Below are positions 1 to 64,000 of a stretch of 64,000 nt of DNA, piece by piece; position 1 is the first letter of the stretch; the number at the start of each line of letters is the position of its first letter. The stretch covers positions 22,947 to 86,946 of the forward strand of contig CAYHOS010000001.1 of assembly GCA_964358505.1 (NCBI GenBank). The letters run 5' to 3'. Under the pieces are notes generated by a model that did no database searches, was not told the DNA's origin, and saw only the letters and a list, made by a program, of their open reading frames with translations. Made by a program: the position numbers and the translations under genes. The DNA is from an uncultured Candidatus Peribacteria bacterium. Lineage in GTDB: Bacteria > Patescibacteriota > Gracilibacteria > Peribacterales > Peribacteraceae.

Positions 1-103
1 GCGGAAATGGACATGGGAATCGGCCATGGGAGTGCATAATACCACAGAATGACTGCATGAATAGCGCTCGATCGAAAAACGAAAAACGTGATAGGATCGC
101 CGC

Positions 104-811
104 ATGTTCTTCCAGACATCCTGGGACGACGGCTGCGCGCTGGATTTGCGCATTGCAGGGCTCCTTGAGCGCTACGGCCTCAGTGGGACCTTCTACGTCT
201 GTCCCCGGGAACAGCACGGTGCCTCGCTTCTGGAGGAACGGGACATTCGCTCGCTCGCGGAACGTCACGCGATCGGAGCGCATACGTTGACGCACCCCCG
301 CTTGACGCGGATCCCCCTCGCGGACGCCGAGCGCGAGATCCGCGGGAGCAAAGCATGGGTGGAACGCGTGACGGGGAAGCCCTGCACGAGTTTCTGCTAC
401 CCGTACGGTGACGTGAATGCCGAAGTGCGCGGACTCGTGGAACGCGCGGGATTCGCGGGCGCGCGAACCACGGAAGACTTCCGCTTTACCTCCAAAGACC
501 CCTTTCTCCAACCGGTGACGCTCCAGGTTTCCCCGTTCCCCTGGCGCAAGCGGTTCCATCCGCCGTGGAAAATCCTGGATCCTCTCGGGCCTGCGCGTCA
601 CGCCTGGACACGCACGCGCGGCTTCGATCTTCCGCTCTCAGCCTTCACCTCTTGGTCAGCCCTGGCGATGGCGTTGTTGTACCGCGCACAGCCGGATGAG
701 AAATTGTTCTTCCACCTCTACGGGCATAGCCGCGAGATCGAGCGCTACGGGATGTGGGGGGCATTGGAGACCTTCCTGGCTCACGTCGGCCGCTCCGGCA
801 AGGAAGGGTAA
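104..811 (+). CDS. polysaccharide deacetylase (NodB/CE4 homology domain)
   Basis: 235-aa ORF with 'TSWDDGC' Asp-Asp motif, 'HTLTHP' His motif and 'FCYPYG'. TAGGAT box lies 6 nt upstream of the ATG. Confidence 0.75.
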   Translation: MFFQTSWDDGCALDLRIAGLLERYGLSGTFYVCPREQHGASLLEERDIRSLAERHAIGAHTLTHPRLTRIPLADAEREIRGSKAWVERVTGKPCTSFCYPYGDVNAEVRGLVERAGFAGARTTEDFRFTSKDPFLQPVTLQVSPFPWRKRFHPPWKILDPLGPARHAWTRTRGFDLPLSAFTSWSALAMALLYRAQPDEKLFFHLYGHSREIERYGMWGALETFLAHVGRSGKEG

Positions 812-1864
812 TCACTTCAAATCTGCCCACACCACCACTTCCCCCGCGACGAGGGACTTGGTAAGGGTTTTGCCTACCACCGTGCGTGCCTCTGCGGGGG
901 CGATGCCCGTGCCTGGCCTGCGGATGGCGAGCATGTCCGCGCTCAGCATGGTTCCCGCAGGCAGGTCGCGCGCGGCGGTTACGCTGCGGCGGCTCACGGC
1001 GCGTACCTCCGCCTCGCACGGCTGGCACTTCTTCTCGCCGTCCCCCAGCACCTCGAGCGGGATGTTCACGCCCTTGAGGAACTTGGAGTCGCGGATGCGG
1101 CGGACCATTTCGGCCAGCTCATCCGGCTCCAGCGAGGCCGCGTGATCGGGCCCGACCATCGTGCGGTCGAGCGTGTAGTGCTTTTCCACGATCTGCGCGC
1201 CGTATGCCGCGGCCATCACCGTGACATTGATGCCCACCGTGTGGTCCGAGTAGCCGACGGGGACGGGGAATACGCGGCGCAGCGTGTCCATGGCCCTCAG
1301 GTTGGTCTGGTTGACGGGTGAAGGGTAGGAGCTCACGCAGTGAAGGAGCACGAAGGGGACGCGCGCTCGCTCGAAAGGTTCCACCGCTGCGCGGATCTCC
1401 TCCAGTGTCGCCTGCCCCGTGGAGAGGATGGTGGGGACGCTCAACTCCGCCATACCCTGCATGAAGGGGGTGTTGGTGATCTCGCTGGAGGGGATCTTGA
1501 TGGCCTTCACGCCCATCCCCGCCAGGAAGCGCGCCGAGGCGATGTCGAAGGGCGTAGTGATGAAATCGATGCCCCGCCTCTCGGCGTACGCCTTCAGTTC
1601 CCGGTATGCATCGTGCGGCAACGTGAGGCGACGGAGCATGGCCTTCTGGTTTTCCTCTCCGCTGCGTTCCTGGTACGGCGCCAGGGGCGCGACGTCGGAC
1701 GCAAGTTCGTCGGGATCGAAGAGTTGGAATTTGACGGCGTCGGCGCCCGCCTCCACCGCCACGTCAATGAGTTCCTGCGCCAAGCCCGGTTCGCCGTTGT
1801 GGTTCACTCCCGCTTCGGCAATCACGTACACGCCGCCGGGACGGAGGGGAAGGAGACGAGCCAT
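812..1864 (-). CDS. neuB: NeuB-family nonulosonic acid synthase (Neu/Leg-type), copy 1
   Basis: 350-aa ORF with 'VIAEAGVNHNG' and 'DAVKFQ' TIM-barrel motifs and a C-terminal SAF-like domain. Paralogous to the pseI-like gene at 25852. Confidence 0.85.
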   Translation of the reverse strand: MARLLPLRPGGVYVIAEAGVNHNGEPGLAQELIDVAVEAGADAVKFQLFDPDELASDVAPLAPYQERSGEENQKAMLRRLTLPHDAYRELKAYAERRGIDFITTPFDIASARFLAGMGVKAIKIPSSEITNTPFMQGMAELSVPTILSTGQATLEEIRAAVEPFERARVPFVLLHCVSSYPSPVNQTNLRAMDTLRRVFPVPVGYSDHTVGINVTVMAAAYGAQIVEKHYTLDRTMVGPDHAASLEPDELAEMVRRIRDSKFLKGVNIPLEVLGDGEKKCQPCEAEVRAVSRRSVTAARDLPAGTMLSADMLAIRRPGTGIAPAEARTVVGKTLTKSLVAGEVVVWADLK

Positions 1865-1922
1865 GGGGATGTCACCCTACCTCCTTGGCGACGGAGGGGC
1901 AAGAACGTATACACTGTCCCCG

Positions 1923-2696
1923 ATGAAGACGCGCATCATCCCCCGCTTGGACGTGAAGGGGCCCACCATCGTGAAAGGCATCCACATGGAAGGATTGCGC
2001 GTGATGGGCGATCCGGCTGCGCTGGCGCGGAAATACTACGAGCAAGGCGCCGACGAACTCTGTGTGATGGACACCGTCGCAAGTCTCTACGGGCGCAGCC
2101 CGGATTTCGACTTGATGCGGTCGATCGCGAACGAGCTCTTCATCCCGCTCACGATGGGCGGGGGCATCCAGTCGCTGCACGACATCACGAACTTCCTGCG
2201 CGCCGGAGCGGACAAGGTGGCAGTCAACACCAACGCCATTCACAATCCACGGCTCATACCGGAAGCGGTGCGGCAGTTCGGATCCCAGTGCATCGTGCTC
2301 TCCGTCGAAGCGAAGCGCGTCGGTCCCGGGCAACCGCCGCAGGGCGGAAATTGGGAAGCGTTCATGGAAGGCGGGCGCGAGCACTCGGGGAAGGACGCCA
2401 TTGAGTGGATCAAAGAAGCGCTGGACCTCGGCATCGGGGAAATCCTCCTGACATCGATCGATCAAGATGGCACGCGGGGCGGCTTCGATCTGGAGCTCAT
2501 CCGCGCCGTCACATCCTTCGCGACGGTGCCGGTGGTGGCGCACGGCGGTGCCCGGGACGCGGCGGCACTCCGCGAGGCGCTGGACGCCAAAGCCGACGCC
2601 GTTGCGCTCTCTTCCATCCTCCACTACAACGATACTTCCGTCGGCGCCCTCAAGCGCGAGCTGCATGCTACCGGCGTTCCCATCCGCCTCCCCTGA
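1923..2696 (+). CDS. HisF-like cyclase subunit (WbuZ type) of sugar amidotransferase complex, copy 1
   Basis: Internal ATG of ORF 1419..2696. Carries 'RIIPRLDVKG' and 'LTMGGGI' HisF signatures. Stop lies 2 nt before the next ATG. Confidence 0.85.
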   Translation: MKTRIIPRLDVKGPTIVKGIHMEGLRVMGDPAALARKYYEQGADELCVMDTVASLYGRSPDFDLMRSIANELFIPLTMGGGIQSLHDITNFLRAGADKVAVNTNAIHNPRLIPEAVRQFGSQCIVLSVEAKRVGPGQPPQGGNWEAFMEGGREHSGKDAIEWIKEALDLGIGEILLTSIDQDGTRGGFDLELIRAVTSFATVPVVAHGGARDAAALREALDAKADAVALSSILHYNDTSVGALKRELHATGVPIRLP

Positions 2697-2698
2697 CC

Positions 2699-3334
2699 AT
2701 GCCCCGCATCCTCGTTGTCGACTACGGCGTCGGAAACATGCACAGCATCCTCAAGGCGCTGCGCCGCTTCCACGAGGATGTCGCGCTGAGCGAGGATGCC
2801 GAAGAGCTGCGCGCGGCATCCGCGCTCGTTCTGCCCGGGCAGGGCGCGTTCGCCTCGGGCATGGAGGGGCTCCGCATGCGCGGCCTCCTGGATGAGGTGA
2901 AGGATGCCGCGGCAGGGGGAAAAGCTATCCTGGGCATCTGCCTGGGCGCACAGCTTCTGCTGGAGAAGGGATACGAATTCGGGGAATGGGAAGGGTTGGG
3001 GCTCCTGCCGGGGAACGTGGTGCGCTTCCCCCCGCTCCAGGACAAGGCGAAGACGCCGCACATGGGATGGAGCGCCATCGAGGAGAACGGCGCGGGCACG
3101 TGGAGGGGCACCGCGTTGGAAGGCGTCCCTTCCGGAGCAGAGATGTACTTCATCCATTCGTACATTCTCCAACCGAGTGACTCTTCGCACACCCTCTCTA
3201 CCACGCTCTACGGCGGGCTGCGTTTCCCTTCGACAATCGGGAAGGGGAAGATCATCGGATGCCAGTTCCATCCGGAGAAGAGCGCAAGGGAAGGCCTCCG
3301 TATTATCGAGAACTTCGTGCGGATGGCGCATTGA
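2699..3334 (+). CDS. HisH-like glutamine amidotransferase subunit (WbuY type), copy 1
   Basis: Internal ATG of ORF 2405..3334. Carries 'ILVVDYGVGNMHS', 'GICLGAQLL' (nucleophile Cys) and 'QFHPEKS'. Confidence 0.85.
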   Translation: MPRILVVDYGVGNMHSILKALRRFHEDVALSEDAEELRAASALVLPGQGAFASGMEGLRMRGLLDEVKDAAAGGKAILGICLGAQLLLEKGYEFGEWEGLGLLPGNVVRFPPLQDKAKTPHMGWSAIEENGAGTWRGTALEGVPSGAEMYFIHSYILQPSDSSHTLSTTLYGGLRFPSTIGKGKIIGCQFHPEKSAREGLRIIENFVRMAH

Positions 3335-3337
3335 CGG

Positions 3338-4576
3338 TCACGTCACCTGCTGCCGAAGCTTCCACTCGCTACTCACCTTCTCCCACAGGTGCGGGGAGCG
3401 CCAGCTGTCCACCACGTCGTGGAACTGCCGCTCCGTGATGTCGCAGTACTCCAGGAATTCCTTGAAGTATCTCTTGGGGAACTCCCCGTCGAACTTGCGC
3501 ACCAGCGCCACGCCCTCCTCCCGCGTGATCTTGCCGTCCCGGATCTCATGCGCCGTCTCGGACGTTGCGCGGCCGATGCCGAACTTGATGAACGCCATGT
3601 AGAAATGGAATCCGTCCAGCTTGTCGTCCAGGCTGGCGTACTTGGAGTACGTCCCCTCCGTCCGCTCCGGGTTTGCCGTGAATCCCGTGTGCTGCGTGGA
3701 GTAGTAGAAGTTCTCCTGCGGATCCCAGAATTTGTAGTAGCTGTAGAAGTGGATCTCCACCTTGGTCTTCTGGATCTCCGCGAAGGGCGGCGCGAAGTAC
3801 GGAGAGAGGTCCTCGTCCGTAGCCCCGTGCTCCTTCCAGAACGCCGGCGGCTTGCCGGAGAAGTAGTGCTTGTCCTGGTCGGTGACTTCGCGCGTGGGCT
3901 TGTAGGCGTTCTTCATGTCGCCCCCGTACTCCACTTCCCCGTTCTCCCCGTAGAAGATGAGGGGGATGTTGTACTTGACGGCAACGTGCAGCGGGAAATT
4001 GTAGACGCCGTAGATGAAAGGCTGGAAGGGGTCCGCCATGTGGATGAACGACAGCTTCGTGAGAAGGCGGCTGGAACTCTTCTTGGGCGTGAAGAGGATA
4101 TGGTTGAATCCGGACTCCACGAACCGATCCAGGTTCTGCCGCCCGATGTCTGTATAGAGAAGGGGAGACCATGTGACCGTGAGCGGATGCATGCCGTACA
4201 CCTCCTTCAGCTGGTGCGCTACGTAGGAACCGTCCTTGCCGCCGCTCCCGGGGACGAGCACGTCGAAGGTGCCATCGTTCTTGCGGTGGCGGTCGCACAG
4301 TTCCCGCAGCTCCTTCTCCCGCGCGGCCCAATCCACCTGGCGCTTGTATTCCGCGTAGCGGCAGGCACTGCAGACGCCCTCCCCGTCGAACGTGATGCGG
4401 GGCCGCTGGTTGCTGATGGTGCACCTGGCGCAGAAGCGCACGGTCTCGGGGAGGCCGTACTCAACACTGGTATTGTGTCTCTGCAATGCCAAAGACGGAA
4501 GATTGTCAGGGATGGACGTATGGTACCATACCGCCATGACGCCACAGGACAACCGCTGGAAAATCTGGGACAACAT
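3338..4576 (-). CDS. N-acetyl sugar amidotransferase (PseA/WbuX/WbpG family), copy 1
   Basis: Cys-rich N-terminal 'CARC...GVCSAC' followed by PP-loop 'SGGKDGS'. Start is ambiguous (4576, TTG 4573 or 4537). The 5' end overlaps the divergent gene at 4536. Confidence 0.8.
   Translation of the reverse strand: MLSQIFQRLSCGVMAVWYHTSIPDNLPSLALQRHNTSVEYGLPETVRFCARCTISNQRPRITFDGEGVCSACRYAEYKRQVDWAAREKELRELCDRHRKNDGTFDVLVPGSGGKDGSYVAHQLKEVYGMHPLTVTWSPLLYTDIGRQNLDRFVESGFNHILFTPKKSSSRLLTKLSFIHMADPFQPFIYGVYNFPLHVAVKYNIPLIFYGENGEVEYGGDMKNAYKPTREVTDQDKHYFSGKPPAFWKEHGATDEDLSPYFAPPFAEIQKTKVEIHFYSYYKFWDPQENFYYSTQHTGFTANPERTEGTYSKYASLDDKLDGFHFYMAFIKFGIGRATSETAHEIRDGKITREEGVALVRKFDGEFPKRYFKEFLEYCDITERQFHDVVDSWRSPHLWEKVSSEWKLRQQVT
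4524..4529 (+). promoter_or_regulatory. -10-like TGGTACCAT, 6 nt upstream of ATG 4536
   Basis: Recurrent pattern. Confidence 0.45.
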
Positions 4577-5324
4577 GAAATCCTACGGGGAAGTGCTCTA
4601 CAAGCGCGCAACCGGGGAAGCGCCGGAAATGGAGAGCAGCAAGGCGGCTGCGCGGCGCCTGCAGGGCGTGCTCAAGGAAGGGGATCGCGTGCTGGACGTG
4701 GGCTGCGGCGCCGGCCACTACCTGCGGTCGCTGCGCAACGCCTTCGCGTTCCCGTTCACGTACACCGGCATCGACGCCACACAGTCGTACGTGGCATTGG
4801 CCGCTCAAGCCTTCGCCCATGATCCCCAGGCGGACTTCAAGCATGGTGACATCGAGGCGCTGCCCGCGGAGGACCGTTCCGGGGATGTCGTCCTGTGCAT
4901 GAACGTGCTGCTCCACCTCCCCCGCATCCTCCCGGCCATGCGCGAACTCTGGCGCGTGACGGGCCGGACGCTCCTCGTCCGCACCATGGTGGGCGCGAAG
5001 AGCTTCCGCATCAAGCAGATACGCGAATGGGAAGGGGAGAGGAAGGGCCAGGAGGATCCTCTCTTCGATGCTGACGGAGAACCGCACAGGTTCCACTACT
5101 TCAACATCTACTCGGAGCAATACATCAAGTGGATCTGCTCCACGCTGCCCGGTGCGGCCTCCTGCAGTATCGTGCAGGACAAGGATTACGACCCCGCCGC
5201 CCTCACGGCAGCCGCGTGGCCGGACAAGGACAAGCCCGGCGACCTCACGCAGACGGTAGCCGGCATGCAGGTGAACGGCTCCATCATCGAACCATGGGCG
5301 TTCATCCGCGTCGATCGAGGATGA
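4536..5324 (+). CDS. class I SAM-dependent methyltransferase
   Basis: Motif I 'VLDVGCGAGHY'. TACCAT box 6 nt upstream of ATG 4536 supports this internal start of ORF 4392..5324. Confidence 0.7.
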   Translation: MTPQDNRWKIWDNMKSYGEVLYKRATGEAPEMESSKAAARRLQGVLKEGDRVLDVGCGAGHYLRSLRNAFAFPFTYTGIDATQSYVALAAQAFAHDPQADFKHGDIEALPAEDRSGDVVLCMNVLLHLPRILPAMRELWRVTGRTLLVRTMVGAKSFRIKQIREWEGERKGQEDPLFDADGEPHRFHYFNIYSEQYIKWICSTLPGAASCSIVQDKDYDPAALTAAAWPDKDKPGDLTQTVAGMQVNGSIIEPWAFIRVDRG

Positions 5325-5331
5325 GCGGGGG

Positions 5332-6924
5332 CTACCCCATGGCGAGCGCCGATTGCTTCCGTAATTCTTCCGCCTGCGGGGCGGCGAGGACGGTGCCGTT
5401 GGGTTTGACTGCCTCTTGATGGATCCGCACGATCTCCTCGCATACGCGGGCAACGTGCTCGGGGCGCAAATTCGCTGAGGAGGGGAGACTGAGGCCCGTG
5501 TCGCCCAGCCGCTCGCTCACGGGCAGATGCTGACTATTGGCGTAGATCGGCTGCTTGTGAAGCGGAGGAAAGAACGGACGCGTGTCGATGCCGCGTTCCT
5601 TGAGCAGGTCCATCAGCGCGTCACGCGAATAGCCGAAGCGTTCGGCATCGATGACGATGGAATAGAGCCAGTACACGTTACGCGCCCAGGAGGCGCAAGC
5701 CGGCAGCGTCATGCCCGGCACACCCTCGAGTCCCTGCCGGTACAGGTCGGCGATCTTCAGTTTTGCATCGATAACGTCACTGATCCGTTCCATCTGTGCC
5801 AAGCCAAGAGCCGCCTGGAGGCTCGTGAGCCGATAGTTGTACCCCAGCACCGTATGCCAGTAGCGGCGTTCCGCCGACATGCCGTGGTCGCGCAGGAGGC
5901 GCATCTTCTCCGCCATGGCATCACTGTTGGTCACGACCATTCCGCCTTCGCCCGTCGTGACGATTTTGTTGCCGTAGAAGCTGAAGATGCCGATATCGCC
6001 GATGCTCCCCACGGGTTTCCCGCCGCACAGCGCACCGTGCGCCTCCGCCGCATCTTCCACCAAGGCGACCTTGTGGCGTCGTGCGATGCCCGTGAGTGCG
6101 CCCATGTCCGCCGGATGCCCGTACAAGTGCACGGGGATGATGGCGCGTGTGCGGTGCGTGATGGCCGCTTCAGCCGCTTGGGGATCGATGGTCCAGGTGA
6201 CCGGATCGCAATCCACGAAAACGGGCGTTGCGCCGGTGTATGCGACGGCGTTGGCAGTGGCGATGAACGTGAGGGAGGGGACGAGCACCTCGTCTCCCGA
6301 GCCGATGCCCAACGCCAGCAGACCCAAGTGCAGTGCCGCCGTGCCATTGGAAACGGCTATGGCATGTTTCACACCGCAGAATCTCGCGAAGATTCCTTCA
6401 AATTTCGTCACGAAGGGGCCGGCGGAAGAAATCCATCCGCTTACCACGCATTCCGTGACGTACTGCAATTCGCGCTCCCCAACGGAAGGGGAAGCCACGG
6501 GCAGGGCGATGCGTTGATCGAACGCCGCGGCGTCCACCACCCTGCCCCGTTCATCCAGGAGCGGGATGAGGCGCACCTTCTCGTGGAAAAGGCCGGCAAT
6601 GGATTCCGGAGGATCACTGATGCGTGCGGTAACGGAATCCGGCCGCGCGACCCCCAAAACGGGAGTATCCAACCCCTGCCCCCTCAGCAGAGCCCGCCGC
6701 AAGTCCCCGTCCGTCACCAACCCTGCAAAGCGGCCGTCCGCCGCCACGAGGAAAGCGGCACCCAGGCCTGCACGATCAATGGCGCGCATTGCCTCGCGGA
6801 TCGTGCCCGAAACGGGTACGCACATGGCGCGGATCTGGTCCGGAGTGAACACGGGGGGAGTATACCCGAGAACCCCCTCAGAGGGTTTCCAGAAACCGTC
6901 GTTGCGCCAGAAGCGCCTCTCCAT
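5332..6924 (-). CDS. CBS-pair domain fused to DegT/DnrJ/EryC1 sugar aminotransferase
   Basis: N-terminal region of about 130 aa has two CBS-like repeats ('GTIREAMRAID...GLVTDGDLRRALL'). C-terminal part has 'SNGTAALH' and 'FSFYGNKIVTTGEGG' (PLP Lys). Start is 6924 or 6825. Confidence 0.8.
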   Translation of the reverse strand: MERRFWRNDGFWKPSEGVLGYTPPVFTPDQIRAMCVPVSGTIREAMRAIDRAGLGAAFLVAADGRFAGLVTDGDLRRALLRGQGLDTPVLGVARPDSVTARISDPPESIAGLFHEKVRLIPLLDERGRVVDAAAFDQRIALPVASPSVGERELQYVTECVVSGWISSAGPFVTKFEGIFARFCGVKHAIAVSNGTAALHLGLLALGIGSGDEVLVPSLTFIATANAVAYTGATPVFVDCDPVTWTIDPQAAEAAITHRTRAIIPVHLYGHPADMGALTGIARRHKVALVEDAAEAHGALCGGKPVGSIGDIGIFSFYGNKIVTTGEGGMVVTNSDAMAEKMRLLRDHGMSAERRYWHTVLGYNYRLTSLQAALGLAQMERISDVIDAKLKIADLYRQGLEGVPGMTLPACASWARNVYWLYSIVIDAERFGYSRDALMDLLKERGIDTRPFFPPLHKQPIYANSQHLPVSERLGDTGLSLPSSANLRPEHVARVCEEIVRIHQEAVKPNGTVLAAPQAEELRKQSALAMG

Positions 6925-7720
6925 TCGGGAATTTCGCCTCCATGATCCAGGGGAGACTCTGGAGAGCCGGCGTGCGGAGCACCCCGGTGATCCAGCTGCC
7001 CTCCTCCACCGGGCGGTGCTGGTCGGCGCTCCCGTCGTTGTCGTGGAGGTGGAACGCGCCGATGTACGGTGCAAGGACTGCGATGAATTCCATGCGGTTG
7101 AATCCGTAGGTCGCCGCGGAGACATTCAGGTGCCCCGTATCGACCAGGATGCCGAGGAAAGGGGAGGCGATCATTCCAAAGAATTCCTGGAACTCATCCG
7201 TGGTCTGGAGCAGGAGCGTCCCCATGTTGTGACGTTCGCACACGTTGTTCTCCACGAGCAGCCGCACCCCCGCCCGCTCCGCGAAGGGGAGAAGTCCACG
7301 GATACTTTCCACGAAACGACGCAGTGCTTCCTGCCCCGCATCCGGCCTGTCCGGCTTGGGGAAGATGAATGCCAGTGTAGGATCGGTGACGAAGCCTGCG
7401 TGGACGGAGTACAGGGGGGCGCCGAGCGCGGCGCTGAGGGAGAGAGCACGTCGGACGAGCGCCATGCTCCTCTCCCGGATGCGCGCATCCACCGACGCCA
7501 GGTTGAGGACGAAAGGTTCCGGCGGAGGCGGGAAGTAATTGTGGAGGAGATAGGGACCGGGCCCCAGCAGCTGCGACGTACATGCGCCCTCGATGGTGAC
7601 CTTGTCGCCCAACTCCACCGCTTCCATACCGAGCTCCCGGTACAGCCGCAGACGATCGGTGAGCGGCTGCGCGCCGCCCAGGCACGCGGTGGAAGCATAG
7701 ATGGAGGAATGCGGCTTCAT
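6878..7720 (-). CDS. sugar phosphate isomerase/epimerase (xylose-isomerase-like TIM barrel)
   Basis: Carries 'LLVENN' and 'HLHDNDG' metal-site motifs. ATG 7720 overlaps the upstream stop (ATGA). Confidence 0.65.
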   Translation of the reverse strand: MKPHSSIYASTACLGGAQPLTDRLRLYRELGMEAVELGDKVTIEGACTSQLLGPGPYLLHNYFPPPPEPFVLNLASVDARIRERSMALVRRALSLSAALGAPLYSVHAGFVTDPTLAFIFPKPDRPDAGQEALRRFVESIRGLLPFAERAGVRLLVENNVCERHNMGTLLLQTTDEFQEFFGMIASPFLGILVDTGHLNVSAATYGFNRMEFIAVLAPYIGAFHLHDNDGSADQHRPVEEGSWITGVLRTPALQSLPWIMEAKFPNGEALLAQRRFLETL

Positions 7721-8490
7721 CGGTGAACGGAAAGGAGACGGTCGTACTCTTCCATGCTCGGTACCGGATACTTCTTCCCCCGGAGTTCGACCATGGCCGG
7801 CGGGTAGGGCGGAAAGTCGAGCGCGCGGATGAAGCAGCTGACGCGCCCGCGGTCCCACGAGGGATCGATCCTGCCGCCATACGGCACGGCGCGCGGATGG
7901 TAACTGCCGCCGGGCGCCTGCGGCGTCCCGCGTTCTCCCCGGAGCGCCAGCGCAACGGCCTCGGGAAACACGGCGAGTCCTTCGGCGATCTGGCGGTGGA
8001 AGAGCGTGTATGCCGAATCGTCCTTGCCGATGGGGATGATGCGCTGGAGCAGGATATTCCCCTCGTCGAACTTCTCGGTCATCCAGTGGTAGGAAAAACC
8101 CGTCACGTCATCGCCCCCGAGGATCGCCCACGGGACGGAGAAGCAGCCGCGGTGCTTGGGCAGGAGCGACGGATGGAGATTGACGCACCCACCCGTGGGG
8201 ATGGCGAGGAGGTCGCCGGGGATGCGGTCGCGGTAGTGCAGGCTGAAGAGCAGCCGGGGCCGCCGTTCCTGCAGCCATTGCTTGGCAGCGGACTCCTTCG
8301 CCGCCGACTGGCAGACGCTGATGCCGTTGTCCGCCGCGCAAGCGAGGAGCGGGCGGTTGCGTTCGTCGTCGCCGTGCGTGAGGAGGCCAACCTGTTCCGG
8401 ACGGTAGCCGAGTGCGGACAGGTGGCCGATGGCGAGGATGCCGGGCGCACCGTACGCTGCGAGTATCAATGATATGGAACGGTCTGTCAT
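7717..8490 (-). CDS. formyltransferase (Fmt-like sugar N-formyltransferase candidate)
   Basis: Canonical 'NLHPSLLPKHRG' formyltransferase motif. ATGA overlap with the upstream gene at 8487-8490. Confidence 0.75.
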   Translation of the reverse strand: MTDRSISLILAAYGAPGILAIGHLSALGYRPEQVGLLTHGDDERNRPLLACAADNGISVCQSAAKESAAKQWLQERRPRLLFSLHYRDRIPGDLLAIPTGGCVNLHPSLLPKHRGCFSVPWAILGGDDVTGFSYHWMTEKFDEGNILLQRIIPIGKDDSAYTLFHRQIAEGLAVFPEAVALALRGERGTPQAPGGSYHPRAVPYGGRIDPSWDRGRVSCFIRALDFPPYPPAMVELRGKKYPVPSMEEYDRLLSVHR

Positions 8491-9200
8491 GCGGGGAGAA
8501 CGCGTAACGCGGCTTCCAAGAAAGGCATATCGTCGAGAGTGTCCAGTTCGCGGCTTCGCTCCAAAGGCGCAACGTAGCCGCGGACATCGCCGGCGAAGAG
8601 CGCGCCGTTCACGAGTGCCGAAGAGACGCGAACCGCGTCCACGAGGCCGGAGAGCATATACACCGGAGGACAGAGCTGGCGCCGGGGGAAGGAACTTTCG
8701 TCGTGGCCGGGGATGAGCGGCGTGAGCCGCCCCTCCGCATCCATCCCTTTCATCCAGTACGGGTGCTGTTCCACCGTACACACCGAACGGACGGCATCCG
8801 CGCCCGTGGAAGAGAGGAGGCCCAACGCGCCCCGAATGTCTTCCGCTGTACGGAGCGGCGACGTAGGACGGAGCCAGAGGACCACATCCGGCTTCCACTC
8901 CTCCCGTTCGGCGAACCACTCGATGGCATGTCGGAAGACGGGGAAATCGGGAGTGTCGTCTGCAGCGATGGCGGAAGGACGCAGGAACGGGACTTCGGCC
9001 CCTTCGCGACGTGCAATGTCGGCAATTTCCCCGTCATCCGTGGAGACGACGATGCGGCTGCACGCGCCGGACGCTTTGGCGACGGCAATGGTCCACGCGA
9101 TGAGCGGCTTTCCCCCCAGGGGAAGGATGTTTTTACGCGGCACACTCTTGGAACCCCCGCGGGCGGGGATGAGCGCCAGGACTGCGGAAGCGGAAGCCAT
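8487..9200 (-). CDS. neuA: acylneuraminate-type cytidylyltransferase (CMP-NulO synthetase)
   Basis: N-terminus 'ALIPARGGSKSVPRKN' is typical of the CTP_transf_3 family. TACAAT box 9 nt upstream of ATG 9200. Confidence 0.8.
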   Translation of the reverse strand: MASASAVLALIPARGGSKSVPRKNILPLGGKPLIAWTIAVAKASGACSRIVVSTDDGEIADIARREGAEVPFLRPSAIAADDTPDFPVFRHAIEWFAEREEWKPDVVLWLRPTSPLRTAEDIRGALGLLSSTGADAVRSVCTVEQHPYWMKGMDAEGRLTPLIPGHDESSFPRRQLCPPVYMLSGLVDAVRVSSALVNGALFAGDVRGYVAPLERSRELDTLDDMPFLEAALRVLPA

Positions 9201-9209
9201 GGGAGGCTC

Positions 9210-9215
9210 ATTGTA
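9210..9215 (-). promoter_or_regulatory. extended -10-like TGGTACAAT, 9 nt upstream of ATG 9200
   Basis: Recurrent pattern. Heads the 9200->5332 operon. Confidence 0.5.
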
Positions 9216-9314
9216 CCAGAGGCCCGGCGGTCGCAGGCCGCCATTCCTCCCATTCTTTCGCGTTCGCCCCCCCATCCCCTCCCTGTGCCCCGGGGCTGTT
9301 GCGGTTTGCATAAC

Positions 9315-10286
9315 ATGATGTGGGATGTTACCGTCATATCAACAATCTTTTCCCCTTTCTTGGCCATGAGAAGCAAATCAGTCGCCTCCGTGACACGGAA
9401 AATTTACTTCAAGCAGCACTTGAATTTCGCGAAAGACCCCGTGCTGCTGCACAGGTGCGTGAAGATGTTTTCCGATCCGACATATTTCAGCCTCACGAAG
9501 AAGGATTTCGAAGGGATACATATCCTCGACGCGGGTTCGGGGAACTCGGGATTCCTGGAAATCGCCATGATAGGCCTGGGCGCGGGTCACGTCACCTGCC
9601 TCGACATCGGCAAACAATGGATCCCCGCACTGCGCACGCTGCTCAAGAAGTACGCACCGCCGGAGAAGTTTGATTTCGTGGATGCAAGTACGGACAAGAT
9701 CCCATTTCCGGACAATCACTTCGATATGGTTTTTTCACAGGGCGTTCTCATGCACCTGAACAACATGGAACAGACCAAGCGCGCCTGGAAAGAGCTGGCC
9801 CGCGTAACGAAGAGGGGAGGGTATCTGTACGTCTCCCTCGGCAATCCGTCGGGCTTGCTGGAAGACGCAGTCATCCCCGCTGTCCGGAAGTACTACAACA
9901 CCAACAAGGAATTCAAGCACTTCATTGATACACAAAATCCGGACATGTGGAAAGGCTTCCTCAAGTCGCTCTCGGAGAGCATGCAGAAGCGCACGGGGGA
10001 ACATTTCGCGTACGAAAATATCGCCCCCCTGCTCGATTGGGATTTCTGCACCATGCTCCAGAATACGATACAGTGCCCCCATCGATACATCACGCAAACG
10101 GACCAGGACCATGTGCTCGCCATGTACAAACAGAACAAGTTCAAGCCTCCGCGGCGATGCAGGAGGTTCGTCGTGAGACACAATATCAGGAAGTTCTTCG
10201 CGCCTCTGCACTTTGGCGATGTCCCATACCTGTCCAAACTCGTGTACGGGCCGGGCTGCCTGGAATACATCGCACAGAAACGCTGA
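9315..10286 (+). CDS. class I SAM-dependent methyltransferase (low-GC gene)
   Basis: Motif I 'ILDAGSGNSGF' and 'FDMVFSQGVLMHL'. Visibly A/T-richer codon usage than its neighbours. Start is 9315, 9318 or 9366. Confidence 0.7.
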   Translation: MMWDVTVISTIFSPFLAMRSKSVASVTRKIYFKQHLNFAKDPVLLHRCVKMFSDPTYFSLTKKDFEGIHILDAGSGNSGFLEIAMIGLGAGHVTCLDIGKQWIPALRTLLKKYAPPEKFDFVDASTDKIPFPDNHFDMVFSQGVLMHLNNMEQTKRAWKELARVTKRGGYLYVSLGNPSGLLEDAVIPAVRKYYNTNKEFKHFIDTQNPDMWKGFLKSLSESMQKRTGEHFAYENIAPLLDWDFCTMLQNTIQCPHRYITQTDQDHVLAMYKQNKFKPPRRCRRFVVRHNIRKFFAPLHFGDVPYLSKLVYGPGCLEYIAQKR

Positions 10287-10305
10287 CCGGCCGCCAACGC
10301 AAGCG

Positions 10306-11826
10306 TTACGATATCTCCTTCCACGACGGGGCGGAAGCGACCCCTGTGATCTCATCCTGCAACGCAGCCAGTTCTTTCCCTATCGCGTTTTTCAGCGCCT
10401 TCACGTGCTCTTCCTCTGATTTGCCGGTGACAAGAAGGAACCATCGGTCCACGACACCCATCATGCACGTCTCCTCCATCGCCTTGAGGTAGAGATGCGT
10501 GCTCCAGGGCGTCGGCGCCTCCCTGCGCTCGAATACGGCGCGCACGGCCTCTGCGCAGTCCCGCGCCGTTCGGATGGGGAAGACCCCGCGGGCGTACTGG
10601 TAGAACCATGAGCCGAAGAGGAAGACCTGCTTCCCTCGGAAGAGCGCCTCGAAGCCGGCGGATCCCGTGATCGTCGCCACAGCCGTACAGCGCTCGCGAA
10701 GTATGAACGTATCCACATCTTTGGGAATGAGCCTCACCTTCTCCAGTTCCAGAAAATCCCTGTAGTACTCCGTGTTGCGGGAAAGCCATCCGCCCCGGCG
10801 CGGGTGCTCCTTGACGTAGAGAAGGACGCCATCGGGGAGCGTCGCATTGAGGAGGCGCGCCGCCAAAATCTGGTCCGCGTACACGCCCCCCAGGGGGACG
10901 GTGCTCAATTCGGGTTGGGAGTGCAGCGGGAAGTATACGAAGGGCTTCGTGAGGTCCGGGACCGATGCATGGGCATTATAGAAATGCTCCGTGCGGCGGA
11001 CGGCGCGCCATCGCTGCAGCGCTTCCCAAGCACGCGCCCACCCGGCGGGCGTGAACAGGATGCGCAGCGCAGGCAGGAAGAGGGCGAAGGGACGGTACAG
11101 GGCCAGCGTGCGCAGATGATACCCATGGGTAGGGAGGGGGATGGACATGAGCACCGGGGGCTTCCCCGCGACGGAGAGGAGATCCCGCTCGTAAGAGGCG
11201 AACGGCTCCCGCAGGGGGACGCTTTCCGGAGCGCCTGTGGGACGCTCGGCCAGGAGGACGCGGTACCGTTCGCCGATCTGCGGGGTGACATGCCGCACAT
11301 CCCTGCTTGCGCAAGCGACATCGCGCAGGGTGGTGATGTCAAAGAACAGGACGGGGATCCCGCGCTGCCTGCAGAGGTAATAGATGACGATGTCCGGGAT
11401 CTCATGCGGGGTCCAGGCGGAGAGGTACAAGTTGATCCTCCGGCGCGTGAGGTAATCGTTCCAGAACTGCAAGTGCCGCAGGTACCAGAGTTTGCGCGTG
11501 AGGTACGGGACAGCATGCTTGTCCTCCAGCCGCGTGACGACGGCCATGAACACCGCTTCACACTCCCTCATCTGCAGGATCAATTCCTCATCGAGGGGGG
11601 CGATGCCGTTCCAGTCCACGCCCGCGTAATGGGCTTTGCGGATTTCGCTGCTCGCGAAGAACTCCTGTTGCGCCGCGGGGATCCCCGCGAACGGCGGGAG
11701 TTCCCCCGTCGAGATATCCGCGCAGAACGCGAACGGATGCGCTTGCATCACCCCCTCGAGCGCCCGCCGCGTGAAGGCAAGCCCGAACCGCCCGACGATG
11801 GCACGGATGGGGATAGGAGGGGTCAC
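10306..11826 (-). CDS. KpsS/Capsule_synth-like glycosyltransferase (candidate NulO transferase), paralogue A
   Basis: 'FPLHSQPELST', 'LYVKEHP' and 'AVATITGSAGFEAL' match the KpsS layout. GTG 11826 chosen because TATACT lies 7 nt upstream and the N-terminal length then matches the paralogue. Confidence 0.6.
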   Translation of the reverse strand: MTPPIPIRAIVGRFGLAFTRRALEGVMQAHPFAFCADISTGELPPFAGIPAAQQEFFASSEIRKAHYAGVDWNGIAPLDEELILQMRECEAVFMAVVTRLEDKHAVPYLTRKLWYLRHLQFWNDYLTRRRINLYLSAWTPHEIPDIVIYYLCRQRGIPVLFFDITTLRDVACASRDVRHVTPQIGERYRVLLAERPTGAPESVPLREPFASYERDLLSVAGKPPVLMSIPLPTHGYHLRTLALYRPFALFLPALRILFTPAGWARAWEALQRWRAVRRTEHFYNAHASVPDLTKPFVYFPLHSQPELSTVPLGGVYADQILAARLLNATLPDGVLLYVKEHPRRGGWLSRNTEYYRDFLELEKVRLIPKDVDTFILRERCTAVATITGSAGFEALFRGKQVFLFGSWFYQYARGVFPIRTARDCAEAVRAVFERREAPTPWSTHLYLKAMEETCMMGVVDRWFLLVTGKSEEEHVKALKNAIGKELAALQDEITGVASAPSWKEIS

Positions 11827-11833
11827 GAGGGTG

Positions 11834-11839
11834 AGTATA
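11834..11839 (-). promoter_or_regulatory. -10-like TATACT, 7 nt upstream of GTG 11826
   Basis: Part of the recurrent TANNNT-N6-10-start pattern. Confidence 0.45.
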
Positions 11840-11914
11840 CCAAACGTCTGCGGAACAAGGCCGGAGTTTTCCCGCAGGCCACTGCAGCATCCTTGAACTG
11901 GGGGGACCAATGTG

Positions 11915-11920
11915 TATCAT
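11915..11920 (+). promoter_or_regulatory. extended -10-like TGTGTATCAT, 6 nt upstream of ATG 11927
   Basis: Recurrent TANNNT-N6-10-start pattern. Confidence 0.5.
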
Positions 11921-11926
11921 CACGCC

Positions 11927-13411
11927 ATGCGGAAGCCCAATGTGATCATCAAGGCGTTCGACGGGGACTCGACGGACGCCGTGACTCTGGAGAGGGCGTT
12001 TAGGGACATCCCGCTGGGCACCTGCATCACCATCGGGGAGGCCGTCCCGTGGGAGACGAGGATCGCCGCGGAGAAGCGCATCGAGATGCGGGCGGAGCGC
12101 GTGCGGATCTGCGAGTACCCCGGTGTGGACTGGAACGCGATATTGCCGCTCGACGAGGGGATCATCGAGGACATGCGGCATGCGGAGGCGGTGGTGATGC
12201 AGATGGTCGAGCGCTATGCGCGGTACATGGAGCGATACAGGATTGCGGGGGATATTCCGTACCATGAGCGCCGGCGGCAGTACTTCGCGCACCTGCGGTA
12301 CTGGAACCACGTGCTGGAGACGGAACGCATCGACCTCTTCCTCATGAACCACATGCCGCACCAGTGCTACGATTACGTCCTGTACTATCTCTGCAAGCGC
12401 AAGAACATTCCCGTTCTCTACATGAACCGTTTCTTCGCCATGGATGGGATGTACATTTCGGAGAATTGGGAACACCCCGCCCCTGACCTGCAGGCCGCAT
12501 TCCGGAGGATACGCGAGGAGTACGCGGATCCGCAGCGGCCGATCCCTCTCTCCAAGAATTACGAATACTACTTCTCATTCTACAGAAAGAAGACACCCGA
12601 GAAGCCGTGGTACATGGAGGAGAACATCTACACGAGGCCGAACTTCGTGCGGAAGTGGTGGCGCAAAGGCCTCAAGGTGCTTCGCAGGGAACCGCTGCGC
12701 TTCACTGCCTCCATGCTTTCCCCGGCCTTCTGGTCGCGGAAACTGGGTCAGCACCGGGCGATCGCATTCTACAAACAGCACACGCAGCAGCCCGATCTCT
12801 CCCAACCGTACGTGTACGTCCCCCTCCATCTGCAGCCGGAGGCTACCACCATCCCCCTCGCAGGGGCGTTCGTGGACCAGGAACGCGTCGTACAGCTCCT
12901 GGCCGCCCATCTCCCTCCCGGGATCCGCCTCTACGTAAAGGAGCACCCGGCGCAAGGGGAGGAATGGCGCAGCGAGGATTTCTACAAGACGCTCCTCAGC
13001 ATCCCCTCCGTCACGCTCATCCCCAAGGAAGCGGACACGTATGCGCTCCTCGACCATTGCATCGCCGTGGCTTCCTGCGCGGGCACCGTGCTCTTCGAGG
13101 CGAGCATCCGCCAGAAGCCTTCCTTCATGTTCGGCCACGACATCTGGCAGTACGGGCCGGGCGTGCACTGCATACGCACGTCCCAGGATTGCCGCGCGGC
13201 TGTGGAGGATATCCTGAACAACAGGGCATCGCACTCCGTGCGGGACGTGCGCCTCTACCTCAAAGCCTTCGACGAAAGCGCCACCCCTTTTCCCGGTCCG
13301 ACAGAAAGCCCCGTGGACAATGCCACGGATGAGGAGAAGGCGGTGAACGTGGGGGCGCTCCTCGAGCGGCATATCCGGAGGGTTTTGAATCTTCCGGCGC
13401 CGCAGTCCTGA
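11927..13411 (+). CDS. KpsS/Capsule_synth-like glycosyltransferase, paralogue B
   Basis: 'VPLHLQPEATT', 'LYVKEHP' and 'AVASCAGTVLFEA'. Alignable along its length to 10306..11826. TGTGTATCAT extended -10 lies 6 nt upstream of the ATG. Confidence 0.6.
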   Translation: MRKPNVIIKAFDGDSTDAVTLERAFRDIPLGTCITIGEAVPWETRIAAEKRIEMRAERVRICEYPGVDWNAILPLDEGIIEDMRHAEAVVMQMVERYARYMERYRIAGDIPYHERRRQYFAHLRYWNHVLETERIDLFLMNHMPHQCYDYVLYYLCKRKNIPVLYMNRFFAMDGMYISENWEHPAPDLQAAFRRIREEYADPQRPIPLSKNYEYYFSFYRKKTPEKPWYMEENIYTRPNFVRKWWRKGLKVLRREPLRFTASMLSPAFWSRKLGQHRAIAFYKQHTQQPDLSQPYVYVPLHLQPEATTIPLAGAFVDQERVVQLLAAHLPPGIRLYVKEHPAQGEEWRSEDFYKTLLSIPSVTLIPKEADTYALLDHCIAVASCAGTVLFEASIRQKPSFMFGHDIWQYGPGVHCIRTSQDCRAAVEDILNNRASHSVRDVRLYLKAFDESATPFPGPTESPVDNATDEEKAVNVGALLERHIRRVLNLPAPQS

Positions 13412-13424
13412 TCGCGCGGACCCA

Positions 13425-14735
13425 TTACGTCAGCCGCTTGAAGCCCGATTGTGCAACGGGGCCTTTGAGCTTCTCCGGGAGGGAACCGTCCTGGAGCGCG
13501 CGGGCGATGGCATCAAAAGCTTCTCCCGATGCGCCGAGGTACCCCGCCACATGTTCTTCCGTATGGGCGAACGTGGCGTAGAACTTGTCCGGGGCCAGGT
13601 ACCCTCGCTCCAGCATCAGCTGCGTGAAGAGCGTCTTGGGGGCTCCCCCCAGCGCCGAGTGGATGTGAAAGTGGGCGAGCGGCTCGATGCCCGTCACGTC
13701 CACCTTCAGGCTCGCTGCGTCCGCCGACCGCTTCCACCCTTCTTGGACCAGTCGCCCGATGCGCATCAGATGCTCATGAACCCGTGCGCGCCCGAACTTC
13801 CGGATGGTCGCCACCGCGGCCGCGGGTCCGATGCGTTCCGTCCAGTTGGTGGAACTGATGAAGGTGCTCTGCGCCGCTTCCATCACCGGGCGCCGCCCGA
13901 TGACGGCGGCGATGGGATAACCGTTGCCAAGCGCCTTGGCGAACACGGCGATGTCAGGCTCCACCCCCAGCGCCAGGTGCGCGCCGCCATGGGTGATGCG
14001 GAAACCGGACGTGACCTCGTCGAATACCAGCACGGCGCCGATGGCCGTCGCAATCTCCCGCACACGTTGAAGGAACCCGTTCTCGGGCCCGGAATCGCGC
14101 AGCGGCTCCATGACGATGGCGCCGATCTCCTTGCCATGCCCGGCGACGATGCGCTCCAGTTCCTCGATCTTGTTGTACCGGAAGGGGAGCATGGTCCCCT
14201 TGAGTCCCCGCGGCACGCCCTTCGGCTCCAGACCCGGGAGCAAGTGCCCGTCGAGCGCGCCGTCATCGGCAAGGTTCGCCGCCAGGTACCAGTCGTGCCA
14301 GCCGTGGTACCCGCAGAACGCCACTTTCTCCCGCCCCGCATACGCCCGCGCAATGCGGACGGCCATCGCCATGGCCTCCCCGCCGCCGCGCGCGAACCGC
14401 GCCATGGAAGACCAGGGATGGAGGCCGGTGAGGAGTTCCGCAAGTTCCACCTCTTCGGGACAATTCAGGGTAGAGGCCGTGCCGGCATCGATAGCCGCGC
14501 GGACAGCGGCATCCACGTCGGGGTCGGCGGCACCCAGCACGCAGGCGCCGATGGCGTTGTACCCCATGTCCACGTACCGGTTACCGTCCAGGTCCCACAC
14601 CTCCGCCCCGCGGACACGGCTGTAGTATGCGGGCCATTGGTCGGGCAGGTGGAGTTCCGGCCTCTTCGAGAGGAGCTGCGTCCCCCCGGGAATGAGGGTT
14701 TTTGCCTTGCGGTAAAGATCTTGGCCTTTCCCCAT
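13425..14735 (-). CDS. class III aminotransferase (glutamate-1-semialdehyde 2,1-aminomutase-like)
   Basis: 436-aa ORF with 'LIPGGTQLLSKR' and 'FDEVTSGFR', the HemL-family layout. TACAAT box 9 nt upstream. Confidence 0.75.
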   Translation of the reverse strand: MGKGQDLYRKAKTLIPGGTQLLSKRPELHLPDQWPAYYSRVRGAEVWDLDGNRYVDMGYNAIGACVLGAADPDVDAAVRAAIDAGTASTLNCPEEVELAELLTGLHPWSSMARFARGGGEAMAMAVRIARAYAGREKVAFCGYHGWHDWYLAANLADDGALDGHLLPGLEPKGVPRGLKGTMLPFRYNKIEELERIVAGHGKEIGAIVMEPLRDSGPENGFLQRVREIATAIGAVLVFDEVTSGFRITHGGAHLALGVEPDIAVFAKALGNGYPIAAVIGRRPVMEAAQSTFISSTNWTERIGPAAAVATIRKFGRARVHEHLMRIGRLVQEGWKRSADAASLKVDVTGIEPLAHFHIHSALGGAPKTLFTQLMLERGYLAPDKFYATFAHTEEHVAGYLGASGEAFDAIARALQDGSLPEKLKGPVAQSGFKRLT

Positions 14736-14744
14736 ACGGACGGG

Positions 14745-14750
14745 ATTGTA
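14745..14750 (-). promoter_or_regulatory. -10-like TACAAT, 9 nt upstream of ATG 14735
   Basis: Recurrent pattern. Confidence 0.45.
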
Positions 14751-14817
14751 CCGTCGTCACGGAGTGCCGCAAGACGCGCAGTTTGAACAATGAGTGGAAA
14801 TGGAGGGGATATGGCTC

Positions 14818-14823
14818 TAGGAT
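14818..14823 (+). promoter_or_regulatory. -10-like TAGGAT, 9 nt upstream of pseB ATG 14833
   Basis: Recurrent pattern. Confidence 0.4.
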
Positions 14824-14832
14824 GTCTCTGTC

Positions 14833-15804
14833 ATGGATGCGTTGAATGACGCTTCAATCCTCATCACCGGCGGCACGGGTTCATTTGGACGGAAGTTCTG
14901 CCAGACTCTCCTGCACGACTACCGCCCTAAAAAGCTCATCGTCTTCAGCAGGGATGAGCTGAAGCAGCACACTATGCGTCATGAGGGGTTCGACGTCGAG
15001 CCGATGCGCTACTTCATCGGGGATGTCCGCGACCGCGATCGCCTGCGACGCGCGATGTCGGGTGTCGACTACGTGATCCATACCGCCGCGCTCAAGCATG
15101 TCTCCTCGTGCGAGTACAACCCGCTGGAGGCGGTGGAGACGAACATCGGCGGTGCGCGCAACGTCATCGAAGCGGCGCTCGACGCCCACGTGAAGAAGGT
15201 CATTGCCCTCAGCACGGACAAGGCGGTAAACCCAGTCAACCTCTACGGCGCCACCAAGCTCGTCTCCGAGAAGGTCTTCTCCCAGGGCAACGCCTACAGC
15301 GGCATGGGAAACACCCGGTTCTCCTGCGTCCGGTACGGGAACGTCGTGGGGAGCAGCGGGAGCGTGGTACCCATCTTCGTCCGGCAACGCGCACAGGGCG
15401 CAATCACCATCACGGACGAGCGGATGACGCGCTTCTGGATTTCCCTGGAAGAGGCGGTCCGCTTCGTCATCCGGTGCCTGGACACCATGCGGGGAGGGGA
15501 AGTCTTCGTTCCCAAGATCCCCAGCATGCAGGTCGTAGACCTCGCGGACGCCCTCGCGCCGGGATGCACAAAGACCTTCACGGGGATCCGGCCGGGCGAG
15601 AAGCTGCACGAAACCCTCCTCTCCGCCGACGAGGCACGGCATGCGGTGGAGCGGGAGGATATGTTCGTCATCGAACCGGAGGAGCCCTCCTGGGATTACC
15701 ACAAGTGGGAAGGGCCGCCCCCTGCGGAGGGATTCCTGTACGCGAGCAATACGAACACCGTGTGGCTCACGGCAGAAGACTTGAAGGCCAAGATCGGCGC
15801 ATGA
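14833..15804 (+). CDS. pseB: UDP-N-acetylglucosamine 4,6-dehydratase (inverting)
   Basis: Near full-length resemblance to H. pylori FlaA1/PseB: 'ILITGGTGSFG', 'FSRDELKQ', 'YGATKL', 'RYGNVVGSSGSVVP'. Confidence 0.9.
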   Translation: MDALNDASILITGGTGSFGRKFCQTLLHDYRPKKLIVFSRDELKQHTMRHEGFDVEPMRYFIGDVRDRDRLRRAMSGVDYVIHTAALKHVSSCEYNPLEAVETNIGGARNVIEAALDAHVKKVIALSTDKAVNPVNLYGATKLVSEKVFSQGNAYSGMGNTRFSCVRYGNVVGSSGSVVPIFVRQRAQGAITITDERMTRFWISLEEAVRFVIRCLDTMRGGEVFVPKIPSMQVVDLADALAPGCTKTFTGIRPGEKLHETLLSADEARHAVEREDMFVIEPEEPSWDYHKWEGPPPAEGFLYASNTNTVWLTAEDLKAKIGA

Positions 15805-15844
15805 ACCGGTTGCCTGGGGAATCTTCTTCGGGCACAGTGCAGCC

Positions 15845-16399
15845 ATGAGAACCGCACCGGGATTCTCGCTCTTTGGGAAGCGCATCATCCTGCGCCCGCT
15901 CACGGATGACGATGCCACTGAGGCGTATGCGGGATGGCTCAATGATCCCGAGGTCAACCGGTACCTCGAAACGCGCAGCGCCGGCAGGGATGATGTCCGC
16001 CGTTTCATCCGCGAGAAGAACGAGAGGGAGGATGCGCTCCTCCTGGGAGTATTCTGGAACGAACCCTCTGCGCACATCGGCACGATCAAGCTTGAACCCA
16101 TTGACCGGCAAGGGAGAACGGCCGTGATCGGCCTTCTCATTGGCGATAAGGCCTACTGGGGAAAAGGCGCCGGGACGGAGGCTACGAACCTGCTGACGGA
16201 GTACGCATTCGGGGAATGGGGCCTGCAGGACATCACGCTCGGCGTGATTGCCCAGAACGCTCCCGCGATCCGCGTCTATGAGAAATGCGGATTCACCGTT
16301 GACCGCGTCGAGAAGGATGCTGTAAACCATGACGGAACTCTGTTCGACCGGATCGTCATGCACAAACGTTCCCCCGCCCCCCTCCTCTCCCCCGCATGA
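15845..16399 (+). CDS. GNAT N-acetyltransferase (RimJ/RimL-like)
   Basis: 184-aa ORF with acetyl-CoA-binding region 'YWGKGAGTEA' and 'NAPAIRVYEKCGF'. Confidence 0.75.
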   Translation: MRTAPGFSLFGKRIILRPLTDDDATEAYAGWLNDPEVNRYLETRSAGRDDVRRFIREKNEREDALLLGVFWNEPSAHIGTIKLEPIDRQGRTAVIGLLIGDKAYWGKGAGTEATNLLTEYAFGEWGLQDITLGVIAQNAPAIRVYEKCGFTVDRVEKDAVNHDGTLFDRIVMHKRSPAPLLSPA

Positions 16400-17616
16400 T
16401 GACCCCATCATCCTCTCCCGCACCGGACGCCAGCCGCGTGGTTTCGGACCCCCTTCTGCTCAAACGATGCACGCGGTGTGTGATGCCCGAGACGCAGGAG
16501 GTGATCTCCTTCGATGCGAACGGCGTGTGCGCGACCTGCCGCAACGTGGAGTTCAAGCAGAAGAATGTTGACTGGGAGAAGAAGCGGAAGGCGTTCGCTG
16601 ACCTCCTGGACCGGTACCGCGGGAAAGGCGACTACGACTGCATCGTCCCCTTTAGCGGGGGAAAGGATTCCACCTTCACCGCGTACTCCCTGGTGCGAGA
16701 CTGGAACCTGAAGCCGCTCGTGGTGAGCTTCGACCACCATCTCATGCGTCCCCGCGTACTGGCCAACAGGGAACGGGCGCTCCGCCGCCTGGGAGTGGAT
16801 TTCCTCGGTTACCGCCCGGACTGGTCATTGGTGAAGAAACTGATGCGGATCGCGCTCGAGCGGAAGGGTGACATCCTGTGGTACCAGCACACCGGCATCT
16901 TCTCCTACCCCATGCAAATCGCGGTGAAGTACAAGGTGCCTCTCGTCATCTGGGGTGAACCGTCCTCGGAGTACGCCAGCTACTACGACTACGAGCAGGA
17001 AGAGGAGGTGGACGAGCGGCGGTTCAATATGTTCGTGAACCTTGGGATAACGGCGCAGGACATGCTCGGCATGCTCAATGAGCCGACGTCACCGGTGCGT
17101 GGCAATGTCCCCATCACCCTGCGGGACATGCAACCGTATACCTTTCCGTCCCGCAAGGATCTGGCCGCCATCGACTGCCGTTCCGTTTGCCTCGGGAGCT
17201 TCGTGCCGTGGGACGTGAAGAGCCATGTGAAGATCATCCAGCGGGAACTGGGATGGGAAGGGGATCCGGTAGAAGGTGTTCCTCCTTCCTATAACTACGA
17301 GAAGATTGAGGACATGATGCAGGGGGTGCAGGACTACCTGAAGTTCATCAAGCGGGGCTACGGGCGCATGAGCCACCTCGCGTCCATCGACATACGGAAC
17401 GGCCGGATGACCCGTACCGAAGCCATGGAGTTGATCCAGGAGTGGGAAGGGTTGCGGCCCGCAAGCCTGGATGTCCTGCTGGGATGGCTCAAGATATCCG
17501 AGGAGCAGTTCTACGCCATCGCCGATCGCCTGCGGGTGGCGCCCTGGAAGCACGACCCGCGACTCAGCCGTCCGGGTCCGCCACTGCCGGACCAGAAGTT
17601 CTGGATCACGGACTGA
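16396..17616 (+). CDS. N-acetyl sugar amidotransferase (PseA/WbuX family), copy 2
   Basis: 'CTRCVM...GVCATC' zinc ribbon plus PP-loop 'SGGKDST'. ATGA overlap with the GNAT stop. Confidence 0.85.
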   Translation: MMTPSSSPAPDASRVVSDPLLLKRCTRCVMPETQEVISFDANGVCATCRNVEFKQKNVDWEKKRKAFADLLDRYRGKGDYDCIVPFSGGKDSTFTAYSLVRDWNLKPLVVSFDHHLMRPRVLANRERALRRLGVDFLGYRPDWSLVKKLMRIALERKGDILWYQHTGIFSYPMQIAVKYKVPLVIWGEPSSEYASYYDYEQEEEVDERRFNMFVNLGITAQDMLGMLNEPTSPVRGNVPITLRDMQPYTFPSRKDLAAIDCRSVCLGSFVPWDVKSHVKIIQRELGWEGDPVEGVPPSYNYEKIEDMMQGVQDYLKFIKRGYGRMSHLASIDIRNGRMTRTEAMELIQEWEGLRPASLDVLLGWLKISEEQFYAIADRLRVAPWKHDPRLSRPGPPLPDQKFWITD

Positions 17617-17676
17617 CCCCCCGCGCAGAGAGGAAATGTGGGGAGGAAGAAGGAGAAAGATGGTATCGTCTCCCCG

Positions 17677-18321
17677 ATGATTGCCGTCATCGACTACGGC
17701 ATGGGAAATTTACGCTCCATCGCAAAGGCGCTGGAGCATGTGGGTGCGGAAGTAACCGTCACCCGGGATCCGGCGGTCATCCGATCCGCAGAGCGTCTCG
17801 TGCTGCCCGGCGTGGGGGCATTCGGGAACGGCATGGGGAACCTGCGCTCCTTTGAGCTCCTTCCTGTACTGGAAGAGGAGGTACTGGGGAAGAAGAAGCC
17901 GTTCTGGGGCATCTGCCTCGGGATGCAGCTCCTCGCACGGAGCAGTGAGGAATTCGGAGAGCATCAGGGATTGGGGTGGATTCCCGCCATCGTGAAGAGG
18001 TTCTCATTCCCCGCAGGTTCCCCCCTCAAAATCCCCCACGTAGGATGGAACACCGTCACGTTCGCGCGTGAACACCCGGTGACCGCGGGAAGGGAGAAAG
18101 CGGACTTCTACTTCGTCCACAGTTACTACGTGGCACCGGACGGGGACGGCCTGACGGCGGGGACGTGTGAATACGGGACTCGGTTTGCGGCATGTGTCAC
18201 ACGGGACAACATCTTCGCTACGCAGTTCCATCCCGAGAAGAGCCAGCAGGACGGCCTGCGTCTGCTCCGACAGTTCTGCCATTGGCAACCTGAATCGGCC
18301 CCCTCACCCCCGCATGCTTAA
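17677..18321 (+). CDS. HisH-like glutamine amidotransferase subunit, copy 2
   Basis: 'IAVIDYGMGNLRS', 'GICLGMQLL' and 'QFHPEKS'. Alternative GTG start at 17638. Confidence 0.85.
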   Translation: MIAVIDYGMGNLRSIAKALEHVGAEVTVTRDPAVIRSAERLVLPGVGAFGNGMGNLRSFELLPVLEEEVLGKKKPFWGICLGMQLLARSSEEFGEHQGLGWIPAIVKRFSFPAGSPLKIPHVGWNTVTFAREHPVTAGREKADFYFVHSYYVAPDGDGLTAGTCEYGTRFAACVTRDNIFATQFHPEKSQQDGLRLLRQFCHWQPESAPSPPHA

Positions 18322-19072
18322 GAAGCGCATCATCCCGTCGCTCCTGCTGAAGGACAACCGCATGGTGAAGTCCGTCCGCTTCGGCGCGTACCGCGACACG
18401 GGCCACCCCATTACTGCCGCCCGCATCTACGATGCGCAGCGGGTAGACGAGCTCGTGGTCCTCGATATTTCCGCGAGCCTCGAGGGACGGACGACGTTCT
18501 TGGACACCGTCGTGCAGATGTCCGAGGAGTGCTTCATGCCGCTCTGCGTCGGCGGAGGCATCCGCAGCATCGAGGACATCCGGATCCTCCTCAGCAAGGG
18601 GGCTGACAAGGTAGCCGTCAATACTGCGGCAGTCGAAGACGAGGGCTTTGTGGAACGCGCGGCACGCATGTTCGGCTGCTCCACCATCGTCGTGTCCATC
18701 GACGTGCGGCAGGGGGAACAGGATGCCTATGAGGTCTTCACCCATGGCGGGACCCAGCCCGCCGGACGGGACCCGATCTCCTGGGCGCAAAAGGCGGAAC
18801 AATTGGGGGCGGGGGAAATCTTCCTCACCTCCATCGACCGCGACGGAACGATGGCCGGCCTCGATATCCTGCTCATCCGCTCCGTCGTGGAGGCGGTCAC
18901 CATCCCCGTCATCGCGTCGGGCGGCGTGGGAACCCTGGAAGATTTCCGCATCGGGATGGAGGAGGGCGGGGCGAGCGCCGTGAGCGCCGCGAGCATCTTC
19001 CACTTTACGGACCAGAGCCCCATCAAGGCGCGCAAGTACCTCGTGGATCGCGGCGTGAACGTGCGCGCCTGA
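18314..19072 (+). CDS. HisF-like cyclase subunit, copy 2
   Basis: Internal ATG of ORF 18167..19072. Carries 'RIIPSLLLKD', 'LCVGGGI' and 'ASGGVG'. Overlaps the hisH-like gene by 8 nt. Confidence 0.85.
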   Translation: MLKKRIIPSLLLKDNRMVKSVRFGAYRDTGHPITAARIYDAQRVDELVVLDISASLEGRTTFLDTVVQMSEECFMPLCVGGGIRSIEDIRILLSKGADKVAVNTAAVEDEGFVERAARMFGCSTIVVSIDVRQGEQDAYEVFTHGGTQPAGRDPISWAQKAEQLGAGEIFLTSIDRDGTMAGLDILLIRSVVEAVTIPVIASGGVGTLEDFRIGMEEGGASAVSAASIFHFTDQSPIKARKYLVDRGVNVRA

Positions 19073-19100
19073 AGCCTGTGATGTGCTACAGTGGCCTCGT

Positions 19101-20291
19101 ATGAGTGACTTGGCGCTTCACGGAGGCCACCCTGTGCGTGCGAAACTTCTTCCCTATGCCCGCCAATCGGTGCGCGAGGAGGACATTGCAGCCGTCACCG
19201 ACGTGCTGCGTTCCGACTGGCTCACGACGGGGCCGAACGTGGCGGAGTTCGAGCGGGAGTTCGCGGCAGCCACCGGAGCACGCGAAGCTGTGGCAGTGAG
19301 CAACGGCACCGCCGCGCTTCATACGGCGCTCCATGGCATCGATATACGGCCCGGGGACGAAGTGGTCGTACCGGCGATGACGTTCGCCGCCACCGCCAAC
19401 GCCGCCCTCTTCCGCGGGGCGAAACCGGTGTTCGCCGACGTGGATGCAACGACACTCCTCATCGATCCTGAGGATGCCGAGAAGCGCATCACGGAGAAGA
19501 CGAGAGCGATCATCGCCGTCGACTACGCCGGACAACCCTGCGACTACCAGTCGCTCCAGACGCTCGCCCGTCGCCGGAAGCTCAGGCTCGTCGCCGATGC
19601 CTGCCATGCGCTGGGAGGGGCATACCGGGGGCGTCCCGCAGGTTCGCTCGCGGACTGCAGTACTTTCAGTTTCCATCCGGTGAAACCGCTGGCTACGGGG
19701 GAAGGGGGAATGATCACCACGGATGCTGCGGACATGGCGACGCGCATGCGGCAGTTCCGCAACCACTGCATGACGAACGACCATCGGGAACGCCAGGAAC
19801 GGGGGGCATGGTTTTACGAAATCACAGACCTGGGGTACAACTACCGGCTTACGGACATCCAGTGTGCATTGGGGCGAAGCCAGTTACGCTCTGTGCCCGC
19901 ATGGACGGAACGAAGGAGGGAGCTTGCCGCCCGGTACGACGGGGCGCTGGCAGGGATGAACGGTGCCGCCCCCCTGAGTGTGCGTGACGATGCGGAACAT
20001 GCCTACCATCTCTACGTCATCCGGCTAGACCTCGCGCGCCTCTCCGCGGACCGAAACCAGATCTACCAGGCCATGCGCGCGGAGAATATCGGCGTCAATG
20101 TGCACTACATCCCCGTCCATCTCCATCCCTTCTATCGCACGGCGCTTGGGACCAAACCCGGCCTTTGCCCCGTGGCGGAGGCGGCGTATGAACGCATCCT
20201 CTCCCTCCCCCTCTTCGCAGGCATGACGGACCAGGATGCGCGAGACGTCATCACCGCGCTAGAGAAAGTGCTTTCCCATTACTCAGCATAA
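19101..20291 (+). CDS. pseC: UDP-4-amino-4,6-dideoxy-N-acetyl-beta-L-altrosamine transaminase
   Basis: DegT family with 'SNGTAALH' and 'FSFHPVKPLATGEGG'. Position in the pse cluster supports the call. Confidence 0.85.
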   Translation: MSDLALHGGHPVRAKLLPYARQSVREEDIAAVTDVLRSDWLTTGPNVAEFEREFAAATGAREAVAVSNGTAALHTALHGIDIRPGDEVVVPAMTFAATANAALFRGAKPVFADVDATTLLIDPEDAEKRITEKTRAIIAVDYAGQPCDYQSLQTLARRRKLRLVADACHALGGAYRGRPAGSLADCSTFSFHPVKPLATGEGGMITTDAADMATRMRQFRNHCMTNDHRERQERGAWFYEITDLGYNYRLTDIQCALGRSQLRSVPAWTERRRELAARYDGALAGMNGAAPLSVRDDAEHAYHLYVIRLDLARLSADRNQIYQAMRAENIGVNVHYIPVHLHPFYRTALGTKPGLCPVAEAAYERILSLPLFAGMTDQDARDVITALEKVLSHYSA

Positions 20292-20294
20292 GCC

Positions 20295-21278
20295 ATGCGT
20301 CACGCGCCGCCGCACCGGATTCTCATCCTGGGAGGAGGTTCCATCGGCTCCCGCCACGCACGGAACCTGTTGGCGTGTGGCGCAGGGGAGGTGATGGTCT
20401 TTGAGCCTGATGCGGCGCGAGCGGAACGCCTGAAGAGCGAACCGGGCGTGCGCGTGTTCCAGGGCGAACAGGAAGCGTTCCAATCCGCAAAGCCGGATCT
20501 CGTCTTCGTTTGCTCACCCACAGCCCTCCACGTCTCCCAAGCCCTCCGGGCAGTGGAAGAGGGTGCCCACGTCTTTATCGAAAAGCCGCTCTCGCACACC
20601 ATGGAAAGCGTGCGGGAGTTGCTGGAAAAGGCGCGAACCGGGAAGCGGGTGGTGATGGTGGGGTGCAACATGCGGTTCCACCCCGGCCATGCGGCCATCC
20701 ACCGCTTCCTCGCGGAAGGGGCGATCGGGTCGCCCGTCGCTGCCCGCATTTCCTACGGCGGCTACCTGCCCTCCTGGCGCCCCGGGCAGGACTACCGGAA
20801 GAGCTACAGCGCATCGCCCGAGCAGGGCGGCGCCGTCCTCGATTGTATCCACGAGATCGACCTCGCGCTCTGGCACTTCGGCCCGGCCGAGGTCTCCGGA
20901 TCGGCCGTGCTCCCCGCCACCGCCATCGGCCTGGAAACCGACGGCCTGGCGGAAATTCTCCTGCGCCACGCGTCGGGGGTCCTCAGCAGCGTCCACGTGA
21001 ACTTCATCCAGCGGGAATTCCGGAGGACCTGCAGCGTGATCGGGACGGATGGGTCGCTCACATGGGACTGTACGCGGGGGAGTGTGGAGCGGTTCGGGAC
21101 GGACGGGAACCTGGCCGAAACGATCGCACAGCCGGCCGGCTGGGAAACGGACACGATGTACCGGGATGAGCTGCGACATTTCCTGGCTGCGGCGGAGGAA
21201 GGGAAGATCCCGACCGGCTCGCTGCAAGAGGCATCCGCCGCCCTCGCCGTCGCCCTCGCCGTCCGGGAAAGCCCATGA
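20295..21278 (+). CDS. Gfo/Idh/MocA family oxidoreductase
   Basis: N-terminal Rossmann 'ILILGGGSIGSRH' and 'EKPL' motif. Confidence 0.75.
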   Translation: MRHAPPHRILILGGGSIGSRHARNLLACGAGEVMVFEPDAARAERLKSEPGVRVFQGEQEAFQSAKPDLVFVCSPTALHVSQALRAVEEGAHVFIEKPLSHTMESVRELLEKARTGKRVVMVGCNMRFHPGHAAIHRFLAEGAIGSPVAARISYGGYLPSWRPGQDYRKSYSASPEQGGAVLDCIHEIDLALWHFGPAEVSGSAVLPATAIGLETDGLAEILLRHASGVLSSVHVNFIQREFRRTCSVIGTDGSLTWDCTRGSVERFGTDGNLAETIAQPAGWETDTMYRDELRHFLAAAEEGKIPTGSLQEASAALAVALAVRESP

Positions 21279-22057
21279 AGACCGTCGCCATCATCCAGGG
21301 GCGCATGAGTTCCAGCCGCCTTCCCGGCAAGATCCTGATGGACGTTGAAGGCGTCCCTCTCCTGGCGCACGTCCTGCGCCGTGCCGCGGCCGCCCAAGTC
21401 TTCGATGCCGTCATCATGGCCACATCAACGGACCGCAGCGACGATCCCGTGGAAGCGTTCTGCCGCACGGAAGGCTTCCCCTGCTTCCGGGGTGACTTGC
21501 AGGACGTCCTCAAGCGCTACTGCTTTGCGGCACGCGCGAACGGGGCGGAGATCATCACTCGCCTCACGGCGGATTGCCCGCTCCTCGACCCGGCAGTGGT
21601 GCGACAGGTCGTCGAGGCCTTCGATCCCTCGCGGCATGACTACGTGAGTAACAGCATTGAGCGCACGTACCCCGACGGGCTGGATACGGAAGTGTTTTCC
21701 ATGGCCGCCCTCGAGCGGGCGTACGACGAGGCGCGGCTCCCGTCCGAACGGGAACACGTGACCTCCTATCTCCACAAGCACCCCGAACTGTTCCGGATAT
21801 CCCAGGTCACGCAGGAAGAAGACCTCTCGGCGCTGCGCTGGACTGTGGACGAGCCGAAGGATTTGGCCTTCGTTCGCGCGGTCTTCGCCGCGCTCGGCGG
21901 AGGCATCTTCGGCCAGGAACAGGTCCTTGCACTCCTCAAGAAGCACCCCGAGCTGCAGCGCATGAACGAGGGGATCGGATGCAACGAGGGGTACCAACGG
22001 TCCCTCCGGGAAGATGACGCATCCCTCCGCGCGCCGCGTTCCCGAACTCAACCATGA
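21275..22057 (+). CDS. pseF: cytidylyltransferase, SpsF/PseF type
   Basis: N-terminus 'AIIQGRMSSSRLPGKIL'. ATGA overlaps on both sides. Lies immediately upstream of pseG. Confidence 0.65.
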   Translation: MKTVAIIQGRMSSSRLPGKILMDVEGVPLLAHVLRRAAAAQVFDAVIMATSTDRSDDPVEAFCRTEGFPCFRGDLQDVLKRYCFAARANGAEIITRLTADCPLLDPAVVRQVVEAFDPSRHDYVSNSIERTYPDGLDTEVFSMAALERAYDEARLPSEREHVTSYLHKHPELFRISQVTQEEDLSALRWTVDEPKDLAFVRAVFAALGGGIFGQEQVLALLKKHPELQRMNEGIGCNEGYQRSLREDDASLRAPRSRTQP

Positions 22058-23544
22058 AGCTCCTCTTCCGTGCAGATGCAGACACGGACGCCGGTACCGG
22101 CCATGTCATGCGTTGCCTCGCCCTCGCGCAGGTGGCGCAGGACCGGGGGCATGAAACTTTCTTCGTGACGCTTGCCGCAAACCCCCTGCAGGACCGCCTC
22201 CGGAAGGAAGGGTGCGGCATACGACTGCTTTCCGCGCCGCAGGGGAATCAAGAGGATGCGGCGGAGACCCTTCGCATCGCGTTGGATTCGGGTGCGGATT
22301 GGATCGTCATCGACGGCTACCGCTTCGATGATGCGTACCAGCGGGCGCTCAAGGGGGGCGGACTGCCCCTCCTCTTCATTGATGACTACGGCCACGCCAC
22401 GCCCTACGCGGCGGACATCATCCTGAACCAGAACTCCTACGCGCCGGGGGTCGGAGGATGGTATGCCCGGCGCCCCGCCTCGTCGCGGCTCCTCCTCGGT
22501 TGCGCGTACACCTTGCTGCGCCGTGAATTCCGGTCCTCCCTGCGCCCCGACTCCCCCATCCCCGCGCGGGCGTCGTCGGTCCTCGTCACCCTGGGGGGGA
22601 GCGACCCGCGCAACGCCACTCTCCTGGTGATTGAAGCCCTCCGTTCCCTGGGGGAGGGAATCCGGACCGTTCGAATCGTGGTGGGGAAGGCCAATCCGCA
22701 CCTGGAAGGATTGCGTGCGGCCGCGGGGGAGGAGAACGTCATCGTGGATGCCGCGGACATGCCTGCGTTGATGGCACAGGCGGATCTCGCCATTGCAGCG
22801 GGCGGCACCACGTCCTACGAACTTGCCTTCATGGGCATTCCTTCGCTTCTGTTCACGCTCGCAGAGAACCAACGGCAGGTGGCGGAGGACTTGGCGGAAC
22901 GGGAAGCGGCTCGATCCTTGGGTGATCCGAACGGCATCGCCCCTCCCGGCCTGGCGCAGGCGATCCGGGAACTTCTCGGTGACCCGGACACCCGCACGCG
23001 CTTCTCACGCAACGGACGGAAGCTCGTGGACGGCGGCGGAGCCGAGCGCGTCCTGCGCGCCATGGAACCGCCTTCTGCTTCCCTCCGGTTGCGCCCGGCG
23101 ACCGTCGGGGATGGCCGTACGCTGTGGGAGTGGGCCAACGACCCCACGGTGCGCGCGTCCGCCTTCTCCTCCGATCCGATCCCATGGGAAGAACACATGC
23201 AGTGGTTCGGGAAGAAATTGCGGGGGGAAAGCTCCCGTATCTTCATCGCCCTGGATGGGGGAGGGACGCCAGTCGGGCAGATCCGCTTCGACGATACGGA
23301 AGACGGCGCGGCGGACGTTGACCTGCACATCGCGGAGGGAGAGAGAGGGAAGGGGTACGGCCGGCCACTCATCGAGGAGGGGCTGCGCGCCCTCGGCGCC
23401 TCCGCGGGACCCCGCATCGTCCATGCGTACGTGAAGGCGGACAACGACGCGTCCCTCCGCTCCTTCCGGAAAGCGCGGTTCGCGGAGCGGGGAAAGGAGG
23501 TGCAGCGGGGGAAAGAGGTCTATCATTTCATCGCGTACGCATGA
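22054..23544 (+). CDS. pseG: PseG (UDP-2,4-diacetamido-2,4,6-trideoxy-beta-L-altropyranose hydrolase) fused to C-terminal GNAT (PseH-like)
   Basis: N-terminus 'FRADADTDAGTGHVMRCLALA' is PseG-like. The last ~155 aa ('LRPATVGDGRTLWEW...GKGYGRPLI') are a GNAT domain. Confidence 0.8.
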   Translation: MKLLFRADADTDAGTGHVMRCLALAQVAQDRGHETFFVTLAANPLQDRLRKEGCGIRLLSAPQGNQEDAAETLRIALDSGADWIVIDGYRFDDAYQRALKGGGLPLLFIDDYGHATPYAADIILNQNSYAPGVGGWYARRPASSRLLLGCAYTLLRREFRSSLRPDSPIPARASSVLVTLGGSDPRNATLLVIEALRSLGEGIRTVRIVVGKANPHLEGLRAAAGEENVIVDAADMPALMAQADLAIAAGGTTSYELAFMGIPSLLFTLAENQRQVAEDLAEREAARSLGDPNGIAPPGLAQAIRELLGDPDTRTRFSRNGRKLVDGGGAERVLRAMEPPSASLRLRPATVGDGRTLWEWANDPTVRASAFSSDPIPWEEHMQWFGKKLRGESSRIFIALDGGGTPVGQIRFDDTEDGAADVDLHIAEGERGKGYGRPLIEEGLRALGASAGPRIVHAYVKADNDASLRSFRKARFAERGKEVQRGKEVYHFIAYA

Positions 23545-24239
23545 GCCCCTCCTGTTACATCGTCTGCGGCTCAAAACCCTGGAACCGTGCAGTGTTCGAT
23601 CGGCAGATCAGGACGCTTCCCGGTAACTGGCACTTCTTCGGGAAGCGGGAGGAACTGGCGCCGGAAGCGGTGGCAGCCCTCCGGCCGAAGGCCCTGTTTT
23701 TCCTCCATTGGTCGTGGAAGGTGCCACGGGAGATCACCGAAAAGTATCAATGCATAAATTTCCACATGACGGACGTCCCCTTCGGACGCGGCGGGAGCCC
23801 GCTGCAGAACCTCATCCTGCGCAGCCACAGAAGTACCAGGCTCTCCGCACTGCGTATGACGGACGCGATGGACGCCGGCCCGGTGTACCTCAAGGAAGAC
23901 CTGAGCCTGAGGGGACCGGCGCGGGAGATCCTGGAACGATCCAGCGCTCTCGCGGCTGCGATGATCGCGAGGATCGTCCGCGAGCAACCCTCACCCATTC
24001 CGCAGGAAGGGACTGTGGTCACGTTCGAGCGGCGCACGCCCGCACAGAGCGTTATCCCCTCGGGGCTCACGCTCCCGCAACTCTATGATTTCATCCGCAT
24101 GCTGGACTGCGAAGGGTACCCCCCCGCGTTCCTGGAACACGGCGGGTACCGCTATGAATTCACGAACGCGGCCGGGGGGAAGGGCTCCCTGGAAGCGCGC
24201 GTGCGCATTCGTCCGGCAAAAGAGGACAGGAAAGGCTGA
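23541..24239 (+). CDS. formyltransferase-like protein (Fmt N-terminal-domain family)
   Basis: 'NFHMTDVPFGRGGSPLQNLI' resembles the HxSLLPxxRG region of formyltransferases. ATGA overlap with pseG. Confidence 0.55.
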   Translation: MSPSCYIVCGSKPWNRAVFDRQIRTLPGNWHFFGKREELAPEAVAALRPKALFFLHWSWKVPREITEKYQCINFHMTDVPFGRGGSPLQNLILRSHRSTRLSALRMTDAMDAGPVYLKEDLSLRGPAREILERSSALAAAMIARIVREQPSPIPQEGTVVTFERRTPAQSVIPSGLTLPQLYDFIRMLDCEGYPPAFLEHGGYRYEFTNAAGGKGSLEARVRIRPAKEDRKG

Positions 24240-24242
24240 AGG

Positions 24243-25139
24243 CTACTCGAGGTAGCGGCTGGCGAGGACCGCGTTGTGCCGGCAGAGGCACGGGATGCCC
24301 CTGAGTACGGGATACGCGAGCCCCTCCGCTTTGCAGAAGAACGCCCCTTCGGAAGGCAGGAGAGCGGCGCGGCAGGAGGGGCAGGCAAACCCCGCATCGG
24401 CCTGTACGCCCCGCAGGGGCTGCTTCTCAACCACCAGTACGCCCGTCGGATTGAGGGGATTGAGCGCGGTGCCGAGGAGTTTGTGCTTGCGCACTTTTCC
24501 CCCCAGCTTCTCCGCAATGTCGGGCAGGCCACGGCAGTACCTGTGTTCCTCCATCCGCGCGCGCGCTTCCGGCGAGGCGAACTCGTAGCTGGGTTCGAAG
24601 AGGACGAGAAAGCGGCCGGTAACCCGGTACAGTTCAGCGAGGATCTCCGCCTCGCGGCCATGGTTCGGCTCGACGGCATGGGAGGTGAAGACGACATCAG
24701 CGGCGTCATCGGGGAGAGCGATGGCTTCCAATTCCCCCGCAAACAGGTCCGCGCTTTGCCCCTTTGCCCCAAGATACCCGCGCCCGAGATGGACCCTCGA
24801 CCAGCTGATGTCGAATGCGCGCACGGGCGAGCCCTCCGGCAGAGACAACCGCCGAAGGATCTCGCTGAGCATGGTTGCCTCCCCCGTGCCGGGCTCCAGG
24901 AGCGAACGAGGCCGCAGAGGGGCGAGGGTTTGCGCAACGGCATCGGCGTACCGCGCTACGGCCTGCCGGTGTGCGGGATCATGGAGCGCCTCGATGTAAC
25001 TGCCCGCCTGGAGATCATAGCTGATGAGGATGGATGCCTGGTCGTTGATCGCCGTTCCCGAGGGTCCGCGCAGGATTTGCGTGATGTTCTCGTTGCGGGC
25101 ATAGGCGGCCTTGAGGTCCGTGAGATTGGGCTTGGACAT
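24243..25139 (-). CDS. SAM-dependent methyltransferase with C-terminal Trm112-like zinc-ribbon
   Basis: 'LLEPGTGEATM' motif I and C-terminal 'CPSCRA...GIPCL'. TATACT 9 nt upstream of ATG 25139. GTG 25160 is an alternative start. Confidence 0.65.
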   Translation of the reverse strand: MSKPNLTDLKAAYARNENITQILRGPSGTAINDQASILISYDLQAGSYIEALHDPAHRQAVARYADAVAQTLAPLRPRSLLEPGTGEATMLSEILRRLSLPEGSPVRAFDISWSRVHLGRGYLGAKGQSADLFAGELEAIALPDDAADVVFTSHAVEPNHGREAEILAELYRVTGRFLVLFEPSYEFASPEARARMEEHRYCRGLPDIAEKLGGKVRKHKLLGTALNPLNPTGVLVVEKQPLRGVQADAGFACPSCRAALLPSEGAFFCKAEGLAYPVLRGIPCLCRHNAVLASRYLE

Positions 25140-25148
25140 GGGAAGACC

Positions 25149-25154
25149 AGTATA
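25149..25154 (-). promoter_or_regulatory. -10-like TATACT, 9 nt upstream of ATG 25139
   Basis: Recurrent pattern. Confidence 0.4.
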
Positions 25155-25165
25155 GCGCACTGTGC

Positions 25166-25171
25166 TATCCT
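25166..25171 (+). promoter_or_regulatory. -10-like TATCCT, 6 nt upstream of ATG 25178
   Basis: Recurrent pattern. Has the same TCCTCC spacer as at 33711. Confidence 0.4.
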
Positions 25172-25177
25172 TCCTCC

Positions 25178-25855
25178 ATGAACCTCGTTATCGCCGCCCA
25201 TCCGGACGATGAAGTCCTCGGCTGCGGAGGCACCATCGCGCGCCTCGCCGGGGAGGGGCAGGACGTGCATATCCTCATCCTCGGGGAAGGGGCGACGTCG
25301 CGCTACGCCCAACGAACGGAAGCGCCCGCGGCTGACCTCAGGCGCCTCCGGGAACAGGCGCACAAGGCCGCGGCACTCCTGGGGGCGAAGGGCGTGACCG
25401 TCCACGGCTTGCCCGACAACCGCTTCGATACCGTGCCGCTGCTGGACATCGTCAAGGCCATCGAGACGCACGTGAACCGCCTCCAGCCGGAGACGATGTT
25501 CGTGCAGCACGGAGGCGACTTGAACATCGACCACGCCCTCACGTTCCGTGCGGCATTGACGGCCGCGCGGCCCATGGCCGGCGCGCCGGTCAAACGCGTC
25601 TACGCGTACGAAGTACCCTCCTCCACAGAGTGGTCGTTTGGGCAGTTTGCGCCCGCTTTCCGCCCCAACACATTCGTGGACATCGGCGCCACGTTCCGCA
25701 GGAAGCAGGAAGCCATGGCATTGTACGAAGAGGAAGCGCGCGCGTTCCCGCACCCCCGTTCGCCGGAAGCGTTGGAGGCGCACGCGCGGTACTGGGGGAG
25801 CGCGGCCGGGTTGGAGGCTGCGGAAGCGTTCCAACTCATTCGCGAAACGCGGTGA
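25178..25855 (+). CDS. PIG-L/LmbE family N-acetylsugar deacetylase
   Basis: The 'AAHPDDEVLGCGG' signature is at the N-terminus. Confidence 0.8.
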   Translation: MNLVIAAHPDDEVLGCGGTIARLAGEGQDVHILILGEGATSRYAQRTEAPAADLRRLREQAHKAAALLGAKGVTVHGLPDNRFDTVPLLDIVKAIETHVNRLQPETMFVQHGGDLNIDHALTFRAALTAARPMAGAPVKRVYAYEVPSSTEWSFGQFAPAFRPNTFVDIGATFRRKQEAMALYEEEARAFPHPRSPEALEAHARYWGSAAGLEAAEAFQLIRETR

Positions 25856-26940
25856 CCAGGGATGTCATCATCAACGGCCGTCCCGTCGGCCCCGGCCATC
25901 CCGCGTACATCATCGCGGAGATGTCGGCGAACCACGGGCAGGATAAGGGGAGGGCAAAGGAGATCATCCATGCCATGAAAGAGGCGGGGGCGGACGCCGT
26001 CAAACTGCAGACGTACACGCCGGATACGATGACTCTCGATTGCCATAACCGCTTCTTCGTCGATTGCCTCAAGGGCACGATCTGGGAAGGGCAGTCGTTG
26101 TACGACCTCTACGGGGAGGCCCATACCCCCTGGGAATGGCAGGCGGAACTGCTGGAGCTGGCGGAGGGCTTGGGACTGGACGGTTTCTCCACCGCCTTCG
26201 ACGGCACGTCCGTCGACTTCCTCGAAACCCTCGGCGTTCCCGCCTACAAGGTCTCCTCCTTCGAGCTGGTGCACCTTCCCCTCATCCGCCGCGTCGCGGC
26301 AACCGGCAAGCCGCTCCTCCTCTCCACCGGCATGGCGACGCTGGAGGAGATTGCGGAAGCGGTCGACGCCGCAAAGGACGCGGGAGCCCGGAGTATCGCG
26401 CTCCTCAAGTGCACAAGCGCCTACCCCGCAAAGGCGGAGGACGCCAACGTGCGCACCATCCCCGCCATGCGGGAGCGCTTCGGGGTACCGGTGGGGCTTT
26501 CCGACCATTCGCCGGGCAGCGCCGTCCCCGTCGCGGCCGTCACGCAGGATGCGTGCATCATCGAGAAACATTTCGTCCTCGACCGTGGGCGCGACAAGGG
26601 TCCCGACAGCGCGTTCTCCATGGAACCGCGGGAATTCGCGGCCATGGTGCAGGATGTCCGCGCAGCTGAAGAGGATCCCGGTACGGCGAAGATGGATGAG
26701 AAGGCCCTCGGCACCGTCCGCTATGGCCCCATGGAAGCGGACAAGAAGAGCCTTGTGTTCCGCCCCTCGCTCTTCGCCGTGGAAGACATCCCTTCTGGAG
26801 CGCCGCTGACGGCACAGAACGTGCGGATCATCCGTCCGGGGTACGGCCTGCCTCCACGGGATCTGGAACGCATTCTTGGGCGAAGTGCCAGGAAACGGAT
26901 CGAGAGGGGAACGCCCTTGGCATGGGACTTGCTGGAATGA
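25852..26940 (+). CDS. pseI: pseudaminic acid synthase (NeuB family, copy 2)
   Basis: GTG 25852 overlaps the PIG-L stop (GTGA). Carries 'IIAEMSANHG', 'DAVKLQ' and a C-terminal SAF domain. Terminal gene of the pse cluster. Confidence 0.85.
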   Translation: MTRDVIINGRPVGPGHPAYIIAEMSANHGQDKGRAKEIIHAMKEAGADAVKLQTYTPDTMTLDCHNRFFVDCLKGTIWEGQSLYDLYGEAHTPWEWQAELLELAEGLGLDGFSTAFDGTSVDFLETLGVPAYKVSSFELVHLPLIRRVAATGKPLLLSTGMATLEEIAEAVDAAKDAGARSIALLKCTSAYPAKAEDANVRTIPAMRERFGVPVGLSDHSPGSAVPVAAVTQDACIIEKHFVLDRGRDKGPDSAFSMEPREFAAMVQDVRAAEEDPGTAKMDEKALGTVRYGPMEADKKSLVFRPSLFAVEDIPSGAPLTAQNVRIIRPGYGLPPRDLERILGRSARKRIERGTPLAWDLLE

Positions 26941-27027
26941 CAGAGTGACACGAGCCTTGCTGCATCAAAACCCGCGCGTACTGACGAACCATGGCGTGAA
27001 CGTGCGTGCATGAGGTTGGCAATGGGA

Positions 27028-27056
27028 TTGACATCTATATATTTACACAATATTAT
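27028..27056 (+). promoter_or_regulatory. sigma70-type promoter TTGACA-N17-TATTAT
   Basis: TTGACA at 27028-27033, a 17-nt spacer, and TATTAT at 27051-27056, in the only AT-rich intergenic stretch of this region. Confidence 0.6.
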
Positions 27057-27145
27057 TTCTATATGTCGATCTCAAGATCGGCTGCTTACTAACCGAGCAG
27101 CTGCCAAAGGTCGGCATGCTGCTCATTCACAATGGAGGTGCACGT

Positions 27146-28072
27146 ATGATGACTGATCTTGTTACCGCGTTTGACGCGGCTGCCCAGGCAGCCTTGGAAG
27201 CTGCACGGCTGAATGACCTTCCGCTCCTCGTCCAACGGATCGGGGAAGCGGATACAGCCTTTCAGGCTGCAGTTGGGTGCGTGGGACATGATGCCCTGCG
27301 CGAACGGATCCGGCAGACGGTTTCCCCTCTGCTTAAGCAGGAACCGGAACTGGTGGCGAGGTTGAATTTTGCCGCATCGCTCGCCGCAAGCGGTAGTCAG
27401 GGGCCCTTCTTCCACACCGCCAGGCAGATGTGTGCGGAACGGGCGGAGGAACTCCCTCCGGCGGAACTGCCGGGAATCGTGGAGTCCTTCAGGCGCACCA
27501 AAATGTACAAGCAGATGGACTTCTTCGCCGACCTCCTGCTGCGCAAACTGGAGGGTGGCACGTCGCAAGCTGACTGGAAAGTGCGTGCCAAGAACAGCTA
27601 CGAGCTGAGCATGGCCGTGATCCAGCACGCGGAAGACGGGCCGACCGCCGCTGCGCAAGCGCTGTACCAGATCGCCATGAATCTGGCTCATCGATCGGCA
27701 CAGGAAGCGGAGCAGGCCGGCGATGCCAAGGGGCGGTTGTACGCTCTCATGCTGGTCGGCGCACTGCAGCTCAAGATGGGCAATGTACGGGAATCCATCC
27801 AGCTCTCGGCACAGGTCAGTGACGAGGCGGAGAATCTTGCCGCCGCTGCTCCCGACGATGGCGCTAAGCAACGTTTGCTCCGGATTGCGATGAACACTTG
27901 CTTTCATCGCATGAACGCCGGGGTGGAGCATGATCATGGAGTAGAACTCGTGAGAGAGATGCTGGCCAAGATCGAGACCAACCCCATCTACCAGTCCGCG
28001 AAGGATGCGGACTGGGCAACGGGTCCTATCGGAAAGGCCCGGAAATACCTCCAACAGAAGGCGGGGCATTGA
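27146..28072 (+). CDS. hypothetical protein (predicted all-helical, no recognisable domain)
   Basis: GGAGGTG (27134-27140) lies 5 nt before ATG 27146. It has its own promoter and terminator. Preferred over the antisense ORF 27089..28096. Confidence 0.6.
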   Translation: MMTDLVTAFDAAAQAALEAARLNDLPLLVQRIGEADTAFQAAVGCVGHDALRERIRQTVSPLLKQEPELVARLNFAASLAASGSQGPFFHTARQMCAERAEELPPAELPGIVESFRRTKMYKQMDFFADLLLRKLEGGTSQADWKVRAKNSYELSMAVIQHAEDGPTAAAQALYQIAMNLAHRSAQEAEQAGDAKGRLYALMLVGALQLKMGNVRESIQLSAQVSDEAENLAAAAPDDGAKQRLLRIAMNTCFHRMNAGVEHDHGVELVREMLAKIETNPIYQSAKDADWATGPIGKARKYLQQKAGH

Positions 28073-28101
28073 GCCCCGCTGGAAACAGAGCAGCACTCAG
28101 A

Positions 28102-28130
28102 CCCTCCTCCCATGCGGGGGAGGGTTTTTT
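28102..28130 (+). terminator. intrinsic terminator
   Basis: CCCTCCTCCC-ATGC-GGGGGAGGG stem-loop followed by T6, 30 nt after the stop at 28072. Confidence 0.75.
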
Positions 28131-28133
28131 CTC

Positions 28134-28949
28134 TCATCGTTTCCTGCGATACAAGTGGTAGGGGACCAGCTCTTCGCATGTCTCCCGGAGAAAGACAAAC
28201 GCCGCCGGACGCTGTTCCTGCGCTTGCCTCGTGTGGGAACCCAGGAAGTCCGTCTCGACGGGGAAGTCCACGATGAACAGGCCGCCCCGGCGCAAGGCGG
28301 CGACGAGCTTTCTGGTGATGTTCAACGGCTCCAGCGTATGTTCCAGGCATGCCAGGCTGACGATGACGGCGTAGCGTTCCCTCCCGAAATCTTCCAAACC
28401 GTCCACTGTGATGACGTGTGCCAGGAGATCGGACATGGTTTGTCGGACGAACGAAAGGGTATGTGAGGGGATATCTGCCATGTCAACGGCACGGTATCCT
28501 TCCCTCGCGAGGTAGTGGACCAGGACGCCGGCTCCCCCGCCGTAATCCAAGATGGGATCCGAGTGTGACAACCCCTCTTCCTTGATGATGTGGTAAGTGT
28601 GGAGAATTTTTTGCTTGTATTCGTAACTCCGTTCGCTGAGGAAAGCCTGGCGCCAGATGTCTTTGTCGTGCTCTTGGTAGAAATGCTCGATGTCCTCCCT
28701 GCTCTCCCGCGAACGGCTCTTCCAGAGCTCCTCGAAACCCTGGATCGCAAGGGCATAGCGCGTGAAGAACTCATCGTCCGATCCCAGGCGGTACATGCGT
28801 TTCACGAGAGGCACGATGCTCATGTCCCCAAAGCCGCGGCGCCCCAGCAGGTACAGGAGCAGGAATTGCAGGTACCGGACCTTCCCCCTCAACGAGTGGT
28901 ACGGGTAACGGCCGGAAGCTCTCAGGAACCGGAATATATTGGGAGGCAC
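28134..28949 (-). CDS. class I SAM-dependent methyltransferase
   Basis: Motif I 'ILDYGGGAGVL'. Third-position G/C bias continues upstream of ATG 28823, so GTG 28949 is proposed. The start remains uncertain. Confidence 0.65.
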   Translation of the reverse strand: MPPNIFRFLRASGRYPYHSLRGKVRYLQFLLLYLLGRRGFGDMSIVPLVKRMYRLGSDDEFFTRYALAIQGFEELWKSRSRESREDIEHFYQEHDKDIWRQAFLSERSYEYKQKILHTYHIIKEEGLSHSDPILDYGGGAGVLVHYLAREGYRAVDMADIPSHTLSFVRQTMSDLLAHVITVDGLEDFGRERYAVIVSLACLEHTLEPLNITRKLVAALRRGGLFIVDFPVETDFLGSHTRQAQEQRPAAFVFLRETCEELVPYHLYRRKR

Positions 28950-29007
28950 GGGGCGACTTTGCCTGATTTCCGCGCTCCAAGCAATGCCGGCAAACTCTGG
29001 GCCGGCC

Positions 29008-30822
29008 TCAGAATTTCTGCTCCTCCCACAGGGTGAAGAACATCCCCTTGCGGTCCAGGAGTTCCTGGAGCGCACCTTGTTCCTCCACCTTGCCTTCGTT
29101 GAGCACGATGATCTTGTCCGCGTGCTTGATGGTGCTCAGGCGGTGCGCGATGACGATGGCCGTGCGGCCTTTGACCACCTCGTCGATCGCCTCCTGGATG
29201 AGCCGCTCCGTGCGGCTGTCCAGGGAACTCGTGGCCTCGTCCAGGATCAGGATCTCCGCCCCCTTGAGGAGGGCGCGCGCGATGGAGACGCGCTGTTTCT
29301 CCCCGCCGGAGAGTTTGACTCCGCGGTCGCCGACGAGGGTATCGAGCCCCTGCGGAAGGCTCTCCACGTACTCCGCGAGGCGGGCGCGGTCCACGGCGTC
29401 CCGCAGCGCTTCTTCCGTGACGCCCTCCAGCCCATACGTGATATTGACGCGGAGGCTGTCGTGCAGGAGCAGCGTCTCCTGGCTGACGATGGCCACGTGC
29501 CGCAGGAAGGACCCCAGCTCCAGCGAACGGATATCCTCCCCATCCACGAAGATGGAAGCGGACGGGCAATCGTAGTAGCGCATGAGGAGATGCACGATCG
29601 TGCTCTTCCCAGCGCCCGTGGGGCCTACGAGAGCCGTCATCTTGCCACGCTGCAGAGTGAAGGACACGTCCCGCAGGATGGGGCGATCTTCGAGATACGA
29701 GAAGGAAAGGTTGCGGATCTCGATGGATTCCTTCAGCCCCGCGAACGGACGGTCGCCGCCCCGTACCACAAACTTGCCCTCATCGTCGAAAATGCGTAAC
29801 ACCTCCCGCAGAGGGGCATTGGCCGTAGCGAGGGCGCCACGGAAGCCCGAGAGGTTGCCGAATTTTCCCGACGCGTTGATGATGATGTAAAAGTACACGA
29901 TGAGCGCCGGCGCGGAGGCGATCTGCTCCCGCCCGAACCAGAGAATGGTGCCGGCAAACACGGCCGCTGCGACGAGGATCGTAATGATTTCCTGCAGGGG
30001 CAGGATCATCGATTGCAGGAGGCGGATCCGAAAATCCAATGCCGCTTTTGCGTCGCTGATTTCCGTGTAATGCTGCTGTTCCTGACGCTCCATGCGTGTG
30101 GATTTGACGAGCGGGATGGTGGAGAGGATTTCCACCGACTTCTTGCCGAGTGCATTCCCGCGTTCCGCGAGCGCGTAGGAAGAGGCCTTGATGCGCGTGA
30201 TCATGGTCCGGATGGCATAGTGCAGCAGGATGAAGAGCGGGAGGGCGGCCAATGTGAGCTTCCAGGAAATGAAGAACATCACCGTCAGGTACACCGCGAG
30301 CGAGAACAGCGAGCCGAAGAGCGCATCCACGGCTTGGAGCGGGTACAGCGCTTGCTGCGAGAACTCCATGAGGAGCACGCTGTGGTGCCCCAAGGTCGTC
30401 CGGTCGAAGAAGAGCTTCCCGAAACCCAGGTACTTGGAGAAGAGCGTCTTGCGTAGGTGGTGCAGCGCCCGCGTGGAGAAGTACCCCACGCTCGCCGCCG
30501 TGAGGAACTTGAACAGGTTGCGCAGGATGAAGAGCACGATGAACCCCCCCGCCAGGATGCCGAAGAGCAGGCGGTCATTCCCCACGATTCCTGCAGGCAG
30601 GGCGCCGCTCAACCTGCCCAGGACGGGCAGGTCGTGTATGAAGGAGACGTTCTTCTGCAGGAAACCTTGGAGGAGCGGGATAAGCATCCCCATCCCGAAC
30701 CCTTCGAACGCGGCGGCCAGGATGGCGAGGACCACGGGGACCGCCAGATACCGGGGGTTGATCCCGATCCTCCCCAGCAGGGAGAAAACCTTCCCGATCG
30801 TGGAAGTTTCCTTGTTGAGCAT
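29008..30822 (-). CDS. ABC exporter, fused permease-ATPase (MsbA/PglK-like)
   Basis: Walker A 'GPTGAGKST', signature 'LSGGEKQRVSIARAL', Walker B 'ILILDEATS' and an N-terminal multi-TM domain. Confidence 0.9.
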   Translation of the reverse strand: MLNKETSTIGKVFSLLGRIGINPRYLAVPVVLAILAAAFEGFGMGMLIPLLQGFLQKNVSFIHDLPVLGRLSGALPAGIVGNDRLLFGILAGGFIVLFILRNLFKFLTAASVGYFSTRALHHLRKTLFSKYLGFGKLFFDRTTLGHHSVLLMEFSQQALYPLQAVDALFGSLFSLAVYLTVMFFISWKLTLAALPLFILLHYAIRTMITRIKASSYALAERGNALGKKSVEILSTIPLVKSTRMERQEQQHYTEISDAKAALDFRIRLLQSMILPLQEIITILVAAAVFAGTILWFGREQIASAPALIVYFYIIINASGKFGNLSGFRGALATANAPLREVLRIFDDEGKFVVRGGDRPFAGLKESIEIRNLSFSYLEDRPILRDVSFTLQRGKMTALVGPTGAGKSTIVHLLMRYYDCPSASIFVDGEDIRSLELGSFLRHVAIVSQETLLLHDSLRVNITYGLEGVTEEALRDAVDRARLAEYVESLPQGLDTLVGDRGVKLSGGEKQRVSIARALLKGAEILILDEATSSLDSRTERLIQEAIDEVVKGRTAIVIAHRLSTIKHADKIIVLNEGKVEEQGALQELLDRKGMFFTLWEEQKF

Positions 30823-30835
30823 GGTCCGGTGGACT

Positions 30836-32014
30836 CTAGCACCCCTTGCGGGATCCCGCCATCATGTCCCGGTAGAGCGCAAGCAGGGCCTGTGCCGATC
30901 CTTCAATGGAATACCGCCGCAGGACTTCCTCGCGGTAGTGTGCTCCGCGCCTCTCGCGTTCCCCCGGATCAAGGGAGAGGAACGTCTCCACCTTCCGGAC
31001 GAGCCCGGCGGTATCCCGTGGCGGGCTCACCAGGGCCGGATCGATGTCCCCCAGCACTTCGGGCACGGCCCCAACGGCGAAAGCGAATGCCGGATGGCCG
31101 CAAGCGAGCGCCTCGATGAGCGAGAGGCCGAATCCCTCGAAGAGCGACGTGGAGACGAGCGTGCGCGAGTGGCGCACGATGTCGATGAGCTCCGCCCCTT
31201 CCACCGTGCCGAAGACCGTGACGCCGGGAATGGCCTGGAGCGCCTTCCGTTGCTCATCGCTCCGTCTCCCCACGTCCGCGATGCGCTTGCCCCCGAAGGG
31301 CGCCCCCTCGGGGCCCGTAGCGGCGAGGCGCCGGTAGACCTCTATCAGGTACCGGAAACCCTTGCGCGGATGGATGAAGGAGCCCAGTGCCGCCGCGTCG
31401 AAGCGGCAGTCGGCGTCGGGGACAGGGAGGAACACACTGCCCTCCACGCCGTTGGGCACCACGCTGATCTTGCTGGGATCGCACCCGTAGTCCGCGGAAA
31501 TCCGCTTTCGCATCGTCTCCGAAACGGCCATCACGCGCGGCATGCCGCGGCAGAGCTTCCGCTGCGCCCGTACCGGCAACGCGTACCGCAGCCGCCACCG
31601 CAGCGCCTCGAAGCCTGTGGTCTCCGCCACAGCCACTTCCCGGTCCGCGGTAACGGGATGGTGGACGGCGTAGAGGAGGGGGACGCCGCTCTTACGCAAG
31701 CGGAGGAACGGCGTCCCCAGCGTCTGGTTGAGGTGGATCACATCGAACTGTTTCCAATACGCATGCCGCGGAGGGAAACGCTTGAGCACGCTGCGCGCGA
31801 AGAGCGTATCCGCGATGCCATACGCGTACGGCCCGATGCGCCCCCCCAGCGCGAGGACATGGACATTCGGCGGAAGCGGAAGGTCCTTGGGCTTCGTGCG
31901 GTTGCAGACCACCGTGAAGCGCACGTCGCTGCACGCCGCAAGGAGCGGTAGATGGTTGCCTCCTTTATAGGCATCGAGCACCGGAAGCAGGATGCAGACG
32001 TCCATGCACGGCAT
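30836..32014 (-). CDS. GT4-family glycosyltransferase
   Basis: C-terminal 'STSLFEGFGLSLIEALACGHP' is the EX7E-type GT-B motif. Alternative ATG at 32005. Confidence 0.75.
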   Translation of the reverse strand: MPCMDVCILLPVLDAYKGGNHLPLLAACSDVRFTVVCNRTKPKDLPLPPNVHVLALGGRIGPYAYGIADTLFARSVLKRFPPRHAYWKQFDVIHLNQTLGTPFLRLRKSGVPLLYAVHHPVTADREVAVAETTGFEALRWRLRYALPVRAQRKLCRGMPRVMAVSETMRKRISADYGCDPSKISVVPNGVEGSVFLPVPDADCRFDAAALGSFIHPRKGFRYLIEVYRRLAATGPEGAPFGGKRIADVGRRSDEQRKALQAIPGVTVFGTVEGAELIDIVRHSRTLVSTSLFEGFGLSLIEALACGHPAFAFAVGAVPEVLGDIDPALVSPPRDTAGLVRKVETFLSLDPGERERRGAHYREEVLRRYSIEGSAQALLALYRDMMAGSRKGC

Positions 32015-32052
32015 TGTAGAAGAATGCCGTCCGGAAAGGGATACGATCCACC

Positions 32053-33672
32053 TTAGCGGAACAAGTGCAGCAGATACCGGAGGAACGGCGTGACATTAAT
32101 GGAAACGGGTGGGGCAGGAGTCACCACCTGGATGGAGGGGAGCTCCTTGGCAATGAGAGCAGTCGTCGCGTCGTCGTAGCCGAAGATATGGGTCACCTTG
32201 TAGTAGTCGAATGGCTCGCGGAGCCGTCCTTTCCGGATGAGGAAATCCAGAGTGAGGGGATGGAGCTGGACCGTCGTATTGTTCGAGAAGAAAAGGATGC
32301 TCATCTTGCCTGGGGGATATGCAACAACCGCATCAAAGGGAATGTGCTTCAGCGCATCGCGCATGGCGTACATCTGGGGGACTTCGCTGCGGACGTAGAG
32401 GCGCGCGAAGAAGGTACGGTTCGCCTGGAGCAGTTGCAGAGCTACGACCACTGCTATGAGCCCGGAGAGGGCGGAGACGGACATTCTCTTCCAGTGAGGC
32501 CGCAACACGGAGGCAATTTCCACGATGCCCACTGCGGCGAAGAGCGCCAGCATCCATCCAATATCCATCACGTGGTTGCGTACGAAGTGGAATCCGAAGC
32601 GAAGCACCAGTTCCATCGTGAGCCACAGGCCGAGGAGGTGGACGCAGAGCGTTTGCCTCCGGCGGCAGAGTATGGCAATGCCGGGCAAGATAAAGAGCCA
32701 TAGAAACACCCCGCCCACCGTCTCCGGAAAGATCAGGTACGGGAGGGCATGGGCGAAGAGCCATACGCCGTTGGACAAGCGATCCCACAAGCTGATGCGG
32801 CCTATCTTGAAATTGATGAGGAGGTTCTTGTCCTCCTGCGTCGTGATGAAGGGCGCCTGCTCGGCTCTCTGAAGGAAGAACGCATCGAACTCCTCCTTCA
32901 GGAACGTGTACGCGTACTCGTCGGGATACAAGTGCCCGTATCCCGTGTAATGGTCGTCAATCGGCGGCGCGAAGACGGCGATGCGCTGCAAGGGAGTGAG
33001 TTCCTTCTGCAAGGCGTTGGGGAGGAGGGGAAGCATGAAGGCCGCGTAGGTCGTCATGCAGAACAGCATGCATTCCGCCAGAGCCCACCGAAGCCTGGTG
33101 CGTCGGTGCCAGAGGTAGGCGAGGAGGAAGAAGGGGAGGAAGGTGATGAATGTATGCTCAACGGCAAGAAGGAACCCGTAGAAGGCAGCTGATCCGAGAA
33201 CGGCAACAACCCGATGCCGGGGGAACAGCGACAGGAACCACCCGCCACCCGCAAAGAGAAGGAGAAAGGCTAATGGATACCCCCCCATGCGCACCGCCTC
33301 CACCCAGTACAGAGGCATGACGCTCAAGATGACCGTGGAGATCCACGCGATGCGGGCATCGAAGAGACGATGCACACAGAGCCACCATACGAAGAGCGCG
33401 AGGGCAGACCAAGCGCAGCTGACAGCGGACCAACCGAGTATATTCTCCCATCCGATGAACGGGTGCAGCGCCCAGACGCTCAGGACGGAGAGGGGGGCTC
33501 CTGCATTCTCCAGCACCCGGAGCGCGTCAAACGCCTGCGCCTGATGGAGGATCTCCGATGCGGTGTACGGATACCCTGCAAGCAATGCGGGGAGCATCCA
33601 CAGGAACACCATGAACGCAAGGAACGCGACCAGGAGCGCCAAGTGGCTGCGAAAAGAGAGCCGCACGTGCAT
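32053..33672 (-). CDS. polytopic membrane protein, possible GT-C glycosyltransferase/polymerase
   Basis: More than 10 hydrophobic segments plus a C-terminal soluble domain. TATGCT lies 6 nt upstream of ATG 33672. Confidence 0.5.
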   Translation of the reverse strand: MHVRLSFRSHLALLVAFLAFMVFLWMLPALLAGYPYTASEILHQAQAFDALRVLENAGAPLSVLSVWALHPFIGWENILGWSAVSCAWSALALFVWWLCVHRLFDARIAWISTVILSVMPLYWVEAVRMGGYPLAFLLLFAGGGWFLSLFPRHRVVAVLGSAAFYGFLLAVEHTFITFLPFFLLAYLWHRRTRLRWALAECMLFCMTTYAAFMLPLLPNALQKELTPLQRIAVFAPPIDDHYTGYGHLYPDEYAYTFLKEEFDAFFLQRAEQAPFITTQEDKNLLINFKIGRISLWDRLSNGVWLFAHALPYLIFPETVGGVFLWLFILPGIAILCRRRQTLCVHLLGLWLTMELVLRFGFHFVRNHVMDIGWMLALFAAVGIVEIASVLRPHWKRMSVSALSGLIAVVVALQLLQANRTFFARLYVRSEVPQMYAMRDALKHIPFDAVVAYPPGKMSILFFSNNTTVQLHPLTLDFLIRKGRLREPFDYYKVTHIFGYDDATTALIAKELPSIQVVTPAPPVSINVTPFLRYLLHLFR

Positions 33673-33678
33673 GCCCTC

Positions 33679-33684
33679 AGCATA
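33679..33684 (-). promoter_or_regulatory. -10-like TATGCT, 6 nt upstream of ATG 33672
   Basis: Recurrent pattern. Lies back-to-back with the box at 33705. Confidence 0.45.
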
Positions 33685-33704
33685 CACCCGTCGTTCCGCG
33701 CAGG

Positions 33705-33710
33705 TATACT
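33705..33710 (+). promoter_or_regulatory. -10-like TATACT, 6 nt upstream of ATG 33717
   Basis: Recurrent pattern. Confidence 0.5.
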
Positions 33711-33716
33711 TCCTCC

Positions 33717-34613
33717 ATGATGCTCCAGGGAAAGAACGTGCTTCTGTGGCTCAAGCTCTTCGGGATCCTCCTGTTCGTATGGATCCTGTGGCACATCGAC
33801 CGTGTGCAACTCCTCCAGGCCGTGCGCGGGACCGACCTCCCCCTCGCCGCTCTCTCCTTCCTCGTCCTCCTGGTGAGTTACCTCGCCCGTACGTGGCGCT
33901 GGCATGCGCTCGTGAGAGCGGGGGGAATGGTGACTCAGCCACGGGAGTCCTGGCGCGTCTTCAACCTCGGCGTTTTCCTCGGTGCCATCACGCCGGGGAA
34001 CGTGGGGGAATTGGGAAGGGGAGCCTATCTCTACCGCGGCGGCATGCACGGCGGGGCGTCAGCAGCCATCCCCGTCCTCGACCGCCTCGCGGATTTCATC
34101 CTCCTTCTCTTCGTGAGCTTGTGGGGGATCGGAGAGCTCTATGGCAACACGGCCCTCGCACCGTTCCTCATCGCTCTCCTCCTCTTCATGGTTGTCTTCA
34201 CCGTGCTCTGGAAGCTCTCCGCGCCCCTGCGGCAGGTTCTCCCGCGCCCCGCGCTGCTCGCGCAACTCCTGACGAAGCGCACGATGGCGGCAATCACCGC
34301 CGCAACCCTCCTGAGCTGGATCCTCTACATCGCCTGGACACTCCTCCTCGCACGCGCGCTCGGCATAGCCGCGCCCGCCGCCGCCCTCGTCGCTGCCCTC
34401 GTGCTGGCCCGGATTGCCTCCATGCTCCCCGTCGCCCCAGCCGGACTCGGAACCCGCGATGCGGTGTTGGTCGTCCTCCTCGCCCCCTATGGCGTCGCGG
34501 CCCCGCAGGCGGTTGCGCTCGGCTTCCTTCTATTCCTCTTCATCCTGGCAAGCTCATCCATAGGCTTCTTCTACTGGATTCGCGACAGGAGGGCGATACA
34601 CTCTCCCCGATGA
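33717..34613 (+). CDS. UPF0104/LPG-synthase-TM family flippase-like membrane protein
   Basis: 298-aa multi-TM protein with 'LGVFLGAITPGNVGE' and 'LPVAPAGLGTRD' motifs. TATACT lies 6 nt upstream. Confidence 0.65.
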   Translation: MMLQGKNVLLWLKLFGILLFVWILWHIDRVQLLQAVRGTDLPLAALSFLVLLVSYLARTWRWHALVRAGGMVTQPRESWRVFNLGVFLGAITPGNVGELGRGAYLYRGGMHGGASAAIPVLDRLADFILLLFVSLWGIGELYGNTALAPFLIALLLFMVVFTVLWKLSAPLRQVLPRPALLAQLLTKRTMAAITAATLLSWILYIAWTLLLARALGIAAPAAALVAALVLARIASMLPVAPAGLGTRDAVLVVLLAPYGVAAPQAVALGFLLFLFILASSSIGFFYWIRDRRAIHSPR

Positions 34614-35323
34614 CCCGCCATTGGACCATCAGCCAGGTAGCCGCGCACTGGGATTCTGTCCCGGAATACGACGCGATCAACGCGAAGATCGATTCCTACT
34701 TCCGTCGCTTCGCGGACTCCGCGCCGCTCTTCATCATCCCACCTGACGCCCGCGTGCTCGATGTGGACTGCCGCAGTGCCAAGGGGACCGTATTCTTCCA
34801 CGAACATTCTCCATCGGCGCGCTTTACGTGCATGCCCATGTCCTCGCTCTTCGAGCAGCGGACGAGGGAGCAGATGGCAACGCACGGCATTTCGGGCGAG
34901 GTGGTGGTGTTTCGGGAACTCCCCCTTCCATTCCCGGATGGGAGTTTTGACGTTGTCCTCACGTACGAAACCATCGAGCACGTCCCGTGGCCGGAGGAGT
35001 ACGTCAGGGAACTCGCGCGCGTGCTCAAGCCCGGCGGCACGTTCGTTCTCACCACGCCCAGCCTCCTCTGGGAACCCGTGCATCTCCTCTCGGGATGGCT
35101 GCACCTGGACCACGGCGAGGGTCCCCACTGGATGCTCGCGCGGAGGAGATTGCTGCGCGCGTTCCGCAATGCCGACTTGCGTGTGGAGACGGAACGCTCC
35201 TTCGTGCTCATCCCCGTGGGGCCGCGGTGGCTGCTCGCCTTCGGCAAATGGCTCGAACGTATCCTGCCGCAGTGGGCGCTCCGCATCCTGTGCCTGCGCC
35301 GCACCTTCATCTGCACCAAATGA
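34610..35323 (+). CDS. class I SAM-dependent methyltransferase
   Basis: 'FDVVLTYETIEHVPWPEEYVRELARVLKPGGTF' is Methyltransf_11-like. ATGA overlap at 34610-34613. Confidence 0.65.
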   Translation: MTRHWTISQVAAHWDSVPEYDAINAKIDSYFRRFADSAPLFIIPPDARVLDVDCRSAKGTVFFHEHSPSARFTCMPMSSLFEQRTREQMATHGISGEVVVFRELPLPFPDGSFDVVLTYETIEHVPWPEEYVRELARVLKPGGTFVLTTPSLLWEPVHLLSGWLHLDHGEGPHWMLARRRLLRAFRNADLRVETERSFVLIPVGPRWLLAFGKWLERILPQWALRILCLRRTFICTK

Positions 35324-36654
35324 CAAACGGCACGTGGAATCGGCTGCAGGCTGATGTGATCGCCCCCGGGCTTTGCACGCAGTGCGGAAGCTGCGTCGGT
35401 TTGTCGGAAGGATGCTTGCAATTCCAGGAGAAGCGCGGCATTCCGCTGGTTACGCGGACGGGAAAAGAAGGCGATATCCCGCAAGCGGCATACGACGCAT
35501 GTCCCGCGCGTTTCTGCCCCTACCCCGCGCTCAACGATTTCGCCTTCGGCAAGCGGCCTTCCCAATGGCTCTGTGGTGTGGTGGAGAAGAGCTTTATCGG
35601 GCACGCCACGGAAGAAACAGTGCGGAAGAACGGGGCTTCAGGAGGCGTGATTTCTGCCATTCTCCTCCACCTGCTGGAGACGGGACGGATTACGGGTGCT
35701 GTCTGCCTGCAGCTCGGAAAAACGAGGCCATGGCTCGCGGAACCGGTGATCGCTCGGAGCCGGGAAGACGTCCTCGCCTGTGCGCAGAGCGTGTACAGTC
35801 TAACGCCGGTGAATACCATCCTGGCTGCGATGGGAAAGGAAGAAGGGCCCCTCGCATACGTGGGTCTACCGGACCAGGTGGCATCCATCCGCAAATTACA
35901 GAGGATGGGGCACTCCTCCGTGCGCAACGTTCGCTATGTGCTCGGACCGTACATGGGGACGCAGATGACGTTCGAGGCCATCCGCAGCTTCCTCCGCTCT
36001 CACGGTGTGCGGTCGGAGGAGGAGATCGCGTCGCTCAGGTACCGAGCCGGCGAGTGGCCGGGGCATTTGGAAATCGCGCTGAAGGACGGAAGGCTCCTCC
36101 GGGCGGAGAAGTTCCACTATAACTACCTCATCCCGTTCTTCATTACCTCCGGTAGTCTGCAGCTCGTGGATTTCACCAATGAGCTCACGGATATCTCGGT
36201 GGGGGATGCGTGGTCGCCGCAGTACGAGAAACGGAAGGGCGGCTTCTCCGTGGTGCTGGCACGATCAGAGCGGGCAATGGAACTTCTGGCGGACATGCGG
36301 GGGATGGGGCTCCTCGCATTGGACGAGCTGCCATTCGAACAGGTGCTCGATATGCACGGGCATATGCTTGATTTCAAGAAGCGCGGGTCGTTCATCCGGA
36401 ATGCCCGCCACCGGATCCGCCCGGCCTACGGTTACGCTCCCGCGTCCATCCCCCTCTCGCGGAAAGCGGTGGAAGCGGTCATATCTGCCCTCTTTGCCCT
36501 GGGGAGGACAACCATGGCGCGCTGGGTAGTGGAGCACATTCCCCTGCGGGTATTGGGGCCATGCTTCAATGGCTTACGGAAAGCCTGGAAAGCCCTTTCC
36601 AAACCCACGAAAAGGCGGGGGTTACGGAACATGAGTTTTGCAGTAGAATCCTAG
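35320..36654 (+). CDS. coenzyme F420 hydrogenase/dehydrogenase beta subunit (FrhB)-like protein
   Basis: N-terminal 'CTQCGSCVG' and 'GASGGVISAILLHLLETG'. ATGA overlap at 35320-35323. Confidence 0.7.
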   Translation: MTNGTWNRLQADVIAPGLCTQCGSCVGLSEGCLQFQEKRGIPLVTRTGKEGDIPQAAYDACPARFCPYPALNDFAFGKRPSQWLCGVVEKSFIGHATEETVRKNGASGGVISAILLHLLETGRITGAVCLQLGKTRPWLAEPVIARSREDVLACAQSVYSLTPVNTILAAMGKEEGPLAYVGLPDQVASIRKLQRMGHSSVRNVRYVLGPYMGTQMTFEAIRSFLRSHGVRSEEEIASLRYRAGEWPGHLEIALKDGRLLRAEKFHYNYLIPFFITSGSLQLVDFTNELTDISVGDAWSPQYEKRKGGFSVVLARSERAMELLADMRGMGLLALDELPFEQVLDMHGHMLDFKKRGSFIRNARHRIRPAYGYAPASIPLSRKAVEAVISALFALGRTTMARWVVEHIPLRVLGPCFNGLRKAWKALSKPTKRRGLRNMSFAVES

Positions 36655-36658
36655 GCCG

Positions 36659-37537
36659 ATGCTCTCCGTCCTCATCCCCGTATTCAATGAGGAACGTGCG
36701 GTTGAGGAAACCGTGCGCCAACTCAACACCGTCCTCAGCGGAACGGGGGAGGTGTATGAGATTGTGGTGGTGAATGACGGCTCCACGGACCGGACGGCCG
36801 ACATCCTTCGCAGTATTACCGATATTCCGCAATTACGCGTTCTCTCCCACCAGCGCAACCGCGGGTACGGCGCATCGCTCAAGCTGGGGATCCGCCATGC
36901 CCAAGGAGAGCTCATCGGCATGACGGACGCCGACGGCACCTACCCGGTCGACATGTTCCCGGCTCTCCTCACGGAACTGCACAGCACGGAGGCGGACATG
37001 GTGGTGGGAGCGCGCACCAAGAAGGGTGCGGCGATCCCGCTCATCCGCAAGCCAGCGAAAATGATCGTGAACAGTCTCGCGCGCCTCCTCACGGGCATGA
37101 GGATCCCGGACCTCAACTCGGGAATGCGTATCTTCCGCAGGGAACTGGCGGAACGATACATGCACCTCTATCCGCAACGCTTCTCCTTTACCATCACCAT
37201 TACCCTCGCCGCCCTCACCAACGACGAGCTCGTCCGCTGGATACCCATCGATTACGGCAAGCGCGAGGGGAAGAGCTCGCTCTCCTCCGGCTTCAACGGC
37301 ATCGCCAATTTCCTCAACTTCCTGTCGCTCGTCGTGCGGATGGTCACGCTCTTCCGTCCTCTTAAATTCTTCATCTGGCCTGCCTCTCTCCTCTTCCTGG
37401 GCGGTCTCGCGCATACCGTCTCCACCCTCGTCATGGAACAGAACGTCTCCGACTCGGGCGTCCTCCTCCTTGTATCAGGGTTGCAAATCGGGCTCTTCGG
37501 ACTCCTCGCGGAAACCGTGGTGCGGCACCGGCAGTGA
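36659..37537 (+). CDS. GT2 polyprenol-phosphate glycosyltransferase (DPM1/GtrB/ArnC-like)
   Basis: 'SVLIPVFNEE', 'VVNDGSTD' and 'TDADGTY' (DXD), plus two C-terminal TM helices. Confidence 0.8.
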   Translation: MLSVLIPVFNEERAVEETVRQLNTVLSGTGEVYEIVVVNDGSTDRTADILRSITDIPQLRVLSHQRNRGYGASLKLGIRHAQGELIGMTDADGTYPVDMFPALLTELHSTEADMVVGARTKKGAAIPLIRKPAKMIVNSLARLLTGMRIPDLNSGMRIFRRELAERYMHLYPQRFSFTITITLAALTNDELVRWIPIDYGKREGKSSLSSGFNGIANFLNFLSLVVRMVTLFRPLKFFIWPASLLFLGGLAHTVSTLVMEQNVSDSGVLLLVSGLQIGLFGLLAETVVRHRQ

Positions 37538-37542
37538 TGGCG

Positions 37543-38691
37543 TTACGGAAGGGCAAGGATCCTCCCCATCCGCTTCTCCCACGTGTGCTCCTGCACGCGC
37601 CCACGCGCTTCCACTGCCCGCCGCTGCGCCTCTTCGGGATGCTGCCGGACGTCCTCCAGGGTGCGCGCGAGGTCCTCCGCGTCTCCGGGACGGCAGAAGA
37701 ACGCGGAGGATTCGTCCAGCACGTCACGCACCGCGGGGAGGTCGGAAGTGACGATGGGACGCCCCGCCGCCATGTACTCGAACATCTTGAGCGGGGACAT
37801 GTACAGGCGGTAGTGGGGAATATCGGGGAACGGCATGGCGAGGATGTCGCACGCGGCAAGGGCGGCCGGAACATCCGCGGGAGGGACGTGGCCCGTGAAG
37901 CGGACGTCCTCCCCCGTCAGCCCCAATTGCCGCGCGCGATTTTCGTAGATGCGACGGTCTCCCTCCGGCCCCCCCACGATGAAGCCGAACCACGTCTGCT
38001 GCTCCTTCAGCCGCGCGAGCGCTTGGAGCAGCACGGCGATGCCCTTCTCCTCCTCCATCGTCTTCAAGCGCCCCACGTACCCCACCACCGTGCGGCCCTC
38101 AGGGATGCCGAAGCGCGTGCGGGCATCGGCGGCCGCCGGAAGGTTCCGGAATCGCGCGGGATCCGCCGCATCGCCTTCCACCGCCACGCGTGACGCATCA
38201 ACGCCCCGGGAGACGAGCAGGTCACGCATGGGCGAGGTGAGGCAGGCTACGCGCCTGCAACGGTTGCAGAGGCGGACGAAGTTCTGCCTTCGCCAACGCG
38301 GGAGCGAATGGAGCTCCAGAAGGACGGGGGCGCCCGCGTTGACCGCGGTAGGAAGGAGGAGGGGCGAGCGGAGGTAGAGGAGGTCTGCCGGATGTGCACG
38401 GAGGTACGCGCGGAGCGCGCGGTTGAAGAACCATGTCCCCACGAGTGTCTTGAGGAAGCCGGGGATAAGGGGCGTGGTCCAGGGATCAAAGTGGCGCAGC
38501 CGCTCGACGGGGAACGACGGCGAGACGCCGAAGGCCGCGCGGGGGTCCAGCGGCACGTCCTTCCCCACCGTGGGGACCACCATGGTGACGTCATGACCCG
38601 AACGCACCACGGCTGAACACACTTCCGCCATCTGGCGGCTGTGCGCCTTTTCGGAAGGGAACCGCGCGTGGTTGAGGTAGAGGATGCGCAT
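37543..38691 (-). CDS. GT4-family glycosyltransferase
   Basis: 'RILYLNHARFPSEKAH' N-terminus and 'PLKMFEYMAAGRPIVTSD' C-terminal motif. Confidence 0.75.
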   Translation of the reverse strand: MRILYLNHARFPSEKAHSRQMAEVCSAVVRSGHDVTMVVPTVGKDVPLDPRAAFGVSPSFPVERLRHFDPWTTPLIPGFLKTLVGTWFFNRALRAYLRAHPADLLYLRSPLLLPTAVNAGAPVLLELHSLPRWRRQNFVRLCNRCRRVACLTSPMRDLLVSRGVDASRVAVEGDAADPARFRNLPAAADARTRFGIPEGRTVVGYVGRLKTMEEEKGIAVLLQALARLKEQQTWFGFIVGGPEGDRRIYENRARQLGLTGEDVRFTGHVPPADVPAALAACDILAMPFPDIPHYRLYMSPLKMFEYMAAGRPIVTSDLPAVRDVLDESSAFFCRPGDAEDLARTLEDVRQHPEEAQRRAVEARGRVQEHTWEKRMGRILALP

Positions 38692-38696
38692 GCGGG

Positions 38697-38705
38697 TATA
38701 GTGTA
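38697..38705. promoter_or_regulatory. overlapping divergent -10-like boxes TATAGT (+) and TACACT (-)
   Basis: A 19-nt divergent intergenic region. Each box lies 8 nt from its start codon (TTG 38711, ATG 38691). Confidence 0.4.
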
Positions 38706-38710
38706 GCGGA

Positions 38711-39691
38711 TTGGAGAAGACCCTCGTCCTCTTCGGCTACGACGACCCCCATTCCCCGCGCACCTGGACGGTACGCCGGCATTTCGAGAGGGAGGGATGG
38801 GCCGTGCGTGAGTGCCGGACGGGGGAGAAGGGATTCCTGAGGAAGCTTTGGGACCTCCGCCGGCAGTGGAAGGGACTCCGCAGGGGGACGGACGCCGTGT
38901 GCGTCACCTTCCCCGGCCAGTACCTCATGCCCTTCGCATGGCTCCTCACGCGCTTCCCCAGGAAACAGCTCCTCTTCGATGCCTTCATTGCGCTCTCGGA
39001 CAGCATCGTGGACGACCGGCGGCTCATCACATGGCGGCACCCGTACGCGTGGTTCCTCTACGTCGTGGACACCGTGAGCTGCTCCCTGGCCGACCGCGTC
39101 TTCGTGGATACCGAAGCCCACCGCCGGTTCTTTCTGCGGCGCTTCCGTTTGCGCCCCGAACGCGTCGCGGTGATCTACCTGGAAACACGCACGGATCTCT
39201 TCACGCCGCGCGAGCCGCGGACCGTCCCGCGCCCGACGTTCGAAGTCTTCTTCTACGGGACCTACATCCCCCTCCAGGGGGTGGCGCATATCCTGCACGC
39301 GGCGGACATCGTGGCCAAGGCTGAGAGCCGCGTGCATTTCACCCTGGTGGGAGGAGGGCAGCAAGCCGCCGGAATGCGCGGCCTGGCCGACGCGCTCAAG
39401 CTCCCCAACGTGACGTTCGTGCCATTCACGCCGCTGGAGGAGCTCGCCCGCTTGCTCCGCAACGCCGACCTGGCACTGGGGATCTTCGGAACCACGGACA
39501 AGGCCGCGCGTGTCATCCCCCACAAAGTGGTGGATGCCGTAGCCTGCGGCGTCCCCGTCCTCACGCAGGATTCCCCCGCCATCCGCGAGAAGTATCAGGA
39601 CCACCCCGGCGTGATCCTCTGTCCCCCCGGTGATCCTGCCACGATCGCTCGGGCGATCCTCGGGATGGCGCGGCATGCCGTAGCCCCCTGA
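38711..39691 (+). CDS. GT-B fold glycosyltransferase
   Basis: 'FYGTYIPLQGV' and 'PHKVVDAVACGVPVLT'. TTG start, with TATAGT 8 nt upstream. Confidence 0.55.
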   Translation: MEKTLVLFGYDDPHSPRTWTVRRHFEREGWAVRECRTGEKGFLRKLWDLRRQWKGLRRGTDAVCVTFPGQYLMPFAWLLTRFPRKQLLFDAFIALSDSIVDDRRLITWRHPYAWFLYVVDTVSCSLADRVFVDTEAHRRFFLRRFRLRPERVAVIYLETRTDLFTPREPRTVPRPTFEVFFYGTYIPLQGVAHILHAADIVAKAESRVHFTLVGGGQQAAGMRGLADALKLPNVTFVPFTPLEELARLLRNADLALGIFGTTDKAARVIPHKVVDAVACGVPVLTQDSPAIREKYQDHPGVILCPPGDPATIARAILGMARHAVAP

Positions 39692-39797
39692 ACGAATGAC
39701 GGATGATCATTCTTCCATTATTCTCATCATGACCGGACGTCGTACGGACGCAGCATGCCGCGTCCCTACCCAAACCTTCCCCATACCGTTCCACGCT

Positions 39798-40202
39798 ATG
39801 CGTCGCCTTCTCTCCCTCGCCCGCACCCATCAATCCTTCCTCATCCAATTCGCCCGCTACCTCTTCAGCGGGGGGTTGGCGGCGTTCATCGACCTTTCCA
39901 CCTACGTGGTCCTGGTGCAGCTGGGCGTGGACAAGTTCATCGCCTCCCCCTCGGGCAACGTCACGGGCCTGCTCAGCGCCTTCTTCCTCCATAAGTTCAT
40001 CGTGTTCCGGGAGCGGAAGATGACCGCGATGCAGTTCGTGCGGTATATGCTCCTGCAGGTGTGGAACAGCCTCGCGCAGATCGCCGTCATCTGGCTGGTG
40101 GTGGACGTGATGGGGGAGGACAAGACTGTCGCGAAGATCCTCGGCATCGGCCTCACGGTTTCGTGGAATTTCTTCCTGTACAAGTTTTTGGTGTACATCT
40201 GA
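39798..40202 (+). CDS. GtrA-family membrane protein
   Basis: 134 aa from ATG 39798, with 'FARYLFSGGLAAFIDL' and 'WNFFLYKFLVY'. ORF-track start 39696 is the alternative. Confidence 0.7.
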   Translation: MRRLLSLARTHQSFLIQFARYLFSGGLAAFIDLSTYVVLVQLGVDKFIASPSGNVTGLLSAFFLHKFIVFRERKMTAMQFVRYMLLQVWNSLAQIAVIWLVVDVMGEDKTVAKILGIGLTVSWNFFLYKFLVYI

Positions 40203-40209
40203 TACCACC

Positions 40210-41172
40210 GTGTTCCTCCCCCTCCTTCACCGGCTCCTGGGCCGCCGGGCGGCGCCCATCCTCCTCTACCATGCCACCACCCGCGCGGAGTCCGAGGCGG
40301 CCCTCGGGGGACTCCACAATGTAGCCCCGGACATTCTCCGCCGGCAGCTCCTCTGGATGCGGGGCTTCTTCGACATCGTAAGCCTCGACGCGTTCTTCGA
40401 AAGTCCGCAGCCGGGCAAGGCGGCGGTCACGTTCGATGACGGCCACCCCTCGGTGTTCCGGGAAGCCCTGCCCATCCTGCGGGAACTGCAGATGCCGTGC
40501 ACCGTCTTCCTCAATGGTTCTTCCCTCCGGGAGAACACGCCCTGGCGTGACAGGGTGAGGGCGCTCCTCCAACAGGACCTGGCGGAGGATTTCTTGCGTT
40601 CCTATCGGACCACTCCCGGCCGTACAGAAGGGCTCACCGCCCGGAACTTCTACCGCATGAGCAAGACGGGCGCGGTCAACAGCCGGACATTGGCGCAAGC
40701 CCTGGACCGCTTCTGGAGGGAACGGGGGCTGGATCCCTTGCCACCGACGGGACACGTCAGCCCGCAGGACCTCCCCAAAGATTCCCTCGTCACCTACGGG
40801 AACCACACGCTGCACCACTACGTCCTCTCCTCGCTGAGCGAGGAGGAGCAGCGGGAGGAAATTCTCGGGAACCAACGCCTCCTCGAGGAGTGGGGCTTCC
40901 GCTGCTCGCGCGTCTTCTCCCTGCCGTTCGGCAATGCCGGGGATTGCGACGCGGCCACCTTCCGCATCCTGCGGGAAGCGGGATACGAGGGGATCGTCTA
41001 CTCCCGCAACCGCCTGAACTTCCCCCGCCACGTCGGTCGCGACCGATCGTGGCCCCGCCATCAGGAACTCCCCCTGCAGGACGGTCTCGTTGCCGCGGAG
41101 CGCGCGATGGCCCCTGCCACCCTCACGGGGCTCCAGAAGCAGTTCCTGGGGATGTGGGCACGGAGGATGTGA
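40210..41172 (+). CDS. polysaccharide deacetylase (NodB domain), copy 2
   Basis: 'VTFDDGHPSV' and 'YGNHTLHH' motifs. GTG start. Confidence 0.7.
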   Translation: MFLPLLHRLLGRRAAPILLYHATTRAESEAALGGLHNVAPDILRRQLLWMRGFFDIVSLDAFFESPQPGKAAVTFDDGHPSVFREALPILRELQMPCTVFLNGSSLRENTPWRDRVRALLQQDLAEDFLRSYRTTPGRTEGLTARNFYRMSKTGAVNSRTLAQALDRFWRERGLDPLPPTGHVSPQDLPKDSLVTYGNHTLHHYVLSSLSEEEQREEILGNQRLLEEWGFRCSRVFSLPFGNAGDCDAATFRILREAGYEGIVYSRNRLNFPRHVGRDRSWPRHQELPLQDGLVAAERAMAPATLTGLQKQFLGMWARRM

Positions 41173-41192
41173 TGAATGGCGGCACAGCCTCC

Positions 41193-42230
41193 TTAAAGGA
41201 GATGGCCGACGGCGTAGCGGAAGAAGGAATCGACCCTCAGGTACTTCTCGAACACCTCGCGCGCGCGCCGCTGCATGTGCAGGAATTCCTCGGGGGTGAA
41301 CCGGCGGTACCGCTCCGCGGCGATCTCCGCCAAGCGGTCGATCTGCGCAAGCTCCGCGAAGACGACGAATGCGCCGTAATCGATGGCGTCCGCGATCGGC
41401 AGGCGGCACGCCGTATTGAGGAAGAGCGGCACGCGCCCGAGGCTGAGGGTTTCGTAGAAACGGTACGAGTAGTTGCCGTCACCCTTCACCACCAGGCTGA
41501 AATCCGACTGCAGCATGTTGTCCACGTACTCCCTGCGCGCACGCGCCGGATCCAGCGTGATGGTGCTCGCATGGCCGGAGTAGCTCCCCCGCCGCATGAC
41601 GTGGGGGCGCACGGCCCCGCTGCGCTCCAAGGCGGCCAGCGCGCGCCTGCGCAGGGTGATGCCCTTGGTCTCCGCCAGCGTTTCCGGGCGCCGCGTGAGG
41701 GTGCTGCGCGCGGTGACCCACGCGTTGCGCGCCAGCGTCCCCGCGCGGTTCTTGAAGTTCTTGTACTCCGTCCAGCCGCAGAACCCCACCGCCGGCGGTT
41801 CGGGGCGCACCGTGCGGAAGGTGGGCGCGCGATCCCCGAGCAGATCCTCCGCGTACGCCGGCATGGTGATCTCGTTGGGACGCTCCTCGTACGCGTACTG
41901 CGACGTGCGGAAGACGACGGCATCGGGGAAGGGGATGGGCGCGCTGGAATCGCCGTGCGCGATGATGATCGTCTTCTTCCCATGCTTCCGCGCCAGACGG
42001 GCGAAGCCATCCAGGTACTCCTTCTCCCTCCGGACACCGGAGTAGTTGTGCGGGAGGAGGAAGTAATCCGCGTCGCGGGGATGTTCCACAACCTGCACGA
42101 GGGGATCCGTGAGGTTCGCGAACGCATTGTTGAGGAAGAGGATGGATTTCCGTTCCTGCTTCCCCAGGTTGGGATACAGCAGGGGGATGTACGGGTGCGG
42201 GGGCAGGAGCTTGATGAAGACCTTGAGCAT
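41193..42230 (-). CDS. exostosin-like (GT47-like) glycosyltransferase
   Basis: 'SDFSLVVKGDGNYSYRFYETLSLGRVPLF' resembles the exostosin C-terminal motif. Internal ATG of ORF 41193..42428. Confidence 0.5.
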   Translation of the reverse strand: MLKVFIKLLPPHPYIPLLYPNLGKQERKSILFLNNAFANLTDPLVQVVEHPRDADYFLLPHNYSGVRREKEYLDGFARLARKHGKKTIIIAHGDSSAPIPFPDAVVFRTSQYAYEERPNEITMPAYAEDLLGDRAPTFRTVRPEPPAVGFCGWTEYKNFKNRAGTLARNAWVTARSTLTRRPETLAETKGITLRRRALAALERSGAVRPHVMRRGSYSGHASTITLDPARARREYVDNMLQSDFSLVVKGDGNYSYRFYETLSLGRVPLFLNTACRLPIADAIDYGAFVVFAELAQIDRLAEIAAERYRRFTPEEFLHMQRRAREVFEKYLRVDSFFRYAVGHLL

Positions 42231-42249
42231 GCGGTTGCGGGGAAACGCT

Positions 42250-42954
42250 TCACGGAAGGGACCGGCGGCGCGCGACGAAGAGGAAATCCCGCGGGCAGAG
42301 GAACGGCTTGAGAGGCTCGAAGGCCGCGCTCTTGCGGTGGTCGGGGTCATAGAACCTCTTGTACAGGTACCGCAGGGGCCTTGAAGGAATGAAGAGCTGC
42401 TGGCGTTGCCCGAAGAGGGAGAGGCCATCGGGATGGAAGCCGCTCCCGCGGAGGAGGCTGCGCATCTCCTCCGGCGTGAACTCCTGCGTGTGGAAGGGGT
42501 TGAGGGGAGGATCCGAGAGCAAACGCGCCGAAGGGGAAGTCATGCGCCTGTGCGGCGTGGAGAGGAGGAGGACGCCCCCCGGCCGCAGCGCCCGATGGAG
42601 GCGGAAGAGCGCCTCCCGGTAACGGGGAACGTGCTCGATCGTTTCGAAGCACGCGATGACGTCATAGGCGGACTCGTCGCCCAGCTCCTGAAGATCGCCC
42701 TTCCGGTACTGCACGCCCGGCGCGAAACAATGCTCGCGCGCGTAGGCCAGGCCTTCCTCGGACACATCCACGCCAACCACGGTGCGGGCACCGGCCTCCC
42801 GCAGGGACAGCGTCCCCGTGCCCGTGGCGCAGGCGATGTCGAGTACATCCTTCCCCGGCACAAACGCCTGCGCGAAGCGGTACCGCGCAACCGTATCCTC
42901 GCGGATGCGATCGGAGGTCCGTCCCGGCACGTAGCATTCCCCCGTGAACTGCAT
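42250..42954 (-). CDS. class I SAM-dependent methyltransferase
   Basis: 'VLDIACATGTG' and 'YDVIACFETIEHV'. Confidence 0.75.
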   Translation of the reverse strand: MQFTGECYVPGRTSDRIREDTVARYRFAQAFVPGKDVLDIACATGTGTLSLREAGARTVVGVDVSEEGLAYAREHCFAPGVQYRKGDLQELGDESAYDVIACFETIEHVPRYREALFRLHRALRPGGVLLLSTPHRRMTSPSARLLSDPPLNPFHTQEFTPEEMRSLLRGSGFHPDGLSLFGQRQQLFIPSRPLRYLYKRFYDPDHRKSAAFEPLKPFLCPRDFLFVARRRSLP

Positions 42955-42968
42955 GGCAGGAACAATGG

Positions 42969-42974
42969 TACACT
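42969..42974 (+). promoter_or_regulatory. -10-like TACACT, 6 nt upstream of ATG 42981
   Basis: Recurrent pattern. Confidence 0.5.
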
Positions 42975-42980
42975 ACCCTC

Positions 42981-43775
42981 ATGCCTCTCCTCACCCCCCT
43001 TGCACGGGGCATCTTGAACATCCTGTCGCCGGAAACCGTTTCCTTCGGGGGTCGGACGCTCCCCGCCCCGCGCCTCCGCTTCGGCGGCGCGCACTTCCGG
43101 AGCAATGAGGCGTTCCTCCGTTCCGGCCAGGCGGAAGCAGCGCGCCTCCGGGAGCAATGCGGGCTCACGCGGGATTCCCGCCTCCTCGATATCGGCTGCG
43201 GGCCGGGACGGCTCCCCATCGGCATCCTGAGCGTCGTGGGAGACATCGCCGCCTACCGGGGTGTGGATGTCTCCAAGACGCCCATCCGCTGGTGCAGGAA
43301 GCACATCACCCCCGCACACCCCGCGTTCCAGTTCCTGCACATCAACGTGCGGAATGCCCGCTACAACCCCTCGGGCGCATCCATGGATGACCGCTTCCGG
43401 CTGCCCTTCGCGGACTCCTCCTTCGATATCATCTACCTCTACTCGGTATTCTCGCACATGGGCGCGGAAGACGTGCGGAAGTACCTCCGCGAGTACGCGC
43501 GGCTGCTCGCGCCCGGCGGATCGGTGTTCCTCACCGCGTTCGTGGAGGAAGGGGTGCCGCCCGTGGAGGAAAATCCCGCGGGGTACGGGAACATGCCATG
43601 GAAGGGCGCGCTGCACTGCGTACGCTTCGAGGCCGGTTTCTTAGCGGGACTCGTCCGCGGAGCGGGTTTGCAGATCACGCGCCGGAGCCACGGAACCGAG
43701 ACCGACGGACAGAGCGCCTTTCTCCTCCAGAAGTTGGACCCCGAGCCCCCCACCCACCATGCAACCTCCATTTGA
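42981..43775 (+). CDS. class I SAM-dependent methyltransferase
   Basis: 'LLDIGCGPGRL' and 'FDIIYLYSVFSHM'. TACACT lies 6 nt upstream of the ATG. Confidence 0.75.
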   Translation: MPLLTPLARGILNILSPETVSFGGRTLPAPRLRFGGAHFRSNEAFLRSGQAEAARLREQCGLTRDSRLLDIGCGPGRLPIGILSVVGDIAAYRGVDVSKTPIRWCRKHITPAHPAFQFLHINVRNARYNPSGASMDDRFRLPFADSSFDIIYLYSVFSHMGAEDVRKYLREYARLLAPGGSVFLTAFVEEGVPPVEENPAGYGNMPWKGALHCVRFEAGFLAGLVRGAGLQITRRSHGTETDGQSAFLLQKLDPEPPTHHATSI

Positions 43776-43816
43776 AAACCGCCCCGCAGTCCCACAACCA
43801 CAGAACAGCATACATT

Positions 43817-43874
43817 CCCCTCTCCCGGGAGGGCGGAACGGTGGGGCGGACGGGAGAGGGGCTAGGGGTGAGGG
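43817..43874. repeat. GC-rich palindromic element, copy A (intergenic)
   Basis: CCCCTCTCCCG (43817-43827) pairs with CGGGAGAGGGG (43851-43861), followed by CTAGGGGTGAGGG. Confidence 0.75.
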
Positions 43875-43875
43875 C

Positions 43876-44967
43876 ATGAGGAGTGCCCTCATCACCGGAG
43901 GCGCGGGCTTCTTCGGCGAACTCCTCCTCAAACGGCTGCTCAAGGACGGCTGGCGCTGCGTGAGCATCGACCTGGAGGACCATGTCCTCTCGCACCCCAA
44001 CCTCACCGCTGTCAAAGGGGACATCCGCGACCTGCCCGCGCTCGAGCGGACGTTCGCGCAGGGCTCCTTCGGCTCCGCTCCCCTCGGCTCCGCTCGGGGT
44101 ATGCAACAGGACCTTCGGCCGTTCCACGCGGTCTTCCACCTCGCCTCCATCCTCGCCCACGCGGTGAAGGACAGGAACTTCCTCTGGACCTCCAACGTGG
44201 ACGGGACGAGGAACGTGGCGGAGATGACAAAGAAGTTCCGCATCCCCTCCCTGGTCTACACTTCCAGCAACTGCCTGTGGGGGCACGGCATGGGACGGTC
44301 GGTGCGCGAGGAGGACGAGCCCAAGCCCGTGGAGATCTACGGCAGGTCCAAGTGGGAAGGGGAGAAGATCCTGCGGGAATACGCGGGCGACTTCAACGCG
44401 GTAACCATCCGCTGCCCCACGATTGTGGATGAGGGAAGGCTGGGGCTGCTCGCCATCCTCTTCGCGTTCATCGACGAAGGGCGGAAGGTGTGGGTGGTGG
44501 GGGGAGGCAGGAACCGCTACCAATTCATTTACGCGCAGGATCTCATCGACGCCTGCCTGCGCGCCGTGGACTATGGACACTCGGACGTATTCAACATCGG
44601 CTCCGACGACGTGAAGACCTTCAGGGAAGTGTACGAGTACGTGATTCACCAAGCGGGGACAGGCGCCAGAGTTGCCTCCTTCCCGCGATGGATCGCCATC
44701 CCGCTCATGAAGCTCGCGTACGCCCTCGGGCTCTCGCCGCTCGGCCCCTACCAGTACAAGATGATCGCAGAGGACTTCGTGTTCGACACGGCGAAGATCA
44801 AGGGGAAGTTGGGGTGGAAGCCGACGCTGAAGAACGAGGACATGCTCGCCAGGTCCTACCGCTACTTCCATGATCACCGCAAGGAGATCGAAGGCCGTAC
44901 GAACGTGAGCGCCCACAAGCAGGCGGCGAAGATGGGGGTGATCAGGATCCTGAAGTGGCTGTCGTAG
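43876..44967 (+). CDS. NAD-dependent epimerase/dehydratase (SDR)
   Basis: 'ALITGGAGFFG' and 'YGRSKWEGE' (YxxxK). Carries an insertion of about 20 aa ('GSFGSAPLGSARGMQQDLRPF'). Confidence 0.8.
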   Translation: MRSALITGGAGFFGELLLKRLLKDGWRCVSIDLEDHVLSHPNLTAVKGDIRDLPALERTFAQGSFGSAPLGSARGMQQDLRPFHAVFHLASILAHAVKDRNFLWTSNVDGTRNVAEMTKKFRIPSLVYTSSNCLWGHGMGRSVREEDEPKPVEIYGRSKWEGEKILREYAGDFNAVTIRCPTIVDEGRLGLLAILFAFIDEGRKVWVVGGGRNRYQFIYAQDLIDACLRAVDYGHSDVFNIGSDDVKTFREVYEYVIHQAGTGARVASFPRWIAIPLMKLAYALGLSPLGPYQYKMIAEDFVFDTAKIKGKLGWKPTLKNEDMLARSYRYFHDHRKEIEGRTNVSAHKQAAKMGVIRILKWLS

Positions 44968-46744
44968 GCGCGTCGGTTGTCATCCCGAGCCCGACGAGGG
45001 ACCACAACTCCCACCTCTTCCCCTCCACCCCCCCCTCCGCGACTTGTTCCAGGGGGACCTGGGCGCGGGAGAGATTCCACTGGGGCGCCCATGCCTTGTT
45101 CCACAGAATGTACTGCACGCCGTACTGCTCGATCGCCGCGGCAGGATCCCGGTCCAGCCGCCCGCAGATTCGCGTGAGGAACGCGATGTCCTTCTCCCTC
45201 AGGGTCGGGTCACGGCCGAACATCTCCTGGTGGAGGAGCCCGACCTGTCCCAGGCTGCGGGTTTCGGGCTGTTGGAGAAGGCGCGTCATGCAGGAGCGTT
45301 CGGCAAACTCCTCATCGCTGATCATCACGTTCTTGAGGTAGAAGGAGTAGAGCACGTCGTGGCGGGTGTGCCCCGCGACGAAGAGGGAGGATTGCTGATC
45401 GGAGAGGATGCGGGAACGTGGGAGCCGTTCGAGGACGGGAAGGAGATCGGCCAGGTACTGCTCCGAAAAATTCCCCTCCGTCACCCGCCACTGGTGGAAG
45501 ATGTAGCGCCCGTCCCACGCGATGCCGGCGAGGAAGATCATGGAAGAGCAGAAAGAAAGAAGCAGCCAGGTAACCGGTGGCTTCAGCCGCCGGAGAGTGG
45601 ACAGGATGTGAACCGGCGGTTGTAACCGCCGGATTTGTAAGAAAAGGACGCCGCTCAGCAGGAAGCAGGTGACCCCCGCGAAGATGAGGGGGAAGAGGTA
45701 ATGGGAGGAGAAGAAGAGCACCTTGCCGTGCATCACCTGCTGGTTGAGGACGACGAAGGCCGCGATCACCGCGAGGAGAGCCGGAAGGAAATGACGCCGT
45801 TCTGTTCCGCGCTTCCACAGAGCCCCCAGGAGCCCTGCGGACATGCCGAGGAAGAGCGTGCTGCGGATCCACGATTCGGGGAGACGCGAGGAGTAGAGGC
45901 CGCTGCGGAACCGCAGAACCTCGTAGAGCGGGTGCTGTGCCATCTGCACCGTCTGCCGGAGGAAGGGGAACGCAACGATCACCCCGATAACGCCGCCTGC
46001 GGCTAACAGGACCCGGGAGGACGATCTCCACCCGCGCCGGTCCTTCAGCAGCCACTCCCCCCCTTCCCAGAGGAGGAACAACCCCCACCACGCCCATGCG
46101 TACGTCCAGCTCCAGAAGTAGATCCCCACCAGCAAGCCGAGCACGGTGCCACCCACAGCGCTGTATATCACCCCATTGGTAGGACGCCCCGGTTTACCCT
46201 GAGCGAAACCGAAGGGTGGGGCGTCCCTGCCATCAGATCTCCTCCACGCCCGCGTGAGGAATAGAAGGGCGAGGACGACGAGGAGGAAGCTGTCCCTCTG
46301 ATGGATGGGACGGTTGAGCCCGAACAGGTTGAGCGCGGTGAAGAGGAGCGTGCCAGCGAGCGCCTGTCCACGCGTGAAGCCGAAGGAGACGAAGAGGAGC
46401 CAGAGGGCGAGGAAGAGGAGCGGGGGGACGATGGCGTCTGCCAGCTGCATGACTGCCGCCGCGCGCCACCCGGTCCGGGAGAAGAGCACGCCCCATGCTG
46501 CCTCCAGGAGAGCGGGCTGCAGGGGGAGCGGCGAAGGATCCCCCAGCACCGCCTCCGCCGCCTGCCCGGGACGCCCCGAAAGAGCCTCCTGCACACGCGG
46601 GAGGTAGTTGTACTCGTCGGTATTGAGGTGGGCCGGGATGCCGCGGTACCGTTGGTCGCGCATGCGCAGCGCCTGCGGCGCCTGCATGAGCGCGGCAAGG
46701 ACGAGCATGCACGCCCCGAGGATGATGCCCCAGCGCAGACTCAT
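44942..46744 (-). CDS. polytopic membrane protein, possible GT-C glycosyltransferase
   Basis: Internal ATG 46744 of the 841-aa ORF, with TACACT 6 nt upstream. 'NTDEYNYLPRVQEAL' loop followed by more than 10 TM segments. Confidence 0.5.
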   Translation of the reverse strand: MSLRWGIILGACMLVLAALMQAPQALRMRDQRYRGIPAHLNTDEYNYLPRVQEALSGRPGQAAEAVLGDPSPLPLQPALLEAAWGVLFSRTGWRAAAVMQLADAIVPPLLFLALWLLFVSFGFTRGQALAGTLLFTALNLFGLNRPIHQRDSFLLVVLALLFLTRAWRRSDGRDAPPFGFAQGKPGRPTNGVIYSAVGGTVLGLLVGIYFWSWTYAWAWWGLFLLWEGGEWLLKDRRGWRSSSRVLLAAGGVIGVIVAFPFLRQTVQMAQHPLYEVLRFRSGLYSSRLPESWIRSTLFLGMSAGLLGALWKRGTERRHFLPALLAVIAAFVVLNQQVMHGKVLFFSSHYLFPLIFAGVTCFLLSGVLFLQIRRLQPPVHILSTLRRLKPPVTWLLLSFCSSMIFLAGIAWDGRYIFHQWRVTEGNFSEQYLADLLPVLERLPRSRILSDQQSSLFVAGHTRHDVLYSFYLKNVMISDEEFAERSCMTRLLQQPETRSLGQVGLLHQEMFGRDPTLREKDIAFLTRICGRLDRDPAAAIEQYGVQYILWNKAWAPQWNLSRAQVPLEQVAEGGVEGKRWELWSLVGLGMTTDAPTTATSGS

Positions 46745-46750
46745 GGAAAG

Positions 46751-46756
46751 AGTGTA
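46751..46756 (-). promoter_or_regulatory. -10-like TACACT, 6 nt upstream of ATG 46744
   Basis: Recurrent pattern. Confidence 0.5.
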
Positions 46757-46766
46757 CGAGCTACAG

Positions 46767-46857
46767 CACCAAATCCCAAGCGCCAAGAACCAATACGATG
46801 AACAGATTGGTGCTTGGTGCTTGGTCCTTGGGATTTCACCGGGGACTTGGTGCTTCG
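46767..46857. repeat. TTGGTNN-heptamer imperfect palindrome, copy 1
   Basis: Left arm caccaaatcccaagcgccaagaaccaa, right arm ttggtgcttggtgcttggtccttgggattt. The outer 10 bp are perfect (46771-46780 with 46827-46836). Confidence 0.8.
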
Positions 46858-46885
46858 CCCAACGAATCGCTACCATGGTACTGCC

Positions 46886-47908
46886 GTGGATTATTCCCAG
46901 CTCCTCCAGTACGTCTTCAAGCGCTTCTCGGTGCTCAGCGCCTTCCGCACGGGGTTGCCCACCTTGGGGTACCACCTCACGCGCAGCCCCCTCCCTCCCG
47001 GTGAAAAGCCCGCGCTCTTCACCATGAACATCCTGCCGCCCATGATGACCGTGTGGCACCACCTGGTGAGGAAGAACCTGGGGAACCGCGTGGACACGGT
47101 GATTTTCGATTGCTCGGGAAGGCTCGACCCCGCGGCATTCCCGGGGGCGCGCGTGCAGAAGTACCTCAACCTCTACGCCGCCACGAAGAGCGACGAGTTC
47201 CTCTACCGCATCGCGCGCCACCGCCGCATCGGATGGATCTGCGACGATGACATGTTCATCATCCGCCCGGAAGCCGCGGACATCGTGGAACGGGAACTGG
47301 GCGTCCCCGGCACGGCGAGCGTGAGCTTCCGCCCCAGGGAATGGTGGCACTTCGAGATCGACGGGAAGCCATACCCCGTGAGCAGCAGTTACTCCATCGC
47401 CTTCAACAGGGAGATTGTCGTGGAGAGGGAACGCCTCTCCCTCAAGCCCGTGGACGGCAACACCCACCCCTCACACATCGGCAAGAAGGAGCGTCGGTAC
47501 GACACGGGGGACAAGGCGAACGAGATCCTCCTCCGCAAGGGCTACCGCTGCGCCATCGTGCCGGAGGTGGAACGCGAGAAGTACGTCACGGGTTTCAGCA
47601 GCATGAGCGGCGCAGTGATGCTCCTCTGGTACTTCCACAGGCCGGAACAGATGGAAGACTACCTGCTCACTCCGTCCAAAGACCGGTGGATGGGGAACGT
47701 GCTCTATGGGGTTCTCGCGGGACTCCTGGCCATCACCAGCGTCCAGGAATGCTACGAGCGCCTCAAGGGAAGGCCGTACCCCCTCCGCTCGCTCCCCTCG
47801 CGCTCCTCGCTGGAGAAGATCCGCCGGGAGCACGAGCCGCTCCTGCGGGAAGGCCATTCGTACCGTTGGGTGGATGAAGCGAGTGAACGCCTGCGTCATG
47901 CCCTGTAG
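46886..47908 (+). CDS. hypothetical protein, possible GT-A-fold glycosyltransferase (DDD motif)
   Basis: Strong third-position G/C bias from GTG 46886, with TACCAT 9 nt upstream. Contains 'ICDDDMFII'. Alternative ATG at 47024. Confidence 0.45.
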   Translation: MDYSQLLQYVFKRFSVLSAFRTGLPTLGYHLTRSPLPPGEKPALFTMNILPPMMTVWHHLVRKNLGNRVDTVIFDCSGRLDPAAFPGARVQKYLNLYAATKSDEFLYRIARHRRIGWICDDDMFIIRPEAADIVERELGVPGTASVSFRPREWWHFEIDGKPYPVSSSYSIAFNREIVVERERLSLKPVDGNTHPSHIGKKERRYDTGDKANEILLRKGYRCAIVPEVEREKYVTGFSSMSGAVMLLWYFHRPEQMEDYLLTPSKDRWMGNVLYGVLAGLLAITSVQECYERLKGRPYPLRSLPSRSSLEKIRREHEPLLREGHSYRWVDEASERLRHAL

Positions 47909-47946
47909 AACGACATGTTTCCCCGCCCCCTGTCCCCCTTCTCCCT

Positions 47947-48570
47947 ATGATCCAGCCACGCGCCACCCGAGGGACAGGACTGCTCGAAGGCTTCCTTGCG
48001 CGCCGGCGTGCGCTGATGGCGGGCCGCCTCCTCCCTCCCGCGCCCCGGGACGGTTGCGTCGTGGACATTGGTTGCGGCTCCCACCCGCTCTTCCTCCTCT
48101 CTGCGCCGTTCCGGAGGAACATCGGCCTGGACCGCGTGACGTCCCCCGCGATGGTGGAAGCGCTCCGGACGCAAGGCGTCGAGATGATCCATCATGACCT
48201 CGAGGCCGACGCAGCCCTCCCCCTGGCGGATTGCAGCGCGGATGCCGTGACGATGCTGGCGGTCATCGAGCATATCCCGCCGGAGAGGCGCGCGCGCCTG
48301 TTGCAGGACGCCCGCCGCGTCCTCAAGCCGGGCGGACGCGTGGTTCTCACGACCCCCGCCGCTTGGACCGTCTTCATCCTGCAGTTCCTGAGCAGGACGG
48401 GTTTCGTCAGCCACGAGGAGATCGAGGAACACCACGAACTCCTCAGCGGAAGAGGGCTCCGCCGCCTCCTCGAGGGCGCAGGATTTGGGAGGGTGCGCCG
48501 GGGATCGTTCGAGGCCGGCCTCAATCTGTGGGCAACGGGGGAACGCATGGAAGACGCGCCAGGAACGTGA
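47947..48570 (+). CDS. class I SAM-dependent methyltransferase
   Basis: 'VVDIGCGSHPL' and 'VTMLAVIEHIPPERR...LKPGGRVVLTTP'. Confidence 0.7.
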   Translation: MIQPRATRGTGLLEGFLARRRALMAGRLLPPAPRDGCVVDIGCGSHPLFLLSAPFRRNIGLDRVTSPAMVEALRTQGVEMIHHDLEADAALPLADCSADAVTMLAVIEHIPPERRARLLQDARRVLKPGGRVVLTTPAAWTVFILQFLSRTGFVSHEEIEEHHELLSGRGLRRLLEGAGFGRVRRGSFEAGLNLWATGERMEDAPGT

Positions 48571-49918
48571 CGGGAACGGCATCCGTCCGGAAGAGGATTG
48601 CCGCACCCGCAGGCGGCGACGGCGTGATGGCATAGAGGGGGCAGGACGCGCCGGCATCGGAAGTCACACGCATGTCGGGACGGAAGACGCCCGTGCGCCA
48701 CGTCGCAGCATGGAGATCCGGCTGGACGAGGACCCTGCTCCCCGGTTCGGCGATGCGGTTGAGTTCGTTCCGCGCCAGATCCCAGGCGTGGAATCCTTCG
48801 GTTGTGAGATGGAGGTCGGGGGGGATGAGGCCGATGGTCCGGTCGAACCAAGCATTGAAGGATCCGTACGCATAGACACCGAGGCCGAGCAGCTGTCCAC
48901 ACACGATGACCGCGACGAACGGGATACGCAGGAATTCCGGACGCAAGGCGCGGGCCGCGATGATCAAGCCGAAGGCCGCAAAACCGAAGAGAATGGGGTA
49001 TCCGGGCAGGGCGAAACGGGTGCCGAGCGTCCACCAGAAGGAAGTGAGTGCCCATCCCGCCAGCATGGAGAACACGAGGAACCACTGTTTCCGCCCCTCC
49101 TTCCAGAGCCCCAGGAGGGCAAAGGGGAAGAGGAAGAGGATGTTATGGAGGGGATTGGCGTAGTAGAGGGCATTGGTTACGAGCCGCGCGCCCAGGGGAT
49201 CATCCGCAGGCCAGAGGGCGAAGTATCCGCTATGGAGGGGATTGCCGAACGTGAGGGCGTTGCGCAGGAACCAGAGGGAGAACAGGAAGCCGCCGGCGGC
49301 CATCCCCCACCAGAACCAAGGGCTCCGGCGATGGCGCCCGCGGAAGAGGATGACGAAGAGAAACAGGGGGAAGAGCGGGGCGCCGTTGTAGCGCGTGAGG
49401 GAAGCGAGCCCCGCAAGCAGGCCGGCGGCAAGATAGAGCCTTGCATCGGCGGCGGCGCGCTGGAAAGCCGCAAGGGAGAGGAGGAAGAGGAAGAGGAAAG
49501 TGATATCAGAGGAAGCCACCATGATCTCGTACACGAAACCGTGGTGGAGGGTCAGGAAGGCCGATGCGGCCAAAGCCGTCGTTCGTCCGAACGGCTTCGC
49601 GAGCAGCGCGTAGGTCGCCAGTAGCCCTCCCCATCCCATGAAGAGGGCGGCGGTCTTCATCCCCGCGCCGTAGCCGAGCACTGCTGCGAAGGGGTAAGAG
49701 AGAATGGCATGAAGGGGAAGATGGGTGGCGTAGGGTACGCCGAAGAGCGCGTACGTTCCCGTCTTCCACACGCTCTCCCCCGTCAGCGCGTATATGGCGC
49801 TGTCACTGACGAGCGGATAGCGGAATCCCGGAAGGACCAGGAACGCCAGGAGAACACAGAGGCCGGCGAGCAGGAGGGGTACCTCACGCCCTTTCCATGA
49901 CGGAGACGGAAGCATCAT
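48521..49918 (-). CDS. GT-C glycosyltransferase (ArnT/PMT_2-like)
   Basis: First periplasmic loop is 'VSDSAIYALTGESVW', followed by more than 10 TM segments. Sits directly downstream of a GT2 polyprenol-P transferase. Confidence 0.65.
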   Translation of the reverse strand: MMLPSPSWKGREVPLLLAGLCVLLAFLVLPGFRYPLVSDSAIYALTGESVWKTGTYALFGVPYATHLPLHAILSYPFAAVLGYGAGMKTAALFMGWGGLLATYALLAKPFGRTTALAASAFLTLHHGFVYEIMVASSDITFLFLFLLSLAAFQRAAADARLYLAAGLLAGLASLTRYNGAPLFPLFLFVILFRGRHRRSPWFWWGMAAGGFLFSLWFLRNALTFGNPLHSGYFALWPADDPLGARLVTNALYYANPLHNILFLFPFALLGLWKEGRKQWFLVFSMLAGWALTSFWWTLGTRFALPGYPILFGFAAFGLIIAARALRPEFLRIPFVAVIVCGQLLGLGVYAYGSFNAWFDRTIGLIPPDLHLTTEGFHAWDLARNELNRIAEPGSRVLVQPDLHAATWRTGVFRPDMRVTSDAGASCPLYAITPSPPAGAAILFRTDAVPVTFLARLPCVPPLPTD

Positions 49919-50618
49919 CGGGGATGGGATGGAGGACGGAGATGCGGATCTTCAGGAAGACCCACATCCAACGGAACCAATCCTTCCAGCTGATCTTCTT
50001 CCCCTCCTCGATGGTACGGGGCGCGTACGAAATGGGGTACTCCGCAATGGGCACCTCGAAACGCGCGAGGAGCGCGGTGAGCTCGGGATCGAAACGGAAG
50101 TCGTTCTCCCGCAGCGGGATCATCTTGAGGAGGTCGGTCTGCACCATCTTGTAGCACGTCGGCTGGTCGGTGAGGCGCGTGCGGTACAGAACATTGCACG
50201 CGTACGTGAGCAGGGACCCCCCGATGAAGAAGAGGAGGTGCACGAACTGCTTCTGCTGCTTCAGCCGGCGGGAGCCGAACACGGCCGGCAGGTTCCGTGC
50301 CTCGGCGTACGAGAGCATGAGAGGGATCTCCTCTGGGCTGTACTCCAGGTCCGCGTCCTGCACGATGGTGTAGCGGCCCACGGCGTGCCCGTACCCCATG
50401 CGCACGGCGGACCCTTTGCCGCCGTTGGGTTTGCTCAGGACCGTGTCCCGCGGCAGCGCGCGCTCACGGAGAATCTGGAGTGAGCGATCCCGCGAGCCGT
50501 CATCCACGTAGATGACTTGCGCGAACCCGCATGCCTTCTGCAATCTCTCCATGATCACGGGCAAGGTCTTCTCCTCATTGTAGACGGGCACGACGATGGA
50601 GAGCCGGAGGCGATCCAT
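49884..50618 (-). CDS. GT2 polyprenol-phosphate glycosyltransferase (DPM1-like)
   Basis: 'SIVVPVYNEE', 'YVDDGSRD' and 'QDADLEY'. Internal ATG of ORF 49884..50702. Confidence 0.8.
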   Translation of the reverse strand: MDRLRLSIVVPVYNEEKTLPVIMERLQKACGFAQVIYVDDGSRDRSLQILRERALPRDTVLSKPNGGKGSAVRMGYGHAVGRYTIVQDADLEYSPEEIPLMLSYAEARNLPAVFGSRRLKQQKQFVHLLFFIGGSLLTYACNVLYRTRLTDQPTCYKMVQTDLLKMIPLRENDFRFDPELTALLARFEVPIAEYPISYAPRTIEEGKKISWKDWFRWMWVFLKIRISVLHPIPDDASVSVMERA

Positions 50619-50678
50619 GGCGGCTAGAGTAGCTGGTTGGGGCGGTGGCGTCACGGAGGAACGCGCAGAATACAGCAT

Positions 50679-50749
50679 CAAGTACCAAGTACCAAGTACC
50701 AAAACTCAAGAATCCTATTGGTCATTGGTTATTGGTGCTTGGTACTTCG
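50679..50749. repeat. TTGGTNN-heptamer imperfect palindrome, copy 2
   Basis: (CAAGTAC)x3 left arm faces ttggtcattggttattggtgcttggtacttcg. AAGTACCAAG (50680-50689) pairs with CTTGGTACTT (50738-50747). Confidence 0.8.
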
Positions 50750-51769
50750 TTGATCATCCCTCATCTCCTCCACCAACCTCCCCACTAGCCTCACAAGATT
50801 ATGGTGCGCGAGGACTTCCTGCCTCAGTACCTTCCCCAGCGCTTCCTTCTCCCCCTGAAGAAGATCGAGCATTGCCCGGACTTTCTCCCCGAAGTTCTCG
50901 TGCGTGGCCCGGCACTCCTCGGGGAGGAAGGGGCAGGAGGCTTCGGATGCCGATACCACGGGACATCCGCACGCCATCGCCTCCAGCAGCGCCTTATCCA
51001 ACCCCCCGCCCCCCGCATGGAGGTACAGTCCCGCTCGGCGGAGCAGGGGGAGGAGCTCCGCATGCGTGAGGAAAGTGATCGTGGTGCGGTCTTGCAGATT
51101 GTGGGCGGCGATGAACGCTTCCAGCTCCGTCCGGTACCGTTCATCTTCCGCCGTGATGACGCCGCCGGCGATGGAGAGGCGGTAGGGAGGGGGGAGGGCG
51201 GCGAGGAGTTGGAGGAAGAGCTCGTGCCGCTTGATGCGCGTCAGGCGCCCTACCGTGACGAGGAGGTGCGGGTCCCGCTCGGCGGGAAGGCCGGGCGAGA
51301 ACGTCCGGGTATCGATGCCGTGCCCCGTGACGACATTCTTGGGGGAGGGGAAGGGGAGGCCGTACGCCGTCGCGCTGAAGACTCTGCGGACGTGTCGCAG
51401 CGCGCAGCGCAGGACCCATCCGCCCCGGCGGATTTCGTACCACAGGTACACGGGCTTGCGGAGGAGGGGGAAGAGCGGCCAGCCGATCACCACCCAAATG
51501 GGCGTCATGTGGACGAACACCGCGTCGTACGCCCTGCGGTGTTTCCAGAGGAGGGAGAGGAAGCGGATGATCTGCGACATCTTCGACGCGCCCCGTTCCT
51601 TCCGGAGCGAGAGGATCCGGACATTCGGCGGAAAATGGTAATCGCCCGTCGCCTGCCCGATGACGGTGATCTGCTTGCAGTGCAGCGCGAACTCCTCGAT
51701 CCACCGGTGGAAGAACCCCAGGATGGGATCCTGCCGGTCCACCCGCTGCGTGATGATGAGGAGGTTCAT
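50729..51769 (-). CDS. GT-B (GT4-like) glycosyltransferase
   Basis: 'MNLLIITQRVD' and 'LDKALLEAMACGCPVV'. The last codons (STKHQ*) lie inside a TTGGTNN repeat. Confidence 0.65.
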   Translation of the reverse strand: MNLLIITQRVDRQDPILGFFHRWIEEFALHCKQITVIGQATGDYHFPPNVRILSLRKERGASKMSQIIRFLSLLWKHRRAYDAVFVHMTPIWVVIGWPLFPLLRKPVYLWYEIRRGGWVLRCALRHVRRVFSATAYGLPFPSPKNVVTGHGIDTRTFSPGLPAERDPHLLVTVGRLTRIKRHELFLQLLAALPPPYRLSIAGGVITAEDERYRTELEAFIAAHNLQDRTTITFLTHAELLPLLRRAGLYLHAGGGGLDKALLEAMACGCPVVSASEASCPFLPEECRATHENFGEKVRAMLDLLQGEKEALGKVLRQEVLAHHNLVRLVGRLVEEMRDDQRSTKHQ

Positions 51770-52917
51770 CGTTCGGAATAGCGTGCCTCCCCCTCTTCCT
51801 GGGGGAGAGGGGGTCGGGGGGTGAGGGACTGGAGGAATGCCGCATACCTTTCCAACGCCGCCCTCCTTTCAAACGTCCGTCCAACCTTTGCCGCCTCCTC
51901 TCCCAGTCTCCCGCAGAGGGAGGGGTCTTTGAGGAGAAGCCGGATGGCATCTGTGAGAGACGACGCTTCCATCGCAATGAGGCTCCCGCTCTCGCCATCG
52001 CGGATCACGTCCGGCATCACCCCCACGCGCGTCGCAATCACGGGAAGCCCCGCGGCCATCGCTTCCAACGCCACGCGCGGCCCCCCCTCGCTGCGGGAAT
52101 TCATGACGAAGACCCGCGCCGATTGCAGCGCGCGCGCCACATCCTCCTGCGCAGGCAGCCACCCGGCGAACGTCACCCGGGCGGAGAGTCCCCACGCCCG
52201 GACGCGACGCTCGCAGTCAGCGCGCAGGGGGCCGTCCCCCACCACGAGAAGGGAGACGCCCGGCAGCGAACGGAGGGCACGGAGGAGTTCCACCAAGCCC
52301 TTGTTCGCCACCAGGCGCCCGCAGAAGGCCAGGTCGTAGCGCTTGGTGACGCGCGGGTCCGGCCGCCAGAGCGAGGTCTCGATGTAGAAGGAGGGGACGA
52401 GGCGGAGCTTCTCCCGCGGCACCCCCCACCGATGGAGGAGGCTGCGCGCTTCCCCGCTCACCACGCGCACGGCGGCGGCCGAGCGCGCCTCGAGCGGGAG
52501 GAAGAGGCGCGAGAGAAAGCGGCCAGCCCACTCGGCGGGGGAGGAAGGCCTGGGATACCCGACGACGTGGTGGACCTCCAGCGCATACGGCACGTCCGTG
52601 GCGCGGTGGAGCCGCAGCGCGCCGAGCCCGTTATAGAAGGGGGGATACTCATGCACCGTCATGGCGTCATGCCCGTAGAGGCCGGCGAGCTCGCGCCCCT
52701 TCCGTACAATCCACCGCGGCTGCAGGGGTAGCGGCCAGGGCGAGGGGTGGAGGAACGTGTGGGGGAACGGCGCAAGGGTGACGGGGCGGGCGGCGGCGTG
52801 TGGGCAGATGACGTCGATGCGCTCGAAGTGCTCGCGCAGGATCTCCAACGTGTACCAGAACGCGCTCTTCTTCCCTTGGGAAAGCGAACGATCGCCGGAA
52901 ATCATCAAGAGTTTCAT
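51766..52917 (-). CDS. GT4-family glycosyltransferase
   Basis: 'MKLLMISGD', 'GRLVANKG' and 'NSRSEGGPRVALEAMAAGLPVIAT'. ATGA overlaps at both ends. The C-terminal tail is encoded by a GC-rich palindrome. Confidence 0.75.
   Translation of the reverse strand: MKLLMISGDRSLSQGKKSAFWYTLEILREHFERIDVICPHAAARPVTLAPFPHTFLHPSPWPLPLQPRWIVRKGRELAGLYGHDAMTVHEYPPFYNGLGALRLHRATDVPYALEVHHVVGYPRPSSPAEWAGRFLSRLFLPLEARSAAAVRVVSGEARSLLHRWGVPREKLRLVPSFYIETSLWRPDPRVTKRYDLAFCGRLVANKGLVELLRALRSLPGVSLLVVGDGPLRADCERRVRAWGLSARVTFAGWLPAQEDVARALQSARVFVMNSRSEGGPRVALEAMAAGLPVIATRVGVMPDVIRDGESGSLIAMEASSLTDAIRLLLKDPSLCGRLGEEAAKVGRTFERRAALERYAAFLQSLTPRPPLPQEEGEARYSER
51787..51827. repeat. GC-rich palindromic element, copy B (3' end of GT4 gene)
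   Basis: cctccccctcttcctgggggagaggggg followed by TCGGGGGGTGAGGG. Encodes the 'TPRPPLPQEEGE' tail. Confidence 0.75.
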
Positions 52918-53993
52918 AGTAACGCTTGGAACAACGCCCGATGCTCCCTTGCTACATCTTCCCACGAGCGCTTCTGGAACGGAGAAGCCGATTTCTGGGC
53001 GATGACCTCGTAATGGTGCTCCGCCTCCAGCACGGCGCGGGTGATTTCTTCCGTGGTACGGAGCGGGGCGACAATCATGCCATCGCGCAGCTCGTCCCCC
53101 AGCCCCGTTTCCGCGGTGAGGAGGACGGGGAGGCCGTGCGAGCGCGCCTCCAGCGCGGCATGCGGGCTGATCTCCGTGAGGGACGGGATGATGAGGAGGT
53201 CATGCTCGCGCAGCGTCTTCTCCTTCTCCTCCCCGTGCACCGGGGGCAGGAACGTGAGGCGCCCCTTGAGGCGCAGCTTCTGCGCCAGCTGCGAGAGCTC
53301 GCGCGAGGCCGGGCCCTCCCCCTGCAACGTGAGCGTGACATGCGGCAGGTTGGCGACGGCGCGGAGGAGGGGGCGGAGGTTCTTGAACCGCACGAAGCGC
53401 CCGAGGAAGAGGAGGCGGAACGGCTCATGCCGCACATGGAGCAGCAGTTCCCCGTGGGGCAGCGCGTTCTCGATCACCGAGTGGCGCGGCAGACGGGGAT
53501 AGACGCGCTTGTAGAGTTGTTCCTGGAACCAGGTGGAGAAGACCACGTGGTCGAAGCTCCGCAGGATGCGCCCCAGGATGGCCATGGCGGGCGGACGCGC
53601 CGCGTACCACTGGCTCAGCGTCTTCTTGCCGCGCAGGTCCGTGTACCGCTCCCACAGGAAATCGCCTCCCAGCCGCAAGATCTTCTTGGGCTTCTTGAGC
53701 CGCGCCATCATGAGAGGCACCCCCACGCTCACCGCGGAGAAGCCGTACACGATGTCCGCGTCCTTCGCCTCCCGTTTGAGCGCGCGGGCGAAGCGCCACC
53801 AGCGGAGCAGGGGGCCGCGGCGGGAAACCGTGACCACCTTCCAAGGAACTTCCTCCACGGGGCCGCGCGGCGCGTAGGCGACCACCGTCACCTGCTCGTC
53901 CATCTCCATGAGACGCCGCGCGATGTTCTTCACGTACGTGGCGGGGCCGCCGATGGTGGGGGGATACACGCCGGTAGCGAGGATGATTTTCAT
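52914..53993 (-). CDS. GT4-family glycosyltransferase
   Basis: 'MKIILATGVYPPTIGGPATY' and 'PSLTEISPHAALEARSHGLPVL'. Confidence 0.7.
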   Translation of the reverse strand: MKIILATGVYPPTIGGPATYVKNIARRLMEMDEQVTVVAYAPRGPVEEVPWKVVTVSRRGPLLRWWRFARALKREAKDADIVYGFSAVSVGVPLMMARLKKPKKILRLGGDFLWERYTDLRGKKTLSQWYAARPPAMAILGRILRSFDHVVFSTWFQEQLYKRVYPRLPRHSVIENALPHGELLLHVRHEPFRLLFLGRFVRFKNLRPLLRAVANLPHVTLTLQGEGPASRELSQLAQKLRLKGRLTFLPPVHGEEKEKTLREHDLLIIPSLTEISPHAALEARSHGLPVLLTAETGLGDELRDGMIVAPLRTTEEITRAVLEAEHHYEVIAQKSASPFQKRSWEDVAREHRALFQALL

Positions 53994-54007
53994 AGGAAGA
54001 GGAGTAA

Positions 54008-54086
54008 GAATGACCAATACCCAATGACCAATGCTCTGGTTATTTCGTTTGATGATTGGCCATTGGTGCTTGGTGCTTGGTCATTC
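54008..54086. repeat. TTGGTNN-heptamer imperfect palindrome, copy 3
   Basis: gaatgaccaatacccaatgaccaatg faces attggccattggtgcttggtgcttggtcattc. Outer GAATGACCAA/TTGGTCATTC pairing is perfect. Confidence 0.8.
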
Positions 54087-55020
54087 GATCCCGATACCAC
54101 TCCACCGTCTTCTTCAGTCCCTCTTCAAAAGCCACGGACGGCTTCCACCCCAGTTTCCGCAACGGCGTGGAATCCAGCGCGTAACGCCAATCATGGCCGG
54201 GGCGGTCGGGGACGGACGTGAGCAGGCTCTCGGGCTTGCCCAGGATTGTAAGGACCATTGCCGCCACGTCCCGGTTCCGGCGCTCCTCATTGGCGGAGAC
54301 GTGATAGACGGAATCGGAGCCGTTGGGGAGGCGGAGGACCATCTCCAGCGCGTCGCAGTGGTCGGTGACGTAGAGCCAATCCCGCTTGTTCTTCCCCGCG
54401 GCATAGATGGGGACGGGCTCGCCCTTGAGGGCATGGCGGATGACGGTGGGGATGAACTTCTCCCCCGCCTGGTGGGGGCCGTAGTTGTTGGTGCAGCGCG
54501 CAATGCGGACGTGCAGGCCGTACGTGCGCGCGGCGGCGAGGAGGAGCAAATCGCCGGAAGCCTTGCTGGCCGCATAGGGGGAGCTGGGGCGCAGGGGATC
54601 CGCGGGATCCTTGGGCTTGTCCTTGTCCCGCAGGTCTCCGTACACCTCGTCGGTGGAGATGTGGAAGAGGAGGACCTTAGGATGGAGCTTGCACGCCTCC
54701 ACCAGGCTCTGCACGCCAAGCACGTTGGTGTGGAGGAAGGGGACAGCGCTCTGGATGCTGCGGTCCACGTGCGTCTCGGCGGCGAAGTTGACGATGGCCT
54801 CGATCCCGTACCGCTCCAGAAGCTGAGAGACGAGCTCAAAGTCCACGATGTCCCCCTGCACGAAGCGGATGCGGTTGAGAACGGGGTCCAGGTACGTCTT
54901 GTCCGCCGCGTACGTGAGCTTGTCGAGGACAATCACCGTGTCCTCCGGATGCCGCTCGATGTGCCGCAGCACGAAGTGCGAGCCGATGAATCCCGCCCCG
55001 CCGGTAACAAGGAGGTTCAT
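54040..55020 (-). CDS. rfbB: dTDP-glucose 4,6-dehydratase
   Basis: 'LVTGGAGFIGSH' and 'YAASKASGDLL'. TATACT lies 6 nt upstream of ATG 55020. The last 14 codons lie in a TTGGTNN repeat. Confidence 0.85.
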   Translation of the reverse strand: MNLLVTGGAGFIGSHFVLRHIERHPEDTVIVLDKLTYAADKTYLDPVLNRIRFVQGDIVDFELVSQLLERYGIEAIVNFAAETHVDRSIQSAVPFLHTNVLGVQSLVEACKLHPKVLLFHISTDEVYGDLRDKDKPKDPADPLRPSSPYAASKASGDLLLLAAARTYGLHVRIARCTNNYGPHQAGEKFIPTVIRHALKGEPVPIYAAGKNKRDWLYVTDHCDALEMVLRLPNGSDSVYHVSANEERRNRDVAAMVLTILGKPESLLTSVPDRPGHDWRYALDSTPLRKLGWKPSVAFEEGLKKTVEWYRDRMTKHQAPMANHQTK

Positions 55021-55026
55021 GGGAGC

Positions 55027-55032
55027 AGTATA
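55027..55032 (-). promoter_or_regulatory. -10-like TATACT, 6 nt upstream of rfbB ATG 55020
   Basis: Recurrent pattern. Confidence 0.5.
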
Positions 55033-55057
55033 GAGCATGGAAGGGGTATGGAGGGGT

Positions 55058-55122
55058 GGGTATTGAGTAGCGAGGAAACGGCCTATTCATACTCAATACG
55101 CAATACTCTATACTCAATACCC
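55058..55122. repeat. rfbB/rfbA intergenic palindrome and TACTCAATAC direct repeats
   Basis: GGGTATTGAGTA (55058-55069) is the exact reverse complement of TACTCAATACCC (55111-55122). TACTCAATAC is repeated at 55090 and 55111. Confidence 0.75.
55109..55114 (+). promoter_or_regulatory. -10-like TATACT, 10 nt upstream of rfbA ATG 55125
   Basis: Recurrent pattern. Confidence 0.4.
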
Positions 55123-55124
55123 TT

Positions 55125-55925
55125 ATGAAAGGCGTCCTCATCTGCGGCGGCACCGGCTCGCGCCTACGCCCCCTCACGGAGGTGACGAACAAGAGCCTCC
55201 TCCCCGTCTACGACCAGCCGCTCGTGCTCTACCCCTTGCAGGTGCTTCTCGAGGCACGGATCCGTGACATCATCATTATTACGGGGAACGAGCACATGGA
55301 CCAGATGGCGGGCTTCCTGGGAAGCGGGCAGCGCTTCGACTGCCGCTTCAGTTACCGCGTGCAGGACACGGCGGGCGGCATTGCGCAAGCGCTGGGCATG
55401 GCGGAGGAGTTCGCGGCCGGCGACGATGTGTGCGCCATGTTGGGGGACAACATATTCTTCGATTCCCTTGCCCCTTTCATCCAATCCTTCAAGGGGGGCG
55501 GCCATGTGTTCCTCAAGCAAGTCTCCGATGCGCGGCGGTTCGGCGTTGCGGAGATCGAGCGCGGCCATGGGAAGGACACTATCTCCGTCGTCTCCATTGA
55601 GGAGAAGCCGCGCAGGCCCAAGTCCGACTTCGCCGTGACGGGATGCTACATCTACGACAACCGCTGCTTCGACATCATCCGCGCCCTCAAGCCCTCGGGA
55701 CGGGGCGAGCTGGAGATCACGGACTTGAGCAAGGCGTACATGGAGATGGGCTTGCTACGCGCCACCATTCTCAAAGACGAGTGGATCGACGCGGGAACGT
55801 TCGAGAGCCTGTTCCGCGCGGCGACGGTCGTCCGGCAACGCACGCTGGATGCGGCGGAGAAGGCAACGACGGCGATCGCTCGCAAGCAACCGCAGAAGCC
55901 CAGGCGGGCTGCCGCCCGGTGGTGA
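55125..55925 (+). CDS. rfbA: glucose-1-phosphate thymidylyltransferase-type sugar nucleotidyltransferase
   Basis: 'ICGGTGSRLRPLT' G-loop, 'GGIAQAL' and 'EKP' motifs. Divergent from rfbB. Confidence 0.75.
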   Translation: MKGVLICGGTGSRLRPLTEVTNKSLLPVYDQPLVLYPLQVLLEARIRDIIIITGNEHMDQMAGFLGSGQRFDCRFSYRVQDTAGGIAQALGMAEEFAAGDDVCAMLGDNIFFDSLAPFIQSFKGGGHVFLKQVSDARRFGVAEIERGHGKDTISVVSIEEKPRRPKSDFAVTGCYIYDNRCFDIIRALKPSGRGELEITDLSKAYMEMGLLRATILKDEWIDAGTFESLFRAATVVRQRTLDAAEKATTAIARKQPQKPRRAAARW

Positions 55926-56373
55926 TCACACAGGTAAGATATCCTCATACATCTCCCCATACCTCCCCGCAATCTCCCCCCAATCGTACTTCTTCGCATT
56001 CTCCACGCCCGCCGCCGAGAGCTTTTGACGCAAACCGGAGTCGTTGAGCAGCGTGCCGATTGCCTCCGCCGCCGCCTTGGGGTCATCCGGCGGGACGAGG
56101 AGACCGGTGACGCCGTCATGGACTACGTCGGGGATGCCGCCCACGTTCGTCGCCACCACGGCGCATCCCGCCGCCTGCGCTTCCAGGAAAACGTTCCCCA
56201 GCGCCTCGCTGCGCGAGAGGCCGACGAAGATTTCCGCTTCCGCGTACTCCTCGTGGATATCGGGGAAGGGGATGAACCCCCGGAACGTCCCCTCGGGGAG
56301 GAAGGAGCGGGATTGCATTTCCAATAATCTCCGCCGGCTTCCATCACCGACAATATGAATGTCAGGAGGAACG

Positions 56374-56418
56374 CCCCTCTCCCCCTGGGAGAGGGGGGGG
56401 GGGGGGGGGGCCCCCCCC
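56374..56418. repeat. GC-rich palindromic element, copy D, fused to G18C8 homopolymer
   Basis: CCCCTCTCC-ccctg-GGAGAGGGG, then G-run 56393-56410 (18 nt) and C-run 56411-56418 (8 nt). Confidence 0.85.
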
Positions 56419-56873
56419 ACAGCAGATGGAGCGCCTGCAGCAACGTATCCACTCCCTTCATCGGTTCCAAACGTCCGGCGAAGAGGATGCGTCCCGGAAC
56501 TTTCTGGATCCTTCCGCAGGTCTCGCGGATGGACGCGTACGGTACCCCGTTGGGTATATGGCGGACGTCCTTGCGGCCGTAATGTTCCGAACGTGTGACG
56601 AGCGTCCTGCTGATGGCCGTGAGCGCGTGGGCGGAGCGGTACATGAGCGAGAGCAGGAACGACGTGTTCGTGCTCTGCTGCGTGAGCACGCGCTTGGCGC
56701 GGGGGACGATGAAGCGGCAGAGGACCAAGGCCAGCCCCGCGTAGGACTCCAGCACGGCATGGATGGCCTGCGGCTTGATCCTGCGGACCACAAACGGCGC
56801 AAGAAAGGGAAAGAGCCACTTGTCCCATGGGATTCCCAAGCCAACACGTATGACCTCGACATCACGATGCCCC

Positions 56874-56892
56874 CCTCCCCCCCCGGGGGAGG
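56874..56892. repeat. GC-rich palindrome CCTCCCCC-ccc-GGGGGAGG inside GT4 domain 2
   Basis: Read directly from the sequence. Contains an 8-nt C run and is translated in-frame as 'SSPGGGGGH'. Confidence 0.7.
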
Positions 56893-57624
56893 AGCCGAGG
56901 GAGAGGGAATCACGCCGGGGCAAATCACGACGTAACTTTGCCGTGACAATGGTGAACTCATACGTTTCCTTCAGTGCCTTCGGCACCTCCTCCGCGCACG
57001 CCTCCGCCCCGCTGCGGAAGGGGGTGAGGAAAGCCGAGAGGATGACGATACGGTGCATCTCCAATGTTGCATTCTTCTCCACTTCAAACAACTGCCGATA
57101 CGCGCGCCCAACCACGTCCCAGCTGAACACCTGCCCTATCCGTTGCCGCGCCGCTTCCCCCAAGGACTTCCGCTTGGCGGGATCGGCGATCAGCCGGCGG
57201 ATGTGCGCGGCGAGCGCTTGCCTGTCACCAGGAGGGAAAAGGAAGCCGGCCTGCCGGCCGTAGTCCCCCGATGGGGAGCGAAGGCCGGAGATGCCGTTCT
57301 GGAGGAGGAAGCCGTTGCCGCCCACGTCGCTCGCCACGCACGCGCAGCCGGACGCCATGGCTTCCATGAGTGCGTTCGAAAGGCCTTCGCTGTGGGAGGG
57401 GAGGACGAAGATATCCGTACCGGAGAGGATGGCGGGGATATCATCCCGAAGGCCGGTGAACGTCACTTGGTCCATATAGCGCAGGACGAGAGGATTGCCT
57501 TTCTTGAACCAACCGACAACCTGGATATGCAAAGGAGGGATCTCCTCCTTGATCGGCACCGCCGCGGCGAGGAAGTCCTCCACGCCTTTCACGGACTCCA
57601 ACCGCCCAATATACGTCACGGTCA

Positions 57625-57655
57625 ATTGGTCATTGGTGCTTGGGAATTGGTGCTT
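57625..57655. repeat. TTGGTNN-heptamer half-element inside GT4 coding sequence
   Basis: attggtcattggtgcttgggaattggtgctt, translated in-frame as 'GKHQFPSTNDQ'. Confidence 0.6.
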
Positions 57656-58106
57656 CCCGTAGGGCGCAGGATCAATCCCCGTAGGAATGACCGTCGTCTT
57701 CCGCGCAATCATCAGCTTTCTCAGGAGCGCGGGCGGCTGCGGATGGAACGTAACCACGCGGTCGGCGAGCAGGAGGAGCAGCCAACCCAGCGTCCATGCA
57801 TACAGGAAAGCGCCGAGCTTCGGCAGCCGGCCCCGCGGCCACCACGTGATGCCCACGAGCGCATCGGTGAGGAGGAGGAACTTCCGGCCGGCGAGCCGGA
57901 GGCGGATGCCCGCGAGCGACGTCCAGAAGAGGAGCTTGTTGATGACGATGCGGTCGGGCTTTTCCTCCTTCACAATCTTCCCTACGAACCGTGCGAAGCC
58001 GAAGGCGATGCCGTAGTTCCAGGGATCCTTGAGGAAGATGTCGCGCATCCTGTATATGGTGAGAGTATCGGAGACCTTCTCTACGTGCGTGCGCCCTATG
58101 GCCTCG

Positions 58107-58156
58107 CTCCCCCCTCTCCCCTCGGGGGAGGGGTCGGGGGTGGGGGGGCAGGGGGG
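58107..58156. repeat. GC-rich palindromic element, copy C (in-frame in GT4 domain 1)
   Basis: ctcccccctctcccctcgggggagggg followed by TCGGGGGTGGGGG and further G-runs. Encodes 'PPCPPTPDPSPEGRGGS'. Confidence 0.75.
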
Positions 58157-58295
58157 ACGAGGTCCCATGCAAACAACAACGACCCTATACCCCAACCTCT
58201 GCCACAATTCCGCCAGCTTCACCGAACTCACCATCCAGCGATGATGTTCCTTCCAGTACGGTGAGATGAGGAGGATGGTCTTCATAGCATGAACC

Positions 58296-58372
58296 GAATG
58301 ACCAAGGACCAATACCCAATGACCAATGCCCGGCGACGTTTGGTCATTGGTGCTTGGTCATTGGTGCTTTGG
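58296..58372. repeat. TTGGTNN-heptamer imperfect palindrome, copy 4
   Basis: gaatgaccaaggaccaatacccaatgaccaatg faces tttggtcattggtgcttggtcattggtgctttgg. The left arm is nearly identical to copy 3. Confidence 0.8.
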
Positions 58373-58727
58373 ATTGTCCTTCGGATGCTTCCGCCAACCC
58401 CGCCTCCCTCAACGCAAGATGCCGCACCAGCTTCGCATACTTCTGCTCCAGCTCCTCCAGCCGGATCACCAGGTAGAACACCATAAAGAAGAGGACGCCC
58501 AGGAACGTGACGATCACGGCGTTCTCCTGGTTCTCAATCCCCGTGATCGCGGAGAGGTACGAGAGGAGGTTGGGGTACAGCGCTACGATGGAAATGGCGC
58601 CCCAGAAGAGCGTCCACAAGCCCGCTTCCAGCACGCTCTTCCTCCGGCGCAGCACCAGGTTCCACGCGTAGAACACGGCGACGGCGGAGATGAGGGGGGT
58701 GATGATTTGGTAGGGCGTAAGGCGCAT
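58344..58727 (-). CDS. DUF2304-family small membrane protein
   Basis: Three TM segments plus a C-terminal 'RLEELEQKYAKLVRHLAL' helix. Downstream of a GT2, the usual partner of this family. Confidence 0.65.
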   Translation of the reverse strand: MRLTPYQIITPLISAVAVFYAWNLVLRRRKSVLEAGLWTLFWGAISIVALYPNLLSYLSAITGIENQENAVIVTFLGVLFFMVFYLVIRLEELEQKYAKLVRHLALREAGLAEASEGQSKAPMTKHQ

Positions 58728-58770
58728 GTGCCCATCATAGCGAAGAAAGGAGGTTGTGCCATACGACACG

Positions 58771-59460
58771 TCACCGGAGGAATGAACGGAGCAGGATCTT
58801 CAAGGCCGTCTTCACGCCGTTCGCGAAGGACTGCCCCTTGGCCATGGTGTACTCCGAGTAGATCACCTTGGTGGGCACCTCCGCCACGCGCCATCGGCGC
58901 GCCGCGGCCTCCCGCACGATCTCCGTGCAGAACTCGAAGCCGCTCATGCGCAGGTCGATCTCCTCCAGTGCCCTCTTGCCCAGCACCTTGAACCCCGACT
59001 GGCTGTCACTCACCCACTTACCCGCGGCGAGGAGGGTGAGGACGTTCCCGATGGCGTTGAAGAGGCGCCGGATGAAAGGGATGCGGTTGCGCCGCTTGCC
59101 CTGCATGATGAGGAAGGGGCCGAACCGGTTGGAGAAGACGATGTCGGCCGTGCCGTCCCGGATGGGCCGGAGGAGGGAGGGGATGTCCCGGGGGTCGTGC
59201 TGCCCGTCCGCGTCCAGCGTAACCACAGCGTCCGCCCCCAGCCTCCGCGCCGCCTCGATGCCGGTCATGGTGGCCGCCCCAGCCCCGCAGTTCTGGTGGT
59301 GCCGTAGCACGCGGGCGCCCCCTGCTTCCGCCGCCTCCGCCGTACCGTCATCCGAACCGTCGTCCACCACCACGACGGCATCCGTCACCTTCCGCGCGTC
59401 CGCCACCACCTGCGCGATGCGCTTGGCTTCGTTGAACGCCGGAATGACCGCGATGAGCAT
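58771..59460 (-). CDS. GT2-family glycosyltransferase (polyprenol-phosphate type)
   Basis: 'AVIPAFNEA', 'VVDDGSDD' and 'LDADGQH'. Confidence 0.8.
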   Translation of the reverse strand: MLIAVIPAFNEAKRIAQVVADARKVTDAVVVVDDGSDDGTAEAAEAGGARVLRHHQNCGAGAATMTGIEAARRLGADAVVTLDADGQHDPRDIPSLLRPIRDGTADIVFSNRFGPFLIMQGKRRNRIPFIRRLFNAIGNVLTLLAAGKWVSDSQSGFKVLGKRALEEIDLRMSGFEFCTEIVREAAARRWRVAEVPTKVIYSEYTMAKGQSFANGVKTALKILLRSFLR

Positions 59461-59466
59461 GGGGTG

Positions 59467-62298
59467 CTACGGGATGAGGATGAACGCCACGCCCTGGCCG
59501 GCGTCGCTGATGACCACCTGCAGGCCGAGGGAGGGGTTATTGAGAAAATCCACGAACGCCTGCGCCTTCTTGTGCAGCGACCCTTCCGAATCCTTCTCGA
59601 TGGTGGCCGTGTTCGTGTCGAAGACGATGCTGTTGAAGCCCAACGCCTTGAGGCGCTTGAGCGTGAGCTGCGGATCCCGCTCCTGGTTGAGGCAATTGAA
59701 GTTGTCGAGCTGGTGGTCGGTGATGCCGATGATCTCCAGGTTCTTGGGGATGAAGTAGGTGATGAAGGTCCCCACGCGGTACAGGTACGGGCGGTCGGGC
59801 ATGGTCTCATGCCGCTGCACCACGACGTCGCGGATCTGGTCATAGTAGGGGATGGTGCGGATCCGCAGCGTATCGGCGTCCACCTTGCCGAACGGGTACT
59901 CCAGCAGGTTCCTCTGCTGCTCGAACTGCCAGAAGCGCATACCGAACGCAATGATGAGCGAGAACGCAACGAGCGTTACGGCTGCCCCCCGGTTGAGCAC
60001 GTCCGGCGCGCGGGCAACAAGCGCCTCCAGGGCGATCGCCAATCCCAGGAATACGCCGATGCCGTACCACGGGATGCCGTTGGCCAGGAACATCCACTGC
60101 ACGAGGAGGACCGACGTCGTGAGGAAAAGCCAGCGCAGCCACCTTCCCTTCCTCATCCAAAAGGCAGGGAGGAGGAGGAGGAGCGGGAAGAGGAGGAGGG
60201 CGGGAATAGTGGTGACGTAGTACCCCGCGGAGTCGATGTTCATCACCGAGCGCCAGGGGAGGGTGAAGTAGTGGCCCCATCCCCTGCGGAACCCCCAGTA
60301 CCGGTCCAGTTCTTCCACGCCACCGGTCGGCTGGCAGGCGGTATTGTTCGGGTCCAGCTTCAGCTCCGGCGGGAGCGATTTCACCACCTGGCCGGGCAAT
60401 CCCCCCCCGTAGCCCTTCACGTCGATCACGGGCGTGAGCGTATTGGGCAGGCCGAACGCGAGGCGGGGAATGATGCGGCCTTGCTGGAAGTTGTTGTTGA
60501 GGATCCACGGCGCCACGGCAATGCCGATGCCCGCGATAAAGGCCAGCAGGGCACCGACGGCGGGTTTGCTCCTCCCGCGGAGCTGGAGGAACAGGACGAA
60601 GAAGAAGACGGCGGCAAGAGACAAGAGGAGCCAGGGGACACCCGCCATGAGCCATGCCTGGGGCGTGCCGCCCAACCGCTCCACGAGCCGCTGGATATTC
60701 AGTCCGCCGAGACGCGCGAAGGCGAACATGACGAGGAATAGGGATCCCGCGAATCCCGCCCAGTGCGCAAAGCCCAGGATGACCGTCACGATCGCCATGA
60801 CCACCATGGCCGCCGTGGCCTTGGTGGCGAACGCGAAGCCCGCGAACAGGCCCGCGAGCGCCGGCCACTGCCACCCTTGAGCCAGGAACACCTTCCAGGA
60901 AGGGGAAGCAGGAGCCTCCGGTGGCGATTCCTCCGCGTCCGCGGGGAAGAACCGGACGAACGCCGCGTACATGGCGAGCGCGCCGAACGCGAACACCGCG
61001 TTGTCCACCTTCATGTCCGCGAAGGAAAAATGCCCCACGAGGGGGAGGCTGTAGTAGAGGAGGGCGGCGAGGAAGCCCGTTCCTTTTCCCAAATACGTTC
61101 GGGCGAAGAGGACGACGGCGAGCACCGCCAGTACGCCCGCCGCCCAGTTGACCATCATGGAAGCGATGGCGCCGAAGATGCTGTCGTACCCGAAGAGCAG
61201 GAACCCGAGCGACGTGAGGTACTCCCATTGGAACGGCGCCATGGAATGGATCAAGTGCCCGTAGCTCACGAGCAGGCGCGGGCGATTCAAGTAGCTTCCC
61301 AGGTCATCCCACCCGATGGGGAACGGCCGGACGACGGTGAGGAAGTTGAGGGCAAGGTAGCTGAGGAGCAGCCAGAGGAGCAGGGCGCCCGCGCTGTGCC
61401 ACGGATAGTCCATGTCGTACGCCTTGATGAAGAACGTGCGGGCCCAGTGCACGCTCTGGCGGTAGAGGAGGATGGGGAGGCCTATCGCCAGCGCCCACCC
61501 AAGCGGGGCGCGGAAGATGCCGAATACCGCCAGGAGCCACAGCATGGCGATCCAGCCGCACGCCCCCAGCCCCGCGCTGAGCGCGAATTCCTGGAGGTCA
61601 TCCTTCACGGGGGCCCGGAAGAGCCGCAGGAGGAACTTGCCGAGGACGAGGAACTCGAAGAGGAGAGCCAGGACAAACAGGATTTGCGGCACGGCCCGCG
61701 TGAGGAACCCTCCTTGCACGCATACCCCCTTCATCCTGTAGATTTTGATGCCGCTAGTGCTCTCGCCCAGAAGCGTTAGACATCCCCGGTCCTGGAGATC
61801 GTTGAAATTCTCCTTGAGGGCGTTGAGCGCGCGCTCGCCGATGTCCCCGTACGCCTGCGCGGTGGGTTCTACCATCTGCAGCGCGGGTACATCGCCGGAT
61901 GTCCCCATGCTCAACGTGGTGAAGAGCAGCCACGCGCACGCCACGAAGAACGCGAGGATCTGCCACTGCTTCCAGCGCATCTGCAGGCGGAACTGCCCCG
62001 TCTTCACGCCCTGCCACCCCACGAAAAGCAGGTAACCGATGAGGGAGAGGATGGCGTACGCAAGGAAGGGGGACGCGCGCCCGAACGTGTGGGAGAGGAA
62101 GGGGAAGAAGCCGTTGAAGCCGCGGCAGATGTACCCTCCCCCGGGGCATGCCGCGCTCACCTCATTCTGCGCCGCATCGGAGAAGAGGACCATGCCGTGC
62201 ACCTCCACACCGAGGTAGGAAAGAAGGCCGTACCCCCCCCACAGGAGTAGGGCGGCAAAGAGCGCGATGGAGAGGATTTGCACCGTTCGTTGCTTCAT
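59467..62298 (-). CDS. large (943 aa) polytopic membrane protein, possible GT-C glycosyltransferase
   Basis: Internal ATG 62298 ('MKQRTVQILSIALF'). About 20 hydrophobic segments and a C-terminal soluble domain. Confidence 0.5.
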   Translation of the reverse strand: MKQRTVQILSIALFAALLLWGGYGLLSYLGVEVHGMVLFSDAAQNEVSAACPGGGYICRGFNGFFPFLSHTFGRASPFLAYAILSLIGYLLFVGWQGVKTGQFRLQMRWKQWQILAFFVACAWLLFTTLSMGTSGDVPALQMVEPTAQAYGDIGERALNALKENFNDLQDRGCLTLLGESTSGIKIYRMKGVCVQGGFLTRAVPQILFVLALLFEFLVLGKFLLRLFRAPVKDDLQEFALSAGLGACGWIAMLWLLAVFGIFRAPLGWALAIGLPILLYRQSVHWARTFFIKAYDMDYPWHSAGALLLWLLLSYLALNFLTVVRPFPIGWDDLGSYLNRPRLLVSYGHLIHSMAPFQWEYLTSLGFLLFGYDSIFGAIASMMVNWAAGVLAVLAVVLFARTYLGKGTGFLAALLYYSLPLVGHFSFADMKVDNAVFAFGALAMYAAFVRFFPADAEESPPEAPASPSWKVFLAQGWQWPALAGLFAGFAFATKATAAMVVMAIVTVILGFAHWAGFAGSLFLVMFAFARLGGLNIQRLVERLGGTPQAWLMAGVPWLLLSLAAVFFFVLFLQLRGRSKPAVGALLAFIAGIGIAVAPWILNNNFQQGRIIPRLAFGLPNTLTPVIDVKGYGGGLPGQVVKSLPPELKLDPNNTACQPTGGVEELDRYWGFRRGWGHYFTLPWRSVMNIDSAGYYVTTIPALLLFPLLLLLPAFWMRKGRWLRWLFLTTSVLLVQWMFLANGIPWYGIGVFLGLAIALEALVARAPDVLNRGAAVTLVAFSLIIAFGMRFWQFEQQRNLLEYPFGKVDADTLRIRTIPYYDQIRDVVVQRHETMPDRPYLYRVGTFITYFIPKNLEIIGITDHQLDNFNCLNQERDPQLTLKRLKALGFNSIVFDTNTATIEKDSEGSLHKKAQAFVDFLNNPSLGLQVVISDAGQGVAFILIP

Positions 62299-62333
62299 GG
62301 GAAAAGAAGGAGGGAATCGGGAAGAGGGTAGCA

Positions 62334-62364
62334 GAACAATGAAACAATGGAACAATGAAACAAT
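62334..62364. repeat. tandem octamer repeat (RAACAATG)x4
   Basis: gaacaatg aaacaatg gaacaatg aaacaat, in the divergent region upstream of sufS. Confidence 0.8.
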
Positions 62365-62378
62365 CCGTTGCGCAATGA

Positions 62379-62384
62379 TATGAT
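62379..62384 (+). promoter_or_regulatory. extended -10-like TGATATGAT, 9 nt upstream of sufS ATG 62394
   Basis: Recurrent pattern. Confidence 0.45.
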
Positions 62385-62393
62385 ACCGGCACG

Positions 62394-63629
62394 ATGCTCC
62401 CCGTAGCCGCCATCCGCCGGCAATTTCCCATCCTCGCGCAGGAGATCGACGGCTATCCCCTCGTGTACCTGGATAATGCCGCCACGGCACAGAAGCCGCT
62501 AGCCGTGCTGGAGGCCATGCGGGAGTTCTATGAGCACGACAATGCGAACCCCCACCGCGGCATGCATCCGCTCGCAGCCCGCGCCACCGCGGCCATGGAA
62601 CGGGCGCGGGAGGCCGTGGCGTCGTTCCTCTGCGCCGCGCACCCCGGGGAAATCGTCTTCACCAAGAACGCCACCGAGGGCATCAACATCGTCATGCACG
62701 GCTTCCGGAGGAATTGGGGGAAGGGGGATACCGTGGTGCTCAACCCGCTGGAACACCACAGCAACATCGTGCCGTGGCTGCTCCTGCAGGAAGAGCGGGG
62801 CATCGACATCGCGTGGATGGAGATCGACGCGGAGGGGAACGTGGACCTCGCCTCGCTCGAGCGCATCCTCCGGGGGAAGCGGGTGAAGCTGGTGAGCATC
62901 ACGGCGTTGAGCAACGTCTTCGGGAGCAGGCCGCCGCTGGAGGACATCATCGCGCGGGCGCATGCGGCGGGCGCACTGGTGCTGGTGGACGCGGCGCAGG
63001 CAGTTGCGCACTTTCCCGTGGACGTGGCCGCGCTCGGGTGCGACTTCCTCGTCTTCTCGGGACACAAGATCTACGGCCCCACGGGCATCGGCGTCCTCTA
63101 CGGGAAGACGGACATCCTCTCCGCGCTCCCGCCCCTCCTCGGCGGCGGCATGATGATCCGGGAGGTGACGCGGGAATCCTTTACGCCGGCGGATATCCCC
63201 GCGCGCTTCGAAGGCGGCACACCCCCCGTGGCGGAAGCCGTGGGCCTCGCGGCGGCCATCGCCTGGTTCCGGCAGTACGCGTGGGAGGATATCGAAGCGC
63301 ACGAGCGCTCCCTCCTCGCTCTCGCGAAGCAGGAACTCTCCGCCATCCCCGGTCTCCGCTGCTACGGACCGGAGGATTCCGCCCGACGCTACGGGACGCT
63401 GTGCTTCACCGTGGATGGCATCCACCCGCACGACCTCACGGAACTTCTGGGGAGACAGGGCATCTGCATGCGCGCCGGCCATCACTGCGCGCAGCCGCTC
63501 CACGAGCGGTTCTCCCTCCCCGCCACCACGCGCCTCTCCGTGGCCCTCTACAACACGGAGGAGGAGATCCGCGCCGTCGCCCCCGCCATCCGCGAAGCCC
63601 AGCGGCTCTTCTCTCCATCTCCTCCATGA
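62394..63629 (+). CDS. sufS: cysteine desulfurase SufS
   Basis: 'FLVFSGHKIYGPTGIGVLYG' (PLP Lys) and 'RAGHHCAQP' (catalytic Cys). Confidence 0.9.
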   Translation: MLPVAAIRRQFPILAQEIDGYPLVYLDNAATAQKPLAVLEAMREFYEHDNANPHRGMHPLAARATAAMERAREAVASFLCAAHPGEIVFTKNATEGINIVMHGFRRNWGKGDTVVLNPLEHHSNIVPWLLLQEERGIDIAWMEIDAEGNVDLASLERILRGKRVKLVSITALSNVFGSRPPLEDIIARAHAAGALVLVDAAQAVAHFPVDVAALGCDFLVFSGHKIYGPTGIGVLYGKTDILSALPPLLGGGMMIREVTRESFTPADIPARFEGGTPPVAEAVGLAAAIAWFRQYAWEDIEAHERSLLALAKQELSAIPGLRCYGPEDSARRYGTLCFTVDGIHPHDLTELLGRQGICMRAGHHCAQPLHERFSLPATTRLSVALYNTEEEIRAVAPAIREAQRLFSPSPP

Positions 63630-64000
63630 CCGACACCCTCTACGCCGAGAACATCCTCGAGCACTATCGCCACCCGCACCGCAAGTCCCCGCTCGCGTCG
63701 CCCACGGTCACGCATGAGGAAGTGAACGTCAGCTGCGGGGACCGCCTCACGCTGCAGCTCATGATAAAGGAGGGGAAAGCGGAGGGCGTGGGGTGGGAAG
63801 GGAGCGGGTGCGCCATCTCCCAGGCATCCATGTCGCTGCTCTCGGACGAACTGGCGGGCAAGACGGAAGAGGAATTGGAGCAGATGACGCCCCAAACGAT
63901 CCGCGGGCTCTTGGGAATAGACGTGGGCCCGCAGCGGATCAAGTGCGCCCTCCTTCCGCTGCACGCCCTCAACAACGCGCTGCGCAAGATGAAGGGCTTG
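63626..64000 (+). CDS. sufU: SufU/IscU-type Fe-S scaffold (3' partial, runs off window)
   Basis: My translation from ATG 63626, which overlaps the sufS stop as ATGA. Gives 'NVSCGDRL', 'GSGCAISQAS' and 'KCALLPLHAL'. Confidence 0.8.
   Translation, partial: MTDTLYAENILEHYRHPHRKSPLASPTVTHEEVNVSCGDRLTLQLMIKEGKAEGVGWEGSGCAISQASMSLLSDELAGKTEEELEQMTPQTIRGLLGIDVGPQRIKCALLPLHALNNALRKMKGL

Follow-up and report, generated by a model that had tools for sequence, protein, structure and literature searches.

Heptamer hairpins in a glycosylation gene cluster

The locus examined here raises the question of what the imperfect palindromes of 7-nt units at the gene junctions of a Peribacteraceae (CPR) bacterium are, and how they might act on the cell-envelope glycosylation cluster in which they sit. 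The whole stretch of DNA analysed, 64 kb in length, is referred to as the window. The initial annotation had placed four hairpin repeats at gene junctions, together with a one-armed array; all are present in the sequence where it had placed them (Table 1), and the assignment to gene junctions was right. Hairpins identical to those of the window were found in an independent assembly (ENA contig L001), and the gene calls for rfbB, GT4 and DUF2304 were confirmed by Pfam. Candidate elements were scored with a covariance model, R1, which was built from 20 metagenome elements from unrelated contigs and excluded the window sequence.

Table 1. Positions of the repeats and of the protein tails read from them
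Feature	Position	Strand	Description	R1 score
Hairpin copy 1	46767..46857	.	ACCAA-type left arm; right arm (TTGGTGC)2 TTGGTCC	41.0 bits, E 9e-7
Hairpin copy 2	50679..50749	.	Left arm (CAAGTAC)3; right arm TTGGTCA TTGGTTA TTGGTGC TTGGTAC	45.2 bits, E 1e-7
Hairpin copy 3	54008..54086	.		49.5 bits, E 1e-8
Hairpin copy 4	58296..58372	.		70.8 bits, E 1.5e-13
Fifth heptamer hairpin	55044..55117	.	Unit ATACTCA / TGAGTAT; rfbB/rfbA divergent spacer; fold -34.4 kcal/mol, z -7.2	
One-armed heptamer array	57626..57655	-	In GT4 coding sequence; encodes KHQFPSTNDQ, inter-domain linker; no hairpin	
Octamer array	62335..62364	.	(AACAATGA)x3.8; divergent spacer beside cysteine-desulfurase-like gene	
Extra C-terminal tail of rfbB	54040..54084	-	MTKHQAPMANHQTK and stop, read from copy 3	
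Extra C-terminal tail of GT4	50729..50758	-	DDQRSTKHQ and stop; orthologue ends EEMRG	
Divergent C-terminal tail of DUF2304	58344..58394	-	AEASEGQSKAPMTKHQ and stop	

When the whole window was scanned, the pattern TTGGTNNTTGGT was found 14 times, compared with 0.02 matches expected from shuffled sequences, and all 14 lie between 46.8 and 58.4 kb. A relaxed heptamer pattern gave 33 matches in the window against 7.7 expected, with a single one beyond this interval. Within the window the hairpins are restricted to one gene cluster; such confinement within 64 kb could mirror the history of the cluster and not function.

Each element consists of a TGACCAA-type array, a short non-conserved loop and an inverted array of TTGGTCA/TTGGTGC-type units. 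Hairpins of 25-34 bp are predicted for each copy (dG -30 to -50 kcal/mol), with z values of -4.2 to -9.8 for the four folds, and both strands fold. Copy 1 (-46 to -50 kcal/mol; z -4.6 and -5.7) is located in a divergent spacer, as initially described, and takes up most of its 141 nt. On one side of the spacer is a membrane-protein gene (minus strand, ATG 46744); on the other is a conserved hypothetical gene (plus strand, GTG 46886) whose start was set from an 88%-identical orthologue. Copy 2 separates GT4 (50729..51769, minus strand) from GT2 (start about 50618). Copy 3 is flanked by rfbB (54040..55038, minus strand) on one side and by a GT4 gene (ATG 53993) on the other, and copy 4 lies between DUF2304 (58344..58769, minus strand) and a double GT4 gene (ATG 58285).

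Other parts of the initial description also stand. The hairpins have a lower GC content than their surroundings (0.40-0.55 versus about 0.64 for the window), the left arms of copies 3 and 4 are nearly identical (96% over 26 nt) and the rejection of a CRISPR array was correct. Nor are the elements classical terminators, since a U-tract is absent 3' of all four copies and a canonical terminator is present elsewhere in the genome, at 28100-28130. Target-site duplications of at least 5 nt were not found around the copies, nor was a GTAG or CGTC tag (as defined in PMC3733652) found in them.

The fifth heptamer hairpin was missing from the initial list; a hairpin of the same unit type occupies the orthologous rfbB/rfbA spacer in the related genome L123. 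At the position of the octamer array, relatives carry inverted octamer hairpins. The one-armed array within the GT4 gene had been taken for a half copy of the element. An inserted half element was rejected here, given that the KHQFPSTNDQ segment is in frame, that the GT4 orthologues of two related genomes have it too and that the array did not match the hairpin model (R1, E 1.4).

The occurrence of all copies within a glycosyltransferase cluster, the susceptibility of heptamer arrays to slippage and the in-frame array inside a GT4 gene would each suit contingency (phase-variation) repeats of surface-glycan genes, in which gain or loss of units alters gene ends or the GT4 frame. This is highly improbable, given that the arrays are imperfect with mixed units, are identical in two independent assemblies and, within the GT4 gene, are conserved in frame in three genomes. 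Changes to 3' tails would, moreover, leave the genes on.

Gene ends within the elements

As initially annotated, rfbB, GT4 and DUF2304 end inside an element with TKHQ-type tails, rfbB in MTKHQAPMANHQTK, GT4 in STKHQ and DUF2304 in APMTKHQ. The GT4 stop (TAA, 50729-50731) falls within the sense-strand 5' arm of copy 2 and that of rfbB (TAA, 54040-54042) in the loop of copy 3, and the TGA stop of DUF2304 is formed by the opening three bases of the final TGACCAA unit of copy 4. Comparison with homologues revealed that the extra tails are absent from them: rfbB homologues end mostly 2-6 residues past the EWY motif, and the DUF2304 orthologue in L123 has another tail, encoded by that genome's own 9-mer hairpin.

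Stops occur in every frame within three TGACCAA/TAACCAA units, so that the element can lie against a gene's final codons or take their place. The elements had been proposed to supply stop codons; the three genes do terminate there, but this is not considered to be a function. Because TGACCAA units have TGA in all three frames, both the stop codons and the TKHQ tails that the genes have in common are most plausibly seen as a by-product of the element.

Hairpin turnover at orthologous junctions

In three related Peribacteraceae genomes, the R1 family was absent from the same junctions and other hairpins were found instead, built from 7-, 8- or 9-mers or from a GC-rich stem (z -4.5 to -7.7). The repeat units at these sites include GAAACCGAA, AGAAGAATC and CATTGTTC. 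Coding sequence aligns as far as the conserved C-terminus of the protein, and the spacer consists of little other than the hairpin. At the rfbB/GT4 junction occupied by copy 3, L123, L126 and L125 carry unrelated hairpins, and a long hairpin is present in all four versions; most of the cluster junctions examined in relatives also carry one, mostly of tandem 7-9-mers. The comparison shows that the position and predicted structure of the hairpin are conserved at the junctions, and its sequence is not.

The initial annotation had looked to orthologous loci for presence or absence of the element and for target-site duplications. The former was observed: the spacer in L123 orthologous to the copy 2 site is without the element, and the window therefore contains an insertion of about 73 nt. 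The latter, at 5 nt or more, was not.

A sequence family beyond the host lineage

R1 matched all four copies (41-71 bits; E 9e-7 to 1.5e-13), and no significant score was obtained elsewhere in the window. An exact 18-mer scan of metagenome contigs matched at least 120 loci, the first 100 of which contained about 70 distinct hairpins scoring 35-93 bits, with many dispersed copies per contig. One R1 seed contig types as Pirellulaceae (Planctomycetota; SufC 96% identical), and among 100 reference-genome loci searched the sole R1 match was in Pirellula. The window copy nearest the metagenome family consensus is copy 4, which is 83% identical to metagenome locus L191 over 87 nt. Family arms are nearly invariant and loops unalignable, and the arms share a conserved non-complementary middle unit (left xxCCCAA opposite right TTGGTGC); copies 3 and 4 also have it. 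Judged by sequence, the four copies are shown to belong to a family that is also present in Pirellulaceae and abundant in public metagenome contigs. The initial suggestion of a lineage-specific repeat is contradicted by the match of a model from unrelated contigs to every copy, by the Pirellulaceae contig and Pirellula, and by the different hairpins of the relatives. The hairpin family had no match in Rfam, and no published description of it was found in the literature.

Conservation of arm sequence and asymmetric unit across phyla, with free loops, would demand a sequence-reading partner. Each 7-nt unit could be a putative site for a cold-shock-domain (CSD) protein or single-strand binder; a bound protein would open the stem and thereby alter read-through or the translation of the following gene. 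The Y-box core is present in the units, as ATTGG in one arm and as CCAAT in the opposite one, and these motifs are bound by CspA and CspB. One-sided TTGGTNN arrays are found near gene ends in many phyla, and the strict 7-nt register corresponds to the binding of one protein per heptamer that has been reported for CspB of Bacillus (Morgan 2007 and Sachs 2012, as cited in PMC4679880). A binding array is nevertheless improbable. The scanned window has no CSD gene, a CSP gene adjoining an element in L153 is a single anecdote, and the relatives use different units, so that no single sequence-specific binder could account for the lineage-wide pattern.

Of 25 metagenome elements with both sides typed, 20 are flanked by co-directional genes. 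Stop codons that face the element are concentrated between -12 and +10 nt of its edge; about one-quarter of facing ORFs terminate within the element, and many others stop no more than about 12 nt before it. Orientation relative to transcription was unbiased (11 versus 9). This lack of bias and the place of copy 1 in a divergent spacer bear on two of the roles proposed initially, a putative RNA-stability element and a ribosome-sensitive attenuator. In the latter, or in a translational coupler, the terminating ribosome would open the hairpin and free the next start ∼10 nt past the 3' arm. Such a device would suit the stops of rfbB, GT4 and DUF2304 in the 5' arm or loop, the ATG located 10-15 nt past the 3' arm at copies 3 and 4, the similar arrangement of the L123 junctions and the lack of a visible Shine-Dalgarno sequence 5' of these genes. 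It is distinctly improbable, given that about three-quarters of facing metagenome ORFs stop ahead of the element, that rfbB of L125 stops ∼25 nt ahead of its hairpin and that ∼60 nt separate copy 2 from the start of the following gene. The spacers of copy 1 and of the ATAC hairpin are divergent, and metagenome elements occur in both orientations and also at convergent junctions.

The presence/absence polymorphism of copy 2, the numerous dispersed copies per metagenome contig, the random orientation relative to genes and the variable, unconstrained tails are consistent with a selfish or neutral repeat that has no host function. This would be either a mobile REPIN- or MITE-like palindrome, non-autonomous and moved by an enzyme encoded elsewhere, or an array grown by replication slippage whose arms template switching keeps complementary, persisting only where harmless, in spacers and gene 3' ends. 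Heptamers are the most slippage-prone long simple repeats in bacteria, according to Mrazek 2007 as cited in PMC4679880 and PMC4692102. In addition, a 1445-nt public contig encodes a 100%-identical rfbB whose partial product ends within the element-read tail, as might be expected if the assembly had broken off at a repeat present in several copies. By contrast, hairpins are kept at the same junctions in four genomes through complete sequence turnover, and their persistence in streamlined Peribacteraceae genomes of ∼1.2-1.4 Mb points to selection for the presence of a hairpin. Slippage by itself would be unable to recreate the same 30-nt arm and odd unit in two phyla. The missing target-site duplication and GTAG/CGTC tag also count against this explanation, as do loops that, in contrast to those of MITEs or REPINs, are unrelated between copies; with no duplication of at least 5 nt and non-conserved loops, the MITE reading is weak. 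A selfish or neutral origin is thus possible but, on balance, unlikely.

Comparison with known repeats

REP, BIME and REPIN sequences are likewise dispersed intergenic imperfect palindromes, often just past stops and in either orientation, and REP elements have been proposed as mRNA 3' stabilisers or partial terminators. They differ from the present element in their GTAG or CGTC tag, whereas its stems of tandem units are far longer and its loops unrelated between copies; we know of no RAYT transposase that accompanies it. Mycobacterial interspersed repetitive units (MIRU) are intercistronic, and the repeat supplies the upstream stop and abuts the next start, as here, but their units are direct repeats of 40-100 bp and not heptamer palindromes. 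MITEs and in-frame palindromes (Correia, Rickettsia RPE) are likewise short, non-coding and bounded by inverted repeats; as in that class, the element varies in presence between relatives and may add codons to the adjoining gene. Unlike them, it has neither target-site duplication nor conserved interior, and its arms are arrays of variable unit number.

TTGGTCA is presumably the STRR2 unit, and about half of 120 reference-genome loci with at least four TTGGTNN units are cyanobacterial. Cyanobacterial STRR heptanucleotide repeats and long simple sequence repeats at large (Mazel 1990; Mrazek 2007) are likewise tandem heptamers and mainly intergenic. Those arrays are, however, mostly one-sided, and among 100 of the TTGGTNN loci compared with the hairpin model only the Pirellula locus matched. 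The GGGAATC heptamer pairs of Xanthomonas (Rehm et al. 2015, PMC4692102) also comprise two convergent 7-nt arrays with stem-loop potential, mostly intergenic and near the end of a neighbouring ORF, and are conserved in position but variable in length and sequence between relatives. Here, by contrast, fixed arm sequences and an asymmetric unit are common to phyla, and the units are not G-rich and therefore have no G-quadruplex potential. The TAACTGA repeats of Beggiatoaceae, Cyanobacteria and Bacteroidetes (MacGregor 2015, PMC4679880), for which cold-shock proteins have been proposed as binders, are likewise patchy across phyla. Both repeats have stops in all frames of one orientation and can therefore overlap gene ends only briefly. 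TAACTGA repeats are, however, direct repeats without predicted structure that lie just 5' of start codons, whereas the present element forms inverted arrays with long stems.

A structural role at gene junctions

We tentatively favor, at somewhat less than an even chance, palindromic heptamer-repeat elements of a shared family, conserved in position and acting most likely through structure alone, like REP and BIME. A function at the RNA level is inferred, as is the route by which copies arose, whether copy-and-paste or slippage with arm-to-arm correction. Transcribed in either orientation, the element would place a 25-35 bp stem in the RNA. With the REP/BIME mode of action as a model, this stem may punctuate polycistronic mRNA, whether as a barrier at the 3' end, as a partial stop or by decoupling adjacent cistrons. 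Stop-bearing units would let the element sit at a gene's last codons, and the TKHQ tails would arise thereby. The lack of orientation bias and the folding of both strands fit a role that requires only the stem.

Some observations sit less easily with a structure-only role. Neither a 3'-end nor an intercistronic role applies to copy 1 or the ATAC-type hairpin, both of which occupy divergent promoter spacers. Ribosomes that translate as far as a stop in the 5' arm or loop would themselves unfold the stem. The copies have no U-tract, while the genome has at least one canonical terminator. Finally, the near-identity of the arms across phyla is left unexplained by structure alone and suggests transfer or a sequence-specific partner. 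The element is a hairpin repeat with no match in Rfam that sits here at sugar-gene junctions and is shared by a Peribacteraceae bacterium and Pirellulaceae.

RESULTS

Heptamer-repeat Hairpins in the Glycosyltransferase Cluster

Inspection of the sequence bore out the initial annotation of four full hairpin copies (positions in the table below). In each copy, a left arm of ACCAA-type heptamers and a right arm of TTGGT(G/C)(C/A) heptamers flank a loop of 10-25 nt. The phased motif TTGGTNNTTGGT was present 14 times in the window against 0.02 occurrences expected from dinucleotide shuffles, and all 14 matches were confined to 46.8-58.4 kb. When one mismatch was permitted, 33 matches were observed against 7.7 expected, of which just one lay outside this interval. 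Period-7 arrays of 2.7-5 copies were reported by Tandem Repeats Finder in both arms of the hairpins. The repeat finder joined copies 1-4 to one another and gave 96% identity for the left arms of copies 3 and 4, which had been described as nearly identical. A long stem was predicted for every copy on either strand (ΔG −30 to −50 kcal/mol, z −4.2 to −9.8). The hairpins were, as claimed, less GC-rich than their surroundings (GC 0.40-0.55 compared with ∼0.64 for the window) and were identical in an independent ENA assembly of this region (L001), which is 99.9% identical overall. In the spacers of window positions 1-44 kb, where genes are tightly packed and spacers few, no tandem-repeat hairpins were found. 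Folding energies for the window and its relatives revealed no consistent bias with respect to gene orientation, and strand-asymmetric folding was dropped on that ground as a sign of a sense-strand RNA.

Positions of repeat features in the window and of their counterparts in syntenic loci of related Peribacteraceae genomes (L123, L125, L126)
Feature	Window position	Sequence type in window	Counterpart in relatives
Copy 1	46767-46857	TTGGTNN/NNACCAA hairpin
Copy 2	50679-50749	TTGGTNN/NNACCAA hairpin
Copy 3, rfbB-GT4 junction	54008-54086	TTGGT heptamers	L123, inverted 9-mers (AGAAGAATC); L125, GC-rich stem, ∼100 nt; L126, inverted 9-mers (GGCAGGAAA)
Copy 4, DUF2304-GT4 junction	58296-58372	TTGGT heptamers	L123, inverted 9-mers (GAAACCGAA)
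rfbA/rfbB divergent spacer	55044-55117	ATAC-type heptamer hairpin (ATACTCA/ATACGCA)	L123 (9900-9998), ATAC-type heptamers; L125 and L126, 9-mers
sufS-side spacer	62335-62364	one-sided octamer array	L123 (683-793, 2560-2683) and L125 (2156-2260), inverted octamer hairpins
In-gene array	57626-57655	in-frame heptamer array, encodes KHQFPSTNDQ	L123, KHHGPMTNDQ; L125, KHQVPSTNNQ
GC-rich palindromes	51790-51826, 56374-56410, 56872-56908, 58111-58147	encode Pro/Gly-rich stretches, e.g. PSPEGRGG
Homopolymer block	56393-56418	G8 C18
In-frame insertion	57245-57283	39 nt, LRSPSGDYGRQAG	missing from both GT4 orthologues
Canonical intrinsic terminator	28100-28130	GACCCTCCTCCC-ATGC-GGGGGAGGGTTTTTT

A Hairpin Family Shared with Pirellulaceae

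When one genome per species was scanned for four TTGGTNN units in phase, at least 120 loci were returned. Among the matches listed, about half were cyanobacterial, the remainder coming from Planctomycetota, Acidobacteriota, Bacteroidota, Verrucomicrobiota, Gemmatimonadota and others, and most were one-sided arrays adjoining gene ends. The exact 18-mer TTGGTCATTGGTGCTTGG was found at 120 or more loci in metagenome contigs, figures for taxonomic range and copy number being lower bounds. At least three CCAA sequences were present within 110 nt upstream in 82 of the 130 18-mer matches listed, which indicates the same hairpin. The family consensus derived from these listed matches is GAATGACCAATGACCAA-ATCCCAA-TGACCAAT, a loop of 10-30 nt, and TTGGTCA-TTGGTGC-TTGGTCATTGGTCATTC. 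Alignment of 20 sequences revealed arms that were nearly invariant and loops that could not be aligned. Given that the third left-arm unit, ATCCCAA in the family majority, is not complementary to TTGGTGC, the stem contains a conserved internal loop. Copies 3 and 4 share an asymmetric middle unit, TACCCAA opposite TTGGTGC, and copies 1 and 2 are more diverged from the family.

A covariance model, R1, was trained on 20 metagenome elements only, with the window excluded. Here, copy 4 scored 70.8 bits (E 1.5e-13), copy 3 49.5 bits, copy 2 45.2 bits and copy 1 41.0 bits (E 9e-7), compared with 35-93 bits for the family members themselves. Nothing else in the window was significant, and the related Peribacteraceae loci gave no match beyond a weak one to the in-gene array. 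Across the first 100 metagenome loci, R1 identified ∼70 distinct hairpins scoring 35-93 bits, often with several on one contig. The sole match among 100 reference-genome loci with TTGGTNN arrays was L041, from an uncultured Pirellula; the arrays of cyanobacteria are thus of another kind. The SufC encoded on contig L200, which bears three elements, shares 96% identity with proteins named "Pirellulaceae bacterium." Judged by sequence, L200 is a Pirellulaceae contig, and the family carriers typed so far are likewise Pirellulaceae. No metagenome locus exceeded ∼50% protein identity to the window genes, which rules out the window organism as the metagenome carrier. As far as sequence comparison goes, copies 1-4 belong to the TGACCAA/TTGGTCA hairpin family, for which metagenome contigs supplied the definition used here. 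The proposal that the element is lineage-specific was contradicted by the match of all four copies to a model containing no window sequence and by the occurrence of the family in Pirellulaceae.

The genes flanking metagenome elements were co-directional for 20 of the 25 elements with both neighbors typed, and element orientation relative to those genes divided 11 to 9, hence without bias. Stops of ORFs facing either arm clustered between 12 nt ahead of the element and 10 nt into it, and roughly one in four of the facing ORFs ended within it.

Several further arrangements were observed among the metagenome contigs. With regard to a phage vector, the 18-mer was present in only three IMG/VR contigs classed as viral (L247-L250), one of which has two opposed copies ∼800 nt apart; these contigs may be Planctomycetes phages or pieces of host DNA. 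A cold-shock protein gene (∼480-700) lies directly upstream of a family element (750-871) in L153, a single case that is relevant just to the idea of binding by cold-shock proteins. In Planctomycetes-type contigs (L017 at 2920-3210, L165, L245 and others), the TTGGT/ACCAA arms often enclose larger composite palindromes as the outermost layer, with arms of other heptamers (AAACGG/CCGTTT, CGACATT) and GC-rich cores, for example GGCGCGCC, in the interior.

Genes Ending in the Hairpins

By Pfam, the minus-strand neighbors encode a PMT_2-like protein, a GT2, three GT4 proteins, RfbB, a double GT4 and a DUF2304 protein; rfbA, on the plus strand, was also Pfam-confirmed. Three upstream genes were found to terminate in an element, in agreement with the initial annotation. 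RfbB ends in MTKHQAPMANHQTK, with a TAA stop within the loop of copy 3; the 346-aa GT4 ends in STKHQ, with a TAA stop within the 5′ arm of copy 2; and DUF2304 ends in APMTKHQ, its TGA stop being the start of a TGACCAA unit in copy 4. The similarity of these endings results from the frame logic of the heptamers, whereby (GCACCAA)3 reads APSTKHQ and (TGACCAA)3 reads stop-PMTNDQ; three TGACCAA units in a row therefore stop all three frames. Given that most of the best 60 RfbB homologues examined stop 2-6 residues past the EWY motif, the RfbB tail is extra. The orthologous GT4 of L123 ends in EEMRG, without the STKHQ tail. Copy 1 occupies most of a 141-nt divergent spacer, between a minus-strand start at 46744 and a plus-strand GTG start at 46886 that is fixed by an 88%-identical orthologue.

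The top named RfbB homologues were from a "Patescibacteria group bacterium" (100%, partial) and a "Candidatus Peribacteraceae bacterium" (81%), and the whole cluster is syntenic in the 180-420-kb contigs bearing the 81% homologue. On these grounds, the window is assigned to a genome of the Peribacteraceae (Peregrinibacteria, CPR). A partial RfbB of 318 aa in NCBI (P0001), 100% identical and encoded on a 1445-nt contig of a third public assembly, terminates within the element-derived tail (MTKHQA), which would fit an assembly break at a multicopy repeat. Mechanical ORF calls started at TTG codons inside TTGGT arms at 46814, 50702 and 58312. Some public SufC proteins adjoining such elements are 286-290 aa long, 11-18 residues beyond the usual 272-275, and may owe their length to the same cause. 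In annotations, the elements are a probable source of spurious N-terminal extensions; the practical errors are that gene callers begin ORFs at TTG in the arms and append spurious tails.

The array inside the GT4 coding sequence had been taken for a half copy of the element. It lies in frame in the linker between two GT4 domains, is conserved in the L123 and L125 orthologues and gave no match to R1 (E 1.4). It is an old coding array and not an inserted half element.

Hairpins at the Same Junctions in Related Peribacteraceae

The window was compared with its syntenic loci in three related genomes (L122/L123/L124, L125 and L126). Most junctions examined in these relatives bear a long hairpin (z −4.5 to −7.7 for those folded against shuffles) with a sequence unrelated to that of the window. 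In the alignments, the coding match runs to the conserved protein end, after which an unrelated hairpin fills the spacer and reaches to ∼10 nt upstream of the next ATG. At the rfbB-GT4 junction, position and structure are kept in all four genomes, whereas sequence and repeat period are replaced, and the other tested junctions follow this pattern wherever a hairpin is present. No outstanding stem was found at the DUF2304-GT4 junction of L125. The GT4-GT2 spacer of L123 has no hairpin, and relative to it the window carries an insertion of ∼73 nt (copy 2); a small indel lets the reading frame enter the insertion. The comparison of orthologous loci for presence and absence that had been suggested at the outset thus yielded a site filled in the window and empty in L123, and the accompanying search for a target-site duplication between the two showed none evident.

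Other repeats were observed in and around the cluster. The unit type of the rfbB/rfbA spacer hairpin is conserved between the window and L123, and a promoter scan found TATACT, a −10-like hexamer, within the ATAC-type array. Octamer arrays (AACAATGA/CATTGTTC) occur in spacers around nifU and cysteine-desulfurase genes. A second repeat family consists of GC-rich palindromes (CCCCTCTCCCC..GGGGGAGGGG) within glycosyltransferase coding regions; one copy (58088-58162) is in a hypervariable loop where the orthologues have different repeat-derived sequence, (AGCGGCC)x4.3 in L123. The in-frame insertion in a GT4 gene contains the palindrome GGCCGGCAGGCCGGC. The homopolymer block divides the double GT4 gene into two frames, and L001 has TCCCTCACCCCCAACCCC at this position and one undivided ORF of 783 aa; the form seen in the window probably arose as an artefact of assembly or sequencing.

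Comparison with Known Element Classes

No Rfam match was obtained in the window at gathering thresholds, nor at E ≤ 1 in 46.6-58.5 kb. BLAST of the consensus element against PLSDB plasmids gave one-arm matches only (Rhizobium, Serratia and Pantoea). Searches of the literature on Peribacteria repeats and on Planctomycetes heptamers or REP elements turned up no account of a TGACCAA/TTGGTCA hairpin family, and literature searches with 7- and 14-mers returned primer noise only.

Heptamer repeats in intergenic regions have been recognized ever since the STRRs of cyanobacteria, and TTGGTCA is the STRR2 unit of Calothrix and Nostoc. The hairpin arms are like long simple sequence repeats of the STRR type in their head-to-tail iteration of 7 nt, in three or more copies and beyond chance. 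By contrast, the cyanobacterial TTGGTNN arrays are mostly one-sided, and none among the 100 loci searched matches the hairpin model. In the account of Mrazek (2007) relayed by PMC4679880 and PMC4692102, no long simple repeats are more over-represented in bacteria than heptamers, and slippage is the proposed cause. In Xanthomonas, GGGAATC arrays are mostly intergenic, near the upstream ORF, and recur between the same gene pairs in related species, where their length and sequence vary; inverted pairs that are potential stem-loops number 70-75 per genome (PMC4692102). The window hairpins resemble these pairs in having two convergent, closely spaced arrays of the same unit, but the Xanthomonas unit is G-rich and G-quadruplex-capable, whereas the window units (TTGGTSM) have at most two consecutive G residues. 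The TAACTGA repeats of Beggiatoaceae, Cyanobacteria and Bacteroidetes, for which cold-shock proteins binding one heptamer each are the proposed partners (PMC4679880), resemble the window family in carrying stops in every frame and in their patchy occurrence across phyla.

A GTAG or CGTC tag is the defining mark of REP elements (PMC3733652), and no such tag was consistently present within 15 nt of copies 1-4. With regard to MITEs, none of the copies had a direct repeat of at least 5 nt within 6 nt of its ends, and conserved internal sequence was absent from the 20-sequence alignment, in which the arms alone are conserved. The view that the hairpins are not classical terminators was upheld by a stem GC content of 0.40-0.55 and the lack of a T-run after the copies; a scan for intrinsic terminators gave no excess over chance. 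The canonical intrinsic terminator in a spacer of the window shows that classical terminators are in use in this CPR genome. The integron attC cores R″ (RYYYAAC) and R′ (GTTRRRY) were absent from copies 2-4, and copy 1 contained a single chance-like match outside the stem. An attC site was rejected because cores are not at the hairpin ends and cluster synteny is conserved between genomes. CRISPR had also been discounted, correctly, since the units are 7 nt and contiguous, whereas CRISPR arrays have repeats of 24-48 nt and unique spacers of similar length.

DISCUSSION

The initial observation of the hairpins is confirmed, and its interpretation is partly supported. In the best-supported reading, each hairpin is a palindromic heptamer-repeat module, and the family to which it belongs also occurs in Pirellulaceae and is plentiful among metagenome contigs. 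Inverted intergenic heptamer arrays are a known kind of element; two features were unexpected, namely a defined family shared with Pirellulaceae and the replacement of hairpin sequence at conserved CPR junctions. The cluster spacers would be under selection to contain a long stem. The elements would act through structure alone, much like REP/BIME, and the stops carried by their units would make them tolerable at gene ends. The steps from a conserved hairpin to an RNA 3′ barrier or partial stop are ones that we infer.

The presence of hairpins in divergent spacers and of stops inside stems argues against the simple version of this structure-only model. Structure alone also fails to explain the cross-phylum identity of the arms, which include the same odd unit. 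This identity keeps two explanations in contention, a mobile element without host function and a putative sequence-reading partner such as a cold-shock-domain protein. No cold-shock gene is present in the window. Translational coupling and phase variation are considered less likely.

A more far-reaching account, to which we give a rather low probability, is that of a previously undescribed cross-phylum element, the arms of which, including the mismatched unit, are read by a dedicated partner and which moved between Planctomycetota and a CPR bacterium; more broadly, tandem 7-9-mer hairpins would be general punctuation of Peribacteraceae surface-glycan operons. Candidates for the dedicated partner would be a single-strand hairpin-specific transposase or a heptamer-binding protein of the cold-shock type, and slippage combined with arm-to-arm correction could turn over the sequence while the stem is kept.

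The palindromic modules of the best-supported reading constitute a sharply defined family that can now be searched with a model, its arms being fixed, its asymmetric unit conserved and its loops free. The occurrence of this family in a streamlined CPR genome implies transfer between phyla or a shared constraint. The retention of a strong rfbB-GT4 hairpin by four related CPR genomes while its sequence and period change represents a natural experiment, and the other tested junctions are alike in hairpin retention, save for one spacer that is empty in one relative. Together, the family, its presence in CPR and this natural experiment render the question of intergenic heptamer-repeat function testable. 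If functional, the hairpins would be a major unannotated layer of operon organization in these organisms.

Follow-up and report, generated by a model that had tools for sequence, protein, structure and literature searches.

A G18C8 tract in a double-GT4 glycosyltransferase gene of Peribacteria is probably an artefact at a hairpin/G-quadruplex repeat rather than a phase-variation switch

Does the G18C8 tract that interrupts a glycosyltransferase gene of a Peribacteria bacterium act as a slipped-strand contingency switch, as the preliminary description of this DNA had proposed, or does it stem from an error of sequencing or assembly, which was the caveat attached to that proposal? The tract is certainly present in the window, by which we mean the whole 64-kb stretch of DNA that was analysed. 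Direct reading of its + strand shows the left flank ...CCTGGGAGAG (in a wider form, ...AACGCCCCTCTCCCCCTGGGAGAG) ending at the start of a run of 18 G, followed by eight C and then by ACAGCAG (right flank, ACAGCAGATGG), as had been described; on the coding (minus) strand the order is G8 and then C18. This is the sole G or C run longer than 8 nt in the window, the runners-up being G7 and C8. At the composition of the window (64% G+C), about 6e-5 G runs of at least 18 nt are expected in 64 kb, and the length of G18 is far beyond chance. The positions of the tract and of the other features discussed here are collected in Table 1.

The interrupted gene carries two complete GT4 units, and the tract was thus correctly placed in a second GT4 domain: both units pass the Pfam thresholds for Glyco_transf_4 (N-terminal) and Glycos_transf_1 (C-terminal), unit 2 once it is repaired. 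On the 5' side of the tract, the peptide ...KGVDTLLQALHLLWGGPPPPPP (longer form, ...GRLEPMKGVDTLLQALHLLWGGPPPPPP) is encoded in the frame of ORF 56123..58312, and on its 3' side LSQGERGVPPDIHIVGDG...FLEAQAAGCAVVATNVGG...ILPV* is encoded in the frame of ORF 55926..56828. The downstream frame is offset by +2, so that the addition of one nucleotide or the removal of two joins the halves; translation confirmed both this repair and the assignment of the two frames, which were already part of the preliminary description. The rejoined unit 2 is a complete GT4 with Glyco_transf_4 and Glycos_transf_1 domains (E 1e-31 to 5e-33), and matches group-1 glycosyltransferase models at 5e-33 and 1e-31. The tract is located in a variable loop of unit 2, between GRLEPMKGVDTLLQALHLL and IHIVGDG. 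The conserved EX7E region (SRSEALGNVFLEAQAAG; E285 and E293 are invariant in the alignment of homologues) is downstream of the tract, in the shifted frame, and this downstream frame is intact: it includes the most conserved part of the family, and the gene contains no other inactivating changes. As it stands in the window, the gene would give truncated products of 720 aa and 300 aa, the upstream frame meeting a premature stop codon after the shift; a look-up of the two products found no record of either.

One protein retrieved by a database search, P0005, is 99% identical to the repaired unit 2. At the position of the tract this protein reads LLQALHLL-FPHPQP-LSQGERGVPPDIHIV, in frame, and the window reads LLWGGPPPPPP/LSQGERG. 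The contig that encodes P0005 (L001; 1,135 nt; ENA ERZ1292635, Hain_H43_02um_R3) equals the window at every base outside the tract. With exact matches to the adjacent proteins (RmlA, GT2 and GT4) serving as anchors, further sister contigs were retrieved, which come from other replicate filters: NODE_3415 of ERZ1292638 (12.4 kb), and R1_10414 (6.4 kb) and R1_10684 of ERZ1292640. The three sister assemblies, ERZ1292635, ERZ1292638 and ERZ1292640, are replicate metagenomes from the Hainich groundwater well H43, and their contigs jointly span positions 48586-61195 of the window (12.6 kb). Apart from the tract, the sequences differ only by one singleton SNP per assembly (55057 T/G; 54830 A/C at a contig end) and by one 10-N scaffold gap in a sister contig, and by sequence identity the sisters and the window represent essentially the same strain. 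The data for the sisters were obtained on NextSeq 500 with 2x150 reads, trimmed with BBDuk and assembled with metaSPAdes, poly-G trimming being absent from the description (PMC8672522). Each filter replicate was sequenced and assembled on its own (PMC8672522), and the three sisters are therefore independent observations of one strain. Their coverage is low, 3-5x, and all three resolved the tract site. The 10-N gap, in R1_10684 (L008) at window position 50363, brings in 16 extra bases and splits a GT2 gene into two calls; it is an example of a scaffolding artefact in the same family of assemblies.

At the tract site, three of three sisters read GGGAGAGGGG-TTGGGGGTGAGGGA-ACAGCAG (full string, GGGAGAGGGGTTGGGGGTGAGGGAACAGCAG) and contain no homopolymer, whereas the window reads GGGAGAGGGG-GGGGGGGGGGGGGG-CCCCCCCC-ACAGCAG. 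Relative to the sisters, the window has G in place of T56397, T56398, T56404, A56406 and A56410, which are all five of the native non-G positions within G18, and eight inserted C (CCCCCCCC). Since G18 is collinear with the native 18 nt, GGGGTTGGGGGTGAGGGA, the frameshift is due entirely to the extra 8 nt (+8 nt = +2 mod 3), i.e., to the C8 insertion and not to G18. When the 22 nt of the window are swapped for the native 14 nt, the sister protein is obtained exactly; gene calling in the sisters yields one 783-aa protein that contains both GT4 units. In other Peribacteria species a stop codon keeps the two units apart as individual genes, and here the two adjoining genes are fused into one 783-aa ORF (junction ...FEVEKNATLE/MHRIVILSAF, ATG at 57058). 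The fusion is identical across the three sister assemblies; it looks real in the sampled population and is mildly interesting.

Table 1. Features of the window mentioned in the text (positions count from the first nucleotide of the window).
Feature	Position	Strand	Remarks
Long-loop element copy	43818..43874	+	just upstream of an SDR epimerase/dehydratase gene
Canonical element copy, tail TCGGGGGGTGAGGG	51787..51827	+	codes for the last ~18 aa of GT4 ORF 51766..52965
RmlA-like glucose-1-phosphate thymidylyltransferase	55125..55925	+	convergent with the GT4 gene; anchor for sister contigs
Double-GT4 glycosyltransferase gene	55926..58285	-	783 aa, intact in sisters; interrupted by the tract here
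GT4 unit 2	55926..57058	-	ATG at 57058, MHRIVILSAF...
Premature TAG met by the upstream frame after the shift	56123..56125	-	
Hairpin of the repeat element	56374..56396	+	CCCCTCTCCC, 3-nt loop, GGGAGAGGGG
G18 run (C18 on the coding minus strand)	56393..56410	+	collinear with the native 18 nt, equal length
C8 run (G8 on the coding strand)	56411..56418	+	missing from three of three sister assemblies
Degenerate element copy	56865..56907	+	in frame, N-terminal domain of unit 2 (peptide ...SLSLGSSPGGGGGH...)
GT4 unit 1 (Glyco_transf_4 + Glycos_transf_1)	57059..58285	-	separate gene in other Peribacteria species
Element copy	58105..58160	+	in frame, GT4 unit 1 (peptide ...PPCPPTPDPSPEGRGGSEA...); identical in sisters

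The native site represents, in typical form, a small GC-rich repeat composed of a hairpin and a G-quadruplex-type tail. The family is recognized by the arms CCCCTCTCCC and GGGAGAGGGG, separated by a loop, and by the G-rich tail GGGGGTGAGGG, the copy at the tract spanning 56374-56410. The native hairpin of this copy has 10-11 bp (DNA MFE of -12.1 kcal/mol) and is followed by 2-3 nt and then by a GGGGG(G)TGAGGG tail; its right arm and tail together, GGGAGAGGGGTTGGGGGTGAGGG, make up a canonical short-loop G-quadruplex motif. Seven such motifs are present in the window, and four of them belong to the repeat element. There are 5 copies of the element in the window, and a relaxed pattern found 24 more in 560 kb of orthologous loci from 80 Peribacteria species (L014, L030, L041, L044, L045, L050, L051, L059 and L070 are among the loci with copies). 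Many of these 24 copies are inside long ORFs, at the same GT4 loops, and encode SPSP...GE(R)G-type peptides; in-frame copies add ~10-14 residues to the variable loops of GT4 proteins. The tail of the copy in unit 1 contains G7 and G6 runs (58137-58160), and the C8 run of the degenerate copy within the unit 2 N-terminal domain (at 56877) is genuine and is the same in the sisters. Among the ~29 copies of the element (5 from the window and 24 from related loci), no G run longer than 8 nt was found, and G18 is an outlier within the family, the sister version being typical and in agreement with the family consensus. In the orthologues from the 80 Peribacteria species, the unit 2 loop is in frame, with an insert of 30 to 68 aa, and the longest G/C run in it is at most 5 nt in 77 species, 6 nt in two and 8 nt in one. 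A related species (L011/L013) has a longer insert in this loop (SSAPPLPSPPTTVPPMPSPGGGGGPP) with a genuine in-frame C5G8 palindrome, meaning that short G/C runs are natural variants of the element. An insertion in the orthologues, suspected from long (~1.6 kb) tblastn matches in many species, was rejected: these matches merely extend into the C-terminal domain of the upstream paralogue.

The search of positions 43000-59000 against Rfam families gave no match at E <= 1. The element resembles Rickettsia palindromic elements (RPEs) and REP/MITE-like elements in being short, multicopy and palindromic and in residing in frame in protein-coding genes; as palindromic elements do, it lengthens the variable surface loops of proteins, and orthologues from other species carry it at the same positions. 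On the other hand, at 35-55 nt it is much shorter than the RPEs (~100-150 nt), and it differs from them in its extreme GC-richness, in its G-quadruplex-type tail and in its CPR host, its mobility being a candidate property. A family of in-frame hairpin/G-quadruplex elements in glycosyltransferase loops of Peribacteria appears real and is of modest interest.

The surroundings of the gene are those of a glycosylation locus. The homologues of unit 2, which belong to Candidatus Peribacteraceae/Peregrinibacteria (CPR), are GT4 proteins of ~350 aa that stand alone, and the gene order is conserved in relatives: a PMT_2-like membrane protein, GT2, DUF2304, GT4, GT4, RmlA (convergent) and RmlB, beyond which three further GT4-type genes and one GT2 gene follow in the same syntenic order. 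The preliminary description also held that the locus makes pseudaminic acid (Pse), a statement that holds in a loose sense only. Pse genes do exist in the window: PseC and a PseG/PseH-like fusion are encoded at 19083-23544, and PseC and PseG score above curated cut-offs, with a PseH-like domain, WbuX and WbuZ also there (16.4-24.2 kb). They are, however, 33 kb away from the tract, whose immediate neighbours are RmlA and RmlB. The pseudaminic-acid-type sugar cluster as a whole (16396-24239) consists of a WbuX amidotransferase, a WbuZ/HisF-like protein, PseC, an oxidoreductase, a cytidylyltransferase, the 496-aa PseG-PseH-like fusion and a formyltransferase-like protein, and suggests that this CPR bacterium makes a nonulosonic acid with an acetamidino or formyl modification. 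The gene boundaries of the glycosylation cluster bear, in addition, intergenic repeats that are built on heptamers and are in part palindromic (TTGGTCATTGGTGC / CAAGTAC and their complements; 50679-50736, 54009-54081 and 58297-58369), which translate as 'MTKHQ...'-type tails in mechanical ORFs and could be terminator-like or REP-like elements.

With the native sequence at hand, the proposed switch can be weighed against the other explanations. If G18C8 were a real hypermutable homopolymer, it would turn GT4 unit 2 ON and OFF by slipped-strand mispairing, and the assembly would have captured an OFF length. G/C tracts in glycosylation genes are the classical mechanism of this kind in Campylobacter (PMC8355987), and the tract shares several features with the poly-G/C loci of Campylobacter jejuni (also of Neisseria and Haemophilus), which are flagellin-glycosylation, capsule and LOS glycosyltransferase genes: the run (G18 + C8, each at least 8 nt) is within the ORF of a surface-glycan glycosyltransferase, a one-unit change would toggle the frame and a gain of one or loss of two nucleotides gives a complete conserved GT4, there are no other disabling mutations, and a Pse-type sugar cluster is present within the same 64 kb. 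In contrast to the C. jejuni loci, the tract is missing from near-identical genomes (the three assemblies that match over 12.6 kb carry TTGGGGGTGAGGGA instead) and from every orthologue, the unit 2 loop being devoid of G/C runs longer than 8 nt in 80 species. The window, for all its glycosyltransferase genes, lacks the further G/C tracts of at least 9 nt that the preliminary description suggested searching for; in contingency genomes such tracts are numerous (PMC8355987). The 18 nt of the G run, with an adjoining complementary 8-nt run, are also far longer than the usual G9-G10 at which mutational biases hold the C. jejuni tracts (PMC8355987). Public protein data contain no frameshifted or alternative-length product: the frameshifted tail has no match among 5.8 billion protein clusters, and there are no alternative-length versions among the hits to the repaired protein. 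A pattern made of both flanks with N{8,38} between them had no match in GTDB genome and JGI metagenome contigs, which means that the population, with either version of the site, is absent from those collections. The literature search found no paper tying phase variation to Patescibacteria, and the host is a CPR bacterium without documented phase variation. Slipped-strand mispairing lengthens or shortens, by whole units, a repeat that is already there, but can neither turn T or A into G nor add a run of the complementary base. It therefore cannot yield the difference between the window and the sisters, which consists of five substitutions to G and an 8-nt C insertion and not of repeat units. 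The slipped-strand contingency switch is thus not supported, there being no homopolymer in the three near-identical assemblies and no repeat-unit variation between the alleles, and we consider it very unlikely. Its more specific form, in which G18C8 is real and arose when the G-quadruplex tail of the repeat element collapsed into a hypermutable homopolymer that switches half of the double glycosyltransferase ON and OFF, is a trifle less likely still; if true, it would give Patescibacteria their first described contingency locus, one that originated in a repeat element.

It is instead probable that G18C8 is a sequencing or assembly artefact private to this assembly and not a property of the organism. 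The caveat of the preliminary description is in this sense the best-supported reading, given three independent assemblies with an in-frame 14-nt sequence, and the true sequence at 56397-56418 is most likely, as judged from the sisters, the 14 nt of TTGGGGGTGAGGGA, i.e., the G-rich tail of the element, which lies in frame within a unit 2 surface loop. The tract is not only lacking from separately sequenced assemblies but also differs from their version in a way that is not slippage; the native version fits the element consensus, no copy of the element has a G run longer than 8 nt, the gene has no other inactivating change, and the frameshifted tail is without a match in the protein clusters. 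The pattern seen in the consensus (as distinct from reads) has a direction as well. Going 5' to 3' into the site, the + strand reads ...GGGAGAGGGG and then G14, with five of five substitutions being changes to G, and the minus strand reads ...CATCTGCTGT (...CTGCTGT) and then G8, which starts exactly where the G-rich template begins. In two-colour Illumina chemistry, a cluster that gives no signal is called as G, and the resulting poly-G tails are a known artefact (PMC6129281). G-quadruplexes lower the quality of Illumina reads from the start of the G-quadruplex onwards through polymerase stalling and phasing (PMC8516911), and the native site, a hairpin followed by a short-loop G-quadruplex, is a context of this kind. 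The simplest and most likely mechanism would be that reads converging on the site from both sides lost their signal: G would have been called at each of the five non-G positions of the tail, eight extra C would have been joined on, and a G(n)C(m) patch would have formed where reads of opposite direction, each with a poly-G tail, were merged, the joining step being the more conjectural one. At the level of the consensus, the tract is similar to the poly-G tails of NextSeq and NovaSeq reads (those trimmed by fastp) in that each miscalled base is G on the strand read and both strands decay to G towards the site, and the sister data of the population do come from NextSeq 500. It is dissimilar in that such tails normally occur at read or contig ends, while the run here is internal and fused to poly-C. 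We do not put the artefact higher than probable because simple de Bruijn logic does not account for a join of poly-G and poly-C inside a contig, three assemblies at 3-5x got the site right, so that it is not systematically unreadable and a higher coverage should hold correct reads, and in standard Illumina buffers G-quadruplexes usually lower quality without miscalls (PMC8516911). The other copies of the repeat element in the window were, moreover, assembled correctly.

Some of these same points would favour a real lesion private to the sub-population sampled by this assembly, in which one recent complex mutation converted the 14-nt tail to G14C8 and GT4 unit 2 was lost, leaving a very young pseudogene or null allele. 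The contig is long (at least 64 kb) and presumably well covered, and should outvote sporadic bad reads; the site gave three low-coverage assemblies no difficulty; the loop accommodates inserts that differ widely from one species to another (30 to 68 aa), and related elements have genuine short runs, such as the C8 at 56877 and the C5G8 of L011/L013. No known mutational process, however, leads from TTGGGGGTGAGGGA to G14C8, as there is neither a local template nor a pre-existing run. Such a lesion would also have concentrated five substitutions, all five of them to G, and an 8-nt insertion in 22 nt of a 12.6-kb stretch that otherwise has no more than 2 SNPs, and the G18C8 allele was found nowhere else in public data by the flank-pattern and protein-cluster searches. 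We regard this lesion as unlikely. Alternatively, misassembly at the repeat could have produced a chimaeric patch from a copy of the element that truly has long G/C runs and is located elsewhere in the genome or community. The element does occur repeatedly, with 5 copies in the window and a further 24 in related loci; these copies have almost the same hairpin core, and the tail of one of them contains G7 and G6 runs. Against a patch of this origin, the gene runs on through both flanks of the tract with nothing lost or duplicated, G18 lines up base for base with the native 18 nt, and runs longer than 8 nt are absent from all ~29 copies examined, which leaves it a very slim chance. Three further candidates were rejected outright. 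An error of a long-read-only assembly does not agree with the lack of any other indel relative to the Illumina contigs over 12.6 kb; a fold-back (inverted) chimaera would have the flank repeated in inverted orientation behind the G run, and not C8 followed by the correct flank; and a template-switch or quasi-palindrome mutation has no local template for G14.

The main value of this result is that of a correction, and as a biological finding the tract ranks low. For scans of metagenome-assembled genomes for contingency loci it carries a caution: extreme G/C runs at hairpin/G-quadruplex repeats should be checked against independent assemblies or reads first. For the Peribacteria population considered here, it means that the gene is to be annotated as an intact 783-aa double-GT4 glycosyltransferase and not as a pseudogene or a phase-variable gene.
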